Assembly (NCBI GenBank): GCA_023665185.1
Contig: JAMPEL010000004.1
Location: forward strand, 10,489-74,488
Source: Roseburia sp.
GTDB lineage: Bacteria; Bacteroidota; Bacteroidia; Bacteroidales; Bacteroidaceae
Direction of reading: 5' to 3'
DNA: 64,000 nucleotides
The position numbers were made by a program, and so were the translations under genes. How positions within the stretch are numbered: the first letter of the stretch is position 1; each line of letters starts with the position of its first letter. The notes beneath the pieces were generated by a model, which did not search any database, was not told where the DNA came from, and saw only the letters and a program-made list of their open reading frames with translations. Below, piece by piece: positions 1-64,000 of this stretch.

Positions 1-1633
1 CGCGCTTGTCGATTTGAAGAAGGCAATGGAAAATGTGGAAGAAGGCACGTTGCTTTATGCAAACTTGGCTGTGGCTCTTAAAACACTTTCTGAGGCAATC
101 GAGAATAATACAACTGCCAATCAGGTGACAATCAACAATGCTAAGGCTGTGCTTGAGGCGGCTCAGGATGCTTATGACAACCACGCATATTCTAACGAGG
201 CTGCACAGCAGGCTATTTCCGACCTTAACGCTGCCTCTGTTTCTGTGAAGATGGGTGGCGACAAGGCTACCGAGGACAATCCGGTTGATTATTCTTCTAT
301 GATTGTCAATAACAACTTCGATCCTGCTCGTGGCGACAAGAACACTTCTACCATTGAGGGATGGACAACCACTACATTGAACGGTTATAAGGAGAATACT
401 GCTTCTTACAACAAGAATACTTTCGCGCTCAGCCAGACACTTACAGGTCTGCCAAAAGGCAAGTATAAAGTGACTGTACATGCCTTCTATCGTGCCGGAA
501 GCTACGAGGAAGAGGCAAACAACATCAATAACGGTGTTGACACTCATCTTGCCGTTCTTTATGCCGAGACCTCTGCCGAGACATTCAAGAAGCCTGTGAT
601 GAACCTTTCTGAGGGCGGTGTAGCATCTGCCGATGAGGTTCCGGGTGGTGTGAAGACACAAATCATCAACGGGGTCTATGTTCCTGACGGCACATCTCCT
701 TCTGTGGCATTCTACAATGCCGGCTACTATCTCAACGAACTTGAGTTTACAGTGGGTGAGGACGGTGTATCGACAATCGGTATGCGTCTTGACAAGACTA
801 TCGGTTCTAACGACTATGTGGTTATCGGTGAGTGGAAACTCTGGTATATGGGCGACGCGTCTGAAGGACAGACTGAGCAGAAAGTGAGCGAGTTGATTGT
901 CAACAATAATTTCGATCCTGCCCGTGGCGACAAGAGTACTACCACTATCGAGGGATGGACTACTACGACTATGAACGGTTATAAGGAGAATACTGCTTCT
1001 TACAACAAGAATACTTTCGCGCTCAGTCAGAAACTGTCAGGTCTGCCGGAGGGTACTTACAAGGTGACAGTTCATGCTTATTACCGTGCGGGAAGTTATG
1101 AGGAAGAGGCAAACAATATCAATAATGGTGTAGATACTCATCTGACAATTCTTTATGCCCAGACTTCAGAGGACAAGTACTCAAAGCCTGTAATGAATCT
1201 TTCCGAAGGTGGTGTGGCATCTGCCGATGAGGTGCCGAATGGTGTGAAGACACAGACCATCAACGGCATTTATGTGCCTGACGGTACTTCTCCTTCCGTT
1301 GCGTTCTACAATGCCGGATATTATCTTAATGAACTTCCGTTCTATGTTGGTAACGACGGTGTGGCAACTATTGGTATGTATCTCGACAGAACCATAGGTT
1401 CAAACGACTATGTGGTTGTGGGCGAATGGAATCTGTATTACTATGGTTCTGGCAAGAACAATGATATACTTGGTGGTGATGTCGATGCTGTTGAGACTCC
1501 TGCCGCTGTATCAGAGCTTGCTGTTCCGGTTGCTTATTATTCTGTTTCCGGAGCTAAGTTGGTTGTTCCGCAGAAAGGTATCAATATCGTGAAGATGAGC
1601 GATGGAACTGTAAGGAAGATATTGGTGAAGTAA
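1..1633 (+). CDS. Secreted protein, 5'-partial at window edge, with two tandem ~185-aa domain copies and a T9SS C-terminal sorting domain
   Basis: The frame of ORF 14..1633 stays open back to base 2, so the real start is upstream. aa 96-280 and 294-478 are near-identical tandem copies. The C-terminal tail (GINIVKMSDGTVRKILVK) looks like a Por/T9SS sorting domain. Confidence 0.7.
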   Translation, partial: ALVDLKKAMENVEEGTLLYANLAVALKTLSEAIENNTTANQVTINNAKAVLEAAQDAYDNHAYSNEAAQQAISDLNAASVSVKMGGDKATEDNPVDYSSMIVNNNFDPARGDKNTSTIEGWTTTTLNGYKENTASYNKNTFALSQTLTGLPKGKYKVTVHAFYRAGSYEEEANNINNGVDTHLAVLYAETSAETFKKPVMNLSEGGVASADEVPGGVKTQIINGVYVPDGTSPSVAFYNAGYYLNELEFTVGEDGVSTIGMRLDKTIGSNDYVVIGEWKLWYMGDASEGQTEQKVSELIVNNNFDPARGDKSTTTIEGWTTTTMNGYKENTASYNKNTFALSQKLSGLPEGTYKVTVHAYYRAGSYEEEANNINNGVDTHLTILYAQTSEDKYSKPVMNLSEGGVASADEVPNGVKTQTINGIYVPDGTSPSVAFYNAGYYLNELPFYVGNDGVATIGMYLDRTIGSNDYVVVGEWNLYYYGSGKNNDILGGDVDAVETPAAVSELAVPVAYYSVSGAKLVVPQKGINIVKMSDGTVRKILVK

Positions 1634-1659
1634 CCATAGATTCTTTATAATATGAAAAT

Positions 1660-1705
1660 CAGGGACATACGGAGAGATAATCTCGTATGTCCCTGAACTT
1701 TTTTT
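1660..1705 (+). terminator. Rho-independent terminator after the T9SS cargo gene
   Basis: 12-bp perfect stem cagggacatacg / cgtatgtccctg, 12-nt loop, then aacttttttt. Confidence 0.7.
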
Positions 1706-1975
1706 GATTCTTTCCCTGATTTTATCAGGTTGTGTTTTGGATTTCTCTGAATATCTTGCTTTAGTTTGGGATAGGTTTTAGAATAAAGCACATTGTTTTA
1801 TTGTTCTTACAAATGTATACCATACTCATTTTATATGAGTTTGACAAGAACTTTAGGCAAGGAATGAAAAGAAGCTCCTTTCTGCTACGGATGGAAAGAA
1901 ACATTGTAATCGCAAAGCCTCCCTTTTGGACAGCGGAGTCATGACCGTTTTTTTATAGGCGGTGCAGAACAATAA

Positions 1976-2575
1976 TTTGACATTTTGTCAGTTGGCGGAA
2001 AAACTCTGTTTTAACATTTCGGACATTTATTTTTGCTCTGAAATGCACATGAGTTCGCTTTGTATTGTGCTAAGTATCAGATAATCAAATAGATATAATT
2101 TTACCCAAAAAGGTATGGTTTTAGCTCAAAAACCAAGTGTTTGAACCAAAATAGAATATATTGATAATCAATACATTATGATAAAATTCATCTAAAACTG
2201 TGGTTTTTCGCCTTCAAAATCAAAATCTGTTTGGAGAGACGCACAAAACTGTCTGTAAACATAAATTAAGGATTGCCATAGAATATGCACGGTTTTAGCC
2301 CGAAATAAGGACGTTTCAAAACTCGTGCGCCTTGAAAATTTATTTTCAAGGTACACTTCAAAAAATTGCGAGGCGCACGAGTTTTATTTTCACAGTACTC
2401 TAATTTCGGCAAAAACGCGCTCAAATGTAAATAAATGTATCTTTTTAAGACAAAAATTAATACATTTTCACAAGCCATTTTCAATGACAAAAAACCTCCG
2501 TAGAATCGCCTAAATGCAACCGTGGTGGAGTTTGGTTGATTTTGAGCGATTTTACGAGGTTCGGATTTTAACATA
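1976..2575 (+). repeat. Copy A of a ~0.6 kb dispersed noncoding repeat family
   Basis: Shares ordered blocks with 22934..23558 and 55029..55652: tttgacattttgtca, ttttaacatttcgg, ttgataatca (twice), ccttgaaaa, ccgtagaatcgc ... gcgatt(c/t)tacg, cggattttaacat. No credible ORF. Confidence 0.7.
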
Positions 2576-2952
2576 TCATCCATCACAAAAAGCATATTAT
2601 TATTGATATTTTACAGCTTATTGACACAATACAGAGTCTTTGACAGACATTTTGCACCAGCATAAAAAGTTCGACAATCAATTCTTCATGTTTGGCAGAT
2701 ATAGAATCCCTGCTGGATATGGCAATAAAAAATCCACAGAAAGTGTCTGTGAATTTCGCACGGGATTCCCCTTTCTATTCTAATCGCTTGCTCTAAGACA
2801 TATTCCAAACTCACGTAAACCATACAGCCTTGAAGCAAGAGGACCCAACAATCAAAAAGAGGGTATGCGCCGACACGCACACCCTCTTGGCAAATAATCT
2901 AAACTAATACTAAATATTAAGAAAACAATCTTTTACCATTGAAACAAAACCT

Positions 2953-5121
2953 TTATTTCAACACCTTTGTAACATTTCCGTCCACATTGACAATGTAGAT
3001 GCCATTTCCTTCAACAAGGATTGGTTTGTTTGCCACACCATTTGCAACAAGCATACCGTTAGCAGCGTAAACCTTTACTGCTGCACCCTCTGCTGCATGA
3101 GCAACGATTGCATTGTCGCTGACAGTAACAACAACCTCAGCCTTGCCTGTTACAGCAGCGATTGCGTCTACCTCATTGTTTACAGTAACTTCAGCTACAG
3201 TTGTAAACGGACTTGCCGCATAAGAGTAAGAAACAGTCTGCACACCAACTGTGTACTTGCCGTTCTCCACATTCTCGAAAGTGTAAGAAGGGTCTTCGCC
3301 GCCGCTGAGCACGTATGCGCCAAACTGAGCGTAAGCCTTCTGATAACCAGTAGTCTCGTTTGCCGGAACAAGCATGCGCATCTCGCCTGTAGCTTCATTC
3401 TTGAGGTAAAGGTTGTACATCGGCTCGTTGCCGCTCATAGGAAGAGAAGCTGCATCCCATGCGAGAGTTATCTTGTTGCCCTCAACTGTTGCAGTAACTG
3501 TTTCCGGAGCAGACGGAAGAGTAATCTCAGCGTCTGTTGTATTGCGGCTGAAGAGCACTGTATCGCCAGCTGTGTACCAGTCAGAAGCCATCATATCCAG
3601 AAGTCCGTCACCGTCAAAGTCACCGAAGCTCATTGTCTCAGAGAAATGTCCGCCAATCTCACCTGGCTCATTGTCAGTAAAGAAGTCGATAGTGTAGTTG
3701 TTTGTGCTTCCGTTACTGTAATTGATAGCCCAACGCCAGTCGTTAATGCCCTCGTATGAAGTCCATCCACGGAAAACGAAATCAGGAATATCATCACCGT
3801 TAAGGTCGGCTACAGTTGCCTGACGGCATGTAAGTCCTGAGAAAGGAACGATGCCGGCAACTTCCTCATTGAACGCGATGTTGCCGTCCTCAGAAATATT
3901 TGTAAGCAGACAAGACTGCTTCAAGTCTCTGCCGCGCATCGAGCCAATAATCATAAGGTCGATTTTTCCGTCCTGATTATAATCCATTGCATGAAGGAAA
4001 CTGTCTTCTGTACCCCAACGCTTAGCCACATCAGTCACAGTCTCGCCCTCATTGCACAGCATGTCTGTCACATCCTGGAACTGGCCGTTCTGCATGTTGC
4101 GATACACACGGAAACCGTCGCCGCCTTCCTGTACACCTACAGCTGCGTCAGAATCATCACCGTCCATATATCCTGTAGCAACAATATCAAGCCATCCATC
4201 GTTGTCAAGGTCGGCAAAAATCACAGAACCATGACTCATAGGCTTTGCCTTCATTGTAGGTTCCTGAATGTATGAGCCAGGAATCTCTATACCGTCTTCA
4301 TCAACCGTAGGCTCTGTCTTCTTATATACACCTACCTTGTTTGTCTCTTTCTCCCATGCCAACGGATTGAACACGTCAGCCACTTCAAACGACTTGCCTT
4401 CCACATTCCTCAAAAGAGTAACGAAACGTCCGTTGTCGCCTGTGCCCTCTACAACAAGGTCTGGATAACCGTCCTTATCATAGTCGCCGATTGAGATACA
4501 TCCCACTTCCTGATCCTCATTGAAAGAATTGTTGTTGTTGCCGAAGTTAAGCGATGAGAGAGCCTCGTCGTTTACCTTCTCAAATTTGTAGTTGCCCAAG
4601 TTCTTTACAAGCACAAGTTCCTTCAATGTGCCAGTGTCGTTACCACCTCTGTTCAAGTAGATGAAATCGACAAGACCATCCTGATTGAAATCAATTGGAA
4701 GGCTACCCATTCCATACGCTGTGTAAGGAAGTCCGTTTGCCATACCTAAAGTTCTTTCCTGTTCCTGATAAGTCGGCTGTCCATCCTCATCAAGAATAGG
4801 ATTTCCATCCTCGTCTGTCACCGGAACCTGAATAGTCTCCTTCACCACTTCTGTGTCCATCTCAAACTGCAAGTTTCCAAGATTCTTTACAAGGAAACCG
4901 CCCGAAGTCCAACCGTGTATGCAAGATGTCCCACTATAATAAACATCCATCTTGTCATCGTTGTTGAAATCTGCCCAGAACGGAACTGTACGGTGAGTTG
5001 CACGTAATGCGTCAGAAAAGTCCACATCTCTTTGGAATGTGATTCGCTGCGCCTGTGCGTTTGTAGCCATACCTGCAAGAGCCGCACAAGCAAAAACTGA
5101 TTTTAGTGTAAAATTTTTCAT
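2953..5121 (-). CDS. FG-GAP/VCBS repeat protein with signal peptide and T9SS C-terminal sorting domain
   Basis: N-terminal signal (ALAGMATNAQA). Repeated DxDxDG / FGDFDGDG-type FG-GAP motifs. C-terminal tail (VKVYAANGMLV...GIYIVNVDGNVTKVLK). Confidence 0.8.
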   Translation of the reverse strand: MKNFTLKSVFACAALAGMATNAQAQRITFQRDVDFSDALRATHRTVPFWADFNNDDKMDVYYSGTSCIHGWTSGGFLVKNLGNLQFEMDTEVVKETIQVPVTDEDGNPILDEDGQPTYQEQERTLGMANGLPYTAYGMGSLPIDFNQDGLVDFIYLNRGGNDTGTLKELVLVKNLGNYKFEKVNDEALSSLNFGNNNNSFNEDQEVGCISIGDYDKDGYPDLVVEGTGDNGRFVTLLRNVEGKSFEVADVFNPLAWEKETNKVGVYKKTEPTVDEDGIEIPGSYIQEPTMKAKPMSHGSVIFADLDNDGWLDIVATGYMDGDDSDAAVGVQEGGDGFRVYRNMQNGQFQDVTDMLCNEGETVTDVAKRWGTEDSFLHAMDYNQDGKIDLMIIGSMRGRDLKQSCLLTNISEDGNIAFNEEVAGIVPFSGLTCRQATVADLNGDDIPDFVFRGWTSYEGINDWRWAINYSNGSTNNYTIDFFTDNEPGEIGGHFSETMSFGDFDGDGLLDMMASDWYTAGDTVLFSRNTTDAEITLPSAPETVTATVEGNKITLAWDAASLPMSGNEPMYNLYLKNEATGEMRMLVPANETTGYQKAYAQFGAYVLSGGEDPSYTFENVENGKYTVGVQTVSYSYAASPFTTVAEVTVNNEVDAIAAVTGKAEVVVTVSDNAIVAHAAEGAAVKVYAANGMLVANGVANKPILVEGNGIYIVNVDGNVTKVLK

Positions 5122-5144
5122 AACATTATTTTTTGATGTCGCTG

Positions 5145-5152
5145 CAAAAGTA
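5145..5152 (-). promoter_or_regulatory. Putative Bacteroidetes -7 box (TACTTTTG) upstream of the FG-GAP gene
   Basis: Minus-strand TACTTTTG sits 24 nt upstream of ATG 5121 and matches the TAnnTTTG consensus. Confidence 0.4.
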
Positions 5153-5689
5153 GCGGTTTAGCGCAAGCCAAGCCGATACAAATGCTTCAAATATTGCAAT
5201 TATTGATTAAAAAACTGCCGAAACAAGCACAATAAAGCATCTTTCGCATTTTGTGAACATAATATGACAGAAACATCACTTTCATTATGGAATGAGACAA
5301 AAAAAAGCCTCAGAACTATTCGTCTCATGAAAGAGAATTGAGTATTATGCAGGAAAGAACTGCGTTATCCATCAAAAATACCTGATAAAAAACATACCCA
5401 TTCCGTTTTAAAAGTGCCATGCACTGACCTCAAATCCAGCTATCCCGTTACACTCTTTACCCTTATCCATCCCGGAGACACCCAATAAAATCCCAAAAGT
5501 TCACTCAACACTCAGTATTAATTTTGTCCTGTCCTTTTGTCCATATAGTCCTACAACACATCAGCAACACCTTATTATATATTACAACAAATTCATATTG
5601 TCCAATCAACAACCATCAAAAGTAAATCCGGCATACAAATAGAAAAAGATGCCTGAGAGGAAAAAGTTTTTTTGGGAAAGTCTGCAAAG

Positions 5690-7570
5690 TCATTTCAGAA
5701 ATTCCCCAAATATTTCTCCCGATTCTGATACAATCACTATCTCAAGGTATTCAGGTGGAAAAACAGAAGCAGCCACTTCAAGGGATTTACTAAGAATACG
5801 ACTAAAAAACAAACGGGAGTCATCGGCATCCAAAATAGTCCAAAGTTCACGGGCAAGTTTTATTTCTGATATTACATTTATTGCCGACAATGAACATCCT
5901 GACTCAACCGCCTGTTGTATCAGAAAGTCCTTATTCATCACCACCTTATGGCTGTGTGTATCGAGATGTCCCTCTGCCAGTTTCACAGCCTTGCCAATCA
6001 TGACACCTAAAGTGACACGGCATTCGGAATCGCCATACACCTCACGAATGGCAGCAAGCGTCTCACCAATAAAGTTTCCATAATGGATAAAAGCTTGCGG
6101 AACAAGTGACGGGAAGCGATTTTTAAGGACACGCTCACTTTTCGCGCCCGAATTGATGACAATATGTCTGCATCCGGAAGCATGAGCCACCTCAATCTCC
6201 CGATGAATGCTTTCAACAAAAGCCTCATTGGAGAACGGACGCACAATGCCCGATGTGCCGATGATGGAGATTCCGCCAACGATCCCGACTTTCGGATTAA
6301 AAGTCCGCTTGGCAAGTTCCTCACCTCCGGGAACACTTACTATTATCCGCAAGTGGCTGTATTTATCTGAGCAAGAACACATATCCCGCATAGCGGACAA
6401 TTCTGTTCTTATCATATTGCGCGGAACAGGATTAATGGCTGGTCCGCCAACCTCAATCCCAAGTCCGGGCAATGTGACTGTGCCTACTCCTTGCCCTCCA
6501 ACAAACTCAAATTCCGGGCTGCCGGAATTTGTCTCACACTGCTCCACACGCACCACAATTCTGCATCCGTTTGTCACATCAGGGTCATCACCTGAGTCTT
6601 TCACAATCACCGATTCTGCATTATGTTCCCCTATCAAAGTAGACTCTACAGGAATTGACAATATCTCTCCATCGGGAAGAGAAAAAGATACATCGGCAAG
6701 TTCCTCTCCATACAGCAAAGCATAAAAAGCGGCTTTTGCCGCTGCGGTAGCACACGCTCCCGTTGTAAGCCCTGTATGCAGTGGATAAAAATCTGGTATG
6801 AGATGTTCCAAAGCTCTCCGCAATCCGTGCCGTCCGGTAACAATCTGCGGACAGAATCCGGGAATAGAGGTCTGGGGATGGGAAACCACGAATATCTTTA
6901 TTCCCATCCGGCGCGCCGCCTCCACTTTTGCAGCAAATCCTCCCGACTCCCCACTCTCTTTTGTGATAATCGCATCAGGGCATACAGAAGACATGACAGC
7001 CAGTTCCTCCTCTACAGTAGGGAGGGAATTAGCAGCCATATCACCTTTATAATAAATAAGATTTGATTCAGGGAAGCCTTGTTTTTTTGCCAAGTCAATA
7101 CTTTCCTTCCGGGGAAGAATCCGAAAAAAAGTATCTACACTCTGCCAAAACGGTTTCAATTTGGCGATTGTGTTGGCACCACTCAAGGCAAGCAGACGTC
7201 TGACACCATGAGAGAGAAGTCGCGTTACCGCATCATTATAACCGGCACAATATACAGCATCTTCGACTTTATGTCCGAAACTTCTTTGCAACCGTATGAC
7301 TGGTATCGACAGTTGCAATGAGGCCTCTGCTATCGACAAATGCAGATTCTCGGCGAACGGATGTGCCGCATCTACTATACAGCAGATGTCATTATCACGG
7401 CAAAAGGCTACCATGTCGTCTTTTGTCATCACACCGGACAACCTTTTGCCGTGATGAAGAGCAATCTGTTGTAGTTCTCCTTTAGTTGAATAAAAGAAAC
7501 ACCTCCCCGACTCTTCTGCCACTTCAGCAGCAAGTCTGCCTTCCGTTGTTCCACCGAAAATCAAAAGCAT
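5690..7570 (-). CDS. cbiJ/cbiD: Fused cobalt-precorrin-6A reductase (CbiJ/CobK) and cobalt-precorrin-5B methyltransferase (CbiD)
   Basis: N-terminus MLLIFGGTTEGR ... VDAAHPFA is CobK/CbiJ-like. The C-terminal half has the CbiD signature GLTTGACATAAAKAA. Confidence 0.8.
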   Translation of the reverse strand: MLLIFGGTTEGRLAAEVAEESGRCFFYSTKGELQQIALHHGKRLSGVMTKDDMVAFCRDNDICCIVDAAHPFAENLHLSIAEASLQLSIPVIRLQRSFGHKVEDAVYCAGYNDAVTRLLSHGVRRLLALSGANTIAKLKPFWQSVDTFFRILPRKESIDLAKKQGFPESNLIYYKGDMAANSLPTVEEELAVMSSVCPDAIITKESGESGGFAAKVEAARRMGIKIFVVSHPQTSIPGFCPQIVTGRHGLRRALEHLIPDFYPLHTGLTTGACATAAAKAAFYALLYGEELADVSFSLPDGEILSIPVESTLIGEHNAESVIVKDSGDDPDVTNGCRIVVRVEQCETNSGSPEFEFVGGQGVGTVTLPGLGIEVGGPAINPVPRNMIRTELSAMRDMCSCSDKYSHLRIIVSVPGGEELAKRTFNPKVGIVGGISIIGTSGIVRPFSNEAFVESIHREIEVAHASGCRHIVINSGAKSERVLKNRFPSLVPQAFIHYGNFIGETLAAIREVYGDSECRVTLGVMIGKAVKLAEGHLDTHSHKVVMNKDFLIQQAVESGCSLSAINVISEIKLARELWTILDADDSRLFFSRILSKSLEVAASVFPPEYLEIVIVSESGEIFGEFLK

Positions 7571-7582
7571 AACGCAATATTC

Positions 7583-9454
7583 CTAATCTACCTTTGCCGT
7601 TCTGAATAAATGAGTAAAACCTCCATCATAAAGTTTGCTCAGTCCGCTACGATTGTCAATAGCCTCACCAACGACAATCATTGTGGTCATGTCGAGCGAG
7701 TTTCCTTCCACAATAGACACAAGTTCACTAAGTTTGCCACGGTAAATACGCTGTTCCTTCCAAGTGAGCTTATAACATGCCGCCACAGGAGTTTCAGGAG
7801 GATAGCATTCCAATAACTCCGCCTGCACCTGACGGACAATTCCGGCACTGAGGAAGATACACATTGTAGACTGTGAGCGCGCAAGCAAATGCAGTTTTTC
7901 CTTTTCCGGCATAGGCGTACGACCCTCACCACGTGTGAGAATAATAGTCTGCACTCTTTCAGGAATCGTAAACTGGGAGCGAAGTTCAGCCGCAGCAGCC
8001 TGAAAAGAGGATATGCCCGGTGTGATATGATAGCTCATTCCATATTTGTCAAAGAAGTTCATCTGTTCTTGAATGGCTCCATATATACATGGGTCACCAG
8101 TATGCAAACGCACCACAAGCAGCCCTTTATCATAAAAGCTCTTCATCAGTTCAAACTGTTCTTCCAGATTCATAGAGGCTGACGAACGCACTACCGCCCC
8201 CTGCTTTGCACAATATGTCAGCTCGCGAGGCACCAAACTTCCGGCATACAGAATGAGGTCGGCACGTTCAAGAAACTTTCTGCCTCTCACACTGACCAGT
8301 TCAGGATCACCGGGACCTGCCCCTACAATTTCTATATGCCCGCCTTGCTTGCGCTCGGAAGAAACTGCAAGCGCATAAGTATAATGTGAAGTGGCGTCCA
8401 GACGGCACACTCCTTTATGTTTCTCAATCACAAGACGCGAGTCGGAAGCTCCCGCCAGAGCGGCTGCTTCGGCAACCCCGTATGTTCCGGTCGTCTGAAA
8501 AACTTTTTCAGAAGGATTCGGAACTTCCATTTCATTCAGTCTGTCGGCTGTGTAAATGCACAAACGGGCAGCCTTGCAGAATTGAAGAAGCTCAGGCAAC
8601 ACAGGCTCGTCTTTCTTCAATTCAATAGTACCAATCGTGGAGATTGATTCTGGTGCGTATCCTGCCATTGTCACTTCTTCTATAATCTGAATCGCCGTCT
8701 CTTTTGGTGTCAGCCTCTGACATCCTATGCCAAGATGCAAGACTGGCGGGAAAAATTGTAGATATGAAATATTCTCAACCTCATAAATACGAGGAGAGAC
8801 AAGTATCAGAAGAGCAAAATCTTCCTTTCCTTCAAGATGTTGCTCATTACGGACAGCACAAAATTCCTCATAACTGAAAAAGACATCAACATGTTCAGGC
8901 TTGGAATCCAACATCATATCCGTACCGGCAACCTTACATTCCACCACCAAAGCTGTCTTGCGTCCGCCAACAAACAGGGAAATCGCATCATTCATCTGTT
9001 TGTGAGAAGCCGTAACTTGCCAACCATAATCACGCGCCAAAGTATCAAGTGCCCACAAACCATGGTTGTCACTCTGTGTGGTAATGACAGCTTCTCCACC
9101 TGTCACAGAAGCAATAAACCGGGCAAGCTGATTTGCTCCGCCTACATGTCCAGACAATACGGGAATGACATAATGTCCGGTACTGTCCACACATACAACA
9201 GCCGGATCCTCGTATTTGTCATTCACCAAACCGGAGATACTTCTGACACATATCCCCATAGCGCAAATAAAGACCAAAGCGTCCACCTTTCCAAACAGTT
9301 CTTTTGCTGTATCGGATACGGAAGTGATTCTCTCACAACCTTCAATCTCGCCCTTATAATATAATGTCACGTCCGACTTGCCTGCCTCGCTTTTTATCGC
9401 TTTTGCCACCGCCAATGATGATGGCGACACAAGTATTATCGCTATCTTTTTCAT
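7583..9454 (-). CDS. cbiG/cbiF: Fused cobalt-precorrin-5A hydrolase (CbiG) and precorrin-4 C11-methyltransferase (CbiF/CobM)
   Basis: N-terminal CbiG-like region. C-terminal tetrapyrrole methylase motif VGAGPGDPELVSVRG ... LILYAGSLVP is typical of CbiF. Confidence 0.75.
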   Translation of the reverse strand: MKKIAIILVSPSSLAVAKAIKSEAGKSDVTLYYKGEIEGCERITSVSDTAKELFGKVDALVFICAMGICVRSISGLVNDKYEDPAVVCVDSTGHYVIPVLSGHVGGANQLARFIASVTGGEAVITTQSDNHGLWALDTLARDYGWQVTASHKQMNDAISLFVGGRKTALVVECKVAGTDMMLDSKPEHVDVFFSYEEFCAVRNEQHLEGKEDFALLILVSPRIYEVENISYLQFFPPVLHLGIGCQRLTPKETAIQIIEEVTMAGYAPESISTIGTIELKKDEPVLPELLQFCKAARLCIYTADRLNEMEVPNPSEKVFQTTGTYGVAEAAALAGASDSRLVIEKHKGVCRLDATSHYTYALAVSSERKQGGHIEIVGAGPGDPELVSVRGRKFLERADLILYAGSLVPRELTYCAKQGAVVRSSASMNLEEQFELMKSFYDKGLLVVRLHTGDPCIYGAIQEQMNFFDKYGMSYHITPGISSFQAAAAELRSQFTIPERVQTIILTRGEGRTPMPEKEKLHLLARSQSTMCIFLSAGIVRQVQAELLECYPPETPVAACYKLTWKEQRIYRGKLSELVSIVEGNSLDMTTMIVVGEAIDNRSGLSKLYDGGFTHLFRTAKVD

Positions 9455-9473
9455 ACATTCATGTTTTATGCGG

Positions 9474-9481
9474 CAAAAGTA
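9474..9481 (-). promoter_or_regulatory. Putative -7 box (TACTTTTG) upstream of cbiG/cbiF
   Basis: Minus-strand TACTTTTG sits 20 nt upstream of ATG 9454. Confidence 0.4.
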
Positions 9482-9751
9482 CTGAAAAAGTAGCTAACTA
9501 CATCACTTTTGATGTTTTTGTGTTCTTTGGGTCGGTGTTCTTTCTCAAACTTTTCACATTCGGCAGATGTACAGACATAAGTTTTGTGGATAGCACCATT
9601 CAGTTTCACCACACTAAAGTCTAAAATCAACAATGCTGATTTAAAAAATCCGCTCTCCATTCCAATTTTGACATTGCAGACTAAAAAGAACTTTAAGCAA
9701 AAGTTATATGCACTATATAACAGATATTATCATCTGAAATGTCAGACGGAC

Positions 9752-9785
9752 AAAAAAAAGAGTGAAGCTGTCAAAACTTCACTCC
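9752..9785 (-). terminator. Rho-independent terminator after rubredoxin
   Basis: Minus strand reads GAGTGAAG-loop-CTTCACTC followed by TTTTTTTT. Confidence 0.6.
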
Positions 9786-9822
9786 TTTCTCTTAGATTAT
9801 TAATATTCAATCCTGAAAAAAA

Positions 9823-9987
9823 TCAATCTTCAACTTCTGAAAATTCATCTTTGCCTACAGCACACAAAGGACATTCAAAATCTTCAGGAAGGTCCTCAAA
9901 TGCTGTTCCAGGTTCGATACCTGCTTCTGGTACACCTACAGCCGGGTCGTAAACCCAACCGCATACATCACAAACATACTTTTTCAT
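9823..9987 (-). CDS. Rubredoxin (54 aa, below the ORF-track size cutoff)
   Basis: Hand translation of the minus strand gives [54 protein letters not shown]. It has both CxxCG and CPxCG knuckles. It lies directly upstream of cbiG/cbiF and downstream of rubrerythrin. Confidence 0.9.
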
Positions 9988-10023
9988 AATAAAATCATTT
10001 TATAGTGTAAACAATAAATATAT

Positions 10024-10563
10024 TTAGTAATTCTCTGCCTTAATCTGATAATAGGCACGCGCATGTGAACATACTGGACATTTTTCAGGTGCTTCCTTTC
10101 CAATGACTATATGACCGCAGTTGCCACACTGCCAGATACATTCTCCATCTTTAGTGAACACTTTCTTGTCAAGCACATTTTTGAGCAATTTGCGATAACG
10201 CTCCTCATGTTCTTTCTCAATGGCGGCAACACCTTCAAAAAGATCTGCAATATCATCAAACCCTTCCTCGCGGGCTTCCTTAGCCATTCGCGGATACATG
10301 TCACTCCATTCATACTGCTCACCTTCAGCGGCATCGAGCAGATTTGCGGCTGTCTCTTTGACTTTGCCTCCCGACAGAAGCTTAAACCAAATCTTGGCAT
10401 GCTCTTTCTCGTTGTTTGCAGTTTCCTCAAACAAGTTTGCAATTTGAACATATCCGTCCTTTTTAGCCTTGCTTGCATAAAAAGTATATTTGTTCCTTGC
10501 TTTTGACTCACCAATATAAGCCTCCATGAGGTTTGCTTCCGTTTTTGTACCTTTTAGTTTCAT
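10024..10563 (-). CDS. rbr: Rubrerythrin
   Basis: Ferritin-like diiron domain ([35 protein letters not shown]) plus a C-terminal rubredoxin-like CGNCGH...CPVCSH. Confidence 0.9.
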
Positions 10564-10580
10564 ACCAACAATGTTTTTGA

Positions 10581-11215
10581 TTATGGTTTATAATTGACTT
10601 TTATTACTAAAACACGCAGCCGCTGATTTTGTTCATTTGTTTTGATTTTAGCAATATGCCAATCACACGGGAACATGATATTAAACGTACCCGGAACAGA
10701 ATTGAAACGCTCAAGCTTAGAGGAGTCAAACGTATATTCATATCTGTCTGGTTTATACTCATTCTTTGGTACAGATGTCTCATGGTCCAAACGTGCAAAC
10801 CCTTCTGTCCCTGACACCACATACATGAAGTCTATTTTCTGAAGATGTGATTCTGAGCCTTTGCCGTTCTTTAAGTCCTGCTCTGAGCACCAATTGTCTC
10901 CATCTTCCACAGAAACAGTCAAATCTGTACCTTCAATAGGAATCCGGCCGGAACAGCCTGCAAATCATTGTTTTCAAGCCATGCAAACAATGCCTTCCAT
11001 TCCTCTGGGTTACGATGATACTGAAGATAAAATTCCACCAGATTCACATTATCTGCGGGAACAGCTTTCGTTAAACCATTTTTCCACTCTCCTTTCTTCA
11101 CCCATTTCTCCGCAACCTTACACATTGCCTTCGGATAGCTGTTCGTATATGACTGTGCCTCCATATTGCCGGAAAAAGCAAGCAACAAGGCTAAAGCTGC
11201 AAAATAAATCTTCAT
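10581..11215 (-). pseudogene. YhcH/YjgK/YiaL (DUF386) family gene split by a frameshift
   Basis: ORFs 10919..11215 and 10581..10922 are consecutive halves. Reading through ccggccgg at 10944-10951 in the other frame gives ...AVPAGRIPIEGTDLTVSVEDGDNW, a continuous YhcH-like sequence. Confidence 0.6.
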
Positions 11216-11238
11216 ACTCTCTATTTTTATTCCATTTT

Positions 11239-12060
11239 CTAATACTGCTCATTCTCATTAGGGAAATCGCAGTTCTTTACGTCCTGTATATAATGTCCTA
11301 TGGCATCAGTCATAACTGTACCTAACTCGGCATAACGACGGAGAAATTTTGGAGAGAATCCCTTTGTCATGCCAAGCATGTCGGCAATGACAAGCACCTG
11401 ACCGTCACATGCGCCTCCGGCACCTATTCCGATAGTAGGAATTGTAAGTTCTTTTGTGACCCTTTCAGCAAGTTTTGCCGGAATCTTTTCCAAGACAATA
11501 CCGAAACATCCCGCATCTTCCAACGCATGTGCGTCGCTGATTAACTTCTCGGCTTCTGCCTCTTCCTTCGCACGCACTGTATATGTTCCGAACTTATTTA
11601 TGCTTTGTGGAGTAAGTCCAAGATGTCCCATAATTGGAATACCTGCATCGAGAATTTTTCTCACGGTATCAATTATCTCCACACCACCTTCCAATTTCAA
11701 GGCATCGCAATGACTTTCTTTCATAATGCGTATCGCATTGGTCACTCCTTCCGTAGGATTTACTTGATACGTACCGAAAGGCATGTCACAGACCACAAGT
11801 GCTCTTTGCGTGGCTCTGACAACCGCCTTCGCATGGTATATCATTTGATCTAATGTGATAGGCAATGTCGTAACATTTCCCGCCATCACATTGGACGCGG
11901 AATCGCCTACAAGAATCACATCCATGCCCGCACCGTCCACAATCTGCGCTGTTGTATAATCATAAGAGGTAAGCATTGCTATCTTCTTGCCTTCCTGCTT
12001 CATTTGTATCAAACGGTGTGTGGTCACCTTTCTTTTGTCTTCGACTAAATATCCTGCCAT
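11239..12060 (-). CDS. panB: 3-methyl-2-oxobutanoate hydroxymethyltransferase
   Basis: [30 protein letters not shown] and full-length PanB-like sequence. Confidence 0.9.
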
Positions 12061-12083
12061 TTTACCAATCTTATTCAGTTCAT

Positions 12084-12722
12084 TTATAAAAGTTCAACTA
12101 TATCATGGTATGCCAGATTCGTAAAGTCATCGAATATGGCATTACACTTTCCTTCTATCGCCTCACGGGAGTTCGTCGTAGCCAAACCAACTGTGAACAT
12201 TCCGGCACTCATACCGGCTTCCAATCCGGTAAAAGCATCCTCGAAAACCACACATTCATCAATATCGGCTCCAAACACTTTGGCTCCGAGCAAATAACAG
12301 TCTGGATTGGGTTTTGACGCTGCAAACATTTCCGCAGTAAGAATTTTATCAAACATATCCACAAACTCTGGTACAGCCGCACATACACTCTGCATCTTTT
12401 TCTCATTGGAACTTGTGACCACAGCACAACGTACTCCATGCTTTCTTATATCAGCAATGAAATCTTGCGCACCGGGAACAAACTCATATTGCATATTCCT
12501 TTCCCATTCATCAAGTTCACGAGTTATTTCCTGTTGCAACTGCACATCTTGAAAATAACGTTCATATATTTGCGTAAGAGTCGTTCCTTTGATTATCTTA
12601 TCAAAATCCTCTATTTCCGGATGATATTTTCGTCCTATACCTCCCCAAAAAACAGAGTAAAGCTTTTCTGTATCAAAAATCGTTCCGTCAAGATCAAACA
12701 ACGCAACTTTAAAACTACTCAT
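12084..12722 (-). CDS. HAD family hydrolase (beta-phosphoglucomutase-like)
   Basis: Motif [12 protein letters not shown], motif II VVTSS, C-terminal [11 protein letters not shown]. Confidence 0.8.
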
Positions 12723-12886
12723 AATTCTATTTGTTATTGTTACAGTTGTGCAAAGTAAACGAAAAATATCATTCCCACCAAAATTACAAGCAATAGTTTA
12801 CCACAAAACAAAAGTGGAGAGAAACCATATAGAGAGAAAGCCATACAAAGAAAGGCATGCCCAAAAAGACACACGGAGAAAGACAT

Positions 12887-12934
12887 AAAAAATGTCCGGA
12901 GAATGACAAATGAATATATTTGCCATCCTCCGGA
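12887..12934 (-). terminator. Rho-independent terminator after secA
   Basis: Minus strand has a 17-bp stem, TCCGGAGGATGGCAAAT / ATTTGTCATTCTCCGGA (two G-U pairs), followed by CATTTTTT. Confidence 0.6.
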
Positions 12935-12980
12935 CAATCCTTATGTTGTTTATTCGTGAATAATTACCTTATCACATTAT

Positions 12981-15900
12981 TCAAAACAAGCCCTTTCCAT
13001 GACAGTTCTTGAACTTTTTGCCTGAACCACACGGACATAAATCATTCCGTCCAACCTGCGGACCTTCATTCTGTATCGGTTGACGCGGCTGTTGCTCGCG
13101 AGTGTCTTGAGATGCAGCAGCATTCTGAGCATCATCCTCAAGGTCTCTCTTTGTCTCAGTCAAACGCTGCTGAGGCTTGCGCGGCATTTCTTTTGGTGCC
13201 TGCTGCACTTGCTCCGGCTCCGCAATAGGAATAGAGCAACGCATCAGCACACTGATTGTACCGTTGTTTATGTCGCTCACCATATTATCAAACAATGTAA
13301 CCGACTCAAGTTTGAAAATCAATAGTGGGTCTTTCTGCTCATAACTTGCATTCTGCACAGACTGTTTCAGTTCGTCAAGCGCACGCAAGTTCTCTTTCCA
13401 TGCTTCATCAATAGTATGGAGAAGGATTGCTTTTTCAAAAGCCACAAGTATCGACCGTCCTTCTGTCTCATAAGCTTCCTTCAATGGTATTGAAATCTGA
13501 TATATGCGACGTCCGTCAGTGATTGGCACAATGATATTCTCATACATTTGTCCTTTTGTCTCATACACATCTTTTATGACAGGGAAAGCAACTTGTGCCA
13601 AACGCTCACTACGTGCCTTGAAGTTTGCAATGACCACATCAAAAGCCTCATCTTCCAGCTTCTCTCTAGACTTACTCTCAAAATCCTTCTGTGAGAAAGG
13701 CATTTCCATTGCAAATATCTTCAAGAACTCTTCCTTGCATCCCTCGAAATCATTGTTCTCAATGATATGGACACAACGGTCCCAAATCATATTTGAAATA
13801 TCCATACCTATACGCTGTCCCATAAGCGCATGACGGCGACGCTCGTAAATAACCTTACGCTGTTTGTTCATCACATCGTCATATTCAAGCAGACGCTTAC
13901 GAATACCGAAGTTGTTCTCCTCAACTTTCTTCTGCGCACGCTCAATAGACTTATTAATCATCGGATGCTCAATCATCTCTCCATCCTCAAATCCGAGACG
14001 GTCCATCACCTTCGATATACGGTCGCTTGCAAAAAGACGCATCAATTTATCCTCAAGCGACACATAGAATACAGATGATCCCGGGTCACCTTGACGTCCG
14101 GCACGTCCACGCAACTGGCGGTCTACACGACGGCTCTCATGACGCTCTGTACCAATAATCGCAAGACCTCCGGCAGCCTTCACTTCGTCAGAAAGCTTGA
14201 TATCCGTACCACGTCCTGCCATATTTGTCGCTATTGTAACAATACTGCGCTGACCCGCACGTGCCACAATATCCGCTTCTTTCTGATGAAGTTTCGCATT
14301 AAGCACATTATGCTCTATATGACGCATTGTAAGCATCTTGGAAAGCATCTCCGAAATCTCGACACTTGTAGTTCCGACAAGTACTGGACGTCCTGCCTCT
14401 ACCATCCGTTCAATCTCCTCAATAACAGCCTTGTACTTCTCACGATTCGTCTTATATACACGATCATTGAGGTCCTTACGGGCAATAGGACGGTTCGTTG
14501 GTATTTCCACCACATCCAATTTGTATATATCCCACAACTCGCCTGCCTCTGTTATGGCAGTACCAGTCATACCCGAAAGCTTGTGGTACATTCTGAAATA
14601 GTTCTGCAAAGTAATCGTGGCAAATGTCTGAGTGGCAGCTTCTATCTTCACGCGCTCTTTTGCCTCAACAGCCTGATGCAGTCCGTCGCTCCAACGGCGG
14701 CCATCCATAATACGTCCGGTCTGCTCATCCACAATCTTGACCTCACCGTCCATCACCACATAATCATCATCCTTGATGAACATAGTATATGCTTTCAGAA
14801 GTTGCTGTATAGTATGCACACGCTCACTCTTCAAAGCATAATCCTGCATAAGGGCATCCTTCTTTGCAAGACGTTCCTCGTCAGACAGCACCTCGTTCTC
14901 CAATTCTGAAAGCTGGGAAGCTATGTCAGGAAGCACGAAGAACTGGTCATCGTTCACGATATTCGCAATCAACTGATTACCCTTATCAGTCATATCAACC
15001 GACTTCATTTTCTCGTCAACCACAAAGAACAACGGGTCTGTAGCCTCCGGCATACGACGGTTGTTATTCTCCATGTATATCTCCTCAGTCTTGAGCATAC
15101 CACTCTTTATTCCCGGCTCAGACAAATATTTGATGAGTGCCTTGTTTTTTGGCAATCCTTTGTATGCACGGAAAAGAGAAAGGAATCCTGCCTCAACATC
15201 TTCTTTATTATCCGACTCCACAAGTTTCTTTGCCTCTGCCAAATACTGTGTGGCAAGTTTTCTCTGAGCCTCGACAAGTCGCTCCACAATCGGGCAATAC
15301 TGCTCAAACATCTGGTCATCGCCCTTAGGTACAGGACCAGAAATAATAAGCGGAGTACGCGCATCATCAATCAGCACCGAGTCAACCTCATCCACAATCG
15401 CATAATTATGCCTGCGCTGAACAAGGTCATTCGGATTCATAGCCATATTATCACGCAGATAGTCAAAACCAAACTCATTGTTTGTTCCAAATGTAATATC
15501 CGCCTGATAAGCCCGTCTACGCTCATCTGAATTCGGACGATGCTTGTCGATACAGTCTACTGAAAGCCCGTGGAACATGTAAAGAGGACCCATCCACTCC
15601 GAGTCTCGTTTAGCAAGATAGTCGTTCACCGTTACCACATGCACACCATTGCGTGTCAGTGCGTTAAGGAATACAGGCAGTGTGGCAACAAGAGTCTTAC
15701 CTTCTCCAGTAGCCATTTCCGCAATCTTTCCCTGATGCAGAACCACACCACCAAAGAGCTGCACATCATAATGCACCATGTTCCAAACAGTGTCATTACC
15801 TCCGGCAATCCAGTGATTATGCCAAACAGCCTTGTCGCCTTCTATTGTCACAAAATCGTGTCGGGCAGCAAGCTCACGGTCAAAATCATTTGCTGTGACC

Positions 15901-16289
15901 TCTACTGTCTCGCCCTCTGCAAAACGGCGGGCAGTATCTTTCACTATGGCAAAGACCGTAGGCAACACCTCGTTGAGTCCTTCTTCAAACTTGTCAAGTA
16001 TTTCTTCCTCAATCTTGTCTATAGCATCGAAAATAGGCTGTCTCTGGTCTATCTCCGTTTTCTCAATCTTGGCTGTCAGTTCCTCAACCTTAGCTCTCAG
16101 TTCCTTTACAGAGTCCTGAAGATAAAGTTTTATTTCGTCTGTCTTTGCACGCAATTCGTCATTCGACAACTTCTGGATTTCAGGATACACCTCAAGCACC
16201 TGGTCTACGAACGGTTTGATTTCCTTTATGTCACGCGATGCCTTGTTTCCAAACAGGCTGCTCAACAACTTATTGATATTAAATCCCAT
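12981..16289 (-). CDS. secA: Preprotein translocase ATPase SecA
   Basis: 1102 aa. Walker [29 protein letters not shown], and the C-terminal zinc motif [14 protein letters not shown]. Confidence 0.95.
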
Positions 16290-16371
16290 ATATAATTTTT
16301 TTTATTTCTAATTTATAAATTCCGTGTAGGCTTGACTATTCAAGCCCCATCTCTCACAATCTGCCACGTTC

Positions 16372-17949
16372 TTAATAGCTAAGAAACAATGGGGCTGTCG
16401 AACAGGCATTCGGTGCTCTTATGCGCATGAAATGCGCTACCGTAGGAGCAATGCAATCTACAGTGACTGGCTGTTGCACTATCTCCGGCTGAATGCCACA
16501 ACCAAAAAATATTAGGGGAAACTCCAAATATGAGTCACGTTGCATACGACTGGTCGCATTGTCTTCATTCACAAGATTCCAGCCCGGCGCAACCTGTATG
16601 AAGATGTCCCCGGAACATTTCGGATTATAGCTGTTGCGTATGCGATTTATGCCAGGAGTCCATGCTCCCTGTGTCAAGCGTCTTGATGTATACACATCAC
16701 GCACACCGCTGAACTGGAACAGAAAGTCTTCACAACGTTCCAATATCTCAGCCAGATTCAGCTGCTTTTCCTCAATAAGTTTATGATTAAGGTATAATTC
16801 ATGTCCAAAATACGACTCCACATACTGTCCTTGCCCGTATATAGCCATAAGATAAATATTGAGCAGGGCAGCGCATCGGTTTATCTCAAAGTCACCTGTA
16901 GGAATTCGATATTTCTCAAGTCCGATATTCTCAGGAGTATCGTCATATCCTGTTGAAGTGACAAATATCAAAGTATTTGTAAGTCCTACAGTCTTGTCTA
17001 TCTCATTAAGCAATGCGGCAATCTCCGCATCCAGACGTGCATAGGTGTCCTGAAGTTCTGCCGCACATTCTGATATGGGCTTGTCGCCAAATGTTCCGGC
17101 ATAATAACACACAGACACCATATCTGTAATATCATCCGAACCCACATACCCGTTACGCAGACATGAGCGCACAGCGTTGGTCACTTCCTCGTTCACAAGC
17201 GCGCTGTTCTTAAACTTACGATAGCGTTTGTCGCCTGTAAACGTATGGCTGAACGATTTCTTGTCGCATGCAAAATAATAGTTGTATTTCCCTATCGCAT
17301 CATTGGCAGGTTTCCATGTCAACGAGGATATTTTATGAGAAACAGAGGTAGAGCTTAGGTATTTCACCCATGAAGGAGTGGCACCATAATATGTGGTTCC
17401 TGCCCATTGTCCCGTATTGTCGTCAATCCACAATGCCCAGTCCGCCACATGTCCGGCAGAAAGAACAGCCATTTCCCTATTTGGGGCAATGGCATATACC
17501 ATAGCCTTTCCGTCTGTCGCCACTTTAAGCTCATCGCCTATAGTGGAAACCTGAAGGTTCTTGGGCGACGAGCAGTCTGATGTCTCCACTCCGACGCATC
17601 TGAAATCGTTCACACAATACATCGGGCGCATAGTGGGACGGTCCATCCATTCCTCTGCTACAATGCCATGATTATATGGAACAGTACCGGTAAAGAGTGA
17701 AGCCACAGACGAGGCCCTGTCCACACTTGCCATTGGATACTGTGCATTGGAATACAGTTTTCCTTCTCTCAACAGACGCTTGAACCCATCCTCGCCATAT
17801 AGAGGAGCAAAAGCATCCATATAATCTGTCCGCAACTTGTCAATAGTAATTCCTATGACAAGACGAGGCACAGACACACGTGTAGTCTGTGCAAGGACAT
17901 TGGCTGCCGTCACAGACATAATGAATGCCGTTATCAGTTGTTTGTTCAT
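16372..17949 (-). CDS. Alkaline phosphatase / nucleotide pyrophosphatase family protein (secreted)
   Basis: Signal peptide. ITIDKLRTDY ... FTGTVPYNHGIV pattern of type I phosphodiesterase/AP-superfamily enzymes. Confidence 0.7.
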   Translation of the reverse strand: MNKQLITAFIMSVTAANVLAQTTRVSVPRLVIGITIDKLRTDYMDAFAPLYGEDGFKRLLREGKLYSNAQYPMASVDRASSVASLFTGTVPYNHGIVAEEWMDRPTMRPMYCVNDFRCVGVETSDCSSPKNLQVSTIGDELKVATDGKAMVYAIAPNREMAVLSAGHVADWALWIDDNTGQWAGTTYYGATPSWVKYLSSTSVSHKISSLTWKPANDAIGKYNYYFACDKKSFSHTFTGDKRYRKFKNSALVNEEVTNAVRSCLRNGYVGSDDITDMVSVCYYAGTFGDKPISECAAELQDTYARLDAEIAALLNEIDKTVGLTNTLIFVTSTGYDDTPENIGLEKYRIPTGDFEINRCAALLNIYLMAIYGQGQYVESYFGHELYLNHKLIEEKQLNLAEILERCEDFLFQFSGVRDVYTSRRLTQGAWTPGINRIRNSYNPKCSGDIFIQVAPGWNLVNEDNATSRMQRDSYLEFPLIFFGCGIQPEIVQQPVTVDCIAPTVAHFMRIRAPNACSTAPLFLSY

Positions 17950-18030
17950 CTGTTGCTGTATATAGTTTTCATCGTTTATTTATAACGTCTCTTTTCTGAC
18001 ACTTCAATCGCAGGCTTGTCCATACCGGAA

Positions 18031-19254
18031 CTACCGCTTACGAGCAAATAACAATTTCATCTTGCTTTTGTTTTCTTGCCTCACAAAGACATTTACTGCT
18101 GAACGTAGCAGCAAAGTACATACCAAAGGTATCACCGCCACGTTAAAACTCTGTGGAAGGCAGGGCATTGCCGCCACAAAGAAGAGTTGCACTGCCATGT
18201 TGGCAATATATATGACATCAGGTTTCTTGTGCATGGCTTTTGCCACCATGAACGGAAGCCAAAGGAGAGGCAAAGGATTGAAGAGGATTACAAGCCAGTT
18301 CGTCCCCACTGCCGGATGCTCAGAAAAGAAGAACAGAAAGGCTACAACCACACCTGCTCCGCCTTGCAAAAGCAGGAGCAAAGTGTCGAATACCCACAAC
18401 ACACGTTTCTTTTTCATTTCATACACACTAAGTACCAATGCCAGCACGAGCAAAGACACAAACACATTTATCGGTGTCAAAACTGTATCAAACAACCCTT
18501 GTACCTCTTTTTCTGTCTCCACCACTTCCTTCAACAGTTCACTTTTTTCTGCCACCAACGGCACTCTGCCACCATCATTCCTAAGGATATAAGCAGAATC
18601 CGCGTCATTCATATAATAAGAAGGGATGAACATTTGTTTCCTCCTGTCAATCACAGAATCAATCTCATCGCCAAGTACCAAATCAATTCCAAATTCCAGC
18701 CACGGACTGCATGAGGTAAACTCCGTCAGAATTTGCCTAAACGTCAGCGGACGGTCTTTTATATCATATACCACCCTGCCGCTCACAGCTGACTCTATAA
18801 TATCACGCGCCCGAGTCGTGCAATTGTCATACAGGAAATTATATCTGTACACCCTGTTTTCCGGCAGATAATTAACAAGAATCGCATGGTATAAAGCAAC
18901 AGACTCATCTGCGTCAAGATTAAGAAGTTGCTCCGTAACACCCTCTCCTCTGAGGCCATAACGCATCAAGAAGAGCTGGGTATATTCAGCCCCCAGCTCA
19001 TAATCCGTTTCTCCCTTCACAAAGCGATAAATAAAATTTTCTGCCTTGTAATTGAACATGCCATAATTAAAAACCACATCCTCACCGGTATGCATATTTC
19101 TCACTCGTATTGCAGAATGGCCGAAATGAGCATAGGCATCACTTCCTGGAGTACAGGTCAGCAGAGATATATGTAAAGAGTCAACCTGCCCATTCACTTT
19201 CATAAATGGGACAAGGAAGAGGAGGAACATATATATCAAATATTTTTTCATCAC
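18031..19254 (-). CDS. DUF4105 (Lnb N-terminal) domain membrane protein
   Basis: SLLTCTPGSDAYAHFGHSAIRV motif followed by a multi-span hydrophobic C-terminal half. Confidence 0.7.
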   Translation of the reverse strand: MMKKYLIYMFLLFLVPFMKVNGQVDSLHISLLTCTPGSDAYAHFGHSAIRVRNMHTGEDVVFNYGMFNYKAENFIYRFVKGETDYELGAEYTQLFLMRYGLRGEGVTEQLLNLDADESVALYHAILVNYLPENRVYRYNFLYDNCTTRARDIIESAVSGRVVYDIKDRPLTFRQILTEFTSCSPWLEFGIDLVLGDEIDSVIDRRKQMFIPSYYMNDADSAYILRNDGGRVPLVAEKSELLKEVVETEKEVQGLFDTVLTPINVFVSLLVLALVLSVYEMKKKRVLWVFDTLLLLLQGGAGVVVAFLFFFSEHPAVGTNWLVILFNPLPLLWLPFMVAKAMHKKPDVIYIANMAVQLFFVAAMPCLPQSFNVAVIPLVCTLLLRSAVNVFVRQENKSKMKLLFARKR

Positions 19255-19273
19255 TACAGTTCTTTACATTTTG

Positions 19274-19281
19274 CAAAGATA
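19274..19281 (-). promoter_or_regulatory. Putative -7 box (TATCTTTG) upstream of the DUF4105 gene
   Basis: Minus-strand TATCTTTG sits 20 nt upstream of ATG 19254. Confidence 0.4.
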
Positions 19282-19871
19282 ATGTAAAAAATGGAATATT
19301 CAGAAATTATCACTGAATTTTATAATATGAGTTTGGGACAAGAGTTTGGAAAATTGCCCATTCCTGATGAAGAAAAGAAACACCGCAACAGCAAAGGCTT
19401 TCTGAGAGATTAAGAAACAATCTTGGGTTTTATCCGAAATTTACTGTGTACAATCTGAATGGACGCAGTTCAAGCAATCACTTCGGCTGAGTTTAAGTCT
19501 AAGGGAATGCCCGCAACTCACCAGAAACATCCCCGCTATTCCACAAATACGATAAGACGGAAATCTAAAGCCACTTCCTCTCTGCCAAATTCTCAAAACC
19601 ACAATGCGGTTTGAAGAATCTTGCGTGCAAGAACTTAGTCTTCACCAACACCTTATTTAAAAGCATCACGAAGAATTTTCCACTTTTTTATTAGCCTTTT
19701 CCAGAAGAATTTTCGTAATTTTGTCTGCGACGAGCATGATGAGCATTATTTGCGACAACTTCATAAATCCACATTATAGAAGCGCGGAAATACACAACCC
19801 CGCAGACGGCAACAATTTACAATTCAAGAATAAAACAAATATTCTAACATTAATATAAATATAGTAAGACA

Positions 19872-20549
19872 ATGAAACGTATAACAATTTCTTTATTGTT
19901 GATACTTGTCACATCCACACTGTGTATGGGACAGTATCGCAAGTCGGTATCTATTCTCGGAGACTCCTACTCCACTTTTGAAGGCTACCTGCAACCGGAC
20001 ACCAACAGGGTGTGGTATTGGAAACAACCAAAGAAGACAGATGTAAACAGTGTCACCCAAACATGGTGGCACAAATTCATCAGCCGCAACGGGTATAAAC
20101 TGTGCGTAAACAACTCTTTCTCAGGAGCGACTATATGCCATACAGGATACAGAAAGGAAGACTATAGCGACCGTTCTTTCATCACCCGCATGAACAACCT
20201 CGGTTGTCCGGACATCATATTCATTTTCGGTGCCACCAACGATTCGTGGGCGAATGTTCCAATGGGTGAGTATAAATATGAGAACTGGACGAAAGAAGAA
20301 CTGTATCAGTTCCGCCCTGCTATGGCATACATGCTGGCAGACATGATAGAACGCTATCCGAATGTAGAACTGCACTTTATCCTAAACAATGAGCTGAGCG
20401 ACAAAATCACAGAGTCGGTGAAAGCTGTATGCGTACACTATGGTGTAGACTGCATTGAGCTTAAGGACATAGACAAGCAGAACGGACACCCTTCCATCAA
20501 AGGAATGGAGCAGATAGCAGAACAAATCGAACAACACCTAAAGATGTAA
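19872..20549 (+). CDS. SGNH/GDSL hydrolase family protein (secreted)
   Basis: Signal peptide, block I ILGDSYST, C-terminal DxxH-like NGHPS. Confidence 0.7.
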   Translation: MKRITISLLLILVTSTLCMGQYRKSVSILGDSYSTFEGYLQPDTNRVWYWKQPKKTDVNSVTQTWWHKFISRNGYKLCVNNSFSGATICHTGYRKEDYSDRSFITRMNNLGCPDIIFIFGATNDSWANVPMGEYKYENWTKEELYQFRPAMAYMLADMIERYPNVELHFILNNELSDKITESVKAVCVHYGVDCIELKDIDKQNGHPSIKGMEQIAEQIEQHLKM

Positions 20550-20596
20550 CAGACCACTTATTTAGGAAGCAAGCTTGAAGAAAAAGGATATATAAT

Positions 20597-20632
20597 ACGT
20601 AGGGAAATCAATTTTTCCTACGTATTTTTTTT
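20597..20632 (+). terminator. Rho-independent terminator after the SGNH hydrolase gene
   Basis: Stem acgtagggaaa / tttttcctacgt (11 bp) followed by a T8 run. Confidence 0.7.
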
Positions 20633-20651
20633 ACATTCCAATGTAAATCGC

Positions 20652-20659
20652 TAATTTTG
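20652..20659 (+). promoter_or_regulatory. Putative -7 box (TAATTTTG) upstream of tRNA-Leu
   Basis: TAnnTTTG match ends 21 nt before the tRNA 5' end. Confidence 0.45.
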
Positions 20660-20679
20660 CACCCGAATTAACCAGAGCT

Positions 20680-20763
20680 GCCCGAATGGTGGAATGGTAG
20701 ACACGAGGGACTTAAAATCCCTTGGCCATTATGGCTGTGCGGGTTCGAGTCCCGCTTCGGGTA
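20680..20763 (+). tRNA. tRNA-Leu (anticodon TAA)
   Basis: Cloverleaf read by hand: acceptor GCCCGAA/TTCGGGT, anticodon arm AGGGA-CTTAAAA-TCCCT, long variable arm, T arm GCGGG-TTCGAGT-CCCGC. No encoded CCA. Confidence 0.9.
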
Positions 20764-20766
20764 CGG

Positions 20767-20803
20767 AATTGGAGAGTTTCATCACGAGACTCTCCAATTT
20801 TTT
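20767..20803 (+). terminator. Rho-independent terminator after tRNA-Leu
   Basis: 10-bp stem aattggagag / ctctccaatt followed by tttttt. Confidence 0.7.
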
Positions 20804-20933
20804 ATTGCCCCGCAACTCTTGTGCCCAAAGACCGGGCAAAGAATGCGCAGCGCATCATGCCGGTTCTATATTAATATGTAGAATCCGGACGAGCAAAACC
20901 TCCTTATATTACATTCATTACAAACTCCCTCCC

Positions 20934-21917
20934 ATGAGATTCTACAGCAAACAGGAAGCCATAAAGCGCATGAACAATCTGGCGGCAGCAGGCAAAGAGT
21001 TCGTTTTCATCATCGACTATAAGCAGCAACGAACAGTAGTGGAAGAAAAAGCAAACATAGACGAGACATGGTGCAGATATGAGTTCAGAGGAAAAGGAAA
21101 CTACCCGACACAGCACAACAAACCGGACAAAAACATTATATGGAACGCAGCACCTCCCACATTCAACGATTATTGCCGCTCATTCAATATTGTGAAAAGA
21201 AATATTATGAACGGCAACAGCTATCTGACCAATCTCACATGCAAAGTCCCCATCGAAACCAACCTTACACTTGAAGAAATTTTCCGCTGTTCGGATGCCC
21301 CATATAAATTATGGTTGAAAGACTGTTTCGTATGCTTCTCTCCTGAAACATTCATACGAATCAGGCATGGAAAAATAAGCTCCTACCCGATGAAAGGCAC
21401 TATCAACGGAGCATGTCCGGAGGCATACAGACTGTTGATGGAAGACAAAAAGGAGGCAGCTGAACATGCCACTATTGTCGACTTGATACGCAATGATTTA
21501 AGTATGGCAGCAAGCGGAGTGACCGTCGGCCGATACCGCTATTGTGAGAGACTGGACACGCATAAGGGACCGATACTTCAAACAAGTTCGGAAATCACAG
21601 GTATATTGCCGAAAGACTACCGGTCGCACATCGGAAATATCATTTTCAGCCAACTTCCGGCAGGCTCCATCACAGGTGCCCCTAAAGCCCGGACATGCAA
21701 AATCATTGCCGAAGCGGAGAAATATGAGCGCGGATTCTACACCGGTGTGGCGGGAATATACGACGGAAACAACCTTGACAGCGCGGTAATGATACGTTTC
21801 ATAGAGCAAGAAGACGGCAAGCTGTTCTACAAGGCCGGAGGCGGCATTACCTCGCAAAGCCGTGCAGAAAACGAATACCACGAAATGATTCAAAAAATAT
21901 ATGTGCCAATTTATTGA
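20934..21917 (+). CDS. pabB: Aminodeoxychorismate synthase component I (chorismate-binding enzyme)
   Basis: Start moved to ATG 20934, because the ORF-track start at 20694 lies inside the tRNA-Leu. Motifs LPAGSITGAPK, ERGFYTGVAGI, AGGGITSQS. Overlaps the downstream ADC lyase-like gene. Confidence 0.75.
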   Translation: MRFYSKQEAIKRMNNLAAAGKEFVFIIDYKQQRTVVEEKANIDETWCRYEFRGKGNYPTQHNKPDKNIIWNAAPPTFNDYCRSFNIVKRNIMNGNSYLTNLTCKVPIETNLTLEEIFRCSDAPYKLWLKDCFVCFSPETFIRIRHGKISSYPMKGTINGACPEAYRLLMEDKKEAAEHATIVDLIRNDLSMAASGVTVGRYRYCERLDTHKGPILQTSSEITGILPKDYRSHIGNIIFSQLPAGSITGAPKARTCKIIAEAEKYERGFYTGVAGIYDGNNLDSAVMIRFIEQEDGKLFYKAGGGITSQSRAENEYHEMIQKIYVPIY

Positions 21918-22506
21918 GACAATACGAATAGAGCATGGACAGGCAAACAACCTTTGCTACCATGAACGGAGACTGAACAACACACTCAGCCACTTTTTCG
22001 GAACAGGCAGCAACATACAGCTGAAGGATTATCTGCTACTGACACCGGACATGCACGAGACAAAATGCAGAATAATATATGGTGAGAAAGGCATATCGGA
22101 TGTGAGCTACTCACGCTATACCCCCAGACCTGTCCGCTCGCTGCGCATGGTTTGTGCCGACAACATTGACTACGCATACAAGAGTGCGGACCGAAGCGCC
22201 ATCAACCAATTGTTTGGTCTGCGGGGAGAGCAAGACGACATTCTCATTGTCAGACAAGGATTGCTGACAGACACATCCATTGCGAATATCGCACTGTATG
22301 ACGGCTCCTACTGGCATACCCCATGCCATCCGCTGCTGAAAGGCACACGAAGGGAATCGCTCATAGACAGAGGAATACTGAAGGAAACAGACATCACCCC
22401 GGAAATGATGAATATGTTCTCCCGCATACGTCTGTTCAATGCAATGATTGACTGGGATGCGCAGGAACTGCCAATAGAATCCGTATGGTTGCCATCCGGG
22501 CAATAA
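21901..22506 (+). CDS. pabC: Aminodeoxychorismate lyase-like (class IV aminotransferase fold)
   Basis: Short class-IV-like protein overlapping pabB by 17 nt. This is the typical pabB-pabC pairing in Bacteroidales. Confidence 0.65.
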   Translation: MCQFIETIRIEHGQANNLCYHERRLNNTLSHFFGTGSNIQLKDYLLLTPDMHETKCRIIYGEKGISDVSYSRYTPRPVRSLRMVCADNIDYAYKSADRSAINQLFGLRGEQDDILIVRQGLLTDTSIANIALYDGSYWHTPCHPLLKGTRRESLIDRGILKETDITPEMMNMFSRIRLFNAMIDWDAQELPIESVWLPSGQ

Positions 22507-22933
22507 CGACATCAGACCCATACAAAAGGCTATCCCGAAATTTGGAGCAACAATGGCAATTGCGCTGTATATGCAGAGCCTCGACTTGAAAAAATTGCAG
22601 TATCCCCACCCCAATTGAACCTTTTGCCCTTACTCTATATATTAATGGAAGTCCTACAAGCCCAAACCATTTTCCGTATACACTTGCCAGACAATAATAT
22701 GCAGACGGGGGTTGGTGACACTATGCTATTGGGGTCTGAACGCTGATTTTAGGTTCATCCGGCATTTCGAGTGATACGACACACAGTGTGTATAGCCCTC
22801 ACCAAATATATTACACGTCTCCAGACAAAGGGCATCCATTACATCGCTTGTACATGTTTTATAAACGGAAGTCCTAAAACCCGAACCATTCTGACGCGCG
22901 TAATGCAAGACAACAGTATGCAGGTAAGGAATG

Positions 22934-23558
22934 TTTTGACATTATGTCACTTGGACGTGAAAGGCGAATTTTAACATTTCGGGCGGCTGCCGACTTAGAA
23001 CCGGTACTTGATTTTGAATGTTTTATTGATAAGTCGTTGATAATCAGTTAAATGTATTTTTAGCGAAAAGTACGCGTTTTTTGGCATAAAACGCATGGTC
23101 TGAGTCAAAACAGGATGTATTGATAATCAGTGAGTTATGAGAAATTTGTCTTAAAATAGTCTTTTTCCGGGTTCAAAATCCATTTTTGTTTTTCGGGGCA
23201 TGGAAAAGGCGGCTGTCGTCTTTTTGAGGACGTGATTCGGAAAAATGCCCGATTTTGGGCCGAAAAACGGGCTTTGAAAATTTTGTTCACCTTGAAAATA
23301 AAATTCGTTCACCTTGCGAAAAAAATCAGTGTGCCTTGAAAATAAATTTTCAGCACCTTGTAATTTTGGGTTTTAGTGGGCTTTTGGGTGGGGAAGGTGT
23401 GTTTTGAGGTGAAATTCTATATCTTTTAGTCGGTCGGATTGTCCTGTTTGTCCACTCGGTTTTTAAGGTTCAAAAGCCTCCGTAGAATCGCGTTTTTGCA
23501 ACCTCGGCGGAGTCCGGTTCATTTTGAGGCGATTCTACGGAGGTCGGATTTTAACATT
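22934..23558 (+). repeat. Copy B of the ~0.6 kb dispersed noncoding repeat family
   Basis: Same ordered blocks as copies A and C. TTTTAACAT occurs at 22969 and 23549. Perfect 15-bp terminal hairpin, cctccgtagaatcgc (23477-23491) / gcgattctacggagg (23529-23543). The left-flank unit is also present twice, at about 22643-22712 and 22862-22930. Confidence 0.75.
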
Positions 23559-24017
23559 CACAGTTAAAACAAAAGCAAGCAAAATCATTTATATATCAAC
23601 AAAATATCAGAATATGCAACCTTTTTACTATCATCTACAAACAAACAGCCCACAGACAAATCCCAACAATTGGCAGTTTGTCAGCGTCCGTTATTTGTCA
23701 TAATCCAAATGAATAAATATCCGACAGGATTCTTTCAAATTTATGCCGCCTTATCACTTGAAATGCTGGATGAGCAACAAAGATGCGACATCCACGAGAT
23801 TTAATATAGACTTGGGAGTCAGATTAGCCCAATTCAAAAAAAAGGATTATATTTGCAAGTTAGATGCGATTTGTCACTGACAAACAGACCAAAGATGTGG
23901 AAATACAAACAACATGAAGAGAAGTTCTCTCGTAGTCGCAAAAGGATTGGTCTCCCTGTCAGAGCTGCAAGGGAGTTTCTTGTACACAAAAAAGGAAATA
24001 ATGCTTCTTTCTGAAAT

Positions 24018-24248
24018 ATGAACATAAGTGGTATTGAGATTGCTGTTGAGCGTAAAGCCATTAAGCACATGCATCTGTCGGTATATCCTCCTGATGGACG
24101 TGTGCATCTCAGTGTGCCGCATTCTACCAGCGACGAACAAATCCGTCTGTTCATACTTTCAAAGTGGGTCTGGCTCATAGAGAAACGAGAAGCGGCAACC
24201 AGCCATAAAATCATATACATGGAGATTTGTCCAATCCAGAAGGAATGA
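24018..24248 (+). pseudogene. N-terminal fragment of a YgjP-like (DUF45/M48-type) metallopeptidase
   Basis: MNISGIEIAVERKAIKHMHLSVYPPDGRVHLSVP...FILSKWVWLIEKRE matches the N-terminal third of YgjP-like proteins. The HExxH part is missing. Confidence 0.5.
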
Positions 24249-24637
24249 TCTTCGGATACGGTGACGAACTGGATGAAGATTACAAACGAATATCACGTAT
24301 CAATGATAACGAGTATCTTAGGTTCATGAAATCAGTAAGGTATCTTGAAACAGAAAACTATAGGAAAATGCTGTCCTTCATCGAATCTGCTCCATATCAG
24401 ATATACATTATGGGACATTCTTGCGGAAATTCAGACAGAACGCTATTGAACACGTTGTTTGAACACAGGAACTGTGTGTCCATCAAACCTTTTTATTATG
24501 CGGCAAGCAATGGAACGGACAATTATATGGACATCATTCAAAACATTAGTCGAAACTTTACTGACATGAAATTGATGAGAGACCGTGTCGTAAACAAACA
24601 CCATTGCAAGCAATTACCACAACAGACTCTCAAATAA
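24227..24637 (+). pseudogene. C-terminal fragment of an AbiH-like abortive-infection protein
   Basis: QIYIMGHSCGNSDRTLLNTLFEH resembles the AbiH C-terminal GHS..D motif. The expected N-terminal half is absent. The ORF starts where the YgjP-like fragment ends. Confidence 0.5.
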
Positions 24638-24776
24638 AAGTGAAACAGAGATGGATATGGGTAGATTCAATCTGTGTGCAATACAACTTATCACTTAAAA
24701 TGTCGGATGAACCACAAAAACACCGCCCTTTCGTACATTTTAAATGACAAAATGCCTTTTTATACAAACGATTAGC

Positions 24777-24784
24777 TACTTTTG
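24777..24784 (+). promoter_or_regulatory. Putative -7 box (TACTTTTG) upstream of the M6 protease gene
   Basis: TAnnTTTG match lies 130 nt upstream of ATG 24914, which would mean a long leader. Confidence 0.3.
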
Positions 24785-24913
24785 CAGCCATAACAAGAGA
24801 ACAACGCGCAAACAACCAATATAGGGGGATTACGGACAGCCAAGTAAAAACACATAAGCTATTCATTCCTGCAAGTTGGAACGTATCATTCTCACAACAA
24901 AAATCAAGCAACA

Positions 24914-26734
24914 ATGAATATCAAGCGATTACTCATTCTCATGTCAATGATGCAGGCTACATTTTCAGCCAATGCAGGCATTAAACCACGCAAGGGCATA
25001 ATCATTGCCCGGCAGAGTGACGGAACGGAAATCACACTCCACCATATTGGTGACGGAACATTCTCATACTTTCGGACAACCGACGGTTTTGTGGTGGCAA
25101 AAGGAGCGTCAGGCGACTATTGTTATGTGGAGTCAATCGGAGAAAACGGCTTTACGGTCTCTTCCATCACGGCACACAACACAGACCAACGGAGCGAAGA
25201 AGAGAAAGTATCTATCAAACAGATGAAACGGGAGCATGAAACCGCCCCATTGCTGTCGCCTGCAGACAACACCTCCCTGTACACGAGAATAAGCAGCATA
25301 GGTCTTGCCCCGCTTCCATCAACAGGCTCACCCCGCATACCGGTCATTCTGGTCGAGTTTAATGACCTCGCCTTCTCTGCGGCTGAAACAGCAGAAGCGA
25401 CCAATAGTTTTTTCGACAAATACTGTAACGGCACGAACAACGGGAAGAACTACACCGATGCCGGCAGTGCAGGAGCGGTAAGGGACTATTTCATCGCACA
25501 AAGCGACAGTCTGTTCCAACCACAATTCACAATCATTGGTCCGGTCAGACTCAGCAGAGAATACGCTTACTACGGAAAAAACACGGGGCGAAAAGACATA
25601 AACATCGACCAGTTTTTTTCCGAGGCGATAGAAAAAGCCCATGAGACAGGCATAGACTGGACACAGTTCGACAACAACCACAACGGCAGCGTGGACATCG
25701 CCTATTTCATCTATGCCGGAGAGGGAGAAAATGCCAGTGAGGACACCAACACCATATGGCCCAAAGAAGTAAACAAAAAAGAGACGATATGCGGCATCAC
25801 CTTCGATGCTTATGTTTGTAACAATGAAACTTATAACGGAAAAACTGACGGTATAGGCACAATGTGTCATGAACTGAGCCACGCACTTGGACTCCCCGAC
25901 TTGTACGACACCGGATACACGGCTTTTGGCATGGATTATTGGGACATTATGGATTCCGGCAATTACTGTGCCGATGGATATTGTCCTTGTGGATACAGCG
26001 CGTATGAGAAAGATTTCATGGGATGGAAACCTTTGATTACATTGGAAGCGGGGACGGAACAGGAAATCACTTTGGTTCCTCTGACCGAGGGCGGAAGCGG
26101 ATATAAAATTGTCAATCCGGAAAATCCGAATGAATATTACACTGTGGAGAACAGACAAAATACAAAATGGGACTTGCGGATTGGACAGAGTTCGGAAGAA
26201 AACAAGCATCACGGTATGCTTGTAAGCCATGTAGACTATTCACAATATATGTGGACTACAAATCAAGTCAATACCGCCCCATCCCACCAAAGGCTCACAT
26301 TGATTCCTGCGGACGGCGAACTTTTCTCATCGATTTACATAACAACGGAAAACGACTTTGCGTATTATTTGGAGTCAATGGCGGGCGACCCATATCCGGG
26401 AGCAAGAGATATCAGGGAATTATCCGGCGACAAGGCTTTTGTGTATACGGAATCGAAAAGAATGGGGCAACCTATCACAGACATCAAAGAGTCGGATAAC
26501 GGCATCATCACCTTTACATTCTGTAAGGGAACAACCGACAAAATAGAGGAAGTGGAAGGGAACAACATATTGGAAATAAAAGGAAGCATCATTTCCGCAA
26601 ACAATGCGGAGATATACAATATGGCAGGAACAAAGATAGCGCAAACCGGAAAGACTGCTTCCGAGGTAAAGCTGCAACCTGGAATATATTTAGTCAGAAC
26701 CCATAAAGGCACCCACAAAATTGCCATAAAATAG
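24914..26734 (+). CDS. M6-family (immune inhibitor A-like) metalloprotease with T9SS C-terminal sorting domain
   Basis: Signal peptide, zinc motif HELSHALGLPDLYD, and C-terminal tail IYNMAGTKIAQ...GIYLVRTHKGTHKIAIK. Confidence 0.75.
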   Translation: MNIKRLLILMSMMQATFSANAGIKPRKGIIIARQSDGTEITLHHIGDGTFSYFRTTDGFVVAKGASGDYCYVESIGENGFTVSSITAHNTDQRSEEEKVSIKQMKREHETAPLLSPADNTSLYTRISSIGLAPLPSTGSPRIPVILVEFNDLAFSAAETAEATNSFFDKYCNGTNNGKNYTDAGSAGAVRDYFIAQSDSLFQPQFTIIGPVRLSREYAYYGKNTGRKDINIDQFFSEAIEKAHETGIDWTQFDNNHNGSVDIAYFIYAGEGENASEDTNTIWPKEVNKKETICGITFDAYVCNNETYNGKTDGIGTMCHELSHALGLPDLYDTGYTAFGMDYWDIMDSGNYCADGYCPCGYSAYEKDFMGWKPLITLEAGTEQEITLVPLTEGGSGYKIVNPENPNEYYTVENRQNTKWDLRIGQSSEENKHHGMLVSHVDYSQYMWTTNQVNTAPSHQRLTLIPADGELFSSIYITTENDFAYYLESMAGDPYPGARDIRELSGDKAFVYTESKRMGQPITDIKESDNGIITFTFCKGTTDKIEEVEGNNILEIKGSIISANNAEIYNMAGTKIAQTGKTASEVKLQPGIYLVRTHKGTHKIAIK

Positions 26735-26787
26735 ACGGTGACAAATATTTTTCATGCCAAATGTTTGCTTTATCAAATCTATCAGCC

Positions 26788-27007
26788 TATCTTTGCAGTG
26801 CATTTGAGAAAGAGTAGAACAACAGCCGGGGTACAGGATCGATTGGGATACTCATCAAATTTTAACTGAAAACCGAGAACGTTTCGTTCTTTAATGGCGG
26901 GCCACGCCTCGAAAGGGGTAACCTTTATGGTCGGTGGATTACAAAGAAGTCCGAACACTCAAATCTTGTTTACTCGGAGTTTCATCACATCTCCTCCCGG
27001 CTTTTTT
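26788..27007 (+). ncRNA. Candidate small structured RNA of unknown identity
   Basis: The -7 box TATCTTTG (26788-26795) is followed by ~200 nt with no ORF. The 5' agccggg (26824) pairs with the 3' cccggct (26995), which is followed by tttttt. Internal hairpins: gaacg/cgttc, ggcg/cgcc, aaagg/ccttt. Confidence 0.3.
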
Positions 27008-27061
27008 ACATAGGAGACTCATGGCTTCATACAAAAGGAATGCCGGAGTCTCTTTTATTAA

Positions 27062-27149
27062 GGAAAGTTGCCAGAGAGGTCGAATGGGGCGGACTCGAAA
27101 TCCGCTATACGGTTCTACTGTATCGGGGGTTCGAATCCCTCACTTTCCG
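27062..27149 (+). tRNA. tRNA-Ser (anticodon CGA)
   Basis: Acceptor GGAAAGT/ACTTTCC, anticodon arm GCGGA-CTCGAAA-TCCGC, long variable arm, T arm GGGGG-TTCGAAT-CCCTC, discriminator G. Confidence 0.9.
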
Positions 27150-27185
27150 CTGAACCGAAACGACACAAATCGTTAATTCAGAATA

Positions 27186-27220
27186 AAACCGCAGGCTTAC
27201 GGCAAGTCTTGCGGTTTTTT
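27186..27220 (+). terminator. Rho-independent terminator after tRNA-Ser
   Basis: Stem aaaccgcagg / cttgcggttt followed by a T-run. Confidence 0.7.
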
Positions 27221-27382
27221 CATTCCATATATGCTCAAATCCGAAACCACATTATCATGAAACTGGAGACAAACACTTGTTTTTTTGGAGGGGGCAAGGT
27301 TTATCACACTATAGACACTGTATCCTCAAAATATAAAAAGAACCACTCTGGAAGGATATTTGCGAGACTTAAATCTTTATTG

Positions 27383-27390
27383 TACCTTTG
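27383..27390 (+). promoter_or_regulatory. Putative -7 box (TACCTTTG) upstream of mazG
   Basis: TAnnTTTG match sits 27 nt upstream of ATG 27417. Confidence 0.45.
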
Positions 27391-27416
27391 CGAAAAACAT
27401 ACCATAAATAAGAAAT

Positions 27417-28208
27417 ATGCACAGCAGAGAAGAGAAAATGGAAGCATTCGGGCGACTGCTCGATGTGCTCGACACACTAAGGGAAAAATGCCCGTGGGAC
27501 AAGAAACAGACCAACGAAAGCCTGCGCCCGAACACAATAGAGGAAACATATGAATTATGCGATGCTTTGATAAAGGATGACCAGCTGAACATCTGCAAGG
27601 AATTGGGCGATGTGCTTCTGCATGTATGCTTCTATGCGAAAATAGGAAGCGAAAAAGGAGAATTCGACATAGCTGACGTATGCCACAAACTGTGCGACAA
27701 ACTCATCTACCGCCACCCGCATGTATATGGCGACAGTGTGGCTGAGACAGCAAAAGATGTCATACAATCATGGGAGCAGCTGAAACTGAAGGAAAAAGGC
27801 GGAAACAAGACTGTACTCAGCGGTGTTCCCGAATCACTGCCTTCTCTGATAAAAGCCTACCGCATTCAGGACAAAGCGCGCAATGTGGGTTTCGACTGGG
27901 AAGAGCGTACACAAGTATGGGACAAGGTGAAGGAAGAAATTGCAGAGTTCCAAGCGGAAATTGAGAATATGAATCAGGAAAAAGCAACAGAAGAGTTTGG
28001 TGATGTAATGTTCAGCCTCATCAACGCAGCCCGTCTGTATCACATCAATCCCGACAATGCCCTTGAACATACCAACCAGAAATTCATCCGTCGCTTTGGA
28101 TATGTCGAGGCACAGACCATCAAACAGGGACATTCGCTGAAAGAGATGAGCCTGGAAGAGATGGATGCGCTATGGAATGAGGCAAAACAGGCTGAAAGGG
28201 CAGAATAA
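27417..28208 (+). CDS. mazG: Nucleoside triphosphate pyrophosphohydrolase MazG
   Basis: Tandem MazG domains: EKCPWDKKQT...EETYE and EEFGDVMFSLIN. Confidence 0.85.
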   Translation: MHSREEKMEAFGRLLDVLDTLREKCPWDKKQTNESLRPNTIEETYELCDALIKDDQLNICKELGDVLLHVCFYAKIGSEKGEFDIADVCHKLCDKLIYRHPHVYGDSVAETAKDVIQSWEQLKLKEKGGNKTVLSGVPESLPSLIKAYRIQDKARNVGFDWEERTQVWDKVKEEIAEFQAEIENMNQEKATEEFGDVMFSLINAARLYHINPDNALEHTNQKFIRRFGYVEAQTIKQGHSLKEMSLEEMDALWNEAKQAERAE

Positions 28209-28272
28209 GAGCATTAGCCTATGCCGACTTATGAAAACAGCCACCAAATTTCATATTTTGAATTTTATTCTA

Positions 28273-28280
28273 TACTTTTG
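28273..28280 (+). promoter_or_regulatory. Putative -7 box (TACTTTTG) upstream of ORF 28308
   Basis: TAnnTTTG match sits 28 nt upstream of ATG 28308. Confidence 0.45.
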
Positions 28281-28307
28281 CATTCATAACATCAAAAAAC
28301 GCAGATA

Positions 28308-28754
28308 ATGAACTTTAATCAGCAAACGGCAACAATCGTCAGAGAGGCAATCAGACAAGCTGCAAACAAATATGCAGAGACGGAAGAATGCAACAACATT
28401 GTGACAGACTTCCATATATATATCAGAGAGAAAGAATGCAAAATCGAAATCTGTGATGATGAGGACACTCTACTTGCAGCAGCCGACTTCCAGCCACTGT
28501 TTGCAGAGATGCCCGAGAAAGCAAGATTGGCAGACATGCAGATAAACAAGCTGTTGCAACATGAGCTGCATGACATGAACAAGGGAAAGGAATTTGACAA
28601 TGTGAATATCTTCAAACCATTCTCCTTTTTGCTTGAAAATCCAGACGATGAAACCTTTGAGGAACTGCTGATTGTGGACGACAACAATGTTATTGTATGC
28701 GAAGAGCTTCTTAAAGGACTGGACGAGTTCCTTCATCATCTGTTGGACGAATAA
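28308..28754 (+). CDS. Hypothetical acidic protein
   Basis: 148-aa ORF with its own -7 box. No motif recognised. Confidence 0.5.
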   Translation: MNFNQQTATIVREAIRQAANKYAETEECNNIVTDFHIYIREKECKIEICDDEDTLLAAADFQPLFAEMPEKARLADMQINKLLQHELHDMNKGKEFDNVNIFKPFSFLLENPDDETFEELLIVDDNNVIVCEELLKGLDEFLHHLLDE

Positions 28755-28844
28755 CAAGACATGCCATTGAAAGGCTTTATCCTTTCATACGGAAAGAATA
28801 TGAACAGAATAATATAATGAACAAATAAAAAAAGAAGAAAGATT

Positions 28845-29438
28845 ATGGCAATACAGAACAACTACATTACAGTAGCTTATAAACTATATGTGAAAGACAG
28901 CGAAAGCGAAGAGACAGAGGCTTTGGTAGAAGAATGCACAGCCGAACATCCATTCCAGTTCATCAGCAACCTCGGTGTGGCTCTTGAATCATTCGAGAAG
29001 ATTGTAGCACCTTTGGCAAAAGGAGAGGCATTCGATTTTGTCATTCCGGCAGCCGACGCTTACGGAGACTTTCAGGATGAGCTGATGTTTGATGTGGAGA
29101 AAAGCCTTTTCGAGGTAAACGGACGCTTTGACAAAGAGCACATTTTTGAGGGAAATGTGATACCTCTTGCCGGTCCTGACGGCGAACGCTTCAACGGAAC
29201 TGTTATCGAGATAAAGGAGAATGCCGTAACTATCGACCTCAACCACCCTCGTGCTGGACAAGACTTGCATTTCGTAGGCAAAGTTGTAGAAAACCGCGAG
29301 GCTACCAACGATGAGGTGACAGGCATGATAAACATGCTTAGCGGCGAAGGATGCGGATGCGGATGTGGTGACTGCGGAGGAGGCTGCTGCGATGATCATC
29401 ACCATGACGAGGGATGCGGATGCGGACATTGTCATTAA
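28845..29438 (+). CDS. slyD: FKBP-type peptidyl-prolyl isomerase, SlyD-like, with a Cys/His-rich C-terminal tail
   Basis: FKBP core with an insert-in-flap region. Tail GCGCGCGDCGGGCCDDHHHDEGCGCGHCH. Confidence 0.8.
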   Translation: MAIQNNYITVAYKLYVKDSESEETEALVEECTAEHPFQFISNLGVALESFEKIVAPLAKGEAFDFVIPAADAYGDFQDELMFDVEKSLFEVNGRFDKEHIFEGNVIPLAGPDGERFNGTVIEIKENAVTIDLNHPRAGQDLHFVGKVVENREATNDEVTGMINMLSGEGCGCGCGDCGGGCCDDHHHDEGCGCGHCH

Positions 29439-29444
29439 ATTCTT

Positions 29445-29518
29445 AACAGACAAGTTGATGGACTGGACAAGCAGACATATTGAAAGACATCTGCTTGTAT
29501 TTCGTCAACTTGTCTGTT
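29445..29518 (+). terminator. Compound hairpin between slyD and aroC (possible terminator)
   Basis: Outer 14-bp stem aacagacaagttga / tcaacttgtctgtt encloses an inner 9-bp stem acaagcaga / tctgcttgt. It is followed by a T-rich stretch. Confidence 0.5.
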
Positions 29519-29559
29519 TGCTTACTAAAACTCGTCTGTTTGTTTACTAACAAAGAATT

Positions 29560-30636
29560 ATGCGCAACACATTTGGTAATGTATTTACCCTGACTACTTT
29601 TGGCGAAAGTCATGGAGCAGGTATAGGCGGAGTCATTGACGGATTTCCGGCTGAGATAGACATTGACATGGATTTCATACAGAAAGAACTGAACCGCCGT
29701 AGACCTGGACAAAGCCGTATCACAACAGGAAGAAACGAAGGCGACAAGGTTGAAATCCTTTCTGGAGTATTTGAAGGCAAATCGACAGGTTGCCCGATAG
29801 GCTTCATTGTCAGAAACACCAACCAGCATTCAAATGACTACGAGAATGTGCGTAACATATATCGGCCCTCACATGCCGATTACACTTACACAAAAAAATA
29901 CGGAGCAAGAGACTACAGAGGCGGAGGACGCTCGTCGGCACGGGAAACAATCTCACGCTGCGTAGGAGGTGCATTTGCCAAACTTGCTCTCAGGAATCTC
30001 GGAATCACAATTACCGCCTACACATCACAAGTGGGCAACCTTGAGCTTGAACGTGACTACCGCAAATATGATTTATCTGCCATAGAGGAGAATCCCGTTA
30101 GATGTCCAGACCCAGAAATGGCAAAAAAGATGGAAGAACTCATCTTTAATGTGAAGACTGAGGGTGACACCATCGGCGGAGTAATCACATGTGTAATAAA
30201 AGGATGTCCGGCAGGCATCGGTGAACCGGCATTTGGAAAACTGCATTGCGCACTTGGATGCGCCATGCTAAGTATCAACGCAGTTAAAGGATTTGAATAC
30301 GGTGAGGGATTTGCAGGTGTCGTACAAAGAGGCTCAGAGCAAAACGACATATTCTTCAGTCATAACGGACAGATACATACACGTACCAACCATAGTGGCG
30401 GTGTGCAAGGAGGAATAAGCAATGGAGAGGACATTTATTTCCGGGTAGCCTTCAAGCCTGTAGCCACACTGCTACAGGAACAACAGACCGTTGACAAGCA
30501 AGGAAATGACACAGCTGTGACAGTGAAAGGTCGTCATGACCCTTGCGTGCTTCCGCGTGCTGTACCTATTGTTGAGGCTATGGCGGCAATGACCATACTC
30601 GACTACTATCTGCTAAACAAAACAGTTATACTATAA
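29560..30636 (+). CDS. aroC: Chorismate synthase
   Basis: [16 protein letters not shown], and full-length AroC-like sequence. Confidence 0.95.
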
Positions 30637-30651
30637 GAGGAAGAAACGGAC

Positions 30652-31098
30652 ATGTCATTGAATAAAGTAATGCTTATAGGCAATGTAGGACAAGAACCTG
30701 TTGTCAGATATTTAGATCAGGGAGTATGCGTAGCCACAGCCAGTCTTGCCACTACAGAAAGAGGCTATACGTTGCCAAACGGCACACAGGTGCCGGAACG
30801 CACCGAATGGCACAACCTCGTTTTCTGGAGAAAACAAGCAGAAATCGTAGAGAAATATGTGCATAAGGGTGACAAGCTGTATGTGGAAGGAAAAATACAA
30901 AGCCGCACATGGAATGACAAACAAGGGGTGCGTCATCAGATAGTGGAGATTATGGTGGAGAACATGGAAATGCTCTCCGCAAGACCTTCACAAAACGTCC
31001 AGCCAACTAATGAGCCGCAAACCATAAAGCCAACTCCAACCTCACAGAACAGTCAGGTGGTACGTCCTCAGGACAATAACGGACAATTCCCTTTCTGA
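30652..31098 (+). CDS. ssb: Single-stranded DNA-binding protein
   Basis: OB fold LNKVMLIGNVGQEP...WHNLVFW, Pro/Gln-rich linker, acidic/aromatic tip DNNGQFPF. Confidence 0.9.
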   Translation: MSLNKVMLIGNVGQEPVVRYLDQGVCVATASLATTERGYTLPNGTQVPERTEWHNLVFWRKQAEIVEKYVHKGDKLYVEGKIQSRTWNDKQGVRHQIVEIMVENMEMLSARPSQNVQPTNEPQTIKPTPTSQNSQVVRPQDNNGQFPF

Positions 31099-31739
31099 TG
31101 ATTCTATTTGAAAAACAAACAGATGAGTACCATATTGCAGTATGGAATGTGGAGGAGGATATCGAGACATTACTTTCTATGATTCCTGACAGCTATAACA
31201 TACGCATGGAGGCTGACAACAGATTCCATTCTGACACACGCAAAAAAGAATGGATAGCCACAAGAGCATTGTTATATGCCATGCAGAAAAATCCTGTGGA
31301 AATAGTATATGCCGACAACGGTGCCCCACTCCTTTTTGGAAAACACATCCATATAAGCATATCACATACCAGCGAAAGTGCAAACGGAAGGAATTTGATG
31401 TATGTGGCTGTGGCTCTTTCCGCAAGACATAGAATAGGAATCGACATTGAACGTATATCGGCAAGAGTATGCAAAGTAAAAGAGCGGTTTATTGGAAAGG
31501 GCGAAAGAGCGGACACTCAAAGCAGTCTTTTGCTACACTGGTCAGCAAAAGAAGCCGCGTTCAAGGTTTTATCGACAGAAGGAGTGGATTTCATCAGACA
31601 TTTACATATTGAGCCTTTTACGGAAACAGAGGAAGGTTCTTTTATTCTCACAGAAAGCAAGACAGAAAAGGCTTGCCGCATGAACGTAATGTACAAAATG
31701 TTTAATGATTTTGTACTCACTTTTATTTGTACAGATTAA
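31098..31739 (+). CDS. 4'-phosphopantetheinyl transferase (Sfp-type)
   Basis: GIDIE and WSAKEAAFK motifs. The start overlaps the ssb stop (TGATG). Confidence 0.75.
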   Translation: MILFEKQTDEYHIAVWNVEEDIETLLSMIPDSYNIRMEADNRFHSDTRKKEWIATRALLYAMQKNPVEIVYADNGAPLLFGKHIHISISHTSESANGRNLMYVAVALSARHRIGIDIERISARVCKVKERFIGKGERADTQSSLLLHWSAKEAAFKVLSTEGVDFIRHLHIEPFTETEEGSFILTESKTEKACRMNVMYKMFNDFVLTFICTD

Positions 31740-31766
31740 AAACATACAATAACAAAGGATTCAATT

Positions 31767-32528
31767 ATGCAAAACCATATCACACTCATAGCAGGTCCAT
31801 GCGTTATAGAAAGCATGGAAATATTGGAAACAGTGGCAGAAGAACTGGTACGACTAAACGAAAAATACAGAGTCAACATCATATTCAAATCATCGTTTGA
31901 CAAAGCTAACCGAACATCCATCAGCTCATACCGCGGTCCGGGCCTGGAAAAAGGGTTGAGAATGTTATCGGACATAAAGGAAAAATACAAGCTCAGAATC
32001 CTGACAGACATTCACGAAAGCTGGCAGGCACAAGCTGCCGGTGAAGTGGCAGACGTATTGCAAATACCAGCCTTTTTATGTCGCCAAACAGATTTACTTG
32101 TGGCTGCGGCGCGCACTGGGCGCATTGTAAACATAAAAAAAGCCCAATTTCTTTCGGGCGAGGACATGAAATATCCGGCACAAAAAGTAAGAGAAAGCGG
32201 CAATGACCGTGTGTGGCTTACAGAGCGTGGCAATATCTATGGCTACAACAATCTTGCCGTAGACTTCAGGAACATCGCAGATATGAAACATTACAGCGAC
32301 ACTGTCATTATGGACTGCACTCACTCAGTACAGCGACCGGGAGCAGCCGGAGGAAAAACAGGAGGAAACAGGGAGTTTGTTCCGGCAATGGCACTTGCTG
32401 CCAAAGCTTTTGGGGCAAACGGATTCTTCTTTGAAGTGCATCCTGACCCAGACAATGCACTCAGTGACGGCCCAAACATGCTGAAGCTGAACGAACTCGA
32501 CGCTGTAGTGGCATCACTTATCATTTAA
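31767..32528 (+). CDS. kdsA: 3-deoxy-8-phosphooctulonate (KDO-8-P) synthase
   Basis: IAGPCVIES, FKSSFDKANR, QIPAFLCRQTDL, DCTHSVQ. Confidence 0.9.
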   Translation: MQNHITLIAGPCVIESMEILETVAEELVRLNEKYRVNIIFKSSFDKANRTSISSYRGPGLEKGLRMLSDIKEKYKLRILTDIHESWQAQAAGEVADVLQIPAFLCRQTDLLVAAARTGRIVNIKKAQFLSGEDMKYPAQKVRESGNDRVWLTERGNIYGYNNLAVDFRNIADMKHYSDTVIMDCTHSVQRPGAAGGKTGGNREFVPAMALAAKAFGANGFFFEVHPDPDNALSDGPNMLKLNELDAVVASLII

Positions 32529-32546
32529 GTATATATTTAGAGAAAA

Positions 32547-33506
32547 ATGACTGAAGCATTCAATATAAGAGAGTATGCGGAAAGATGCATAAGGGATGAG
32601 GCACAAGCATTACTCGACCTTATACCCCAATTAGACAAGAATTTCGACAAGGTTGTGGAACTTATATTCCAGTGTGACGGGCATGTGGTAGTCACTGGAG
32701 TGGGAAAATCAGGTCATGTTGGTGCCAAAATAGCAGCCACACTGGCAAGCACCGGAACACCTTCCATATTCATCAATCCTCTTGATGCCATGCACGGTGA
32801 TTTGGGAATGATTATGCAAAACGATATTGTGCTAATGATTTCAAACTCAGGCAATACGGACGAATTGTTGCGCATCATCGCATCACTTGAGGAAAGAAAA
32901 ATACCAGTTGTCGCAATGACAGGCAATAAAGAATCATTGATTGCCCAACATTCTAACTATCACATATCAGTACAAGTAGACCGTGAGGCATGTCCTCTAA
33001 ACCTTGCGCCAACCTCCTCCACTACCGCAGCCCTTGCCATGGGTGACGCACTTGCATGCGCACTGATGGAAGTACGTAAATTCAAGGCCAATGACTTCGC
33101 CATGTTCCATCCAGGAGGCAGTCTTGGACGAAAGTTACTTACAAGAGTGAAAGATGTCATGTACACGGATAACTTCCCTATTCTTCCGCCAGACATGAAA
33201 TTGAGCGAGGCAATCATATTGATTAGCAATGGCAAGCTCGGTCTTGGTATAGTAATGGATGGAGAAGAGATTCTTGGAATCATCACAGACGGCGACATAC
33301 GTCGTGCCGTGGAAGACGCGCAATCAAATTTCTTCAGTCTGCATGTATGTGACATCATGACAAGAAACCCCAAAGTAATCAATCCTGATGCAAAACTAAC
33401 CCAAATACAAAGCATGTTCCGTAAACACAAAATCCATTCGTTACTTGTAATTGACGAGAATAAACATCTGGTAGGCATAGTAGACTATTTTGCAATAATG
33501 AACTGA
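32547..33506 (+). CDS. kdsD: Arabinose-5-phosphate isomerase (KpsF/GutQ family; SIS plus tandem CBS domains)
   Basis: SIS motif VTGVGKSGHVG, followed by two CBS domains. Adjacent to kdsA. Confidence 0.85.
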   Translation: MTEAFNIREYAERCIRDEAQALLDLIPQLDKNFDKVVELIFQCDGHVVVTGVGKSGHVGAKIAATLASTGTPSIFINPLDAMHGDLGMIMQNDIVLMISNSGNTDELLRIIASLEERKIPVVAMTGNKESLIAQHSNYHISVQVDREACPLNLAPTSSTTAALAMGDALACALMEVRKFKANDFAMFHPGGSLGRKLLTRVKDVMYTDNFPILPPDMKLSEAIILISNGKLGLGIVMDGEEILGIITDGDIRRAVEDAQSNFFSLHVCDIMTRNPKVINPDAKLTQIQSMFRKHKIHSLLVIDENKHLVGIVDYFAIMN

Positions 33507-33547
33507 TCAGCTTAATCAAATCACGGCATATTCAAAAACTCTGAAAG

Positions 33548-36022
33548 ATGAAAAATAGAATTATAATACCAGTTGTATCCGTCTTGATGATGTCAAGTTG
33601 CCTGAATACAGGAAAAACACAAATTGACTCCGCCAAACCTATTTCAAACGAAGCCGTAAAAATGCTGAACGAAATAGGCAAGCCATCGTTTCTTCTGACA
33701 GACAGTATGTTGCCCCAACATATAGACTTCAACACAGATATAAGCAGAATCTCATATGGAGAACTACGCCTTCTAAGGAGTTATCCATACGCACTTCACG
33801 GATTCTGGTTTAAGGAGGCAGACATCAATACATTCTTTTGCCAACGTACAGACTGGTATTACAACCTGTGTGAGGAAGTTGTATATAAGAAATACGAAGA
33901 ATATGCAAAAAATCATCATGACGACTACGGATATGGCATTGTGGACGACTTTATTCCATATAGCGAGGTGGAACTTACTAAAGAGGAAAAGGATTTTGTG
34001 GAGAAAATTGACAAGCGCATGAGGGAAATGGAACGTGATTCCATCACAGTCAATGAGCTACTTAACCCAAATCTCTGTGTAAACGTCTTTCAGATAGACG
34101 AACCAGACAGCCAGTTTGTCAATCTGATAGCAGACAACAACTTTGCAATCATCCCCACACAATGCGAACAGCTTTTCAATATATATGAGGCAAATGACTA
34201 CGCAATGATGCCGAGTTTCATTACAACGGACTTGTATCTGCAAATAGCGCACACTTATTTCAGCTATACATTGAAAAGCCTTGAGCGAAAAGCTTTTTGT
34301 CCGGCACTTCTGAGCAGTATAAAAGCCATGTATGAAAAAGCCATGCAAATAGCAGAAAACACAGACGAGAAGGAACTGAAGAACTGTGCTGAATATGCTG
34401 CCACATTTTTTGCCATAGCTGGCAAACTCATGTCGGACGAAGTATATGAAGTACCGGAAACATACCGTCAAAACTTCAATGAGGAAATACAGAAAATCAT
34501 GAATTGCGAAGATGCACTTTCCGACTATCTCGGATACAAGGACGTAGTATTTCCCTATAGTTTATTCAAACCCCGGGGACATTATACCCGTAACGAGAAT
34601 GAGACCGCGTATTTCCGCACAATGATGTGGCTGCAAGCAGCCTCGTTCTGCCGTGAGAATAAGTATGAGCTTCAAAAGGCTGTATTCATCGCACAGATAT
34701 TCAATCACATTCCGAGTCAGGAACAAAAGAGATGCCGAAACGTATATGATGCCATATCGTTCTTAATGGGCGAGCCGGATAACCTGTCTATCATTGAGAT
34801 AGCAGATTATATGAAAGCAAAAGGTTTTGCGGAAATATCAACTGCCACGAATGACAATGTGCTGAGTGACATCAATGAGATGCTTGTCGAAGCATTTAAG
34901 ACACGGAACAAAATTGCCCCAAAAATACAAATAAGTTGTGCGGACAAAATCAATTTTATGCCGCAACGCTATATGGCAGATAACGAGATTCTTGCAGCCA
35001 TGACAGATGTTACAATAGATGCAGAGCGTGCTTTTCCAAAAGGACTTGACGTGTTCGCCGCATTGGGTGTGACCACCGCTGACTCATTGCTTGACAATTG
35101 CTATAATGAGTCTCGGTCTTGGAATGAGTATGAAAAAGAGGCCTCCAAGATAAAAAGCAAGTTTGATACCGGACTTAACTGGAATGCCACAATGTATAAT
35201 AAATGGATTGAAAACCTTTTGTCCATTCAGCAGGAAAACAAAAACTATCCGAGATTCATGCAAACCCCAGCATGGCAATGCAAGAATCTCAATACGGCAC
35301 TTGCCTCATGGTCTAAACTCAAACATGATGCTGTATTATATGCGGAACAGCCACTTGCAGCAGAATGTGGCGATGGTGGACTCACCCCTCCAATTGTTGT
35401 GGGATATATAGAGCCCAACTTACTGTTCTGGACTAAACTAAAAGAAATGGTTACACTCAATCGCAACATGCTGCAAAAAGCAGATATGCTCACTACAGAT
35501 CTCGATGACAAGACTTCAGTATTGGAAGAAAAGATTGATTTCTGCATCAAAATCATCAGAAAAGAAATGGCTGGAATACAACCGACCAGAACTGAATACA
35601 TGGATATCCAGAAAATGGGAAGTTCCATTGAATGGTACACATTGTCTATACTTGACCCTGACGTCACATTAGATTGCTGGGAGAATATAATCGGAGCAGA
35701 CCGTTCCATTGCAGTCGTATCAGATGTATATACACGTAATGTAACTGGATGTTCCAAAAATGGAATCCTGCACGAAGGCACCGGAAATGCGGATGCCATA
35801 TATGTCGTTGTAAATATTGGCGGAACCTTCTATATCACGCGAGGCGCGGTATTCTCACATTATGAATTTGTGCGCCCGCTCAATGAACGGCTTACAGATG
35901 AGGAGTGGCAGAAAATGATAGAAGAAAATAATATTCCAATACGGCATAAATGGATGCAGAAATTTATCATTGATAAAGAGCCGGGATTAAATGAGGAACT
36001 TTTCTACAGTTCCGGATGCTAA
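33548..36022 (+). CDS. Lipoprotein with a YARHG-like N-terminal domain and a DUF3160-like body
   Basis: Lipobox LMMSSC. LRLLRSYPYALHGFWF (YARHG-type). FKPRGHYT motif typical of DUF3160. Confidence 0.6.
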   Translation: MKNRIIIPVVSVLMMSSCLNTGKTQIDSAKPISNEAVKMLNEIGKPSFLLTDSMLPQHIDFNTDISRISYGELRLLRSYPYALHGFWFKEADINTFFCQRTDWYYNLCEEVVYKKYEEYAKNHHDDYGYGIVDDFIPYSEVELTKEEKDFVEKIDKRMREMERDSITVNELLNPNLCVNVFQIDEPDSQFVNLIADNNFAIIPTQCEQLFNIYEANDYAMMPSFITTDLYLQIAHTYFSYTLKSLERKAFCPALLSSIKAMYEKAMQIAENTDEKELKNCAEYAATFFAIAGKLMSDEVYEVPETYRQNFNEEIQKIMNCEDALSDYLGYKDVVFPYSLFKPRGHYTRNENETAYFRTMMWLQAASFCRENKYELQKAVFIAQIFNHIPSQEQKRCRNVYDAISFLMGEPDNLSIIEIADYMKAKGFAEISTATNDNVLSDINEMLVEAFKTRNKIAPKIQISCADKINFMPQRYMADNEILAAMTDVTIDAERAFPKGLDVFAALGVTTADSLLDNCYNESRSWNEYEKEASKIKSKFDTGLNWNATMYNKWIENLLSIQQENKNYPRFMQTPAWQCKNLNTALASWSKLKHDAVLYAEQPLAAECGDGGLTPPIVVGYIEPNLLFWTKLKEMVTLNRNMLQKADMLTTDLDDKTSVLEEKIDFCIKIIRKEMAGIQPTRTEYMDIQKMGSSIEWYTLSILDPDVTLDCWENIIGADRSIAVVSDVYTRNVTGCSKNGILHEGTGNADAIYVVVNIGGTFYITRGAVFSHYEFVRPLNERLTDEEWQKMIEENNIPIRHKWMQKFIIDKEPGLNEELFYSSGC

Positions 36023-36064
36023 TCGGTACATAAAAGGATACGTTCTATCTAATATTGGCTCTGT

Positions 36065-37042
36065 ATGACACAGCGATTATTTATTCACATCACATTTTTA
36101 TCTCTGTCAGTTTTATCGTTTACAGAGACTGAAAGTCATATCCATCCTGTGGATATAACAGAGAAAATAGAACAATCGGACAAAGATACATTATCAATTG
36201 TTTTTACAGGTGACGTACTTCTAGATAGAGGAGTACGTCGCTATATTGAAAGCGAGGGAATAAAAGGACTGTTTGCAGATGTAGAAAACGATTTCAGAAA
36301 ATCGGACGCGACAGTAATCAATCTTGAATGCCCCATAACCGATACCATTTCGCCGTTAAACAAGAAATTCATCTTTCATGCTGACCCTATAGTAGCCTCA
36401 AAGATGAGAAGTATAGGAATCACTCATGCCGCACTTGCCAATAACCACACAATAGATCAGGGACGCAGAGGATTGGCCGCCACATATCGGCATCTGCTAC
36501 GGCACGGAATTGTTCCGTTAGGATACGGACACACACTTGAGGAAAGCCTTGTGCCGGCAATAATAGAGAAAAGCGGAATTAAGGTGGCTTTATTCAATGC
36601 CGTATTATTGACAATCGAAAACTGGTCCTCCACTATTGAAGGACAACCTAGTGTCTGCCAACCAACCATACAGGAATTGTCAAAGGCTATCTATAAATAC
36701 AAACAGTCGCATCAAGACACATATTGTGTAGCTATACTTCATTGGGGCATAGAATACCAAACAGTCCCTTCCATAAACCAACGATATGAAGCAGCTATGC
36801 TTGTAAACTCAGGAGCAGACGCAATAATCGGACATCATCCGCATGTCATACAGACAACAGATATTATAAATGGGAAACCAATATATTACAGTTTGGGAAA
36901 CTTCATTTTTGACAACACGCACCCTCTTGCACAAAATACACTGATGGTGCGACTATGCTTTACAAAAGACAGCATTGTATGCGAAGAAACGAAACTCCAC
37001 ATACAATGCTGTCGTCCTGTAAGAAAGCAATCAAACCATTAG
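36065..37042 (+). CDS. CapA family (PGA_cap metallophosphatase-like) protein
   Basis: FTGDVLLDRGV ... LANNHTIDQG ... HWGIEY ... GHHPHV pattern. Confidence 0.7.
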   Translation: MTQRLFIHITFLSLSVLSFTETESHIHPVDITEKIEQSDKDTLSIVFTGDVLLDRGVRRYIESEGIKGLFADVENDFRKSDATVINLECPITDTISPLNKKFIFHADPIVASKMRSIGITHAALANNHTIDQGRRGLAATYRHLLRHGIVPLGYGHTLEESLVPAIIEKSGIKVALFNAVLLTIENWSSTIEGQPSVCQPTIQELSKAIYKYKQSHQDTYCVAILHWGIEYQTVPSINQRYEAAMLVNSGADAIIGHHPHVIQTTDIINGKPIYYSLGNFIFDNTHPLAQNTLMVRLCFTKDSIVCEETKLHIQCCRPVRKQSNH

Positions 37043-37815
37043 TTTTTTATGTTTTCCCTTATCTTACCCAAATATTGCTGCATACGATTTTCATCCTTAT
37101 ATTCTATAATATCAATCAGTTCTTTCATCTCCTGACGAATCTGCTCAACCTGATCTTTTGTATACGGATTGAATAGGATTTCTCGCAACAAACAGTCATC
37201 CTCACTCAGCACACCTTGTGCAATCTTCATATGCCGCTTAAATGTGGTGCCCGGGGCATCCTGATGTTTCATCACCGCTGCAAATGCGAAAGTAGAAATA
37301 AACGGAATGGACAAAGAATAAGCCACAGTTTTGTCATGCTCCTCAAATGTATATTCACAGACATGAAGTCCAAGTTTTGAATACAGGTCTTTAAAAAATA
37401 TACGTCCCATGTAGTCCCCCTCGTTGATTACAATCGCATTTTCATCAGCCAACTTGCCAAGATTGGCGAAAGTAGGACCAAACATCGGATGAGTAGATAC
37501 ATAGCGAAAACCGCACTGCTCATAAAAATCCTTGAAACCAGTCTTTACAGATGAGATGTCACTTAAAATGCAATCATGAGGAAGATACGGAATAATCTCA
37601 CGAAATACATCCAATGTATATTTAAGACTCACCGCATTTATCACCAACTCAGGAGCAAAGGTTCTCACTTCCTCCTTATCCGTAAAACGCTGTGTATTGT
37701 ACATAAAGCGAAGTTTCTTGGCATCTATTTCATACACAGCCACTTCATGGTCAAAACTTAGAAGGTCGGTAAAAAAACTACCCATTTTACCGGCACCAAG
37801 TATGAGTATTCTCAT
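37039..37815 (-). CDS. tyrA: Prephenate dehydrogenase
   Basis: Rossmann motif MRILILGAGKMG and an HPMFGP motif. Last gene of the phe/tyr operon. Confidence 0.75.
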   Translation of the reverse strand: MRILILGAGKMGSFFTDLLSFDHEVAVYEIDAKKLRFMYNTQRFTDKEEVRTFAPELVINAVSLKYTLDVFREIIPYLPHDCILSDISSVKTGFKDFYEQCGFRYVSTHPMFGPTFANLGKLADENAIVINEGDYMGRIFFKDLYSKLGLHVCEYTFEEHDKTVAYSLSIPFISTFAFAAVMKHQDAPGTTFKRHMKIAQGVLSEDDCLLREILFNPYTKDQVEQIRQEMKELIDIIEYKDENRMQQYLGKIRENIKN

Positions 37816-37897
37816 TCGGATTCAATCTATAAAAAGCAGAAGATTAAAAGTAGGAATATCGCAAACAGTTTTCCACCTTTTAATCTTCTGACCATAA

Positions 37898-38965
37898 TTA
37901 TTTATTTATGATTTCTATTTGCTGCCTCACACTTTCCTCATGGATTGCCTCAAATATCTGACGCACACATGACTGCTCAATGCCACAAAGACTTCCCTGC
38001 GCACCACGTTTGTCAAGGATCTCACCATACCGACTTGTCTGCACAATTGTCATCCCATGCTCTTTCTTGTACTGACCGATTTCACGAGAAATACGCATAC
38101 GCTTGGCTAAAAGATCAATTAATTGGTCATCTATTAAATCAATCTGCTTGCGTAAAGCTGATATATTCTCTGTAGTCTGAATTTCATCACGGATAACCAA
38201 CAGATTTAGAATATACTCAAGAATATCAGGTGTTACCTGCTGTTTCGCATCACTCCATGCAGCATCCGGATTACAATGACTCTCCACAATAAGTCCATCC
38301 ATACCCAAATCCATTGCCTGCTGGCAAAGAGATGCAATAAGATCACGACGTCCTCCAATATGGCTCGGATCGCATACAATTGGAAGATTTGGAATACGTC
38401 TGCGCAACTCTATAGGAATCTGCCACATCGGTAAATTTCGATATATTTTCTTATCATATGAAGAGAATCCACGATGTATGGCTCCCAGACGTTTGATACC
38501 TGCGCCATTCAGACGTTCAAGAGCACCAATCCACAGTTCAAGATCTGGATTGACAGGATTCTTGATAAGCACAGGCACATCTACACCTTTCAAAGAATCC
38601 GCAAGTTCCTGTACAGCAAAAGGATTCGCACTTGTACGCGCACCAATCCAAAGAATGTCAATTCCAGCTTCAAGAGCAGCCTCCACATGCTTTGGTGTAG
38701 CAACTTCTGTAGAAGTAAGCATACCAGTTTCTTCTTTCACACGCTTCATCCACGGCAAAGCAAGCAAACCATTTCCTTCAAAACCTCCGGGTTTAGTACG
38801 TGGTTTCCATATTCCGGCACGGAATATCTTTATACCGCAGTCAGCAAGTTGCCGTGCCGTATTCATCACTTGCTCTTCTGTCTCCGCACTGCACGGTCCG
38901 GCAATGACCAATGGACGTTTGTCCTCCACTCCTGTCAAATTAAGTGGTTGCAATTCAAGTTCCAT
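37898..38965 (-). CDS. Bifunctional 3-deoxy-7-phosphoheptulonate synthase / chorismate mutase type II
   Basis: KDO8P/DAHP-synthase-like TIM barrel (IAGPCSAE, CDPSH) plus a C-terminal chorismate mutase helix bundle (LRKQIDLIDDQLIDLLAKR). Confidence 0.85.
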   Translation of the reverse strand: MELELQPLNLTGVEDKRPLVIAGPCSAETEEQVMNTARQLADCGIKIFRAGIWKPRTKPGGFEGNGLLALPWMKRVKEETGMLTSTEVATPKHVEAALEAGIDILWIGARTSANPFAVQELADSLKGVDVPVLIKNPVNPDLELWIGALERLNGAGIKRLGAIHRGFSSYDKKIYRNLPMWQIPIELRRRIPNLPIVCDPSHIGGRRDLIASLCQQAMDLGMDGLIVESHCNPDAAWSDAKQQVTPDILEYILNLLVIRDEIQTTENISALRKQIDLIDDQLIDLLAKRMRISREIGQYKKEHGMTIVQTSRYGEILDKRGAQGSLCGIEQSCVRQIFEAIHEESVRQQIEIINK

Positions 38966-39014
38966 ATATTTTCAGTTTAATTATAATACTTTCTTTTTTA
39001 TATTTCCGAATACT

Positions 39015-40208
39015 TCAGTTCCTTCCAAAAACATCCTCTATTCGCTCCAAAGCCTCTTGCATCTTCTCATCTTTGGCACAAAGGGATATCCTTATATATC
39101 TCTCACCATTACTGCCAAATATGAATCCCGGAGTGATGAAGACTCTTGCCTCATGCAGCACTCTCTCCGTAAGTTCTTCTGCGGAAGAATAAATATCTGG
39201 CACTCTTCCCCACAGGAACATGCCTTGTTGATTTGTGTCAAAAGTACATCCCAAACACTGCATGATTTTCTCTGCTATACAACGGCGCGTCTGATAAGTC
39301 TCCACATTTGCATGATAATGCCACTCCTCTGTATTCTCATAAGCACGCGCAGCCGCAAGCTGCATCGGGCGGAAAGTTCCAGAATCAATATTGCTCTTTA
39401 TTTTCAGAATCCATTCTACAAACGTGGAGTTCGTGGCAAGCATCCCCACACGCCATCCCGGCATATTATGACTCTTGCTCATCGAATTGAACTCAATGCA
39501 GCACTCTTTGGCTCCCGGTATCTGCAAAATACTAAGATACTCATCCCTATTCAGAATAAAACTGTATGGATTGTCATTCACCACTACAATATTATGACGA
39601 ACTGCAAAATCCACTATTTTCTCATAAAGCTCACGTGTAGCACGTCCTCCTGTAGGCATATTAGGATAGTTTGTCCACATGATTTTCACACCGTCAAGAT
39701 TCATTCTCTCCATTTGCTCAAAATCAGGCTGCCATCCATTGTTCTCAAGAAGATTATAGTTGACTATTTCCGTTCCAAGAATACGGTTCAAAGAAGTGTA
39801 TGTCGGGTATCCGGGATTCGGAACAAGCACCTTGTCACCCGGATTCGCCAATGCCAACGTCACATGGAGTATTCCTTCCTTTGAACCAATCAACGGCTGT
39901 ATCTCCGTATCAGGATTCAGCTCCACACCATACCATTTCTTGTAGAATGCCGCCATAGCATTACGCAACTCAGGTATTCCCACTGTAGGCTGATAGCCAT
40001 GCGCATTATCAAGGCAGGCATTTTTGCAGAGCGTGTCTATTGTCTCTTTAGAAGGCGGCATATCAGGACTGCCAATTGCCAGACTTATTATATCCTTGCC
40101 CTCAGCATTAAGACGCGCCACTTCCTTGCCCTTGCGGCTAAAATAATATTCATTGACCGTTGATATACGGTCTGCCGGAAATATGTTCTTATTATAAATA
40201 TCAGCCAT
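39015..40208 (-). CDS. Class I/II PLP-dependent aminotransferase (probable aromatic/prephenate aminotransferase)
   Basis: NPGYPTY, NPYS, and the SMSKSHNMPGWRVG lysine motif. Embedded in the pheA-tyrA operon. Confidence 0.8.
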   Translation of the reverse strand: MADIYNKNIFPADRISTVNEYYFSRKGKEVARLNAEGKDIISLAIGSPDMPPSKETIDTLCKNACLDNAHGYQPTVGIPELRNAMAAFYKKWYGVELNPDTEIQPLIGSKEGILHVTLALANPGDKVLVPNPGYPTYTSLNRILGTEIVNYNLLENNGWQPDFEQMERMNLDGVKIMWTNYPNMPTGGRATRELYEKIVDFAVRHNIVVVNDNPYSFILNRDEYLSILQIPGAKECCIEFNSMSKSHNMPGWRVGMLATNSTFVEWILKIKSNIDSGTFRPMQLAAARAYENTEEWHYHANVETYQTRRCIAEKIMQCLGCTFDTNQQGMFLWGRVPDIYSSAEELTERVLHEARVFITPGFIFGSNGERYIRISLCAKDEKMQEALERIEDVFGRN

Positions 40209-40238
40209 ATTCTTATTTATTATATCAATAGAATTCCG

Positions 40239-41081
40239 TTACAATGTAGATTTTCCATCCTGATACTCGCCCAATATCTTCAGTTGCTTTGTAAGAGGAC
40301 GTATAGCATCTATCGACTGCCTGTACCTTATATAATCATCATATGTGACATCCACATAAAACAAATATTCCCATTCACGTCCGATGATTGGCAGCGACTG
40401 TATTTTGGTAAGATTTATCTTATAAAAAGAAAATATAGACAACACTTGGGAGAGGCATCCTTCATTATGGGGAGTACTGAACACAATACTTGCCTTGTTC
40501 GAATAACGAGGATTGCACAGTTCTTCTGCAATCCACGGATCACTAATTACAAGAAAACGGGTAAAGTTGTGCTTGTTGGTCTCTATACCTTCCTCCAGAA
40601 TTTTCATGCCATAAAGAGGAGCGGCAAATTTTGAGCAAATGGCAGCGTGTCCTTTCAAATGACATTCACTTATGTGCTTGGCTGACCCCGCTGTATCCTC
40701 TGTCTCCACAACCTTAAAGTCCGGATGCTTGGTCAGAAAATCACGACACTGCATAAGTGCCACAGGATGTGAGTTCACCTCCGTTATATCTTTCCAATCC
40801 TCTTCAGGAAGACACATGATACTGTGTGATATACGCAACTTATGCTCGCCTACTATCTGCATACCACTGTCACGCAGCAATTCGTAATTGTGCAGCAAAC
40901 TTCCAGCAATTGTATTCTCTATAGCAAGCAAAGCCACCACACTTCCGTCCGCTTTCATTTCCTCAAAAACCTGTTCAAACGTGTCGCAACATATAATGTC
41001 AAGTTCCTCTCCTTCGAAGAACTTATGGGCGGCAATATCATGAAATGACCCTATAACACCCTGTATTGCTACTTTTCTCAT
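40239..41081 (-). CDS. pheA: Prephenate dehydratase
   Basis: PDT domain plus C-terminal ACT domain (TRFLVI, ESRP-like region). Confidence 0.85.
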   Translation of the reverse strand: MRKVAIQGVIGSFHDIAAHKFFEGEELDIICCDTFEQVFEEMKADGSVVALLAIENTIAGSLLHNYELLRDSGMQIVGEHKLRISHSIMCLPEEDWKDITEVNSHPVALMQCRDFLTKHPDFKVVETEDTAGSAKHISECHLKGHAAICSKFAAPLYGMKILEEGIETNKHNFTRFLVISDPWIAEELCNPRYSNKASIVFSTPHNEGCLSQVLSIFSFYKINLTKIQSLPIIGREWEYLFYVDVTYDDYIRYRQSIDAIRPLTKQLKILGEYQDGKSTL

Positions 41082-41095
41082 TGTTTTATCTTTTT

Positions 41096-41128
41096 GAAAA
41101 AAAAATCCCGCTCTTTTACAAGCGGGAT
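41096..41128 (-). terminator. Attenuator terminator immediately upstream of pheA
   Basis: Minus strand reads AUCCCGCU-UGUAAAAG-AGCGGGAU followed by a run of 9 U. It ends 15 nt before the pheA ATG. Confidence 0.7.
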
Positions 41129-41158
41129 TATTATCTTTAATTTATTTGCATCGTCCAT

Positions 41159-41239
41159 TTATGCACATACAACTTCCCGCTTCACTTTATTATTAAAGTA
41201 AAAATAAAAAAAGTAATATGTACCGTAAAAAGACTTCAT
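41159..41239 (-). CDS. Phe/Tyr-rich leader peptide (26 aa) of the pheA operon
   Basis: Hand translation gives MKSFYGTYYFFYFYFNNKVKREVVCA. Ten of codons 4-15 are Phe or Tyr. It lies between a -7 box and the attenuator hairpin. Confidence 0.65.
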   Translation of the reverse strand: MKSFYGTYYFFYFYFNNKVKREVVCA

Positions 41240-41266
41240 AAATTACATTTATTTCTTATTTCGCTG

Positions 41267-41274
41267 CAAATGTA
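41267..41274 (-). promoter_or_regulatory. Putative -7 box (TACATTTG) for the pheA leader transcript
   Basis: Minus-strand TAnnTTTG match sits 28 nt upstream of the leader ATG 41239. Confidence 0.5.
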
Positions 41275-41428
41275 GCAATATTAGCTAATATGGCAAACAT
41301 TTAGTGACGTTTTTTAATCCACAGACGCTTTTTTATTCAAATCCATTCAACATACATTGATTCTAAATCCGAACATATCATGAAAGCGCGTCCATGCCTA
41401 AACCACTCATGCCACAAACAAATCAGTA

Positions 41429-42418
41429 TCAATACTCAATGTTGTAATGGTTTGAGTGTACCGCCGCGAAAAACTGTGTACGCTCAAAAGAAGTCTCGTC
41501 TGAGATGTTTCCCGCATTAAGCTTGCCACGGAACTGCTGCACGGAATCATATCCGTGTCTGCCCATCCAATCTTCAACACCTGCAATCATGTCTTTTACA
41601 GCCGACGCGCCATTTTTATACAATGCGCTGCACACCTCCACAGTCTGCGCGCCTACAAGCAAGGCTTTCACCACATCACTGCCACTATGCACACCGCCTG
41701 ATATGGCTATATTTATGCTTGGTATGAGAGCCGAACAAATGGCAGTCCAACGCAAACGCTCACAAATATCAGCCGGTGTACTGCATATCTCCCCACTTAC
41801 CGGCTTGATTTTCTCAATGTCAATGTCTGTCTGATAATGACGGTTGAAAAGCACTATATCACGTGCTCCATGAGCATAAAAAGAATTTACAGCCGCTACC
41901 GGATTGGTGAGTCCCTGTCCAAGCTTGATTACAACAGGAATACTAACAGCAGACTTCACAGCTGTGTATATATCCACCTGCTGCTCCTCGAACGCACCAT
42001 ACACATAGTCTTTTTCTGCACACACAGACATGATGTTCAACTCTATGGCATCAGCTCCGGCATCCTCTATGACCTTTGCGAATGTGCTCCACTCACCCAA
42101 ACGTGAACAACAAATACTGGCAATAACAGGAATAGACACCGCCGACTTGACGCTCTTTATAAGGTTGATGTAAGTATTAAGCACATCACCTTTTACATAT
42201 TCAGCCAATGAATCAGCAGCCTCACCAAGATCACCGCCAAGCCATTCCTGAGTTTGCATTGCTATTTGCTCCTCAAAAATAGATTTCAAAACTATAGCTG
42301 CCACTCCAGCCTCTTCAAGTTTCTTACATCTGTCCGGACTTGCCGTAAATCCGGAACTTGCTGCAATAACAGGATTCTTCAATTCGAGTCCTGCAAATGT
42401 TGTTTTCAGATTTGCCAT
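41429..42418 (-). CDS. Dihydroorotate dehydrogenase-like flavoprotein
   Basis: TFAGLELKNPVIAASSGFT and a TIM-barrel DHOD-family pattern. Confidence 0.75.
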   Translation of the reverse strand: MANLKTTFAGLELKNPVIAASSGFTASPDRCKKLEEAGVAAIVLKSIFEEQIAMQTQEWLGGDLGEAADSLAEYVKGDVLNTYINLIKSVKSAVSIPVIASICCSRLGEWSTFAKVIEDAGADAIELNIMSVCAEKDYVYGAFEEQQVDIYTAVKSAVSIPVVIKLGQGLTNPVAAVNSFYAHGARDIVLFNRHYQTDIDIEKIKPVSGEICSTPADICERLRWTAICSALIPSINIAISGGVHSGSDVVKALLVGAQTVEVCSALYKNGASAVKDMIAGVEDWMGRHGYDSVQQFRGKLNAGNISDETSFERTQFFAAVHSNHYNIEY

Positions 42419-42501
42419 TTTGTATTATAAGTTTATATTTGAAATGTATCTATTCTTTATATTCTCTTTTATAAAGCAAACAGGAATATTGCCTATCGCT
42501 G

Positions 42502-43488
42502 TCAAATCCTTATACTAAAATTATATGGATTGATTTTATTATAGGCATCAAGCATCACATCCTCCATGTTTGTAAATTTGCCGCTAAGCTCCTTTCCTTC
42601 ATCAGGACTCAGCTCAAGCGATTTTTTCACATCGGCAGCCGCCCCTTCCTTATCACCATTCAAAAGACGCAACCCTCCACGAGTACGGAACAGTTCCGGA
42701 GACTCTGGATTCTGCTCTATTCCCTCTTCCATCACACTGAGGGCCTTATCGTTATTTCCTGCTTCCGAATAAATACGGCTCAGCTCAATATATGCCTGAG
42801 GAATGAAGGGATTCATGTCAATGACATTGCCATAGCATCTCTGCGCCTCCTCACTTTTTCCAAGAGCCGCACACACTATCGCCTTCTGAAACAACACTTC
42901 CTCGTCTGCCTCCGTATGTTCCATAATATAGTCCACATCTTTTTCCGCCTCCACATACTGCATCATCTCACATAATATTTGCGCTCTTAGAAGATAGGCA
43001 TCAAAGAAATCTGCTTTCGCACCGATAGCCTGAGTAACCTGAACTATCGCATTTATGCAATCTTTCTGCACCTTACACTTCTTTGCAAGCACATAATGAG
43101 GACGCGCCAAAGCCGAATCTATGTTCAATGCCTCATTACACCAATATTCGGTCTTTTCATAATCTTCAAGTTGAAAATATAAATCCGACAGTCCGATAGC
43201 CACCGACGCGTCAGCAGGGAGCAACTCATGCAACCTCACGTACTGTTCAACCGCATCCTCAAGTCTGTCGCCCGCAATCAGCACATTGGCAAAAGCACGA
43301 CGTATGTCAGCATCTTCCTCTATGGCAAGCGCATGTTCAAAACACTTTATTGCATAATCAGCCTTTCCCATTTTCAAAGCCTGCATACCATCATATTTCA
43401 GTATGTCGAAATCGCGTTTTTCCTTGCTAATCCGCTCATTCTCCGGAGTATCCTCCTTGCCTGTAAAAAGAGTCTTAAAAAAGCCCAT
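42502..43488 (-). CDS. Tetratricopeptide repeat protein
   Basis: Repeated 34-aa A/Y/L-patterned helices throughout. Confidence 0.7.
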   Translation of the reverse strand: MGFFKTLFTGKEDTPENERISKEKRDFDILKYDGMQALKMGKADYAIKCFEHALAIEEDADIRRAFANVLIAGDRLEDAVEQYVRLHELLPADASVAIGLSDLYFQLEDYEKTEYWCNEALNIDSALARPHYVLAKKCKVQKDCINAIVQVTQAIGAKADFFDAYLLRAQILCEMMQYVEAEKDVDYIMEHTEADEEVLFQKAIVCAALGKSEEAQRCYGNVIDMNPFIPQAYIELSRIYSEAGNNDKALSVMEEGIEQNPESPELFRTRGGLRLLNGDKEGAAADVKKSLELSPDEGKELSGKFTNMEDVMLDAYNKINPYNFSIRI

Positions 43489-43496
43489 ATCTTTAT

Positions 43497-45428
43497 TTAT
43501 TGTAATGTGTTTATATTTTTCTTTAGCCTGATATTGCCTGTGTCCTGCTCCAATTCCTCTTCCATAGCCATCAACCGCAGAGTCTCGTCCAGCAGTTCTG
43601 TTCCAAGAGGCAGGGCATTCAGTTCGTCAGCCTTGTGCCATTCTCCATCCGCAAAAAGTGCTCTCACCGCTTCCCTTGCATCGCACAAATCCTTTTCCGC
43701 AGGGCTATTCTTTTTCTGGCGCAGACACACATCGCACTGACCGCAGCCCTCTTCCGTCCGTTCTCCGAAATACTCCAGCAACATTCTGCTCCTGCATTTG
43801 TCCACAGAACCGGCATATTCTATCATGCTGTCTATACGTTTTGCATATTCTGCCTTACGCTCATCATAGACGGCAGGCGACAAATAGACCCGAGAAGTAT
43901 CGACACGGGGAACAGTAAAGGTAATCGTCGGGGTATTGCGCCGAGGAATATAGCTGATGACACGATTCCTGTTCAGTTCCTTCAACATATTATATATACG
44001 CTCGACCGAAAGTCCTGTCACATGGGAAAGCATCATTTCCTCGATATACACATAATCGGCAAAAACCCCAGAGTATGTACGAAGTATGGCATTGATAAGC
44101 ATATCCATCTCCGCCCCATTATTGCCAAGCCGGTACAAATCTTCTTTCAGTAATGTGAATTGCAATCTCGACTTGAAATCCTGCTCCTCGTTATATTCAA
44201 TATAGCCGGCATTCGTCAGCAACTTCAGCGCGCTGTCCGTATGTACCGCAAACTGTCTGAACTTCTTGCAAAATTCCTCTATACAGAATGCAAACGTGCG
44301 CCCTTCTCCCTCACCCTCTCCTACTTGCAGGAAACAACATACATTCTCGTATGTCTGGCACACATATTCTTTGTCAGGATAAGTCTCAGAAATACGCTTT
44401 TTGAGCTGCACCTTGTCTCTCGGATTATACAACAGTACGGCATATGCCGCCCCGCCGTCACGTCCTGCCCTTCCTGCCTCCTGAAAGTACGATTCTACAG
44501 AGTCAGGAACATTATAATGTATCACGACCCTCACGTCCGGTTTGTCTATCCCCATACCGAAGGCATTGGTCGCCACCATCACCCTACAACGCCCCTTAGT
44601 CCAGTTTGTCTGTTTCAGGTCTTTTTCCGCATCCGTAAACCCAGCATGATAGTTGTCAGCCGTAATGCCATTGACATTCAGAAAGGAAGCAATCTCGTTG
44701 GTAAGCCTCCTGCTTCGTGTATAGACTATGGCACTTCCCTGCGGAACATTTTTCAATATGTGCAGCATCTCTTCCGCCTTGTTCTCCGTATCTCTCACCA
44801 CATAAATGACATTCTTGCGCTCGAAACTCATGGAGAACACACACTTCTCCTTGAACTCAAGCTTCTCCATAATGTCATCGACCACTTTCGGGGCCGCCGT
44901 AGCTGTCAGGGCAAGCACCGGCACTGGATAAGGTATCAAGTGCCGTATGCGGGATATTTGCAAATAAGAGGGCCGGAAATCATATCCCCACTGGGACACA
45001 CAATGCGCCTCATCTACTGTAATCATGGAGATATGGCGCATACGCTCCAGCTTGGCAAGAAATATGTCGGATGCCAGACGCTCCGGAGACACATACAGGA
45101 ATTTATAGTTGCCAAGAATACAATTGTCAAACACCCTGACCACATCATCGCGCATCATGCCTGAATAAACTGCCGCCGCCTTTATGCCTTTCGCACGTAA
45201 CTGACGCACCTGATCTTTCATTAAGGCAATCAATGGAGTGATGACAATGCACAGTCCCTCACGTGCCAGCGCAGGCACTTGGAAACAGACCGACTTGCCT
45301 CCTCCAGTGGGCATCAGTCCCAATGTGTCACGCCCTTCGCCTATACTGCCGATAATATCTTCCTGTATGCCTCTGAAACTGTCAAAGCCCCAGTACTGCT
45401 TCAATATGTCTATGTATCTGCTGTCCAT
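43497..45428 (-). CDS. recQ: RecQ-family ATP-dependent DNA helicase
   Basis: MPTGGGKS, DEAHCVSQWGYDFRPSY, ATNAFGMGIDKPDVR, QEAGRAGRDG. Confidence 0.85.
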   Translation of the reverse strand: MDSRYIDILKQYWGFDSFRGIQEDIIGSIGEGRDTLGLMPTGGGKSVCFQVPALAREGLCIVITPLIALMKDQVRQLRAKGIKAAAVYSGMMRDDVVRVFDNCILGNYKFLYVSPERLASDIFLAKLERMRHISMITVDEAHCVSQWGYDFRPSYLQISRIRHLIPYPVPVLALTATAAPKVVDDIMEKLEFKEKCVFSMSFERKNVIYVVRDTENKAEEMLHILKNVPQGSAIVYTRSRRLTNEIASFLNVNGITADNYHAGFTDAEKDLKQTNWTKGRCRVMVATNAFGMGIDKPDVRVVIHYNVPDSVESYFQEAGRAGRDGGAAYAVLLYNPRDKVQLKKRISETYPDKEYVCQTYENVCCFLQVGEGEGEGRTFAFCIEEFCKKFRQFAVHTDSALKLLTNAGYIEYNEEQDFKSRLQFTLLKEDLYRLGNNGAEMDMLINAILRTYSGVFADYVYIEEMMLSHVTGLSVERIYNMLKELNRNRVISYIPRRNTPTITFTVPRVDTSRVYLSPAVYDERKAEYAKRIDSMIEYAGSVDKCRSRMLLEYFGERTEEGCGQCDVCLRQKKNSPAEKDLCDAREAVRALFADGEWHKADELNALPLGTELLDETLRLMAMEEELEQDTGNIRLKKNINTLQ

Positions 45429-45470
45429 AACTCATCGTTGATATGCCCGGAAACCGGGTATCCGCCGTCA

Positions 45471-47189
45471 TCACAAACTGCCTCTGATGTCTTCTATTTG
45501 CAATTGCACCTCGCCGCGTTTGTAACTGTTCTCCTCTACGGTGTACACAATGTCAAACGAGCTTTTTGTCTTTATATACCTCACTTGAGAACTTTGTCCG
45601 AAAGCAATGCCGTTCATCACATTGTTCGATTTGTTGTCCACAAGCTCAAGCTTGATGTGCTCCTGCTCACGTCCTACCACCTTGCTGGTTCCATAATCAT
45701 AAACCTGTTTCGTACAGAACATCGGATTGTGATTGTCGGGACCGAAAGGACGCATCCGCTTCAAGTCGGCATGGAACTTATGCGTAATGTCACGGAAATT
45801 GATTACCGCGTCAATATACAAATTGGCACTGGTCTGCTCCGGCTTTATCGTCTCTGTCACATACTTCTCAAAGCGTTGCTTGAACAACTCCACGTTCTCC
45901 ACTTTCAGCGAAAGTCCTGCGGCATACGTATGACCACCAAAATTCTCAAGCAAGTCGCGGCACTGCTGTATTCCCTTATACACGTCAAAACCGCTCACAC
46001 TGCGGGCAGATCCGGTCACCATGTCTCCTGTACGTGTAAGGACAACCGCCGGACGATGATACATCTCCGTCAGACGCGACGCGACAATCCCGATGACACC
46101 CTTATGCCAATCTTCATTATAAATGACTATGGCATCGTGTTCCGAGAGTTCCGGCATCTTTTCCACAATAGCACTCGCTTCTTCGGTCATCTGCTTGTCA
46201 AGCTCCTTTCGCTCCTCGTTATACTTGTTTATCTGCAACGCCCTCTCACGCGCACGGTTATAGTCATGCTCCACAAGCAGTGCCACCGATTCCTTGCCGT
46301 TCTGAATGCGTCCGGACGAATTGATTCGCGGACCAATCTTGAACACAATGTCGCTCATCGTGATGTCCTTACCCTGAAGTCCGCATATATCGACCACGGC
46401 TTTCAGACCCACACTCGGATTGTTGTTTAGCTGGCGCAAACCGTGATAGGCAAGAATACGGTTCTCTCCCATCACCGGCACAATGTCGGAGGCTATGCTC
46501 ACCGCCACCAAATCGAGCAAGGGAATAAGCGAGCTGAAGCTGATGCCATTGCTTATGGCAAAGGCCTGCATAAACTTAAAACCTACTCCACAGCCCGACA
46601 AATGCCGGTATGGGTAGGTGGCGTCACTACGCTTGGCATTGAGTATAGCTACAGCAGGAGGCATCTGCTCATCTGGCACATGATGGTCGCAGATAATGAA
46701 GTCTATGCCTTTCTGCCTTGCATATGCAATCTCATCTACAGCCTTTATGCCGCAATCAAGCACAATAATGAGCTTCACTCCTGTTTCGTGCGCATAATCC
46801 ACACCTCTCACCGACACACCATATCCCTCCTCATAGCGGTCAGGAATATAGTAGTCGATATTTGAATAGAATTGTTGCAGGAATCTGTACACCAATGCCA
46901 CAGCCGTACATCCGTCCACATCATAGTCACCATACACAAGGATTCTTTCCTTTCTGCCCATTGCCATGTTTAGCCGTTCCACGGCCTTGTCCATATCGCG
47001 CATCAGAAAAGGGTCATGCAGTTCATGTAACTGGGGACGGAAGAATTTCTTCAGCTCCGCAGCATCAGAGATTCCTCTCCGGATAAGCATACCGCATAGT
47101 ATAGGACTTACCCCGGTTGCTTCCGACAATTTTTCAGCCGCATCCTTCTGTTCTTGTGTGGGTGTTTCTAAATTCCATTTGTAATTCAT
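45471..47189 (-). CDS. recJ: Single-stranded-DNA-specific exonuclease RecJ
   Basis: DHH motifs (GDYDVDG, DHH at ICDHH) and a DHHA1 GGH motif. Confidence 0.9.
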   Translation of the reverse strand: MNYKWNLETPTQEQKDAAEKLSEATGVSPILCGMLIRRGISDAAELKKFFRPQLHELHDPFLMRDMDKAVERLNMAMGRKERILVYGDYDVDGCTAVALVYRFLQQFYSNIDYYIPDRYEEGYGVSVRGVDYAHETGVKLIIVLDCGIKAVDEIAYARQKGIDFIICDHHVPDEQMPPAVAILNAKRSDATYPYRHLSGCGVGFKFMQAFAISNGISFSSLIPLLDLVAVSIASDIVPVMGENRILAYHGLRQLNNNPSVGLKAVVDICGLQGKDITMSDIVFKIGPRINSSGRIQNGKESVALLVEHDYNRARERALQINKYNEERKELDKQMTEEASAIVEKMPELSEHDAIVIYNEDWHKGVIGIVASRLTEMYHRPAVVLTRTGDMVTGSARSVSGFDVYKGIQQCRDLLENFGGHTYAAGLSLKVENVELFKQRFEKYVTETIKPEQTSANLYIDAVINFRDITHKFHADLKRMRPFGPDNHNPMFCTKQVYDYGTSKVVGREQEHIKLELVDNKSNNVMNGIAFGQSSQVRYIKTKSSFDIVYTVEENSYKRGEVQLQIEDIRGSL

Positions 47190-47748
47190 TATATATGTTC
47201 TTATTTTACTTACTTCTCATTAATGGTCTGGTGCAATGGAAAACGTGTCAAGCCATATACTATTGGTTACATCCACATCATTTTTATCGTTCAAGAACAA
47301 TAAACAGATGACTATGAACACACTGCTGTCCGCCATGCATAATTCCACATACCGGAAAACGCGCAACACACCATTATAGTTTGTAAAGGTAGAAAAAAAG
47401 AGCTTACGGTATATTTAGCTCCGCGTTAATTTTATAAAAAAACTTATTTTACGGAGTCAATAAATGCCTGAAAGCATGAATAATACTCCAGTTAATGCTT
47501 ATGATTTATACAACATTTTTCGCTCCAATCAGGATGTGCCCATATAGGAATATCTGTCATCTCAATTGAATTGCGATGTATTTGCTGAATAGTTACAAAG
47601 TTCCTCAAATTCCATCTTGATCATAAAATTAAAGATTATAATCGCTGTGCAACTTTGCATAACGCAAAATTACAACCAGATTACAATTTCCCAAAGGTGT
47701 ACTTCAATAAGTGCTTACACTTCAGTTAATGTTTACGTTAATGTTTAC

Positions 47749-47796
47749 CACTCACAAAAATAGCCGCCCATTTATGGACGGCTATTTTTGTGAGTG
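47749..47796 (-). terminator. Long perfect hairpin downstream of the island operon (possible terminator or boundary)
   Basis: 18-bp perfect stem cactcacaaaaatagccg / cggctatttttgtgagtg with a 12-nt loop. There is no clean external U-run, so its function is uncertain. Confidence 0.45.
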
Positions 47797-47851
47797 CCAA
47801 CCTGCTATTGCGGACGGTTATACGAATGTAATCGATGTCAGGGATTTGTTA

Positions 47852-48193
47852 TTATATAGTTCTATCAAAATCCTTTTTGATACCCGCAAAATTACGAACA
47901 ATGTCGTAAATCATCACTTCATTGGCATCGATATTTTCATCAACAACTATCATGTTTGCCATAAGATCTGCGAAATATTCCTTTTGTTCTTCGTCAAACA
48001 TTTTGACTTGCGCTAATGCCATTAGTGAATTTTTGTCATCTACATCTTTGCGAGAATCATCTTGCATCTGAAACTTTTCTTTCAACTGATTGAAATAAAA
48101 CATTTCTCGGGCATCAATACGACCATCAGCTTGGATAATATCCAATAAGATGCGCATTATTGCTATTTTTTGCTGATAATTAAATGTATTCAT
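47852..48193 (-). CDS. TerB-like small protein (island gene 4)
   Basis: Two TerB-type helical pairs: ILLDIIQADGRIDAREMFYF and LMANMIVVDENIDANEVMIY. The start is 5 nt after the upstream stop. Confidence 0.65.
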   Translation of the reverse strand: MNTFNYQQKIAIMRILLDIIQADGRIDAREMFYFNQLKEKFQMQDDSRKDVDDKNSLMALAQVKMFDEEQKEYFADLMANMIVVDENIDANEVMIYDIVRNFAGIKKDFDRTI

Positions 48194-48198
48194 ATATG

Positions 48199-49452
48199 TT
48201 ACTTCTTTTTGTTCTTAGCCATACGTTTCTTTTCCATCTCTGGATCAAATCCGTATAAAGCGATGACGTCTTTTACATTTTTGTCAAACTTTCTCACAGT
48301 TTCATATCCAAGAGATAATTTCTTCTCATAATCTTCGTTGTCATAGACAGGACAAACATCAGCTTTCCCCTTACCCTTCTGCTTTTTTCTCATCCACAAA
48401 ATAGGAAGTTTGCAGGCTGTAACATCATCTATGCCATCTTTTGGAGCTGATGGGGTAACAGTAACATTCTTCTTAAAGAATGCCAAGTCTGCAGCTTCAT
48501 AGAATGCGTCGTAAGTCTTATCATATCCTAAAGTAATACCAAGAAGATAAACTGCCACAGAACATTCAAAGCCTCCAATTGTCTTAGCATAAGAGATAAC
48601 TTTTTCGCTTGGCCTATGATCCATTCCATTAGAGAATTTATCCTTTAGGAATAAGAACAATGGCGCAGCTATTGCAAATTTACATCCTGAGACTCGCTCA
48701 GTCTGATGAGACAAAGGCGAAGCTTCTACTAATTTATAAAGAGACGCATACTGTGGATCTTTACATGATATAAGTTGCAGATAAATCTGAGTAGATTCTG
48801 CAACTTCACCATCAAGTTCTTGTTTCTTTAAGAAGTTACAGTACACGTGTATAAAATCGCAGAAAAATCCTATCATATTTTTGGGATAAAAGCTATGGCG
48901 CTCATATCTAAGTAAGTATGTCCAAATAGACAAATCACCAAAAGGACGTTCGTTCGCATATAACTGGCGGAACACTTCTTGGACTGATTCGGGAGTAATT
49001 ATTTCTTCACATTTCTCACGATCCTCCTCAGGCAAATCAAATATTAACCAAAGGTTGTCTATCCCGCGCATGCATTGTTTAATATATAAACTCTGTTGAA
49101 GTTTCTCAAATTTATCCACCCAAGGTGATACATGAAGCTGGATACGCGGATCAAAAGAAATCGACATTTCCTTTTTTGCTTCTTCATCAAAAGTATACAC
49201 ACCACGAACATTTCTAATATCTATCTCGATATATAAACCATTACATTCTTCTGCAATAAAATGAACTATCAAGTACTCAAAAGAGTACCCATACATATTT
49301 ATTCTTGAAGTGAGAGCATCAAATAGTTCTTCGTCATTTGCATGCTCTGATACTAATCCATCAAATGGTACAGCATAGCTAATACGGAACTGACCATATT
49401 TAAATAAGTCGACAAAATCTAACTTACGTATTATTGCTAAGTAATCTTTCAT
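48199..49452 (-). CDS. Orphan 417-aa protein (island gene 3), no recognisable motif
   Basis: Long AT-rich ORF. Start chosen at ATG 49452 because the junction TAATTATG repeats the junction of the preceding gene pair. An alternative ATG is at 49467. Lys-rich C-terminus. Confidence 0.6.
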   Translation of the reverse strand: MKDYLAIIRKLDFVDLFKYGQFRISYAVPFDGLVSEHANDEELFDALTSRINMYGYSFEYLIVHFIAEECNGLYIEIDIRNVRGVYTFDEEAKKEMSISFDPRIQLHVSPWVDKFEKLQQSLYIKQCMRGIDNLWLIFDLPEEDREKCEEIITPESVQEVFRQLYANERPFGDLSIWTYLLRYERHSFYPKNMIGFFCDFIHVYCNFLKKQELDGEVAESTQIYLQLISCKDPQYASLYKLVEASPLSHQTERVSGCKFAIAAPLFLFLKDKFSNGMDHRPSEKVISYAKTIGGFECSVAVYLLGITLGYDKTYDAFYEAADLAFFKKNVTVTPSAPKDGIDDVTACKLPILWMRKKQKGKGKADVCPVYDNEDYEKKLSLGYETVRKFDKNVKDVIALYGFDPEMEKKRMAKNKKK

Positions 49453-49454
49453 AA

Positions 49455-50639
49455 TTAGAAGCCCCAAGTACTATTACCTCCAAATGATGGAGTTTGTATT
49501 GTTGAAGAAATATCTATCTGAGAGCAATTTGATTTGAATGCGTCTAGATAATCGCTAGGACAACCATTATAGGTGATATAGAGATTCTTACGAGTTCGGG
49601 TCATTGCAACCATAAACAAAGTCTTAGCCAATGAATCATTAGGGCTAATATACATGCTTGCATTCGCATATGGTATAAATACGTTTTCAAAGTCAAGACT
49701 TTTGGCACTATGAAATGTCATGATAATGATTCGATGATCATTTTCATCAAAGCTACCATATCCATTACCTATATATTGCATTTTTATACCATTTCTGCGC
49801 AAATGAGAGTTCATTGCACCAAAATCAATTCTTCCCCAGTTGTTTGTTGTTTCAACCCATTCCGGCTTGCCAGCATCACTAAGCGCTTGATTCACGAATT
49901 TAATAATCTTTTGAGCTGTAGGTATAAGAACTGCTGTTGAATCTCCAACATTCACTGCTTTAGTTGCTTGTTCCATTATATATTTTACCTCTTTTGCTTC
50001 AGAAGGTGCGGTACAAAGACGTATTTGCGTATCATCCTTGGTCATATCCCTCTTTGAAGAAAAAATATTCATTCGAGGTAAGAAACGTTGAACAGCATCA
50101 ATAATAGAGCGTGATAATCTATGAATGATGCCCAATTCATAAGGTTCGCCATTAATTAGACGTCCTATTTGCGATGGTGTAACTGTTGCTTCTCTCCAAC
50201 GAGGATCGCTATCATAGATAGATTGATTAGAGTCTCCTGCTACAATTATATTTGAACCGCGAGCATTCATTTCGCAAATAACACGTGGTATCAAATCTTG
50301 TACCTCATCACAAAGAATATAATCATAGTTAGAGCTACCCTTCATAAAACCGTAATACGTATCAATTGTTACTTTCGAATCAAGGCCTAGCTCCTTAAAG
50401 TCTGCCTTAAACATTTCTACAAGTGATTTTGTAAATACAACAACCAAAATACTGGAATCGGGGTTCTTCGCAAGGATTGTCTTTGCTGCATACGCAAGCA
50501 AGACGGACTTTCCAGAACCAGCAAATCCTTGAATCCATTGGTTGCGAAAACTTGTACTATAATTGTTAACAAATGCGCTGACTTTGTCAAGAAAGGCCTG
50601 CTGTTGTGGGTCTAACCTGTTAATTGGAGGAATGTGCAT
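49455..50639 (-). CDS. Compact SF1 (UvrD/Rep-like) helicase-family ATPase (island gene 2)
   Basis: Motif I GFAGSGKS, II CDEVQD, III VAGDSNQSIY, V FHSAKSLDFENVF, VI VAMTRTRKNLYI. Confidence 0.75.
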   Translation of the reverse strand: MHIPPINRLDPQQQAFLDKVSAFVNNYSTSFRNQWIQGFAGSGKSVLLAYAAKTILAKNPDSSILVVVFTKSLVEMFKADFKELGLDSKVTIDTYYGFMKGSSNYDYILCDEVQDLIPRVICEMNARGSNIIVAGDSNQSIYDSDPRWREATVTPSQIGRLINGEPYELGIIHRLSRSIIDAVQRFLPRMNIFSSKRDMTKDDTQIRLCTAPSEAKEVKYIMEQATKAVNVGDSTAVLIPTAQKIIKFVNQALSDAGKPEWVETTNNWGRIDFGAMNSHLRRNGIKMQYIGNGYGSFDENDHRIIIMTFHSAKSLDFENVFIPYANASMYISPNDSLAKTLFMVAMTRTRKNLYITYNGCPSDYLDAFKSNCSQIDISSTIQTPSFGGNSTWGF

Positions 50640-50641
50640 AA

Positions 50642-53050
50642 TTAATATTTTGTTGTTAGCATATTTGTTTTTGTTTTAGATAGATTTTCTGAGTCGTAAT
50701 AAGTATCTCCTTGTGGTCCCGGTGTCGACATACGAATTTCTTTTGCAAAAAGCTTTTCGCCAAGTTCTTCTGCAACACTAGCAAACCAGCCATAAGCATA
50801 ATTAGGCAAAGAATTAGTTTTCCACTGACGAAGATACATGTCATATACTTTCTGAAATTTTTCTTTTGCCCCTGTTTGGTCACCTTCTGACTTTTGAATT
50901 CTACCAAGTTCAATTAGTGCAATATCATGCTCTGGATCCACAGAAATGGCTCTTTGCAAATACTCTTTTGCTCGCTTTGGATCACGGAATCTTAAGGTTG
51001 AACCTAAGTTGGCATTAGCATACTTATGATTAGGATTCTCCTCCAATGCTTTCTCATAGAACTCAATCGCCTTATCTGTCGCTCCTGCGTTATTGTAGAG
51101 CACAGCAATCCCATTATACATATCAGCTTCTGGATATAATTCATTTTGCAGTTCATATGTTTCAGCAGCTTTAAATGTGTGGCCGGCTTTATCATATGCT
51201 CTACGAAGAGCGATAAGCGTTTGTTTTGATGGGATTCCACCATTTAACTCTGCCTCTAGATTAGCTTGCCTTTCTGCTTTTAGTGCGACTCTGTCCTCGG
51301 TACTAAGCTCTTTGTTTGCAAATGGGCTTAGAGGTTCTACATGACATATAACACCCATACATGTAGCTCGCACTATTAACATTTTGTCTGTGTTAACTTC
51401 TATAGCAAGCTCAATAGGACAATTGATAGGGAATCCACGTGGTAAGGTTGATTCTATTTTTATGTTGAACAATAATTTTCTTACATCACCAACACATATA
51501 GGCAACTCTACAACTTTTTGACCATCACGGCTTGTAACCAAATCGTCAATAATAATAGTGTCACAAGGAATTTGTGTTCCTGCAGGTAGAATCACTTTTG
51601 GCCGCTCATCCTTCGTAATAATTAGGATTGGCTCGCTTGAAATCGGTTGGATCAAACACTTATTCATTCCGTTAAACAACAGACTATGTATTGCAGCTCC
51701 TTGCGAAACATGAGTTTGCAGATTAGAAGGAACTAACATTTCAGAATCCTCAAAGTATTTTTTCAATTCTTCTTGAATATAAGGGCTTTGAGCACTTCCA
51801 CCAATAAAGAGAATGTAATCTATTTCCTCTTTCGCAACTTTAGATTTTTTAATGGCACTTTCAATAGGTGAGTAAATGCTGTTATATTCATCCTCACCCT
51901 TAATGCGAGTTGTTTTACTATAACCATTTTTCAAGAAAATGCTTATAGTATCAGTCATTTCCTTATAGGTTAAGTAAAAAGCACTTTGTCTTAACTCGCC
52001 CTTGTTTGTGTAAACGACAACTTCTGATTCTACTGTAGCCTTCATATCACTGTTTTTTACAATAGGCATAACAAATTCAGATGTAAGCATAGCAAGAGAC
52101 TTGTTTATCATTATTTTAAGACGCTCAGCTACTTTATACAATGCGGAAGCTATATACTTCTTTTCATTTGTGCGGAATTGTTCCATTTGCTTGCCATTTG
52201 CTTGCAAAAAGCGAGGCATTAGATAATGGTAAGTTATGTACCGATCAATATCATCACCGCCAAGTTTTGTAAACTTTGATATGGCTATATTTTTTGAGAA
52301 GAAGCCATTCGCACTTTGACCAATTTCCAAAATGGATATATCACATGTTCCACCACCGAAATCAAAAACTAAAACCTTTGAGTTGTAGTCTGGATTTACA
52401 AACATAGGTTGTCCATCTGTCGCACGATAAACTGCATAACTAATGAAAGCCGCATTAGGCTCGTCAATTAAAGCTTGCTTAGAGATTTTCATGTCATTAG
52501 CCATTAACGCATCCAATAAATCCTTACGCTGATTTGCTTCGAAAGATGCAGGAATACTAACTGCATACGATATATCCTTGCTCAATTTATTCTCTTGGCA
52601 ATAGCCTATAATCAAATACTTTAGATATGCGAAAAAGACTCGTGCAGCATCTTTGGGGTTGCGAATATAAAAAGGGGCTGTATTGCGAAGCTCACTTTCA
52701 TAATACTTTGCTCCCAAATCTTCACCAAGTTCCATTTTGAATGAGTACCATATATTTTTTCCTCTTTTAAGGTGATATTTGAGTTGAGACGCTCCTTCTC
52801 CTACAAGAATTTGCTCGTTATTCCACGCTATTACGGATGGAACAATTTCCGAAGAATAAAGAGTTCCGTCAGGTAACTTTTGTTTTAGACGTAATGAATC
52901 CGTGTGAATCAAACAGCCATCTTCATCGTACGATGCTACAGAGACAACAGATGTTGATGTTCCAAAATCAATACCCACATAGGTTTTGCATCGCAGTATT
53001 GCATTATTTCTTACTGCTGGCAAAAAAGATGAAATAGTAATTTTATTCAT
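50642..53050 (-). CDS. Hsp70-family ATPase fused to C-terminal TPR repeats (island gene 1)
   Basis: Start moved to ATG 53050, because the ORF-track start 53257 overlaps the upstream gene. GIDFGTSTS, VFDFGGGTCDIS, ILFIGGSAQSP, then a beta-rich region and three to four TPR-like repeats. Confidence 0.75.
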   Translation of the reverse strand: MNKITISSFLPAVRNNAILRCKTYVGIDFGTSTSVVSVASYDEDGCLIHTDSLRLKQKLPDGTLYSSEIVPSVIAWNNEQILVGEGASQLKYHLKRGKNIWYSFKMELGEDLGAKYYESELRNTAPFYIRNPKDAARVFFAYLKYLIIGYCQENKLSKDISYAVSIPASFEANQRKDLLDALMANDMKISKQALIDEPNAAFISYAVYRATDGQPMFVNPDYNSKVLVFDFGGGTCDISILEIGQSANGFFSKNIAISKFTKLGGDDIDRYITYHYLMPRFLQANGKQMEQFRTNEKKYIASALYKVAERLKIMINKSLAMLTSEFVMPIVKNSDMKATVESEVVVYTNKGELRQSAFYLTYKEMTDTISIFLKNGYSKTTRIKGEDEYNSIYSPIESAIKKSKVAKEEIDYILFIGGSAQSPYIQEELKKYFEDSEMLVPSNLQTHVSQGAAIHSLLFNGMNKCLIQPISSEPILIITKDERPKVILPAGTQIPCDTIIIDDLVTSRDGQKVVELPICVGDVRKLLFNIKIESTLPRGFPINCPIELAIEVNTDKMLIVRATCMGVICHVEPLSPFANKELSTEDRVALKAERQANLEAELNGGIPSKQTLIALRRAYDKAGHTFKAAETYELQNELYPEADMYNGIAVLYNNAGATDKAIEFYEKALEENPNHKYANANLGSTLRFRDPKRAKEYLQRAISVDPEHDIALIELGRIQKSEGDQTGAKEKFQKVYDMYLRQWKTNSLPNYAYGWFASVAEELGEKLFAKEIRMSTPGPQGDTYYDSENLSKTKTNMLTTKY

Positions 53051-53118
53051 GTGTACTAATTGTTTGGTTGTTATTGAATATCCCGTATTTACAACTACAT
53101 TTTTAGGAGTTGCGAAGT

Positions 53119-54606
53119 TTACTCCGAGCCTCCATCTTGAAATTGTGGCTTGATTACTTTCCAATGGCCGCCGAAGTCCGGGCCAATCCTTTGTAGCAGT
53201 CCTTTTTCTCGCAGACCATCTACAATTCGTCTTGTAGCTTTTACCGAAAGACTGCATTCCTCGGCTAATTGTGAAACGCTGATACGAGGATTATCCTTTA
53301 TTAGGTCCAAAATTAGGTCTTGCCCCTGTCTTGCCCCTGTCTTGCCCCTGTCTTGCCCTTCTTCTTGTTTCTTGCTAAATTCCGTACCAGTCCCCCGTCT
53401 TAGGATAGTGGTTTCAGCATCTTTATCTTCTGCAACAGACGTGGCAAATACTGTGGCTTTCATGATGAACGCCACAACATTGTACAAAGGCTCACGAGTA
53501 CCCATAGCTATGAGTTCACGGCACATACGATCAACACCCTCACCAAACTCCTTTACATAATCGTAGGCTTTGAGGTATTCAGCAATCTTAGGATTGCGAG
53601 AGAAGTGGGTATGGCGGATATTGTCAGTGCGAACGATGCCAGGCAGTTTGCCGGGAGTCTCGAACACAATGCGGTCATCAAACATCTTTATTTGGATTTC
53701 CGTTCCTTTGATGCTGTAGTCACGGTGACAAACCGAATTGACCACCATCTCCTGTATCACAAACTTCGGATATTCACGGTCGGTACGGAAGATGCCATTC
53801 TCGCCAAGATAGGAATGTTCCTTTACTTGGGTTTCAAGGTATTCGATAGCCTTTTTTATCTGGTCGAGGATGCGCCCCTCAAAGGTTATGTCCTTGATAA
53901 CGTTCATTTCACGACCGACCTTCTCTTCCGTACCAGCATAGCGGATAAAACGCACACGGGCACGAGGGAAAAAACGCTGGGGATACCTGCCAAAGAGCAG
54001 AATGCAAGCAGTGCTTACCTGCGGAGCATCATTCTTGTAGGTTACAAAGTCCTTGTTCTCAGTGAGATATTCAATGGCGGACTTACCATAGCCGATGCGG
54101 TTCATGTAAGCCTTGACCATATCCATATCAACATCTTCGAGCGTGGCATCGTAAGCTGGACTGTCCTCAAAATAGCGTTCGCCTTTGTCGTACATCAGTC
54201 GGAGACGTTCCTCAAAAGAGAGTTTACGCGACTTGTCGCCTACCCTCCAAAATACCTCATCGGCTTGGTTGGCATGAAGACGTGGACTGGCCGGAACGTT
54301 GATGATTAGAATATGGTTGTCGTTGCCATAGTCGTCAACGCATGGAACAAGGTCGGTATTAACGGTTATACTCGGTACACAAAAATCAAGCGGTGTACGA
54401 AGAATCTCATTGAGATGTGCCGTATCTTGGTCCACTCCTTCAATGCGTCGAGTCTTATCAGAGATACCCACTGCAATCATACCCCCATCGGCATTGGCCA
54501 TAGCCACGATGGTGGTGGCAAGAGCTTTCGGATCTATGTGAATGCTTTTGCAATCAAAGGTCTGCCCTTCGGGCTTCAGACAGAGTTCTTCTATGGTGTA
54601 TCTCAT
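53119..54606 (-). CDS. AlbA_2 (Schlafen-like divergent AAA) / HATPase_c_4-like / C-terminal winged-HTH protein (COG2865-type)
   Basis: N-terminus EGQTFDCKS...AMANADGGMIAVGISD. Central NSVCHRDY...FETPG region. C-terminal wHTH ISVSQLAEECSLSVKATRRIVDGLREKGLL. ATG 54606 preferred over TTG 54633. Confidence 0.75.
   Translation of the reverse strand: MRYTIEELCLKPEGQTFDCKSIHIDPKALATTIVAMANADGGMIAVGISDKTRRIEGVDQDTAHLNEILRTPLDFCVPSITVNTDLVPCVDDYGNDNHILIINVPASPRLHANQADEVFWRVGDKSRKLSFEERLRLMYDKGERYFEDSPAYDATLEDVDMDMVKAYMNRIGYGKSAIEYLTENKDFVTYKNDAPQVSTACILLFGRYPQRFFPRARVRFIRYAGTEEKVGREMNVIKDITFEGRILDQIKKAIEYLETQVKEHSYLGENGIFRTDREYPKFVIQEMVVNSVCHRDYSIKGTEIQIKMFDDRIVFETPGKLPGIVRTDNIRHTHFSRNPKIAEYLKAYDYVKEFGEGVDRMCRELIAMGTREPLYNVVAFIMKATVFATSVAEDKDAETTILRRGTGTEFSKKQEEGQDRGKTGARQGQDLILDLIKDNPRISVSQLAEECSLSVKATRRIVDGLREKGLLQRIGPDFGGHWKVIKPQFQDGGSE
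53318..53361. repeat. 11-bp tandem repeat (gtcttgcccct x3 plus one imperfect copy) inside the AlbA_2-family gene
   Basis: Read directly. It is translated in all three frames as GQDRGKTGARQGQD in the linker before the wHTH. Confidence 0.85.
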
Positions 54607-54611
54607 TGTGG

Positions 54612-54824
54612 TTATTTCCGCTTGGTGTGGCAAATCAACTCGTGAATATCAATGTTTAGCAACTCGGCAATTCGAGCCAATGTATAAAGGTCGGGCTGCG
54701 CGCAATTAGTGCATCACTTGGATACCGTTGCAGGGTCTTTCTGCAAAAACTTTGCAAGCCATTTACTCATTATACCTCGTTCTGCCAGCACTGCTTTGAT
54801 ATGATTCAATTCTGCCAGCCTTAT
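54612..54824 (-). pseudogene. XRE-type HTH regulator remnant with an in-frame TGA and no ATG start
   Basis: Minus-strand frame reads IRLAELNHIKAVLAERGIMSKWLAKFLQKDPATVSK*CTNCAQPDLYTLARIAELLNIDIHELI. The TGA at 54714-54716 sits where XRE proteins have Trp (VSKW). The first codon is ATA. The stop lies 5 nt before the AlbA_2 ATG. Confidence 0.5.
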
Positions 54825-54843
54825 ATAAATTATGGGTTCACCA

Positions 54844-54851
54844 CAAATTTA
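54844..54851 (-). promoter_or_regulatory. Putative -7 box (TAAATTTG) upstream of the XRE remnant / AlbA_2 gene
   Basis: Minus-strand TAnnTTTG match sits 20 nt upstream of position 54824. Confidence 0.4.
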
Positions 54852-55028
54852 TGGCATTTTCTTGAGAAATCCTCATGATTGGGTGGAAAACTGTGAAAAC
54901 GGCAGCAAATTCGCCTCCTCCACACATTCATTATGTCCCTTGTCCACACTTTACATATAATGGAAATATCTTAAAACCCGAATCATTCCTCCGTCCATAT
55001 CGCAGAACAGCTGTATGCGGACAAAAGC

Positions 55029-55652
55029 ATTTTGACATTTTGTCACTTGAAAAGAGAACTCGATTTTAACATTTCGGGCGGTTTGGGATCTTGATTTTTG
55101 GAGCGATTTTTGAGACAACACACATAAATCGTTGATAATCAAACAGTTCCTATTTTGTAAAAAAGTCGCAGTTTTTGATCAAAAACGCATGGGTTTGATC
55201 AAAATAGGGAGTATTGATAATCAGAGAGTTATGAAAATCCGCCGTTAAAATCGCCATTTTTCGGCTTCAAAATCAATCTTTGTTTTTCGGGGTGTGGGAA
55301 AACGATATGTGAAAAGAAATTAAGGATTGTCCGGAAAGATACTCGATTTTAGCCCAAAATGCGGACTGAAAAAATTTCTTTCACCTTGAAAAAAAATTTG
55401 CAAGGTGAAACGCAAAAAATCGGTGCGCCTTACAAAAAAATTTTCAGCACCTTGCAATTTTGGACTTTTGGGCGGTTTGGGGCGGAAAAAGCATGTTTTG
55501 GGATTGATTTATTTTATCTTTTAAAATATAAATTACCTTATTTTTACATTTGAATTTCAAGTTTTGAAAACCGCCGTAGAATCGCTCAAATGCAGCCGAG
55601 GAAAGGTGCAGTCGATTTTGAGCGATTCTACGGGCATCGGGTTTTAACATTT
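55029..55652 (+). repeat. Copy C of the ~0.6 kb dispersed noncoding repeat family
   Basis: Same ordered blocks as copies A and B. TTTTAACAT occurs at 55064 and 55642. Terminal hairpin ccgtagaatcgctcaaa / tttgagcgattctacgg. A shared left-flank unit lies at about 54958-55027. Confidence 0.75.
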
Positions 55653-56121
55653 CAAATTGTCAGACATTTAGCACTTTTCCAAAGAAAATTCAGGAATTTA
55701 GTTGTTTTTTGTGTACACACCGCAACTTGCGACAGCAAACGGATGCTTATTAGTGCGGCATCACTTTTTCAAAGCCCAACGAAGCTGCTCGGCCATGAAC
55801 AGTCGGCTGTCCTTGCCCCACCAGCGTGTCGCCATCATTTTACACCGCAGTTGCCCGGCACGCCCAAGTCATGCAGAAACGGCTAATCACTATATATCAG
55901 TACCATGTTTGCCGACATAAAATTATCAGAGTGGCTTATCAGACTCAACCAAATCGCCATCCATCAGACGAGCGTATTGAAAAAAATGGCGATAACGACC
56001 GAAAGTTACTGAAATAAGTATTTAGAAAGGAAACATGGCAATAACCCCGGTATTCCGACATGCCCGTATGCACTTCCAGTTACTTTTTATAATATAACTC
56101 GCATTCTTCAGAAAAAAGACG

Positions 56122-56129
56122 TACCTTTG
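56122..56129 (+). promoter_or_regulatory. Putative -7 box (TACCTTTG) upstream of the MBL-fold hydrolase gene
   Basis: TAnnTTTG match sits 31 nt upstream of ATG 56160. Confidence 0.45.
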
Positions 56130-56159
56130 TGACAGAATTGAAAAGCAAGGTAAAACGAT

Positions 56160-56966
56160 ATGTTACAATTTATAAGTTTTGGAAGTGGAAGTTGTGGAAA
56201 CTGCTACTGTCTTAGCGATGGGAGCTGTTCTATTCTTATTGACGCGGGCATAAGCACCAGACGGCTGAAACGCTATTTTCGCGACTACGGTGTGAATCAG
56301 TCAGCAATATGCGCGCTCATTGTCACACACGACCATGCAGACCATATAAAAGCTGCCGGAAAGGTAAGCGGTGAATTAAAAATACCGGTATATGCCACAA
56401 AACTTGTACATGAGGGGATAAACCGCAATTTCCATGTACGAAACAAGATAGAGGAAACTTATGCACGGACGATTGAGAAGAACGAGACTTTTGAAATCGG
56501 GCAGTTCAAGATTACCCCATTCGAGATTCCGCACGACTCGATGGAGAATGTGGGATATTCCATCGAGCATGAGGGAGAGATTTTCACTATCATGACAGAC
56601 GTGGGGGCACCGACTAACAATGTGAAGCATTACATCTCAATAAGCAACCACCTCGTCATCGAGGCAAATTATGACATGGAGATGCTGGTGAACGGGAAAT
56701 ATCCTCTCCATCTAAAACAAAGGATTATGAGCGGAACGGGGCATCTGTCGAACAGACAGACAGCCGAGGCACTGGCGGAAAACTTCCATGCCGGATTGCG
56801 GAATGTATGGCTGTGCCACCTGAGCGAGGAGAACAACCATCCGGAACTGGCGAGGAAAACAATAGAGCAATATTTACGCTCGTATGGAATCATTGCCGAC
56901 ACCGACTTCACACTGGAGGTGTTGCGCAGAAAGATTCCGACAGGACCTTTCAACATCAGCGAATAA
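56160..56966 (+). CDS. MBL-fold metallo-hydrolase
   Basis: VTHDHADH motif plus downstream His/Asp ligands. Confidence 0.8.
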   Translation: MLQFISFGSGSCGNCYCLSDGSCSILIDAGISTRRLKRYFRDYGVNQSAICALIVTHDHADHIKAAGKVSGELKIPVYATKLVHEGINRNFHVRNKIEETYARTIEKNETFEIGQFKITPFEIPHDSMENVGYSIEHEGEIFTIMTDVGAPTNNVKHYISISNHLVIEANYDMEMLVNGKYPLHLKQRIMSGTGHLSNRQTAEALAENFHAGLRNVWLCHLSEENNHPELARKTIEQYLRSYGIIADTDFTLEVLRRKIPTGPFNISE

Positions 56967-57113
56967 ATCAACATCAGCAAATAAGAAGAAAGGAAACGGG
57001 AACGGATTCTTCAACGGTATATCCCATCATCCTGCATCTCACACAGCAAAGGCGGAGAAAGAAAACATTTTGCCTGTTTTCTTTCTCCGCCTTCTTTATT
57101 GTCCACTGCCGCG

Positions 57114-59753
57114 TCAGAAAGTCATTCTGACCATAAACCGCACACCCCAATTGTTTGTACCGGGATTGTCGAGATAAGTCAGACGCTTCACGTATTCGAC
57201 ATGAAGTATCTTGAATATATTGTGTATTCCCAAACGAAGTTCCGCATACGGGGTTTTCTTGTCCATAATCTGGGTATTGCACTCATACGTGCCGTCGGCA
57301 AGAAAATGTCCGGGAAAATAGAACAACTCGCTGTCATTATAGCCTGAAGCCGCCGGATTGTTCTTGTCGGTAAGTGTTCCCCACAAGACATTTACACCGA
57401 CAAACTCCCTCCATTTCAGTTTTTTCAGCAATGGAATGCGATTGAAAATCTTACCGTTCAAATCCCAAGACAACATCAATGAGGCATAACGGTCGTTCAG
57501 AAACTCCAGATTTGAAATCAGGGAGAATGTGTTGTCTTCGAGAATATACGACTGGTTGGCTGCCGGATGTATGAGCAGAGGAAACGGCACCTTGTTCCAT
57601 TGTATTCCCACTTTGGCATCTATATCAATCTTTCCCCAGCTGCCCATCCAGAAACGCTTGTACATTCCCGCCTCGGTCACATTATAATCATACTGTCCGC
57701 CAAGAAAACCATTGACACCGGCAGTGTGGCTCACCGTAAACACCGGTGCATCAAGATTAATCTTCAGGCGTCGCTGCTTGGTATTGACGTATGTTGCTCC
57801 CGGCTCAAAGGTGAATCCAACCTTAAACTCTGTCGTTGTAATGTCTTTCACCCACACCGAAGGGTCATTGACAGGCTGGCTGACACCTGTTTCCGCATCA
57901 AGTATGCCTGTCCCCACTTTCTGATAGAACAGCGCGTCTACCGGAGTGTTGTTGGTACGGGTAAAATTCAGCTTAAACTTCAGCCCCGACTCCCATTCGC
58001 GGTCGTATGCCACATGCCACTCCCTCGTATGATTGTATTGGTCTACCTTGCTTGCATGGAACGAGGTGAACATATTGTCCTTGTCCGTTGGAATAAACTT
58101 GTCGAAAGGCGACATTATATCATCCAGATAATACACGGAAAGATTGTTCTGCGGAAACTCGCGCGGCAAGTATGCTTTCTTGTTGAAAGCATATGTGAGT
58201 TGCAATTTTCCGTATAGGTTCTGTGTTTTGGTTCCGTAAGCCGCATATCCGCTCATAAAGAAGTGAGGATTGAAATTGGCAGTTGTAAGGGCTGAGATAC
58301 GGAAACGCAACTTGTCATAATCGTTTGAGGATATGATGGTGTTTATAGGCCCTATATCCACCTTGCTCGGATGGAGAGAGTCGCCTGTCTCCACAAAGTT
58401 CTCGACCAAAGCCTTGAATCCGAATATAAAATACTTGAATCCTTTCAAACTCTCAATACGGCTGATGAATGTCCCCATCTGGCTTTCGCTCGGAGTCAGC
58501 TCCACCTTGCGGTAGCTCTCCCAAAAACTGTCGTCCTGCATCTGTGCGTCCGGCTCACGGAACACACTGCCCTTGATTCTTTTAAATACCTTGTTGGGGA
58601 TTTCCTCAAAGGCAAAATCCGACAGGCGGGTAGTACGCTGCACAAGAAACTTGCCAAGCCACTTGGTGAGTTTCAGCTCCACCAGCATGTCATTGTTAAT
58701 AGCCACGCGCTCTCCTGAAGGCAGTTCCATGAAATCTTGCATGATAATCATATTATCAACGAAGTTCACATCGCTGCGAGCCGGAATGTTAAGCTCCACA
58801 CGGCGTACCTGATAACTTGAATCCGCCATGATGAACAAATGTCCCGAAAAGCCGAAATCCTGCTGGTTGTTCGGCAGAAAGCCAACATCTATCACCTTGT
58901 CATTGTCAATGAAAATGGTGTCCTGTATATAATAACGGTAGAAACTGATGGCACTGTTTGCGATAGGACTTTTAAAAGGATACTGAAGCAAACGGCATTC
59001 ATTGTCATAAATATCCACATCGGTAAATACATCCTTCAGCGTGGTGGTGAATATCTCACCGGTATTTACCAGTTCCGTCACACCTTTATTGCTCTCGCCT
59101 TTTATCAGCACCTTCTCCGAATGCGGGTCTTTCCGGTAGAAAATCTCCGACAATGTCTCATCGACTGTCAAAGGAAGAATAAGCTTCCCTGTCTCCGGAC
59201 ACGTCTCCACATGGTCTTTCAGGAACGCGAACTTTTTAAATTCACCCTCCTCAAACACCTTGTCCGTAAACTCATTGACAGAGAATGTCATCTTTTCGTA
59301 CTTTGTGTACGTAAAAAAATCCTTCTGACGGAGGTCGCTCATCTTTTTCGCATCAATAACCTTGCGCATCAACTCTACAGCCGGATTGTTCTTTCTGCTG
59401 TATTTGGTTTTCTTCGCCGTAATTGTCACACCTTGCAGCTTACGCGGTTCCGGCACAAGCTTGATGGTCAGGTTTTTCTTTTTTCCCGGCACAAGTTTTA
59501 CCACTTGAGTGACATATCCCATTGTAGACACGGTAAGCTCGTTCCATGACGAATCTTCTTTGACGACAAAACGTCCGTTCTCGTCAGTCAGCTCACCTAC
59601 ATTTTTCCCTTCATAATACACATTCACAAAGTCCAGCAGCTGCCGGGTCTTTGAATCTATGACAATACCTGTCACTTGGGCTGTTGCGGCCAAGCCACAG
59701 AATATCCATGCACAAAAAAGAAAAACATATTTCAGAACATATTTTTTCAACAT
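57114..59753 (-). CDS. Carboxypeptidase-regulatory-like domain plus DUF5686-like outer-membrane protein
   Basis: Signal peptide. N-terminal VTGIVIDSKTRQLLDFVNVYYEG...ENGRFVV (CarboxypepD_reg). Long beta-rich C-terminal body ending in aromatic F. Confidence 0.7.
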   Translation of the reverse strand: MLKKYVLKYVFLFCAWIFCGLAATAQVTGIVIDSKTRQLLDFVNVYYEGKNVGELTDENGRFVVKEDSSWNELTVSTMGYVTQVVKLVPGKKKNLTIKLVPEPRKLQGVTITAKKTKYSRKNNPAVELMRKVIDAKKMSDLRQKDFFTYTKYEKMTFSVNEFTDKVFEEGEFKKFAFLKDHVETCPETGKLILPLTVDETLSEIFYRKDPHSEKVLIKGESNKGVTELVNTGEIFTTTLKDVFTDVDIYDNECRLLQYPFKSPIANSAISFYRYYIQDTIFIDNDKVIDVGFLPNNQQDFGFSGHLFIMADSSYQVRRVELNIPARSDVNFVDNMIIMQDFMELPSGERVAINNDMLVELKLTKWLGKFLVQRTTRLSDFAFEEIPNKVFKRIKGSVFREPDAQMQDDSFWESYRKVELTPSESQMGTFISRIESLKGFKYFIFGFKALVENFVETGDSLHPSKVDIGPINTIISSNDYDKLRFRISALTTANFNPHFFMSGYAAYGTKTQNLYGKLQLTYAFNKKAYLPREFPQNNLSVYYLDDIMSPFDKFIPTDKDNMFTSFHASKVDQYNHTREWHVAYDREWESGLKFKLNFTRTNNTPVDALFYQKVGTGILDAETGVSQPVNDPSVWVKDITTTEFKVGFTFEPGATYVNTKQRRLKINLDAPVFTVSHTAGVNGFLGGQYDYNVTEAGMYKRFWMGSWGKIDIDAKVGIQWNKVPFPLLIHPAANQSYILEDNTFSLISNLEFLNDRYASLMLSWDLNGKIFNRIPLLKKLKWREFVGVNVLWGTLTDKNNPAASGYNDSELFYFPGHFLADGTYECNTQIMDKKTPYAELRLGIHNIFKILHVEYVKRLTYLDNPGTNNWGVRFMVRMTF

Positions 59754-59899
59754 GTCAGTACAGGTTTATATGATTGTAAATACAGTCTCAACCTTACTTA
59801 GCTGCCGCTGCCTTTTGCTCCCCGAAAATGTCATTCAGGCAGAGAGAGCAATGCTTGCGCGGAAACTTTCAGGCATATTGCAAAAAAGAAAGCCTCAAA

Positions 59900-59930
59900 G
59901 TTTCCCTTTTTCCACAAGAAAAAGGGAAAC
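59900..59930 (-). terminator. Hairpin downstream of the inositol-3-phosphate synthase gene
   Basis: 12-bp stem gtttcccttttt / aaaaagggaaac, followed on the minus strand by a T-rich stretch that is not contiguous with the stem. Confidence 0.4.
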
Positions 59931-59973
59931 TATGAAGCTTTTCATGGTTTTATAGTCTCAGAGACAAAAGAGA

Positions 59974-61281
59974 TTAGTCAATTTCCTCATCTGCCTCATA
60001 TCCACCCATTTCACGGATAGCGTTCTTCAACATAGTGTACTGCTGGAAGAGATGGTTCACAGCCACTTCGTCCTTTGTGTAGTCGTGCATTGGCGACTTA
60101 AGGAAGAAGCTGAGGAAACGCTGTATGCCGAAGCGTCCTGCGCGTGCGGCAAGGTCGGAAAGCAGACAGAGGTCGAGCAACAGCGGTGCGGCAAGAATTG
60201 AGTCGCGGCAAAGGAAGTTAATCTTAATCTGCATAGGATAGCCCATCCAACCGAAGATGTCTATATTGTCCCAGCCTTCCTTGTTGTCGTTACGAGGCGG
60301 ATAATAGTTGATTCTTACCTTGTGATAATAGTCGGTATAGAGGTCTGGCTGCTCTTCCGGAACAAGGATAGACTCCAAAGTAGACAGCTTTGACACTTCC
60401 TTTGTACGGAAGTTTGCCGGCTCGTCCAATACAAGACCGTCTCTGTTTCCAAGAATGTTTGTAGAGAACCATCCGCTCAGTCCGAGGCAACGAGTGCCGA
60501 TTATAGGAGCAAAGCCTGACTTCACAAGTGTCTGTCCTGTCTTGAAGTCCTTTCCCGCAATAGGCATCTGGGTTTTCTCGGCAAGTTCCCACATAGCCGG
60601 AATGTCGACTGTTGTATTCGGAGCACCCATGATGAAAGGCGCGCCCTCGGCAAGCGCAGCGTATGCGTAACACATAGAAGGTGCGATGTGCTCTGTGTCA
60701 TTATCCTTCATTGCCTGCTCAAGTGCGGCAAGAGTTCCGTGTACAGGCTCGTAAATAGGCACAAAAATCTCAGTAGACGCTGCCCATGCCACAACAATAC
60801 GGTCACAACCGTTGTCAGCCTTGAACTTGCGTATGTCTGCACGAAGTTCCTCGACCATATCCCAACGCGTCTTGCAGTCTTTTACATTGTCACCATCGAG
60901 ACGCTTTGCGAAGTTCTTGTCAAAAGCAGCCTTCAAAGGAACAATCTTCTCAAGCTCGTCCTTAACAGGCTCAATGTCCTTTTCTTTCAAAACCTCCGCA
61001 TACATGGCAGAGCGATAAGCATCGGCAGGATACACATCCCATGCACCAAACACGATGTCATCAAGAGAAGCCAATGGCACAATGTCTGAGTAATGAAGAT
61101 ATTTCTTATCAGCTCCTTTGCCGACACGAATCTTGTCATATTGTGTCATAGAACCGACAGGCTTTGCCAATCCCTTGCGGGCCATGAGAACACCTGTCAT
61201 AAAAGTTGAAGTTACAGCACCAAGACCAACAACCATTATACCCAATTTGCCGTTGGCTGGCTTAACATTCTGTTTTTCCAT
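59974..61281 (-). CDS. ino1: Inositol-3-phosphate synthase (myo-inositol-1-phosphate synthase)
   Basis: GIMVVGLGAVTSTF Rossmann start and full-length MIPS-like sequence (435 aa). Confidence 0.85.
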   Translation of the reverse strand: MEKQNVKPANGKLGIMVVGLGAVTSTFMTGVLMARKGLAKPVGSMTQYDKIRVGKGADKKYLHYSDIVPLASLDDIVFGAWDVYPADAYRSAMYAEVLKEKDIEPVKDELEKIVPLKAAFDKNFAKRLDGDNVKDCKTRWDMVEELRADIRKFKADNGCDRIVVAWAASTEIFVPIYEPVHGTLAALEQAMKDNDTEHIAPSMCYAYAALAEGAPFIMGAPNTTVDIPAMWELAEKTQMPIAGKDFKTGQTLVKSGFAPIIGTRCLGLSGWFSTNILGNRDGLVLDEPANFRTKEVSKLSTLESILVPEEQPDLYTDYYHKVRINYYPPRNDNKEGWDNIDIFGWMGYPMQIKINFLCRDSILAAPLLLDLCLLSDLAARAGRFGIQRFLSFFLKSPMHDYTKDEVAVNHLFQQYTMLKNAIREMGGYEADEEID

Positions 61282-61320
61282 TTTTGTATATACTTTTATT
61301 AAATACTAAGTTACAGCTTG

Positions 61321-61328
61321 CAAAATTA
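61321..61328 (-). promoter_or_regulatory. Putative -7 box (TAATTTTG) upstream of ino1
   Basis: Minus-strand TAnnTTTG match sits 40 nt upstream of ATG 61281. Confidence 0.45.
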
Positions 61329-61501
61329 AGAATTTTAGGGTGTTTAATACTAATCTTTTTATCCACAAATATGACCGAAAAGTAATCAATTTGCATTTTT
61401 CTCATTCTGCACTACGCTTTTTTCGATAAATTTTGCATCTCATATCGAAACCGCCACAAATATACATAATATATTTTGACTTCACTGTAACAATAAATCC
61501 A

Positions 61502-61509
61502 TAACTTTG
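61502..61509 (+). promoter_or_regulatory. Putative -7 box (TAACTTTG) upstream of the BadF-type ATPase gene
   Basis: TAnnTTTG match sits 18 nt upstream of ATG 61527. Confidence 0.45.
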
Positions 61510-61526
61510 CAACATAAAAATTTTAT

Positions 61527-62417
61527 ATGGAAAAAACAATAGACACTATGATTTTGATAGCAGACAGCGGTTCGACAAAGACGGAATGGTACGTCACAGA
61601 CAGCGGCATTCCTGACCAGACAATCATCACAAGCGGAATTAATCCCGTGCTTCAAGACAAGCAAGAAATCCGCCGCATTCTCGAAACGGAATTGCTTCCT
61701 CAAATACACGCTGCCAGTACAGCTGTCAAGCAAATATATTTTTATGGCGCAGGGTGTACCCCGGAGAACGTTCCCTTAGTCACATCTGCCCTAAGCCACA
61801 CGTTCACTCAGGCAAGTACGGTTTTTGCGGGGAGCGACTTGTTGGGGGCTGCGCACGCGCTCTGCGGAAACAGCACCGGCATTGTCTGCATACTCGGCAC
61901 AGGATCAAACTCGTGTCTATATGATGGAGAAAGAATCGTAGAGCAAGTGTCGCCACTCGGCTTCATTCTCGGCGATGAGGGAAGCGGCGCCTATATCGGC
62001 AAAAGGCTTGTCGGGGATGTACTGAAGCACCAGTTGCCGGAGGAGTTATGCCGATTGTTTTTGGAGCACACCAGGCTTACTGTAGCGGAAATCATCCGAA
62101 AAGTGTATCGCGAGCCTATGCCCAACCGTTTTCTTGCCTCTCTCTCCAGATTTTGTCACGAAAACCGCAGCCATCCCGCCATGCACAAACTGCTGGTCGA
62201 CTGCTTCAACGAGTTCTTCAAACGGAATGTCATGACATACCGCCATGGGAAGACTGATGGAGATGAGAGCAAAATAAATTTTGTCGGCTCCGTTGCCTAC
62301 TATTATATAGAGGAGATAAAAGAGGCTGCCGCCATGAACGGGCTTTGCATCGGGAAAGTAGTCCGCAACCCTATCAAGGATATGGCTGCATACAGATTGC
62401 GCACCTGTTCCGTTTGA
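61527..62417 (+). CDS. BadF/BadG/BcrA/BcrD-type ATPase (N-acetylglucosamine kinase-like)
   Basis: ILIADSGSTKTEW, ILGTGSN and GDEGSGAYIG, the ASKHA-fold sugar kinase motifs. Confidence 0.75.
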   Translation: MEKTIDTMILIADSGSTKTEWYVTDSGIPDQTIITSGINPVLQDKQEIRRILETELLPQIHAASTAVKQIYFYGAGCTPENVPLVTSALSHTFTQASTVFAGSDLLGAAHALCGNSTGIVCILGTGSNSCLYDGERIVEQVSPLGFILGDEGSGAYIGKRLVGDVLKHQLPEELCRLFLEHTRLTVAEIIRKVYREPMPNRFLASLSRFCHENRSHPAMHKLLVDCFNEFFKRNVMTYRHGKTDGDESKINFVGSVAYYYIEEIKEAAAMNGLCIGKVVRNPIKDMAAYRLRTCSV

Positions 62418-62616
62418 GAAATACCATAACTGAACACCATATTGACTTTGCGGATAAATAAATCCGCAAAGAAGCATGTCGGGAACATTCTACAAATAGA
62501 AACACAGCCTGCCCTGCAACCAACATAACCAAAGGCAGTTTGAGAATCCATTTGCAATAATCGGGCAAAATGGAACCTCAAACTGCCTATAATATTTCAG
62601 AAAACAAACAGTATGT

Positions 62617-62826
62617 TTACTTTCTGCGCTGAGTCGGTCTGTTCTTGACTCTCTGCCTTATTTCAGCCTTATGCTTTGCAGCCCCAGAACCGTGAGCACC
62701 AGTCTGGTAAGCCTTTTTCCGGGCTTTAGTCTTCACTTTGTCCGAATTTCCGCTATTCGCCCTGAATCCTCCTCCGAATGTAATGCCATTCATTATGGCA
62801 TTCTGTATTTCATTGTCTGAAGCCAT
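62617..62826 (-). CDS. Small basic hypothetical protein (69 aa)
   Basis: ORF 24 nt downstream of the purH stop. Gly/Lys/Arg-rich with no motif, so its coding status is uncertain. Confidence 0.3.
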   Translation of the reverse strand: MASDNEIQNAIMNGITFGGGFRANSGNSDKVKTKARKKAYQTGAHGSGAAKHKAEIRQRVKNRPTQRRK

Positions 62827-62850
62827 TGTATAAGAATTATTACCGATTTA

Positions 62851-64000
62851 TTAATGATGGAACAATCTGATGCCGGTGAATGCCATAGCAATTCCATACT
62901 TATCGCAAGTATCAATAACATGGTCATCGCGCACCGAACCGCCTGCCTGTGCAATATACTCCACTCCACTCTTGTGGGCACGTTCTATATTGTCGCCAAA
63001 CGGGAAGAATGCGTCGCTACCCAGACATACACCTGTATTCTGCGCAATCCATGCCTTCTTCTCCTCCTCTGTAAGCGGCTCCGGTTTTTCCGTAAAGAAC
63101 TGCTGCCATGTACCTTCCTGAAGAACGTCCTCATACTCGTTTCCGATGTACACGTCAATAGTATTGTCGCGATCAGCACGTCTGATATTCTCCTTGAACG
63201 GCAATTCCATTACCTTCGGGCACTGACGAAGCCACCATACATCAGCCTTGTTTCCAGCCAGACGGGTACAGTGAATACGGCTCTGCTGTCCCGCGCCTAT
63301 ACCGATAGCCTGTCCGTCCTTGACATAGCAAACAGAATTTGATTGTGTGTATTTCAAAGTGATAAGGGCAATCTTCAAGTCGCGCTTCGCCTCGTCTGAG
63401 AAAGTCTTGTTGTGGGTCGGAATGTTCTCGAACAGATTATCGCCCGAAAGGTCAATCTCATTACGTCCCTGCTCAAAAGTGACACCAAACACTTGCTTGC
63501 GCTCTATTGGAGCCGGACGGTAGTTCGGGGCAATCTTTATCACATTATAAGTACCTTTGCGCTTCTCCTTCAATATCTCAAGAGCCTCGGGAGTATAGTC
63601 GGGAGCTATCACACCGTCACTGACCTCACGCTTGATAAGCAAGGCTGTCACCTCATCGCAAGTGTCGCTAAGAGCGATAAAGTCGCCATACGAAGACATG
63701 CGGTCAGCACCTCTCGCACGCGCATAAGCCGTAGCTACTGGCGAAAGCGGCAACTTGATGTCGTCTACAAAGTAAATTTTTTTCAGTGTGTCGCTCATCG
63801 GGACACCGACTGCCGCACCCGCAGGACTCACATGCTTGAAAGAAGCTGCCGCTGCCATACCGGTAGCCGCCTTAAGTTCTTTTACAAGCTGCCATGAGTT
63901 CAGGGCATCAAGCAAATTGATATACCCGGGACGTCCGTTAAGAATCTCAATAGGGAGTTCACCTTCTTCCATATATACTCTGGAAGGTTTCTGGTTGGGA
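62851..64000 (-). CDS. purH: Bifunctional AICAR transformylase / IMP cyclohydrolase, C-terminal part (runs off the window)
   Basis: AICARFT region (FKHVSPAGAAVG, GIGAGQQSRIHCTRLAG, SDAFFPF, GGSVRD). The frame is open to the window end. Confidence 0.9.
   Translation of the reverse strand, partial: PNQKPSRVYMEEGELPIEILNGRPGYINLLDALNSWQLVKELKAATGMAAAASFKHVSPAGAAVGVPMSDTLKKIYFVDDIKLPLSPVATAYARARGADRMSSYGDFIALSDTCDEVTALLIKREVSDGVIAPDYTPEALEILKEKRKGTYNVIKIAPNYRPAPIERKQVFGVTFEQGRNEIDLSGDNLFENIPTHNKTFSDEAKRDLKIALITLKYTQSNSVCYVKDGQAIGIGAGQQSRIHCTRLAGNKADVWWLRQCPKVMELPFKENIRRADRDNTIDVYIGNEYEDVLQEGTWQQFFTEKPEPLTEEEKKAWIAQNTGVCLGSDAFFPFGDNIERAHKSGVEYIAQAGGSVRDDHVIDTCDKYGIAMAFTGIRLFHH

Follow-up and report, generated by a model that had tools for sequence, protein, structure and literature searches.

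The three repeat copies in the window, which is the whole stretch of 64,000 nucleotides that was analysed, belong to a family that is new to description. No counterpart was found in the literature or in Rfam. It is found in a clade of uncultured Bacteroidales from gut and rumen, and some of these genomes carry about a hundred copies each. We interpreted it, with moderate confidence, as an old, high-copy, non-coding interspersed mosaic repeat, in which protein-binding boxes and palindromes form a BIME/REP-like array at the DNA level. Family membership, copy number, age, non-coding nature, block conservation and 22-bp phasing were demonstrated, and no known RNA family, promoter box or consensus structure was found. 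The family probably spread long ago as non-autonomous mobile DNA. The copies would now be fixed at their sites, and the boxes may have been kept alike by selection, by gene conversion or by both.

Copies of the repeat in the window

The original prediction described three copies on the same strand. This was borne out by a repeat search, MAFFT, blastn and nhmmer across the 64-kb window, and every element that had been listed was present at its position. The copies and their cores were as follows.

1866 to 2581, plus strand: copy A (nhmmer E = 6.7e-182; also found by MAFFT and blastn; inverted repeats present)
1976 to 2578, plus strand: core of copy A, from TTTGACA through the second TTTTAACAT
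22605 to 22751, plus strand: fourth copy, 5' fragment only (nhmmer, profile positions 44-191, E = 1.1e-5)
22790 to 23564, plus strand: copy B, the copy on which the original prediction was centred (nhmmer E = 4.7e-225)
22934 to 23558, plus strand: core of copy B
54881 to 55658, plus strand: copy C (nhmmer E = 1.5e-233)
55029 to 55654, plus strand: core of copy C

The nhmmer E-values of the three copies ranged from 1e-182 to 1e-233, and no further full copy was found in the 64 kb beyond A, B and C. The three copies had one common ordered architecture, with a whole-unit pairwise identity of only 55-65%. The distance between the two TTTTAACAT boxes was 557 nt in A, 580 nt in B and 578 nt in C, in agreement with the spacing given before. 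Copy A is located between two convergent genes. Copy B lies inside a 2.3 kb stretch that is missing from a related genome (locus L010). Copy C is set in a divergent gene pair, which consists of a Schlafen/AlbA_2 gene and a metallo-beta-lactamase (MBL) fold hydrolase gene.

The similarity between copies B and C had been proposed to extend further to the left. This extension was real. It was carried about 81-84 nt further left by blastn, and the profile started at 22790 and 54881. The left unit of B had also been described as duplicated. A second unit was indeed present, but it was the 5' fragment of the fourth copy (22605-22751). This fragment gave a blastn match of 65.5% over 116 nt. It contains the left unit and the TTTGACA module, and it stops near the position of the first TTTTAACAT. 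An internally deleted copy with 3' sequence was considered for this fragment and rejected because only an 11-nt match was present there.

Family size, range and age

A contig from a second assembly of this species (GCA_023666375.1, locus L097) carried a fifth copy. Short-read contigs of this assembly stop inside copies. The proposed check for the repeat in relatives was positive, as a diverged form (L-type) was present in related rumen MAGs and copies were found in a rodent-gut metagenome. The metagenome held at least 91 distinct copies at 68 loci, with an estimated density of about one per 27 kb. A first metagenome scan with the 5' motif pair of the window type gave no match, and hairpin patterns run over genome contigs gave, among the matches listed, chance matches only (L001-L008). 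Unit length was 0.65-0.78 kb for the species of the window, and the related genera that carry the L-type had units of 0.82-0.95 kb.

The copies were old. The 36 full copies of one sample were 65-82% identical (median 73%) with no closer pair, and an orthologous copy in a second host showed a difference of only 1.5%. Two sites were filled in one genus and empty in another. Copies were present in intergenic regions of every kind and in both orientations. The most frequent setting was between divergent genes (19 of 39), and the flanking genes were housekeeping genes. A search of the literature for the family or its motifs gave nothing relevant. Neither the window-type nor the L-type had a blastn match among 72,556 plasmid and 50,697 phage records, and scans of IMG/VR also gave no match.

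Module architecture

The modules follow the same order in every copy. A left unit is followed by a TTTGACA box and, about 33 nt further on, by a TTTAACAY box. An imperfect palindrome bracketed by TGATAATCA boxes comes next, and then a 22-bp phased array of 4-6 short boxes. The order ends with a hairpin with a GTAG foot and the second TTTTAACAT box. In copy B the modules were located as follows.

22934 to 22977, plus strand: 5' module, with the palindrome TTTTGACATTATGTCA at 22934-22949 and the first TTTTAACAT at 22969-22977
23037 to 23046 and 23120 to 23129, plus strand: two TTGATAATCA boxes, conserved across genera
23288 to 23360, plus strand: array of four CACCTTG-type boxes, which start at 23288, 23310, 23332 and 23354 and are all direct
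23477 to 23557, plus strand: 3' module, with the GTAG-foot hairpin CCTCCGTAGAATCGC / GCGATTCTACGGAGG and then the second TTTTAACAT at 23549-23557

The TTGATAATCA boxes of copy B flank an imperfect palindrome that has a small apical hairpin, GCGTTTTTTG / CATAAAACGC. The arms of the terminal hairpin of copy B (23477-23491 and 23529-23543) are 15 nt long and 100% complementary.

Conservation was concentrated in blocks. The boxes kept across genera were TTTGACA, TTTAACAY, the two TGATAATCA boxes, CGTAGAATC and the second TTTTAACAT. TTTGACA and TTTAACA showed no variation in 13 of 13 and 42 of 42 aligned copies. The boxes that were invariant across genera are 7-9 nt long, and the sequence between them was only 54-70% conserved. 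TAGAATC opens the 3' hairpin in both lineages, except in copies that read TAAAATC. The L-type is without the distal arm of this hairpin, and AGAAT-CCCC-ATTCT makes a local hairpin in its place. The subterminal inverted boxes of the L-type, AATTTGACAAAATGATA and TATCATTTTGTCAAA, lie 25 and 45-60 nt inside the conserved unit. The central array contains TTGTAGCGCACTG...CAGTGCGCT. By our own estimate, the frequency of GTAG was not above that expected from base composition. Module variants reassort between copies, which fits recombination among them. A recombination hotspot, which had been among the original suggestions, is conceivable.

The 22-bp phased array

The boxes of the copy B array were spaced at exactly 22 bp, and TRF gave a period of 22. 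Copy L097 had the same 22.0-bp grid with four direct boxes, and in copy C one box was inverted. The L-type array is built of near-palindromic CAGYGCRCTG boxes at a spacing of 21-23 bp, with five to six 22-nt units in the L-type consensus. CACCTTG repeated four times and CAGTGCGCTG repeated five times were the versions of the array. The boxes vary in sequence and in orientation, and their sequence is lineage-specific (CACCTTG vs CAGYGCRCTG). The AA/TT periodicity showed a 22-bp peak with a power of 2.9, compared to 0.32 in shuffled sequences. Since 22 bp corresponds to two helical turns, the boxes of the array are all placed on one face of the DNA. The central boxes of B and L097 are four direct repeats, so no hairpin is possible there. 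The boxes would be bound by proteins, and the factor that would bind the array might differ in specificity from one lineage to another.

Comparison with REP and BIME elements

Our preferred reading likens the family to BIME, REP and REPIN elements. The family resembles them in its high-copy, intergenic and non-coding form, and in being a palindromic mosaic with ordered linker motifs. GTAG at the hairpin foot, G-T pairs in the stem, long persistence and vertical inheritance are also shared. BIMEs are binding sites for the host proteins gyrase and IHF. However, the unit of the present family is 0.65-0.95 kb long and has one fixed seven-module order, compared to 30-300 bp for BIME/REP elements. 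Its copies were 65-82% alike (median 73%) and did not form a population around a near-identical 'master sequence'. REPs are found mostly downstream of coding regions, and they have a palindrome with a GTAG (or CGTC) tag (PMC3733652). In contrast, this family was commonest between divergent genes, and its 22-bp phased array is not a BIME feature. The GTAG-tagged palindrome of REPs was present, whereas the unit size and the master sequence of REPs were not found.

With units of 0.65-0.95 kb at intervals of about 27 kb, the family accounts for roughly 3% of the genome. Long non-coding repeats are rarely tolerated in bacterial genomes. It is unusual that this one is old and fixed and yet keeps its boxes and its phased array across genera. 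If the boxes are protein-binding sites, the family would give access to a DNA-binding system of Bacteroidales that are abundant in rumen and gut but uncultured.

RNA structure

A structured RNA gene had been among the original suggestions. Each copy would then be a structured non-coding RNA gene of about 0.6-0.8 kb that is transcribed on its own, and the copies together would form a multi-copy family. The hairpins would be helices, and the boxes would be RNA motifs or sites for RNA-binding proteins. If transcribed, the family would be among the largest multi-copy RNA families in bacteria. We consider this reading unlikely, and the folding data bear on it from both sides. The module order is fixed and orientation-specific, and the copies stay at least 136 nt from the starts of neighbouring genes. 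Single copies folded into long hairpins; the energy was -35 to -84 kcal/mol in the central 150 nt and -14 to -36 kcal/mol in the first palindrome. For the central palindrome of the L-type, the sense strand gave the better fold in 34 of 42 copies (p = 1.6e-5), with more G-U pairs. G-U pairs exceeded A-C pairs by about 3:1 in the three long inverted repeats, and the reverse was found for the TGATAATCA pair (A-C > G-U). Boxes 1 and 5 are linked by a conserved G-T pair. The sense-strand fold of the L-type, the G-U excess and this conserved pair are a hint of selection on an RNA hairpin. The plus-strand fold of copy B was also stable (z = -4.15, against -0.78), but this was not a family trait.

The consensus fold did not agree with an RNA gene. 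RNAalifold gave -11 kcal/mol for 13 copies, with a covariation term of -0.31. For 42 copies it gave -18 kcal/mol on the plus strand and -31 kcal/mol on the minus strand, so that the minus strand was better. The six blocks were close to 0 kcal/mol. RNAalifold thus found almost no consensus structure, on a MAFFT alignment that is not structure-aware and from which weak covariation could escape. In the duplex test, an arm paired no differently with its own partner than with the arm of another copy, and no copy-specific covariation of the arms was found. The 'robust covariation' of the central hairpin, which had been read from single-copy folds, was weakened by this cross-test and by our own count, in which the spacer types of the two arms were only loosely associated. 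A few paired changes remained in the variant-2 stem (ATCTAC/GTAGAT vs AACTAC/GTAGTT), and arms of the CGCG class co-occurred, both by our own count.

The element had not been recognised as a known Rfam family, and no match was found at the gathering threshold among 4227 families. Matches to copy B at E<=10 were at chance level, and an L-type copy matched sub-threshold plant miRNA-precursor models on both strands. The Bacteroidetes -7 box, TAnnTTTG, had no conserved position on either strand of 42 copies, and sigma-70 and terminator-like sites were no commoner than in shuffled sequences. Over the whole L-type element the antisense strand folded better in 35 of 42 copies, and copies B and C showed the opposite. 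Strand asymmetry of the whole element was rejected as evidence for RNA because the favoured strand is lineage-dependent and follows base composition. The four direct repeats in the centre of B and L097 are unable to pair. These results spoke against the RNA gene that had been suggested. In comparison with the large non-coding RNAs OLE, GOLLD, ROOL and HEARO/omega RNA, the family is alike in size (about 600-800 nt), in its orientation-specific conserved architecture and in having several long hairpins in single sequences. Unlike them, it has no Rfam match, consensus structure, covariation, promoter box or protein-gene partner, and it occurs in about 100 copies per genome.

Candidate sites of nucleoprotein assembly

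A more specific role at the DNA level is conceivable, though distinctly unlikely in our estimate. Instead of selfish relics, the copies might be sites of nucleoprotein assembly, each about 0.8 kb long, of which roughly 100-200 would be distributed over the whole chromosome about 27 kb apart. A lineage-specific protein would occupy the array, and other factors would bind the palindromes as well as the TGATAATCA and TTTRACA boxes. The host function served could be chromosome folding, domain boundaries, or control of replication or segregation. Such sites would account for the block-wise conservation in near-saturated copies and for the box motifs shared across genera.

Mobility and the paired boxes

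A MITE-like relic had been among the original suggestions. This held in the broad sense, because occupied and empty sites differ between genera in relatives, but not for terminal inverted repeats, a transposase or near-identical copies. The extreme ends carried no terminal inverted repeats, and at the 3' end copies A and B of the window had none even subterminally. No target-site duplication was delimited: the unit has no sharp boundary on its left side, and filled/empty pairs occur only between genera too diverged to align at the joints. There was no multi-copy transposase in the 664 kb around the copies, and ORF clustering showed no transposase family enriched nearby. No autonomous partner was found, and all matches to the 5' module enter the same non-coding body. 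The highest identity between paralogues was 82%, which left no young copies, and mobility could therefore be read only from the site occupancy that differs between genera. We infer from it that the family once moved by transposition. The block-wise conservation of such old copies is not expected of purely selfish DNA.

BOX of Streptococcus pneumoniae, Correia/CREE and ERIC elements are similar in having a 5' module, variable internal units and a 3' module. They too are dispersed non-coding repeats that form hairpins and encode no transposase. However, they are 100-600 bp long with terminal inverted repeats or defined ends and near-identical copies, whereas our family has no terminal inverted repeats, no definable target duplication and no young copies. 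No sequence relationship to these elements was found.

The pair of 9-bp TTTTAACAT repeats had been taken as a possible boundary. TTTTAACAT is conserved in every copy and across genera and therefore belongs to the element. The pair is internal to it and is not a target-site duplication. A relic of a small integrative element was weighed in another form and found improbable. In this form, the inserted unit would be the stretch of about 570 nt between the TTTTAACAT boxes, and the boxes would have arisen by duplication of the recombination core. Insertion would have depended on an HUH-type enzyme (IS200/IS605 or RAYT-like) or on a tyrosine recombinase. The TTTAACAY direct repeat is invariant at both ends in all copies of both lineages, and each TTTAACAY box has a hairpin on its 5' side. 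The 5' fragment (22605-22751) stops a short way from the first box. The 3' hairpin has GTAG at its foot, which is also a feature of REPs (Di Nocera et al. 2013, PMC3733652). TnpA-REP subclass 2.6 occurs mostly in Bacteroidetes, with genome-repeated 'atypical secondary structures' (Quentin et al. 2018, PMC6006769).

However, conservation at unrelated loci continued outside the boxes, into TTTGACA and the left unit upstream and, in the L-type, over 130 nt downstream. All 71 followable pattern matches to the L-type 5' module ran into the rest of the element, with early ends only at locus ends, so that none of the 71 lacked it. A search of 1 Mb for the two flanks joined without the insert (an 'empty' site) gave no match. 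RAYTs are usually single-copy. A regex for the HUH-Y1 motif gave no match in the 1.03 Mb scanned, and no recombinase gene was found beside copies among the genes called or scanned. The PATEs of IS200/IS605 are alike in their non-coding form of a few hundred nt, in subterminal hairpins with a short motif 3' of them, and in the absence of terminal inverted repeats and target duplication. They differ from our family, where the left motif is 3' and not 5' of its hairpin, the hairpins are unrelated (TGACA/TGTCA vs GTAGAATCGC) and conservation goes beyond the motifs. A parent IS, tnpA or tnpB of the PATE kind was not found. We also considered a composite model, with an insert of 625 nt inside a host element that is smaller and palindromic, and rejected it because no empty host element was found in 1 Mb.

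Comparison with iteron arrays

The phased array invited comparison with iterons. The copies could be relics of iteron-type origins or partition sites that belonged to an integrated plasmid-like element, and its Rep- or ParB-like protein would have bound the array with the A/T-rich flanks. The iterons of plasmids R6K and pPS10 are 22 bp. The family has four to six boxes at 22-bp spacing, A/T tracts phased at 22 bp and a lineage-specific box sequence. In these respects it is alike to the arrays of R6K, pPS10, RK2 and P1, which have 4-6 boxes at 22 bp, A/T-rich flanks and a box sequence that differs between lineages. A box sequence that differs in this way is as expected if it co-evolves with a binding protein. 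However, the family is chromosomal, with about a hundred copies per chromosome, each amid housekeeping genes. The orientation of its boxes varies. No rep or par gene was seen beside the copies, and the plasmid and phage collections and IMG/VR showed no similarity. Direct repeats at helical phasing, within the 17-22 bp of iterons, were found, with neither an adjacent rep gene nor a plasmid or phage context. We regard this origin as highly improbable.

Coding potential

The copies had been described as having no credible ORF, and no sense-strand ORF above 67 aa was found in the window copies. A decayed protein-coding gene or IS is effectively refuted already. Some L-type copies have sense-strand ORFs of 90-154 aa that are about 46-67% mutually identical (two ORFs from the same locus as the query excluded), but these are frameshifted between orthologous copies of close strains, the predicted L-type peptides have no precomputed Pfam domain, and substitutions show no period-3 signal anywhere (power ratio <=2.2 everywhere). 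The family yields spurious 'hypothetical proteins' (P0155-P0175) in public databases. It also explains why the short-read assemblies of these organisms break every 5-14 kb.

Repeat copies in the window

Copy B belongs to a real, uncharacterised, old and high-copy family of non-coding mosaic repeats, carried by a clade of Bacteroidales from gut and rumen. Three stretches of the window (Bacteroidales DNA, G+C 43%), all on the same strand, had their blocks in common and in one order. An nhmmer profile built from these stretches delimited copies A, B and C (E-values 1e-182 to 1e-233), and a 5' fragment of a fourth copy was also detected.

Copies of the repeat in the window (nhmmer, profile from the window copies)
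1866-2581, plus strand: copy A
22605-22751, plus strand: fourth copy, 5' fragment only (E=1e-5)
22790-23564, plus strand: copy B
54881-55658, plus strand: copy C

Identity among the window copies was 55-65% over the whole unit. Copy A was placed between convergent genes, copy B was preceded by pabB/pabC, and copy C was flanked by a divergent pair, a Schlafen/AlbA_2 gene and an MBL-fold gene. The dispersed family of three same-orientation copies in the original prediction was confirmed and was extended by the 5' fragment and by copies outside the window. Its blocks were present as described: the TTTGACATTWTGTCA palindrome, the TTTTAACATTTCGG block, two TTGATAATCA boxes, the CACCTTG units, and the CCGTAGAATCGC / GCGATTCTACGG hairpin, whose arms were 15 nt in B and 17 nt in C and 100% complementary. 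The second TTTTAACAT lay 557, 580 and 578 nt beyond the first in A, B and C. No credible ORF was found in the window copies, as had been claimed.

The family in related genomes and metagenomes

Copies in relatives were reached via proteins encoded beside the window copies. In relatives with the MBL-fold gene at ≥90% identity (L013-L022), weak but significant nhmmer matches revealed a diverged, longer form of the element (L-type) at other loci. One diverged copy separated the inositol-phosphate synthase gene from the gene that follows; at this point the window has a spacer of just 245 bp. Gene finders called "proteins" of 90-154 aa inside L-type copies, which were spurious; a query with one of these ORFs retrieved further copies from rumen MAGs, metagenomes and one rodent-gut sample. 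In JGI metagenomes, a 42-nt pattern drawn from the 5' module of the L-type matched 68 contig stretches, all from one sample (Desmarest's spiny pocket mouse gut co-assembly), which carried at least 91 distinct copies, full or end-truncated. A spurious ORF of copy A, used as the query of a sensitive protein search, pointed to a fifth copy of the window type (L097), located at the end of another contig from the window's own species (GCA_023666375.1). Since copies were found in related genomes and metagenomes, the family was not a local duplication only.

The family fragments short-read assemblies of these organisms. Contigs of GCA_023666375.1 broke off inside copies, and one of them (L009) ended at window position 23520. 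The L097 contig also ended inside a copy, contigs L018-L022 ended inside or beside repeats, and 5.5-kb contigs with the same ends were recovered from several independent samples. In addition, the public database entries P0155-P0175 are spurious proteins translated from the family.

The 36 full-length copies from the pocket mouse sample showed 65-82% pairwise identity (median 73%). Because no pair exceeded the 82% of the closest, these were distinct loci without recent amplification. An orthologous copy was 98.5% identical between a rumen MAG and this rodent sample, with flanks at 99.0%. A censoring-aware estimate gave one copy per ~27 kb, which agreed with three copies in the 64-kb window and corresponded to roughly 100-200 copies, or ~3% of the genome. 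Neighbouring copies had the same orientation 11 times and the opposite 12 times. Where both neighbours were called, the gene context was divergent for 19 of 39 copies, convergent for 8 and tandem for 12 (7 co-oriented, 5 anti-oriented). Divergent upstream genes, where cleanly called, began no closer to a copy than 136 nt, and the DNA in between was unique.

As a separate observation, a protein of up to ~1366 aa with a signal peptide (L069 6251-10351) belonged to a family that recurred near copies at 7 of the 68 metagenome loci. It was the sole multi-copy real protein family found there, and its recurrence may reflect simple abundance of that gene family.

Modules and the phased central array

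Module order was identical in both lineages in alignments of 13 copies (A4) and 42 copies (A5).

Modules shared by window-type and L-type copies (A4, A5), in order
1: TTTGACA
2: TTTAACAY, ~33 nt beyond TTTGACA
3: ~110-nt imperfect palindrome, arms beginning and ending with TGATAATCA / TGATTAT
4: central array of short boxes
5: 3' module, CGTAGAATC, CATTTTGA, TTTTAACAT

Conservation was strongly by blocks, with 95-98% in the 5' module (TTTGACAAAATGATATTTTCGCCCAAAATGAAAATTTAACAC), 92-94% in the 3' module and only 54-58% in the segment beyond. L-type copies additionally carried TTTGACAAAATCA, a ~50-nt variable stretch, CATTTTGTCAAA in inverted orientation and, as far as TTTTTTTATGG, a conserved tail; many had an upstream hairpin with a 20-bp stem.

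The central array was the most informative module. In B and L097 it consisted of four CACCTTG-type boxes, all direct and set exactly 22 bp from start to start. In copy C, one box was inverted but still near the 22-bp grid, from which it departed by ~3 bp. The L-type array had five to six 22-nt units with a near-palindromic core, CAGYGCRCTG. AA/TT dinucleotide periodicity was sharp at 22 bp (power 2.9 against a shuffle maximum of 0.32). Phasing was thus kept while box sequence was lineage-specific and box orientation variable; the array therefore behaved like protein-binding sites on one helix face, not like RNA helices, and its boxes are putative sites of this kind. Two central-array variants combined freely with two 3'-tail variants. 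This meant that recombination or gene conversion occurs between copies, which may help to keep the boxes alike.

The short hairpin repeat GGATGTATTCGACAGACTCC ... GGAGTCTGTCGAATACATCC (~20-bp stem) accompanied many L-type copies, 45-110 nt 5' of the TTTGACA box (e.g. L077, L062, L091, L090), and also lay 3' of some (L024 10700-10800; L028 about 4560-4620). It may represent a REP-like family of its own or else the unit's outermost module.

Interpretation of the family

The best-supported reading, to which we give even chances, is a BIME/REP-like interspersed element that acts at the DNA level. It would act by way of ordered short boxes, putatively bound by proteins, together with palindromes and the 22-bp phased array. 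A possible lead is the GTAG found at the foot of hairpins in the family, as in REPs, which carry this tag (PMC3733652). Quentin et al. 2018 (PMC6006769) describe a TnpA-REP subclass, 2.6, that occurs mainly in Bacteroidetes and has atypical secondary structures repeated in the genome.

A family of structured-RNA genes, as originally proposed, appears unlikely. Single copies folded into long hairpins, with a striking z-score for copy B of −4.15 on plus against −0.78 on minus. The central palindrome taken alone favoured the sense strand in 34 of 42 copies (p=1.6e-5); G-U pairs were more numerous there, and its variant-2 stem showed a few paired changes. Four tests at family level went against a structured RNA. 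The RNAalifold energy was −11 kcal/mol for 13 copies; for 42 copies it was −18 on the plus strand and −31 on the minus strand, and six blocks taken singly each gave ~0. An arm had no pairing advantage with its own partner over those of other copies. The antisense strand was more stable in 35 of 42 L-type copies, yet the sense strand was in B and C; this preference followed base composition. Neither strand had a Bacteroidetes −7 box (TAnnTTTG) in conserved position, and terminator-like sites did not exceed shuffle frequency. Overall, the RNA reading was weakened. The elements had no Rfam match at gathering score, consistent with the original statement, and copy B gave nothing meaningful at E≤10. 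For an L-type copy, the sole matches were to plant miRNA-precursor models; they fell below threshold and came from both strands, so that the central region resembles any long hairpin.

The sites occupied differed between genera, which argues for past mobility and agrees, in a broad sense, with the MITE-like part of the original prediction. A relic of an integrative or HUH-type element with TTTTAACAT as its bounds is improbable. The predicted bounding 9-bp repeat was not borne out, since the TTTTAACAT pair did not vary between copies, persisted across genera and so was part of the element rather than a target duplication. No terminal inverted repeats, definable target duplication, autonomous relative or transposase enrichment near copies was found, and no HUH-Y1 motif in 1.03 Mb. 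There were no young copies among the 36 full ones compared from one sample, the body was missing in 0 of 71 followable matches to the L-type 5' module, and no empty joint of the flanks was found. Similarity to the element was absent from a plasmid collection, a phage collection and IMG/VR. An iteron-type origin relic is more improbable still. A decayed gene can practically be dismissed: ORFs of 114-116 aa in some copies were frameshift-split in orthologous copies of close strains, and no period-3 substitution signal was detected anywhere in the family.

The family failed defining tests of MITEs, classical REP/BIMEs, iteron origins, PATEs and any Rfam family. It is therefore placed among bacterial interspersed non-coding repeats, but in none of the named families.

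Surroundings of the copies

In the related genome L010 (GCA_011262095.1), the M6 peptidase gene directly followed pabC, so window 22507-24825, including copy B, was extra DNA by comparison with L010. The whole 2.3 kb missing there comprised copy B and apparent gene debris to its right (23600-24900), with a 76-aa YgjP-like fragment (24018-24248), a 136-aa AbiH C-terminal fragment (24227-24637) and a doubtful 128-aa ORF on the opposite strand.

The GDSL-like lipase (19872-20549) and MBL-fold hydrolase (56160-56966) genes were 35.6 kb apart in the window; in a related species (L013 8868-10822) they adjoined, 455 bp apart. This difference is a rearrangement. Copies B and C lay near either edge of the separating block, and repeats may have been involved at the breakpoints.

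To the left of copy C, a possible defence-type cluster occupied 48199-54633 on the minus strand. It contained a Schlafen/AlbA_2-HATPase-wHTH protein (PADLOC match to a pAgo-labelled model, 3e-37), an 871-aa HSP70-like ATPase with TPR repeats, a 394-aa UvrD/GajB-like helicase and a 422-aa protein without family. Within the Schlafen/AlbA_2 ORF, the 3' part contained an 11-nt unit repeated perfectly in tandem (GTCTTGCCCCT, 3.8 copies, 53317-53358). Since 11 nt do not make a whole number of codons, each unit gained or lost would put the ORF out of frame, and this is a possible phase-variation site.

Elsewhere in the window, a Bacteroidales-1 (6S-like) RNA gene (26827-27008, 134.7 bits) was followed after 54 nt by tRNA-Ser(CGA) (27062-27150), and tRNA-Leu(TAA) (20680-20764) lay just 5' of pabB. 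A 300-nt direct repeat (300-599 and 894-1193; 81% identity, 594 nt apart) was contained within a 539-aa ORF (14-1633) without Pfam match.

Follow-up and report, generated by a model that had tools for sequence, protein, structure and literature searches.

The pheL-pheA attenuator of Escherichia coli and leader-peptide attenuators of the trp/his class carry a short ORF in which codons for the pathway's end product abound, a feature shared by the locus described here. In Corynebacterium glutamicum, the aroR-aroF leader peptide carries an F-Y-F motif and has been proposed to sense Phe and Tyr before a DAHP synthase gene; it differs from the present leader in belonging to another phylum, in preceding another first gene and in having far fewer regulatory codons. 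The abstract of Vitreschak et al. 2004 reportedly mentions attenuators in Bacteroidetes/Chlorobi. Published descriptions from the phylum include the following: (i) a putative attenuator before the Bacteroides thetaiotaomicron genes pheA > hisHb > aroA(I-beta)-aroQ > tyrA, listed in 2005 (PMC1173090, Table 7) from the Merino attenuator database cited in that paper, (ii) the Bacteroid-trp motif (Rfam RF01692; PMC2864571), a predicted peptide-leader attenuator of Bacteroidetes, and (iii) an F/Y leader peptide before pheA of Flavobacterium psychrophilum, published in 2021 (PMC9723704, Table S7), with condition-dependent read-through of the pheA-aspC3 leader reported in the supplement of the same paper. 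A sequence-only reading of this locus was fair in calling such control much less documented in Bacteroidales as far as experiments are concerned, and our literature search turned up no experiments on this attenuator within the order, but the B. thetaiotaomicron listing (PMC1173090, Table 7) and the F. psychrophilum leader (PMC9723704, Table S7) were already on record. The supplements of the B. thetaiotaomicron transcriptome paper, in which the operon and FYFYF-type small ORFs were sought by guessed locus tags, yielded nothing usable.

The element was analyzed in a 64-kb stretch of DNA, hereinafter the window, where it precedes an operon of four genes encoding prephenate dehydratase, an aminotransferase, DAHP synthase/chorismate mutase and prephenate dehydrogenase, in agreement with the gene content assigned to it earlier (Table 1). 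A Bacteroides-type promoter, TTTG-N19-TACATTTG, was read on the minus strand 5' of an F/Y-rich ORF; its -7 element follows the consensus TAnnTTTG described in PMC9723704, and 27 nt separate the -7 box from the leader ATG at 41239. The predicted terminator, AAUCCCGCUU-GUAAAA-GAGCGGGAUU (41129-41104, minus strand), has a 10-bp stem with 5 G-C pairs and is followed by a U9 tract that ends 15 nt before the pheA ATG (41081). Within the ORF, AAGCGGGA (41182-41175) exactly complements UCCCGCUU (41127-41120), yielding an 8-bp antiterminator. The sequence details of the earlier reading (-7 box, ORF, terminator and complementarity) were all found correct on re-reading: translation gives 26 codons, of which codons 4-15 include five for Phe and five for Tyr, the terminator and its U9 tract stand at the distance from pheA given above, and AAGCGGGA is complementary to the 5' arm of the terminator. 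The region 1:2 hairpin and the -33 TTTG were not mentioned there. According to the folding model, the region 1:2 hairpin completes the classical four-segment design of an attenuator, and the 181-nt leader folds with z = -5.0 relative to dinucleotide shuffles, none of 200 shuffles folding as well.

Table 1. Features of the pheA leader and operon in the window
Feature	Coordinates	Strand	Basis or detail
-33 element TTTG of a Bacteroides-type sigma-A promoter	41294..41297	-	sequence; 19 nt 5' of the -7 box
-7 element TACATTTG	41267..41274	-	fits consensus TAnnTTTG
Leader ORF, 26 codons plus TAA, MKSFYGTYYFFYFYFNNKVKREVVCA	41159..41239	-	sequence; translation
Regulatory codons 4-15 (Phe and Tyr, five each)	41195..41230	-	translation
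Region 1:2 hairpin, F/Y codons 6-15 paired with codons 18-26	41163..41223	-	-19.3 kcal/mol
Region 2 core AAGCGGGA, antiterminator 5' strand, codons 20-22	41175..41182	-	sequence
Region 3 AAUCCCGCUU, terminator 5' arm; last 8 nt are the antiterminator 3' strand	41120..41129	-	
Region 4 GAGCGGGAUU, terminator 3' arm	41104..41113	-	folding
U9 tract, first two U's inside the stem	41097..41105	-	sequence
pheA, prephenate dehydratase, first structural gene	40239..41081	-	NCBIfam NF008865, 197.9 bits
Class I/II aminotransferase	39015..40208	-	
DAHP synthase fused to chorismate mutase	37898..38965	-	
Prephenate dehydrogenase (tyrA-like)	37039..37815	-	
Terminator-like hairpin, 19-bp stem, operon end	36968..37013	-	

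What the sequences show directly is the anatomy summarized in Table 1, the extent to which it is conserved, the coding signature that the ORF bears and covariation in the two competing helices. For the comparison, we used 80 pheA loci (PheA identity 70-86%) drawn from Bacteroidaceae MAGs, Phocaeicola, Paraprevotella, Prevotellamassilia and Alloprevotella, 78 of which hold the full 400 nt upstream of pheA. The relatives listed by a homology search with PheA were all close (80-98% identity), and the taxonomic range stayed the same. An in-frame F/Y-rich ORF with the core YFYFYF is present in 77 of the 78 loci with full upstream sequence. The element profile matches 79 of the 80 loci, that is, 79 of 79 with enough upstream sequence, the sole unmatched locus having just 37 nt upstream of pheA, and the element occurs as a single copy within the window. 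The pattern named by the sequence-only reading as contrary to it, a hairpin kept in related genomes that have lost the mini-ORF, is therefore not what the relatives display (ORF 77/78, RNA element 79/79). One relative, L075, keeps the RNA element while an in-frame start codon is absent. The sequence TAnnTTTG is found at most 80 nt 5' of the leader ATG in 74 of 78 relatives, most frequently with 28 nt from its G to the ATG, and a counterpart of the -33 element (TTG or TTTG at matching distance) in 72 of 78. A strict perfect-stem finder had missed the terminator in 19 loci; this apparent absence was an artefact of the finder, as the alignment shows the hairpin in all 19.

These data bear on the simplest alternative, that a chance ORF in a T-rich spacer lies beside an ordinary terminator of the upstream gene or of an independent small gene. 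The region is indeed A+T rich, which makes TTT and TAT codons cheap, and the Rfam matches at the site are driven by the terminator alone. However, the F/Y density is unique in the window: among approximately 80,000 stop-free 12-codon windows in the six frames of the 64 kb, the only spot with at least 8 F/Y codons is this one, with 10 of 12. Moreover, conservation across 78 relatives extends to the ORF and to both helices, a promoter separates the upstream gene from the ORF, and in all 80 loci another gene stands upstream, yet the element is invariably found before pheA; the upstream gene of the window is found upstream of pheA in 0 of 80 loci, and the order pheA > aminotransferase > DAHP synthase/chorismate mutase is kept in 72 of 72. 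Assignment of the terminator to the upstream gene was rejected on this synteny, and the chance-ORF explanation, refuted by the comparative data, retains next to no credence. No second candidate emerged when the 64-kb window was scanned for further amino-acid-rich mini-ORFs with a T run behind them.

The leader ORF bears a strong evolutionary signature of coding, which suggests that it is translated. Alignment A1 shows no variation in its ATG, of the 85 gaps that fall within the ORF 84 have lengths divisible by three, and the codons of the F/Y run in 72 distinct relatives follow the pattern T-[A/T]-[T/C], with T in 96% of first positions, A or T in 97% of second positions and T or C in 99% of third positions (376 T versus 312 C). 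No leader has fewer than 3 Phe codons or fewer than 3 Tyr codons. Upstream of the last five regulatory residues, FYFYF, Phe and Tyr swap freely and the run varies in length from 8 to 13 codons, and FYFYF itself is invariant as a peptide. Positions -20 to -1 before the ATG are 59% A across the relatives. The peptide MKSFYGTYYFFYFYFNNKVKREVVCA contains no Trp, and comparison of its 26 residues with NCBIfam and Pfam HMMs found no family at E up to 10.

Selection at the RNA level is mixed with this coding selection, since UUUUACUUUUACUUU is nearly invariant in nucleotides, synonymous sites included (alignment A1). In the tail VKREVVCA, 28 relatives have a UAA stop in place of the GUG codon and keep the helices; hence the tail is conserved as RNA and not as peptide. 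Both facts, the former extending to third codon positions, would favor an attenuator made of RNA only, in which a protein or a small ligand bound to U/A/C-rich repeats sets the switch and the ORF is untranslated. Such an attenuator is nevertheless extremely unlikely to explain the locus. Besides the invariant ATG, the free choice of T or C at third positions in the variable part of the run and the gaps in threes, it leaves aside the reading frame, which is stop-free in the ORF while the same F/Y-run bases read in frame +2 give 68 stop codons. The variation of the "repeats" is exactly that expected of Phe and Tyr codons, and no Rfam riboswitch or protein-binding family scored above threshold.

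Alternatively, the leader could be translated but respond to a signal other than tRNA charging, acting either as a nascent TnaC-like arrest peptide for free amino acid, with FYFYF as the arrest sequence, or mainly through Rho or translation of pheA in place of the intrinsic terminator. The invariance of FYFYF as a peptide fits an arrest sequence, and in most loci just 7-40 nt separate the predicted terminator from the start of pheA, so that the terminator could also affect translation initiation on the read-through RNA. On the other hand, the free variation of Phe and Tyr and of run length upstream of FYFYF fits codon counting and not a specific arrest sequence, and the invariance of FYFYF is accounted for by the pairing of its codons with region 2. 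Sensing of free Phe would imply induction by excess Phe, the wrong sign for a biosynthetic operon, and the canonical G+C stem, the U9 tract and the covarying antiterminator point to intrinsic termination. Taken together, we regard a signal other than charging as highly unlikely.

The two competing helices are both maintained in the relatives, which supports the attenuator interpretation offered by the sequence-only reading: terminator and antiterminator covary. The terminator helix is 94.9% paired over 78 relatives and contains 6 pairs changed on both sides, a result reached in 0 of 500 shuffles; the antiterminator helix is 96.8% paired (78 sequences). Columns 69, 161 and 177, located in regions 2, 3 and 4, respectively, covary three ways, being A-T-A in 34 sequences and G-C-G in 25, and additional compensatory changes occur in relatives L071 and L014. 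The RNAalifold consensus structure was the antiterminator, unprompted. Conservation of region 1:2 was judged by folding each sequence separately: in the nascent leader, at least 8 of the 14 region-2 nucleotides pair with upstream nucleotides in 78 of 78 relatives (mean z -2.8). When counted on the MAFFT alignment, region 1:2 pairs reach 76.7%, a value lowered by the helix register, which slides by one base between the short and the long class.

Equilibrium folding of the full-length leader was rejected as a model of the switch, because it gave a terminator probability of 1.00 at every ribosome position; the switch must therefore be kinetic. We used a footprint model in which the nascent RNA was folded before synthesis of region 4 and a ribosome mask was moved along the ORF. 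With the A site on any F/Y codon, the predicted 2:3 pairing probability is approximately 1 in the window and 0.99 on average over 63 relatives. For the window, the model gives 1.00 over codons 2-15 and 0.08 over codons 17-19, and the value is 0.25 when no ribosome is present. Long-class relatives are less clear-cut when the ribosome is absent or stands at the stop codon, with mean 2:3 probabilities of 0.87 and 0.71, respectively. In many of them, the region 1:2 hairpin is thermodynamically outcompeted as soon as region 3 has been made, and their stop codon is too far 3' to mask region 2. The earlier proposal, masking of the antiterminator by a ribosome that has reached the stop codon, thus stands in part for the window, where the stop is 14-21 nt beyond region 2 on the 3' side and masking is therefore partial, but fails in the 29-codon homologues. 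In the model, masking would instead occur while the ribosome crosses codons 16-25, and refolding of 1:2 behind the ribosome has to be invoked.

On this evidence, the element is very probably a kinetic ribosome-mediated (leader-peptide) transcription attenuator sensing charged tRNA-Phe and tRNA-Tyr together, and its proposed target would be the operon pheA - aminotransferase - DAHP synthase/chorismate mutase - tyrA. The putative mechanism is as follows. Transcription would start a few nucleotides past the -7 box, and ribosomes would translate the 26-codon leader on the emerging RNA. A shortage of Phe-tRNA or Tyr-tRNA would stall the ribosome within codons 4-15, where it would cover region 1 and leave region 2 (AAGCGGGA) unpaired; once region 3 (UCCCGCUU) has been made, region 2 would pair with it. 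This pairing would block the terminator, and polymerase would read into pheA. When both tRNAs are charged, either the ribosome would be over region 2 (codons 16-25) or 1:2 would re-form behind it; with region 2 occupied or sequestered, region 3 would pair with region 4 and transcription would end at the U9 tract. Without translation, 1:2 would form and lead to termination as well. Termination at this site, its response to Phe and Tyr supply, and coupling of ribosome and polymerase are thus what we infer from the leader. We know of no demonstration of transcription-translation coupling in Bacteroidota.

Among Bacteroidales of gut and rumen, the element is a clean case of probable ribosome-mediated attenuation with very good conservation. 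Its single leader is predicted to read out how well two amino acids are supplied, in front of an operon that feeds the two branches of their pathway. As it is captured by no model in Rfam, NCBIfam or Pfam, thousands of genomes lack an annotation for it. The element could become the seed of a new Rfam family and a Phe/Tyr-responsive part in Bacteroides engineering, and it offers an easy handle on transcription-translation coupling in a phylum without Shine-Dalgarno initiation. The understanding of attenuation itself is unchanged by it.

Comparison with the known systems revealed both common and distinct features. Like E. coli pheL-pheA, the element has alternative 1:2, 2:3 and 3:4 helices with an intrinsic terminator directly before pheA, and its terminator is thermodynamically stronger than the antiterminator, which makes the choice kinetic. 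Homology with pheL-pheA is undetectable, as Rfam RF01859 (Phe_leader) scores 24.5 bits (E = 0.22) against a gathering threshold of 55 bits; the scan of the window with Rfam gathering thresholds gave nothing at this site. Further differences from pheL-pheA are as follows: (i) Phe and Tyr codons are approximately equal in number, whereas pheL has those for Phe alone, (ii) the operon additionally includes tyrA, the DAHP synthase/chorismate mutase gene and the aminotransferase gene, (iii) the promoter is of the Bacteroides type and the A-rich leader lacks a Shine-Dalgarno sequence, and (iv) the window has region 2 within the ORF, 5' of the stop codon.

The pheA-aspC3 leader of F. psychrophilum (PMC9723704) comes from the same phylum, has mixed Phe and Tyr codons and a similar length (27 aa), carries its region 2 (GGGAUUGU) at codons 20-23 and its terminator as AAUCCCG...CGGGAUU plus U9, and precedes an operon that begins with pheA and an aminotransferase gene; in contrast to the Bacteroidales element, it has fewer regulatory codons and one Trp. 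An nhmmer profile built from alignment A1 aligned with the F. psychrophilum element at the terminator only (15.1 bits, compared with 3.6 for the best of 200 shuffles), and common descent is therefore not established by this match. We suggest as a tentative possibility, to which we give somewhat less than even weight, that the element is one branch of an old Bacteroidota-wide (Bacteroidia and Flavobacteriia) bivalent Phe and Tyr attenuator that arose independently of the proteobacterial pheL. If so, conservation as strict as this would mean tight coupling of the lead ribosome to RNA polymerase in bacteria that begin translation without Shine-Dalgarno pairing, and the invariant UUUUACUUUUACUUU would be doubly coded, both as sensor codons and as the strand sequestering the antiterminator.

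The Bacteroid-trp motif (PMC2864571) likewise represents peptide-leader control proposed in this phylum for an aromatic amino acid operon, but its leader holds Trp codons and the operon downstream is trp, and RF01692 gave no match at the site at E up to 10. Closest in context is the B. thetaiotaomicron entry (PMC1173090), which concerns the same four genes in the same order and in the same family, with an attenuator in the same place. Compared by description, that entry is a terminator/antiterminator prediction, and the table holding it describes neither a leader peptide nor regulatory codons nor conservation. The control proposed here is of a textbook type already predicted in the phylum, and the element is real and strongly conserved.

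Re-reading of the minus strand bore out all sequence details of the sequence-only reading, which had placed a Phe/Tyr leader-peptide attenuator in front of the pheA operon: the mini-ORF has 5 Phe and 5 Tyr among codons 4-15, the terminator and its U9 run lie at the claimed distance from the pheA start, and AAGCGGGA (41182-41175, codons 20-22) is exactly complementary to UCCCGCUU (41127-41120), as required for an antiterminator. The minimum-energy fold contains, alongside the terminator, a long hairpin that was absent from that reading, formed between the F/Y run in codons 6-15 (ORF nucleotides 17-45) and codons 18-26 (nucleotides 52-77). This 1:2 hairpin includes region 2 and thus yields the full four-segment design of classical attenuators, with the regulatory codons as region 1, AAAGUGAAGCGGGAAGUUGUAUGUGC as region 2, and the 5' and 3' arms of the terminator as regions 3 and 4.

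Features of the leader and of the downstream operon
Feature	Position	Strand	Remark
-33 element TTTG	41297-41294	minus	19 nt upstream of the -7 box
-7 box TACATTTG	41274-41267	minus	27 nt between box and mini-ORF ATG
Mini-ORF	41239-41159	minus	ATG at 41239; translation MKSFYGTYYFFYFYFNNKVKREVVCA, then stop
Region 1:2 hairpin in the mini-ORF	41223-41163	minus	-19.3 kcal/mol
Terminator hairpin AAUCCCGCUU-GUAAAA-GAGCGGGAUU	41129-41104	minus	runs into the U tract
U tract, nine U's	41105-41097	minus	then 15 nt to the pheA ATG at 41081
Prephenate dehydratase (pheA)	40239-41081	minus	
Class I/II aminotransferase	39015-40208	minus	
DAHP synthase fused to chorismate mutase	37898-38965	minus	
Prephenate dehydrogenase	37039-37815	minus	
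Operon-end hairpin	37013-36968	minus	19-bp stem; closes the unit

The element stands out from its surroundings. When F and Y were counted in every stop-free 12-codon window of all six frames of the 64 kb (about 80,000 windows), at least 8 such residues were found in this mini-ORF only (maximum 10), the maximum elsewhere being 7. A scan of the same DNA for other amino-acid-rich mini-ORFs gave no second candidate, and the element profile found a single copy. The 181-nt leader folds at -44.5 kcal/mol versus -25.6 +/- 3.8 kcal/mol in dinucleotide shuffles (z = -5.0); none of 200 shuffles folded as stably.

Conservation of an F/Y-rich mini-ORF upstream of orthologous pheA genes, the check proposed with the original reading, was analyzed in 80 loci collected by a PheA protein scan with one genome per species (70-86% PheA identity); these come from rumen and gut Bacteroidaceae MAGs, Phocaeicola, Paraprevotella, Prevotellamassilia, and Alloprevotella. 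In 77 loci, pheA is preceded at a distance of 50-175 nt by an ORF that starts with ATG, has 7 or more F/Y among 12 codons, and contains the core YFYFYF; the nucleotide profile of the element matches 79, the sole miss having 37 nt of upstream sequence. Two of the three loci lacking the ORF are cut by contig ends. The third, from an uncultured Bacteroides MAG (L075), retains a complete leader RNA with F/Y codons (324-485, 95.8 bits) that are not preceded by any in-frame ATG, GTG, or TTG; this lack of a start could reflect leader decay, a non-standard start codon, or misassembly. In another locus, L071, CTCAAAAA-like tandem units (about 2925-3000; columns 201-277 of A1, the alignment of 78 related leaders) lie between the terminator and pheA and lengthen this spacer to 90 nt.

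The promoter is likewise shared: 74 of 78 sequences have a TAnnTTTG box in the 80 nt preceding the leader ATG, the commonest G-to-ATG distance being 28 nt, and TTG/TTTG is present at the -33 distance in 72 of the 78. With a box so close to the ATG, the transcript begins almost directly with the mini-ORF. The 20 nt preceding the ATG are 59% A, consistent with the Shine-Dalgarno-free initiation of Bacteroidota. The predicted leader 5' UTR of about 20 nt is near the commonest length in B. thetaiotaomicron, 23 nt (PMC7366714).

The evolutionary pattern points to the mini-ORF being a coding sequence. The leader ATG is invariant in A1, and of the 85 gap runs that fall within the ORF, 84 have a length divisible by three. 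When the F/Y-run codons of 72 distinct leaders are pooled, 96% begin with T, 97% have A or T in second place, and 99% end in T or C, these two occurring almost equally often (376 T versus 312 C); such a T-(A/T)-(T/C) pattern is expected where "Phe or Tyr" alone is selected. The same bases read in frame +2 contain 68 stop codons. Both amino acids appear to be read, since no leader has fewer than three codons for Phe (mean 5.2) or for Tyr (mean 4.1). UUUUACUUUUACUUU is near-invariant even at synonymous sites because it serves both as codons and as a helix strand, which partly accounts for the excess of UAC among leader Tyr codons (239 versus 101 UAU); Tyr codons in the window's four operon genes favour UAU (37 versus 9).

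The C-terminal part of the leader is not selected as a peptide. UAA replaces the GUG codon 19 in 28 relatives, giving an 18-aa peptide that ends in FYFSNK; the bases around this UAA (AAGUAAGAGCGGGA against AAAGUGAAGCGGGA) keep their pairing with region 1 in a register shifted by one, and UAUGUGC, which there lies beyond the ORF, remains paired to ACAUA in codons 7-8. The two stop positions (A1 columns 57-76, window 41190-41171) thus define a short class with UAA directly 5' of region 2 and a long class of 50 relatives in which the ORF continues 7-18 codons further, and the helices are preserved between them through a one-base register slide. L001 and L002, the two closest relatives of the window, fall one in each class, so the change of stop position occurred at least twice.

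Both competing helices are supported by A1. The terminator is 94.9% paired and has six base pairs in which both partners have changed; its pairing or covariation score is reached by 0 of 500 shuffles, and pairing drops to 38-56% if the partner is slid by 1-3 columns. The antiterminator is 96.8% paired (29-52% when slid) and is the consensus structure that RNAalifold returns without hints. Column 161, in region 3 and common to both helices, covaries with column 69 (region 2) and column 177 (region 4): 34 sequences have the triplet A-T-A and 25 have G-C-G. L071 carries a full three-way change (columns 75/155/183), and in L014 a G-to-A change accompanies C-to-U at columns 73/157, with a G.U wobble retained in region 4. 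The 1:2 hairpin is blurred on the MAFFT alignment (76.7% paired); when each of the 78 nascent leaders is folded separately, no fewer than 8 of its 14 region-2 nucleotides are paired to bases further upstream, and the 1:2 folds have a mean energy of -19.1 kcal/mol and a mean z of -2.8.

The complete leader at equilibrium always forms the terminator, whichever part is masked; hence, the choice must be kinetic and precede transcription of region 4, as in E. coli trp. We therefore folded nascent RNA ending just before region 4, with the ribosome footprint blocked (-15 to +13 from the first base of the A-site codon at first, later -18 to +12). In this model, the ribosome-free window leader forms 1:2 and leaves region 3 mostly free (2:3 probability 0.25). 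The 2:3 probability is 1.00 with the A site at codons 2-15, which include all F/Y codons, 0.08 with the ribosome at codons 17-19, and 0.30 at the stop codon with the wider footprint; for 63 relatives with the ribosome on F/Y codons, the mean is 0.99. The repressed states are less tidy: in the long class, the stop is some 25 nt 3' of the region 2 start and gives no masking, and 2:3 can beat 1:2 thermodynamically once region 3 is made. In this class, the ribosome would mask region 2 while on codons 16-25, and the local 1:2 hairpin would re-form behind it. In the short class, the stop codon immediately precedes region 2, as in E. coli trpL. With these refinements, the comparative evidence supports the original interpretation, and ribosome-mediated Phe/Tyr leader-peptide attenuation is very probably the mechanism.

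The four genes downstream are those named in the sequence-only reading, all on the minus strand with intergenic gaps of 30-82 nt. The operon design is coherent: an entry and branch-point enzyme (DAHPS/CM), a shared aminotransferase, and PheA and TyrA for their respective branches. As the operon serves both branches, shortage of either Phe-tRNA or Tyr-tRNA should open it, as in multivalent attenuation of the thr/ilv type. All of 72 loci have pheA > aminotransferase > DAHPS/CM in this order, with tyrA next in 58; flanks were limited to 3 kb. The alternative that the leader belongs to the upstream dihydroorotate-dehydrogenase-like gene (41429-42418, minus) was ruled out, as this gene is upstream of pheA in 0 of 80 related loci; the conserved pheA-side order and the unshared upstream gene indicate that the element belongs to pheA. 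The upstream gene looks like a local insertion or rearrangement beside the attenuator's promoter; the TPR gene beyond it (42502-43488, minus) is the upstream neighbour of pheA in 19 related loci.

Several other features of the neighbourhood were observed. The operon-end hairpin falls within the 3' end of a convergent PGA_cap-family gene (36065-37042, plus) that shares 4 nt with the tyrA stop, and may be a terminator embedded in coding sequence. A 468-aa ORF antisense to the aminotransferase and DAHPS/CM genes (38478-39884, plus) has no Pfam match and is most likely a shadow ORF. The Rfam Bacteroidales-1 RNA, a proposed 6S-like RNA, matches 26827-27008 (plus) at 134.7 bits versus a threshold of 60, confirming the window as Bacteroidales DNA; it lies directly upstream of a tRNA gene (27062-27149), and another tRNA is at 20680-20763.

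The element is well conserved but unannotated, and is predicted to act as a bivalent Phe/Tyr leader-peptide attenuator. At the leader site, nothing passes an Rfam gathering-score scan: Phe_leader scores 24.5 bits versus a threshold of 55, and Thr_leader (29.2 bits) and Trp_leader (25 bits) align to the terminator only. The leader peptide matched no NCBIfam or Pfam family. This annotation gap may correspond to a new Rfam family, and the element could be used as a natural system for probing transcription-translation coupling in Bacteroidota and as a regulatory part.

In mechanism, the element is of the E. coli pheA/trp/his class. Attenuation of this kind is not a new idea for the phylum. Table 7 of Song et al. 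2005 (PMC1173090), drawing on Merino's attenuator database, lists a putative attenuator before B. thetaiotaomicron pheA > hisHb > aroA(I-beta)-aroQ > tyrA, the same operon as in the window, and Weinberg et al. 2010 (PMC2864571) described the Bacteroid-trp peptide-leader motif. Our literature search found no experimental test of the attenuator in Bacteroidales. The pheA leader of F. psychrophilum (PMC9723704 and supplement), of which the terminator alone aligns to the Bacteroidales profile (15.1 bits), has GGGATTGT at codons 20-23, complementary to ACAATCCC, a 3' end of AATCCCGTC-TTTT-AGGCGGGATT plus T9, and condition-specific read-through reported by its authors; its architecture is the same as that of the window's element.

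Follow-up and report, generated by a model that had tools for sequence, protein, structure and literature searches.

The nearest analogue of the cassette described here is the type III CoCoNuT system, itself a prediction, which comprises a McrBC-like GTPase module (CnuB/CnuC), the SF1 helicase CnuH, the effector CnuE, and CnuD, in which Hsp70 nucleotide-binding and substrate-binding domains (NBD and SBD) are joined to HEAT-like repeats and which is encoded with the SF1 helicase (PMC11090510). Hsp70 proteins also appear in predicted GTPase-centric systems together with tubulin, and in predicted GAP1-N2 systems as HSP70/GrpE with DnaJ- or TPR-fused partners (PMC7159879). An Hsp70 paralogue in a predicted conflict system is thus not unprecedented, as CnuD and the GTPase-tubulin-HSP70 systems illustrate. 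TerB domains are found in the validated defence systems Shango (SngA), Bunzi (BnzA) and Dionysus (DinB); in Dionysus a small stand-alone TerB-like protein is needed for defence, and its partners are a MAEBL/TM protein and a pore-forming toxin (10.1101/2025.09.30.679545). Gabija, which pairs GajB with the OLD-family nuclease GajA, and Hachiman both resemble the cassette in placing a helicase beside a partner protein, and the helicases of Gabija and the cassette are both of the UvrD-like SF1 type. In Shango the partners are an ATPase and an SF2 helicase.

The cassette lies in a 64,000-nucleotide stretch of DNA that was analysed as a whole (the window), and its features are as follows.

53050..50642, minus strand: gene 1, Hsp70 paralogue (802-aa ORF)
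51665..52987, minus strand: Hsp70 nucleotide-binding domain of gene 1 (about aa 22-462), carrying an insertion compared with DnaK
51320..51640, minus strand: Hsp70 substrate-binding beta domain of gene 1 (about aa 471-577), after the hydrophobic linker KCLIQPI
50816..51229, minus strand: TPR array of gene 1 (about aa 608-745), at the Hsp70 helical-lid position
50639..49455, minus strand: gene 2, minimal UvrD/Rep-like SF1 helicase (394-aa ORF)
49452..48199, minus strand: gene 3, protein of unrecognised predicted fold (417-aa ORF)
48193..47852, minus strand: gene 4, stand-alone TerB-like helical protein (113-aa ORF)
47749..47796, minus strand: probable intrinsic terminator (23-bp stem, 2-nt loop, flanking T/A runs)
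53051..53118, minus strand: 68-nt gap between the stop of the upstream AlbA_2 gene and the start of gene 1

The four genes form one tightly spaced operon. An earlier note on this DNA had described four minus-strand genes with spacers of 2, 2 and 5 nt and a repeated junction string, and the sequence confirms this. The junctions read ...TAT TAA TT ATG CAC (genes 1 and 2), ...TTC TAA TT ATG AAA (genes 2 and 3) and ...AAG TAA CATAT ATG AAT (genes 3 and 4), with TAATTATG at two of the three. The mechanical ORF of gene 1 reaches 53257 in the ORF listing, and the ATG at 53050 is the start in the database protein P0001 (802 aa, 100% identity) and in all homologues. The strong hairpin of the probable terminator lies 56 nt past the gene 4 stop, and its arms (inverted repeat I1) are 96% complementary. 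In the 68-nt gap (53051..53118) no sigma-70-like site was called, and no nucleotide similarity to other loci was found in this region.

The foreign composition proposed at first, with its upstream break near the 68-nt gap, is borne out by G+C windows. The G+C content of the cassette is about 0.36 and that of the flanks 0.45-0.52. Windows of 500 nt give 0.33-0.39 between about 47000 and 53250, against 0.45-0.52 for recJ/recQ and 0.47-0.48 for the upstream gene, placing the upstream break at about 53000-53250, at or just past the gap. Downstream, the low-GC tract also takes in a 660-nt non-coding stretch (47190-47851). The domain calls of the earlier note (Hsp70-TPR, SF1, orphan, TerB-like) were likewise upheld by Pfam, NCBIfam, PADLOC and PHROGs searches. 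Its placement of the cassette directly between recJ and an MBL gene does not hold, since the cassette is separated from the MBL gene by a 504-aa AlbA_2/HATPase_c_4/wHTH gene (53119-54633) together with 1.5 kb of non-coding sequence.

Gene 1 matches Pfam HSP70 (4.6e-32), TPR_1 (3e-11) and multiple further TPR families. It scores about 108 bits, far under the NCBIfam DnaK/HscA cut-offs of 620-1000, and is therefore assigned as an Hsp70 paralogue; no PADLOC v2 model matched it. From the N terminus it comprises a conserved 21-aa extension, the NBD, the linker, the substrate-binding beta domain, the TPR array and a conserved C-terminal tail, and its family is full length at 57-90% identity among the 120 clusters listed. 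Alignment with a genuine Bacteroides DnaK showed D28, K105, E197, D230, G232, G234, T235, D237 and G417-G418-S419 to be invariant, which correspond to the phosphate-1, catalytic Lys/Glu, phosphate-2 and adenosine motifs, and the Hsp70 ATPase site is intact. Residues 430-660 align to residues 299-486 of yeast Ssb1 (phmmer, E 4.6e-9), a span running from NBD subdomain IIA through the linker into the SBD-beta, and the DnaK counterpart aligns with the SBD-beta column for column. Residues 608-741 match consensus TPR proteins (1e-29 to 5e-70). By these alignments, the TPR array stands where the Hsp70 helical lid would be, with the peptide-binding beta domain kept.

This architecture is the main likeness to type III CoCoNuT: in both, an Hsp70 NBD/substrate-binding unit is fused to an array of alpha-helical repeats and encoded with an SF1 helicase, a putative effector gene follows the helicase, and the setting is mobile and defence-like. 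The repeats are TPR in the cassette, whereas those of CnuD are HEAT, and the Hsp70 ATPase motifs are fully conserved, whereas the Walker-A-like motifs of CnuD are described as degenerate (PMC11090510). In addition, the cassette proteins lack Pfam matches to the McrB-like GTPase, McrC/DUF2357 or HEPN families, the helicase matches UvrD/Rep-type and not UPF1-type models, and gene 3 has no recognisable wHTH-effector architecture. In the GTPase-centric and GAP1-N2 systems, too, an Hsp70 paralogue is part of a predicted conflict system that depends on NTP, in some cases with partners that bear TPRs, but those systems occur mainly in actinobacteria and firmicutes and lack the helicase and gene 3, while the cassette has no GTPase, tubulin, GrpE, DnaJ or FNIII by Pfam.

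Gene 2 contains the Walker A motif GFAGSGKS (K44), motif II DEVQD (111-115) and motifs III, V and VI, and matches Pfam UvrD_C (6e-13), Viral_helicase1 (8e-11) and UvrD-helicase (7e-10) as well as a PHROG DNA helicase (1.5e-29); no PDB sequence match was found at 1e-3. It is a minimal UvrD-like SF1 motor. In PADLOC it showed partial generic matches only, namely NERD+UvrD (61 bits) and GajB (50 bits; best model 50.6 bits, E 2.6e-14). The GajB matches span the helicase core motifs only, and gene 2 is 394 aa long compared with mostly about 500-685 for the GajB models. Unlike Gabija and Hachiman, the cassette has neither a GajA/OLD nuclease nor HamA/DUF1837, and its Hsp70 and TerB components have no equivalent in Gabija.

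Gene 3 gave zero matches in Pfam, NCBIfam, PADLOC and PHROGs and no PDB sequence match even at E 10. Its N-terminal module (aa 1-328) is conserved and is joined by a variable, disordered linker (329-347) to a small, basic alpha/beta domain at the C terminus (348-417). Its AF2 model, a confident one (pLDDT 87.9, pTM 0.72), had no Foldseek match at E<=0.001 in PDB or BFVD, and the predicted fold is an unrecognised one. At 50% identity the family comprises 417 representatives in a set of 1.84 billion proteins, and 49 residues are invariant, including E59, H64, E95, D101, R103, R182, E184, R185, H186 and K312. Searches of 50,697 phage records and 72,556 plasmid records found no homologue, and by this measure gene 3 is not a phage or plasmid gene. 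It was the lowest-identity protein in 62/62 distinct cassettes (median identity 50%, relative to 77% for gene 1 and 69% for gene 2), and such fast evolution suggests an arms-race signature, which we count for defence.

Gene 4 carries two copies of the signature hhDG.ID..E and exceeds the Pfam TerB cut-off (25.6 bits against 24.4). Its closest solved relative is PDB 2H5N (PG1108 of Porphyromonas gingivalis, also of the Bacteroidales), a structural-genomics target annotated as a hypothetical protein, which matched the AF2 model (pLDDT 90.4) with TM 0.78, probability 1.0 and 25% identity, and which the family profile also matched (E 4.6e-8). Gene 4 drew no match at E<=0.01 from the PADLOC models of any system, including those of Shango and Bunzi. 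Shango, Bunzi and Dionysus likewise have a TerB-fold protein inside a multi-gene cassette, but their partner genes are unrelated and TerB is optional here. The analogy to DjlA, offered previously for the TerB protein, is weak, as Pfam shows no J domain in the cassette.

PADLOC v2 holds no model for the Hsp70, gene 3 or TerB proteins, and none of its candidate families (PDC) covers them, which indicates that earlier defence-island screens did not flag them. No description of the gene combination was found in full-text literature searches. The cassette matches no described system, in agreement with the earlier note, which could not place the combination among named systems.

Across 119 related loci with a gene 3 homologue, the helicase preceded gene 3 in 107/108 loci and the Hsp70-TPR gene was present in 89/91, with the gene order unchanged even at L027, where gene 3 is only 23% identical. 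A gene 4 homologue was found in 42 of 103 loci; otherwise there was an unrelated 201-aa protein (distant variant) or nothing in its place. The TerB-like gene is therefore an optional component, and the conserved unit is a three-gene core with a variable fourth gene. Of the proposed four-gene co-conservation, the Hsp70-TPR, helicase and gene 3 part stood, at many unrelated sites, while the TerB part did not.

Cassette G+C was below that of the flanks in 66/70 loci, and there were 42 distinct upstream and 25 distinct downstream contexts, including sites between differing housekeeping genes; only same-strain assemblies share the window locus, and all carry the cassette. The majority of neighbouring genes have housekeeping or conjugation/mobilisation functions and are not known defence genes. 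Defence-type neighbours, as raw context counts, were type I methyltransferases (2), PDC-S02 (2), AlbA_2/HATPase_c_4 (4) and Fic-like genes (3), with a type IV restriction enzyme, PDC-S34 and PsyrT in one context each; at L027 type III restriction-modification genes lie directly upstream. In Phocaeicola vulgatus the cassette is conjugative-element cargo, placed between ParA/Tra genes and an HTH-relaxase-NikA-integrase block, and the TerB protein of that cassette appears in 2582 indexed blocks of the contig collection.

Such placement could mean that the cassette serves its carrier elements and not the host, by processing, replicating, establishing or protecting transferred DNA or by countering recipient defences. 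The conserved Mob relaxase immediately downstream of the three-gene variant in 30 loci points the same way, as do the ParA, PARG, DprA, HIRAN and NADAR/DarT-associated genes accompanying the variant at L121, which are typical of establishment/anti-defence regions. We consider this unlikely, however. Cassettes in the window and at L022 and L119 stand among housekeeping genes with no mobility gene within 10 kb, that at L002 has only a DDE transposase fragment, and the plasmid records lack homologues. The cassette also lies 3' of the relaxase gene, which, judging from the usual relaxase/oriT layout, would not be the oriT side that usually leads transfer. Finally, element copies with an IS element inside the Hsp70 gene persist (L114, L116), so the cassette is dispensable for the element.

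Other copies have a frameshifted helicase gene (L035, L036) or deletions (L037, L087), and such repeated decay is as expected of costly accessory genes. Frequent decay, patchy copy-like spread over many insertion sites, low G+C, and gene spacing tight enough for translational coupling, which would fix stoichiometry, would also suit a selfish addiction or abortive-infection-like toxin-antitoxin in which Hsp70-TPR restrains a gene 3 toxin as its chaperone with no specific anti-phage sensing, and which would be kept through the harm that its loss brings. This seems quite improbable: at 5.2 kb and with two NTPases, the cassette goes far beyond known addiction modules in complexity, Foldseek recognised no toxin fold for gene 3 in PDB or BFVD, and L114 and L116, apparently viable, keep gene 3 intact with a disrupted Hsp70, which argues against Hsp70 as an essential antitoxin. 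A host stress-response or quality-control machine without a conflict role, for example a chaperone-helicase resolving protein-nucleic-acid complexes under metal or envelope stress, could draw on the intact ATPase site and peptide-binding domain and on the original Ter annotation, the TerB fold having first been described in tellurite and stress resistance operons, but is equally doubtful given the foreign composition and variable insertion sites, a dispensable TerB, gene 3 patterns in only 11/185,579 species-representative genomes, and no other Ter genes, J-domain protein or GrpE linked at the loci examined.

With slightly more confidence than doubt, we read the cassette as a self-contained mobile conflict module of Bacteroidales, most probably a candidate anti-phage or anti-mobile-element defence built on three core genes plus a variable fourth. 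We infer a defence function from context and from modules shared with validated systems (UvrD-like helicase, TerB) and with the predicted type III CoCoNuT (Hsp70, alpha-repeats and SF1 helicase), and count operon anatomy, co-conservation, mobility, defence-type neighbours and decay in its favour, along with gene 3 divergence. In such a defence module, the helicase and gene 3 would form a nucleic-acid-tracking motor with a specificity or effector subunit, paralleling Gabija, Hachiman and the CnuH-CnuE pair, in which a helicase likewise works with an effector. In none of the four proteins did Pfam, PADLOC or NCBIfam, or Foldseek for gene 3, reveal a nuclease, toxin, pore or NADase domain, which makes the effector hypothetical. 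This counts against the defence reading, as do the predominantly housekeeping and conjugation/mobilisation neighbours and the lack of a PDC family for the Hsp70, gene 3 and TerB proteins. Hsp70-TPR may be an ATP-driven switch, for which we propose a role as clamp or sensor. It would either clamp an effector segment, possibly the disordered linker and basic C-terminal domain of gene 3, and keep the effector inactive until a trigger, or capture an invader protein with its beta domain and TPR array and so license the helicase-effector pair. Where present, the TerB-like subunit would provide a ligand-, metal- or membrane-linked input, a role also suggested for TerB domains in Shango, Bunzi and Dionysus. 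The cassette that may encode this defence is horizontally mobile and common in human-gut Bacteroidales.

The cassette is a compact unit on the minus strand, and direct reading of its junctions bore out the layout described in the earlier note, with an identical TAA-TT-ATG at each of the first two junctions. The third, between gene 3 and gene 4, reads TAA-CATAT-ATG. The window lies on a MAG contig of Bacteroides sp. (GCA_023666375.1).

53050-50642, minus strand: gene 1, Hsp70-TPR protein (802 aa)
50639-49455, minus strand: gene 2, SF1 helicase
49452-48199, minus strand: gene 3, protein of unrecognised fold (417 aa)
48193-47852, minus strand: gene 4, TerB-like protein (113 aa)
47749-47796: hairpin of 23 bp, 96% complementary, with flanking T/A runs, 56 nt past the last stop codon; likely the operon terminator
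53119-54633, minus strand: AlbA_2 (Schlafen-type), HATPase_c_4 and winged-HTH gene (504 aa), G+C 0.47, native-like

The low G+C content first noticed from spot counts was confirmed, at 0.33-0.39 over about 47000-53250; recJ/recQ have 0.45-0.52 and the gene upstream of the cassette 0.47-0.48. The cassette had also been placed between recJ and an MBL hydrolase gene. This stood on the recJ side, but direct adjacency to the MBL gene did not, as the AlbA_2 gene and 1.5 kb of non-coding DNA intervene. No flanking direct repeats or target-site duplication were found at the window insertion, nor were a tRNA near the cassette, an Rfam match in the flanks, or nucleotide similarity between the non-coding flanks and other loci. 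The exact MBL protein of the window is confined to assemblies of the same strain, all of which contain the cassette. A second low-G+C (0.37) non-coding tract lies between the AlbA_2 gene and the MBL gene (54750-55750) and holds several short inverted repeats, such as a perfect 17-bp pair (55574-55590 and 55617-55633); it gave no tRNA or Rfam match and may be the leftover of an earlier insertion. The MBL-fold hydrolase itself (56160-56966, plus strand) has a precomputed 'faint' Pfam match to Anti-Pycsar_Apyc1 beside strong Lactamase_B matches, which probably reflects no more than the common MBL fold.

Three genes form the conserved core of the cassette, and the fourth is variable. Protein look-ups and genome, viral and metagenome scans gathered 122 loci, of which 119 have a gene 3 homologue and come from outside the strain of the window, and gene presence was counted only where contig extent permits. 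The SF1 helicase gene was directly upstream of gene 3 in 107 of 108 loci and the Hsp70-TPR gene was present in 89 of 91. Of the four genes proposed as a cassette, the Hsp70, helicase and gene 3 core was therefore upheld as co-conserved, while the TerB-like gene (42 of 103 loci) was not. The order of the core is retained at a gene 3 identity of only 23% in locus L027, where the fourth gene encodes an unrelated 201-aa protein, and in L119 the cassette has no fourth gene. Consistent occupation of the fourth position by TerB was rejected, as neither the 201-aa gene of L027 nor a 158-aa gene after L119 is TerB-like. A divergent variant in two further loci, L121 (1-19693, JGI 3300001598) and L122, carries an additional 185-aa gene that separates Hsp70 from helicase, along with a TerB gene and a gene 3 of 593 aa. 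It is surrounded by ParA, microbial PARG, DprA, HIRAN and NADAR/DarT-associated genes, and this neighbourhood looks like an ADP-ribosylation-centred conflict or anti-defence region. In the most distant variant, L031 (2167-10372), Hsp70 and helicase are about 37% identical to those of the window, gene 3 consists of the N-terminal module alone (331 aa), and co-directional genes of 1258, 661, 266 and 177 aa with no Pfam match on record follow downstream. L031 may represent a larger relative of the cassette system. It was also considered as a 'TPR-only' variant lacking Hsp70, but its Hsp70-TPR gene is simply truncated where the contig ends.

The cassette is mobile, accessory and sometimes decaying. 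Its G+C content was lower than that of its flanks in 66 of 70 loci, and its surroundings fall into 42 different contexts upstream and 25 downstream. A conjugative element carries it as cargo in Phocaeicola vulgatus-type assemblies, where it is preceded by TraG, DUF4134 and ParA and followed by HTH, relaxase, NikA and integrase genes. The index of the contig collection lists the TerB protein of this type in 2582 blocks, and 3968 sequences belong to one Hsp70 cluster. In 30 loci of the three-gene variant, a Mob relaxase follows directly downstream. Some chromosomal copies are found amid housekeeping genes with no nearby mobility gene, including that of the window and those in a gyrB/Sua5 interval and a TonB-receptor/beta-lactamase interval, and a Prevotella copy has a PUL containing a DDE transposase fragment on one side and the rpoA ribosomal operon on the other. 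Searches by tblastn found no gene 3 homologue in 72,556 plasmids or in 50,697 phage genomes. Three IMG/VR contigs carry the cassette; one of these, L008, was read as a mobilisable element rather than a virus because a Mob relaxase adjoins the cassette. The genome scan detected gene 3 in 11 species representatives, of which the reliable ones are all Bacteroidales. A range beyond Bacteroidota was considered on account of three short MAG contigs labelled Bifidobacteriaceae, Pseudobutyrivibrio and Desulfovibrio, which were not counted because they are most likely mis-binned. The Hsp70 proteins of two of them (L011 and L018) are 81-82% identical to a Bacteroides protein, and on the third (L019) nothing of the cassette is present beyond the TerB-like gene and the end of gene 3.

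Disrupted copies in gut metagenomes are natural knock-outs of the cassette, and their decay is recurrent. In two loci (L114, 2040-7349; L116, 3609-7349) the Hsp70 gene is interrupted by IS elements (DDE_Tnp_1, rve), which leave pieces of 432 aa and 340 aa, and the helicase gene is frameshifted in two others (L035 and L036, about 8815-9995). Deletions in L037 and L087 have removed the Hsp70 gene, alone or together with that of the helicase, leaving gene 3 and TerB. On an IMG/VR contig, L010 (2293-3321), the Hsp70-TPR homologue aligns over residues 1-343 only, despite 8 kb of further contig; this is probably another disrupted copy.

The genes around the cassette were surveyed using the 203 nearest ORFs from the 42 upstream and 25 downstream context clusters. 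As raw counts without a background rate, these included AlbA_2/HATPase_c_4 (4 members), Fic-like (3), type I methyltransferase/HsdM (2), PDC-S02 (2), YhcG-PDDEXK (2) and ResIII (2) proteins, along with one each of a type IV restriction enzyme, PDC-S34, PsyrT and cytosine methyltransferases, a set that is suggestive of a defence or mobile-island lifestyle. Transposases, relaxases, integrases and ordinary metabolic genes were likewise common, and a type III restriction-modification pair lies immediately upstream of the cassette in L027. The AlbA_2 gene of the window matched a PADLOC pAgo-fusion model (3e-37). A homologue with 73% identity adjoins the cassette divergently in L008-type loci, and the 176 nt upstream of the gene (54642-54817) are 72% conserved between the window and these loci. 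An AlbA_2 gene was present in 4 of the 42 upstream contexts; its role may be that of a linked regulator, or it may be a defence gene in its own right. Within the region encoding its C-terminal linker, an 11-nt unit, GTCTTGCCCCT, occurs in tandem (53317-53358), where a repeat finder reported three overlapping 20-nt copies at 11-nt spacing, and this could be a slippage-prone tract.

Defence against phages or other mobile elements, by a mechanism that is inferred, is in our estimate slightly favoured as the role of the cassette. It is unlikely that the cassette instead serves the conjugative or mobilisable element that carries it. The ICE context and the ParA, PARG, DprA and NADAR neighbours of L121 would suit such a service, whereas the chromosomal copies without mobility genes, and the persistence of element copies despite an IS-broken Hsp70 gene, speak against it. 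A selfish addiction module is improbable, given that copies with an IS-broken Hsp70 gene retain an intact gene 3. We also consider a host stress machine a poor prospect in view of the rarity, foreign composition and dispensable TerB gene of the cassette.

Gene 1 encodes a protein with a Pfam HSP70 match (4.6e-32) in which the phosphate-1, phosphate-2 and adenosine motifs that define the superfamily are all present, together with the catalytic Lys and Glu. Residues D28, K105, E197, D230, G232, G234, T235, D237 and G417-G418-S419 are invariant across 11 members of the gene 1 family and a genuine Bacteroides DnaK. Judged by sequence, the ATPase site appears intact, with all residues required for ATP hydrolysis conserved. 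The protein aligns to residues 299-486 of Ssb1, through the hydrophobic interdomain linker into the substrate-binding beta-sandwich (SBD-beta), and the SBD-beta of DnaK is likewise alignable; a TPR array (aa 608-745) occupies the position of the helical lid (SBD-alpha). Canonical DnaK, HscA or HscC orthology was rejected on the basis of this TPR array and of the best NCBIfam scores, which were 81-108 bits against equivalog cut-offs of 620-1019. No J-domain or GrpE gene linked to gene 1 was found among the cassette proteins by Pfam or in the window annotation. The gene 1 product is an Hsp70 paralogue and not DnaK.

Gene 2 encodes a 394-aa UvrD/Rep-like SF1 helicase with a full set of core motifs and no accessory domains. 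Its translation contains GFAGSGKS, DEVQD, GDSNQSIY, TFHSAKSLDFENVF and VAMTRTRKNLYITY, giving the Walker A, DExx motif II and motifs III, V and VI expected of SF1, and it matched the Pfam families UvrD_C, UvrD-helicase and AAA_19. It is too divergent to have a match among PDB sequences.

Gene 3 was the least conserved protein in 62 of 62 distinct cassettes, with a median identity to the window of 50%, relative to 77% for Hsp70 and 69% for the helicase. No match was found in Pfam (27 members, E<=1), NCBIfam, PADLOC or PHROGs, and a sequence-profile search of the PDB at E<=10 was empty. Its AlphaFold model (pLDDT 87.9, pTM 0.72) shows a disordered linker joining an N-terminal alpha/beta and helical module (1-328) to a small C-terminal domain, and Foldseek found no match for it in the PDB or BFVD at E<=0.001. 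The length of the linker varies strongly among members. The family has 49 invariant residues, many of them charged, including E59, H64, E95, D101, R103, R182, E184, R185, H186 and K312. A PD-(D/E)xK pattern was sought by eye near E59, H64 and D101 and the idea dropped because the candidate Asp of the 'IDI' strand is not conserved. With a confident model and no detectable relative, gene 3 is a good target in the search for new effector or sensor chemistry.

Gene 4 belongs to the TerB family (PF05099), scoring 25.6 bits against a cut-off of 24.4, and many of its homologues have a precomputed match to the same family. Both repeats of a duplicated DG.ID..E signature were seen in 25 sequences. The gene 4 model, with a pLDDT of 90, superposes on PDB 2H5N with a TM-score of 0.78, and the family profile matched that entry at E 4.6e-8. 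We take 2H5N to be classed as TerB-like in SCOP/Pfam. This protein, PG1108 of Porphyromonas gingivalis W83, is a structural-genomics 'protein of unknown function' and the sole solved relative of gene 4. Membership in a tellurite resistance (Ter) operon was rejected, as no further Ter gene is linked; other Ter families (TerZ/A/C/D/E/F, TerY-P triads) were not found in the cassette or its annotated neighbours, in the window or in related loci. The analogy with the DjlA co-chaperone drawn in the earlier note is weak, since it requires a J domain with an HPD motif and Pfam gave no DnaJ match for any of the four proteins. TerB domains are present in the validated systems Shango, Bunzi and Dionysus, where ligand- or membrane-linked sensing has been proposed (10.1101/2025.09.30.679545). 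Because TerB is optional in the cassette, these loci offer a natural with/without comparison for the role of the domain in defence.

The cassette had been thought to match no named system, and this held when it was compared with PADLOC v2, where genes 1, 3 and 4 had no model match, gene 2 had generic helicase matches only, and Shango, Gabija, Hachiman and CoCoNuT were each rejected as memberships. Full-text literature searches gave no description of the Hsp70, helicase, gene 3 and TerB combination. Shango (SngA TerB, SngB ATPase, SngC helicase) was rejected as gene 4 had no PADLOC match at E<=0.01, and no Shango model was found among the best 25 of 34 PADLOC helicase matches. For Gabija (GajA OLD-family ATPase-nuclease, GajB UvrD helicase), there were partial GajB matches to the helicase core and no GajA match. 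Both systems have only single modules in common with the cassette. The closest described analogue is the type III CoCoNuT, which comprises a McrB-like GTPase with an NxD motif (CnuB), McrC/DUF2357 (CnuC), and CnuH, CnuE and CnuD (PMC11090510). In this case, an Hsp70 NBD/SBD with HEAT repeats (CnuD) accompanies an SF1 helicase (CnuH), whose gene is followed by that of an effector (CnuE), and the cassette likewise encodes an Hsp70 NBD/SBD fused to helical repeats together with an SF1 helicase. However, the McrB-like GTPase and McrC/DUF2357 proteins that define the type are absent from the cassette: none of its four proteins matches a Pfam GTPase, AAA_5-type ATPase or DUF2357, and in the window it is flanked by AlbA_2 and recJ. 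Moreover, its helicase is UvrD-like rather than UPF1-like, its repeats are TPR rather than HEAT, and its Hsp70 ATPase site is fully conserved, whereas that of CnuD has been described as degenerate (PMC11090510). Hsp70 has been predicted in GTPase-centric conflict systems as well (PMC7159879). On the basis of comparison with type III CoCoNuT, the GTPase-centric systems, Gabija and Shango, we classified the cassette with multi-gene NTPase/helicase conflict cassettes, with one component of unrecognised fold.

If the cassette does act in defence, the helicase and the fast-evolving gene 3 product would form a motor and a specificity or effector subunit working as a pair on nucleic acid. Helicase-effector pairing occurs in other defence systems. 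A pairing of this kind, between the SF1 helicase CnuH and the downstream effector CnuE, has been proposed for CoCoNuTs (PMC11090510). The Hsp70-TPR protein is probably an ATP-driven switch, because it appears to retain both the ATPase and the peptide clamp. It might keep part of gene 3 inactive until a trigger is received, with the disordered linker and basic C-terminal domain of gene 3 as candidate clients, or its SBD-beta and TPR array might capture an invader protein and so license the helicase-effector pair. The TerB-like subunit would be an optional add-on.

The cassette is real, well bounded and unexplained by the catalogues consulted, and a role in defence is plausible. We suggest, tentatively and at somewhat less than even chances, that an Hsp70 with a fully active ATPase site is the central switch of an unrecognised class of prokaryotic immune system, with gene 3 as an effector or specificity subunit whose fold is absent from all solved structures; this reading places the system widely in human-gut Bacteroidales and on their conjugative elements. 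Were it true, bacterial immunity would have recruited the Hsp70 peptide clamp for sensing invader proteins or for gating an effector coupled to a helicase. An immune role for Hsp70 has hitherto been predicted only, and for degenerate Hsp70-like domains, in CoCoNuTs (PMC11090510) and GTPase-centric systems (PMC7159879). Should the cassette prove to act in defence, it would provide, to our knowledge, the first experimentally tractable example of a catalytically intact Hsp70 as a core component of bacterial immunity. Its abundance in a dominant gut lineage, together with the intact Hsp70, makes the cassette a worthwhile experimental target. Given its conjugative carriage, the 2582 blocks and the 3968-member Hsp70 cluster, it could influence both gene flow and susceptibility to phages in a dominant lineage of the human gut.
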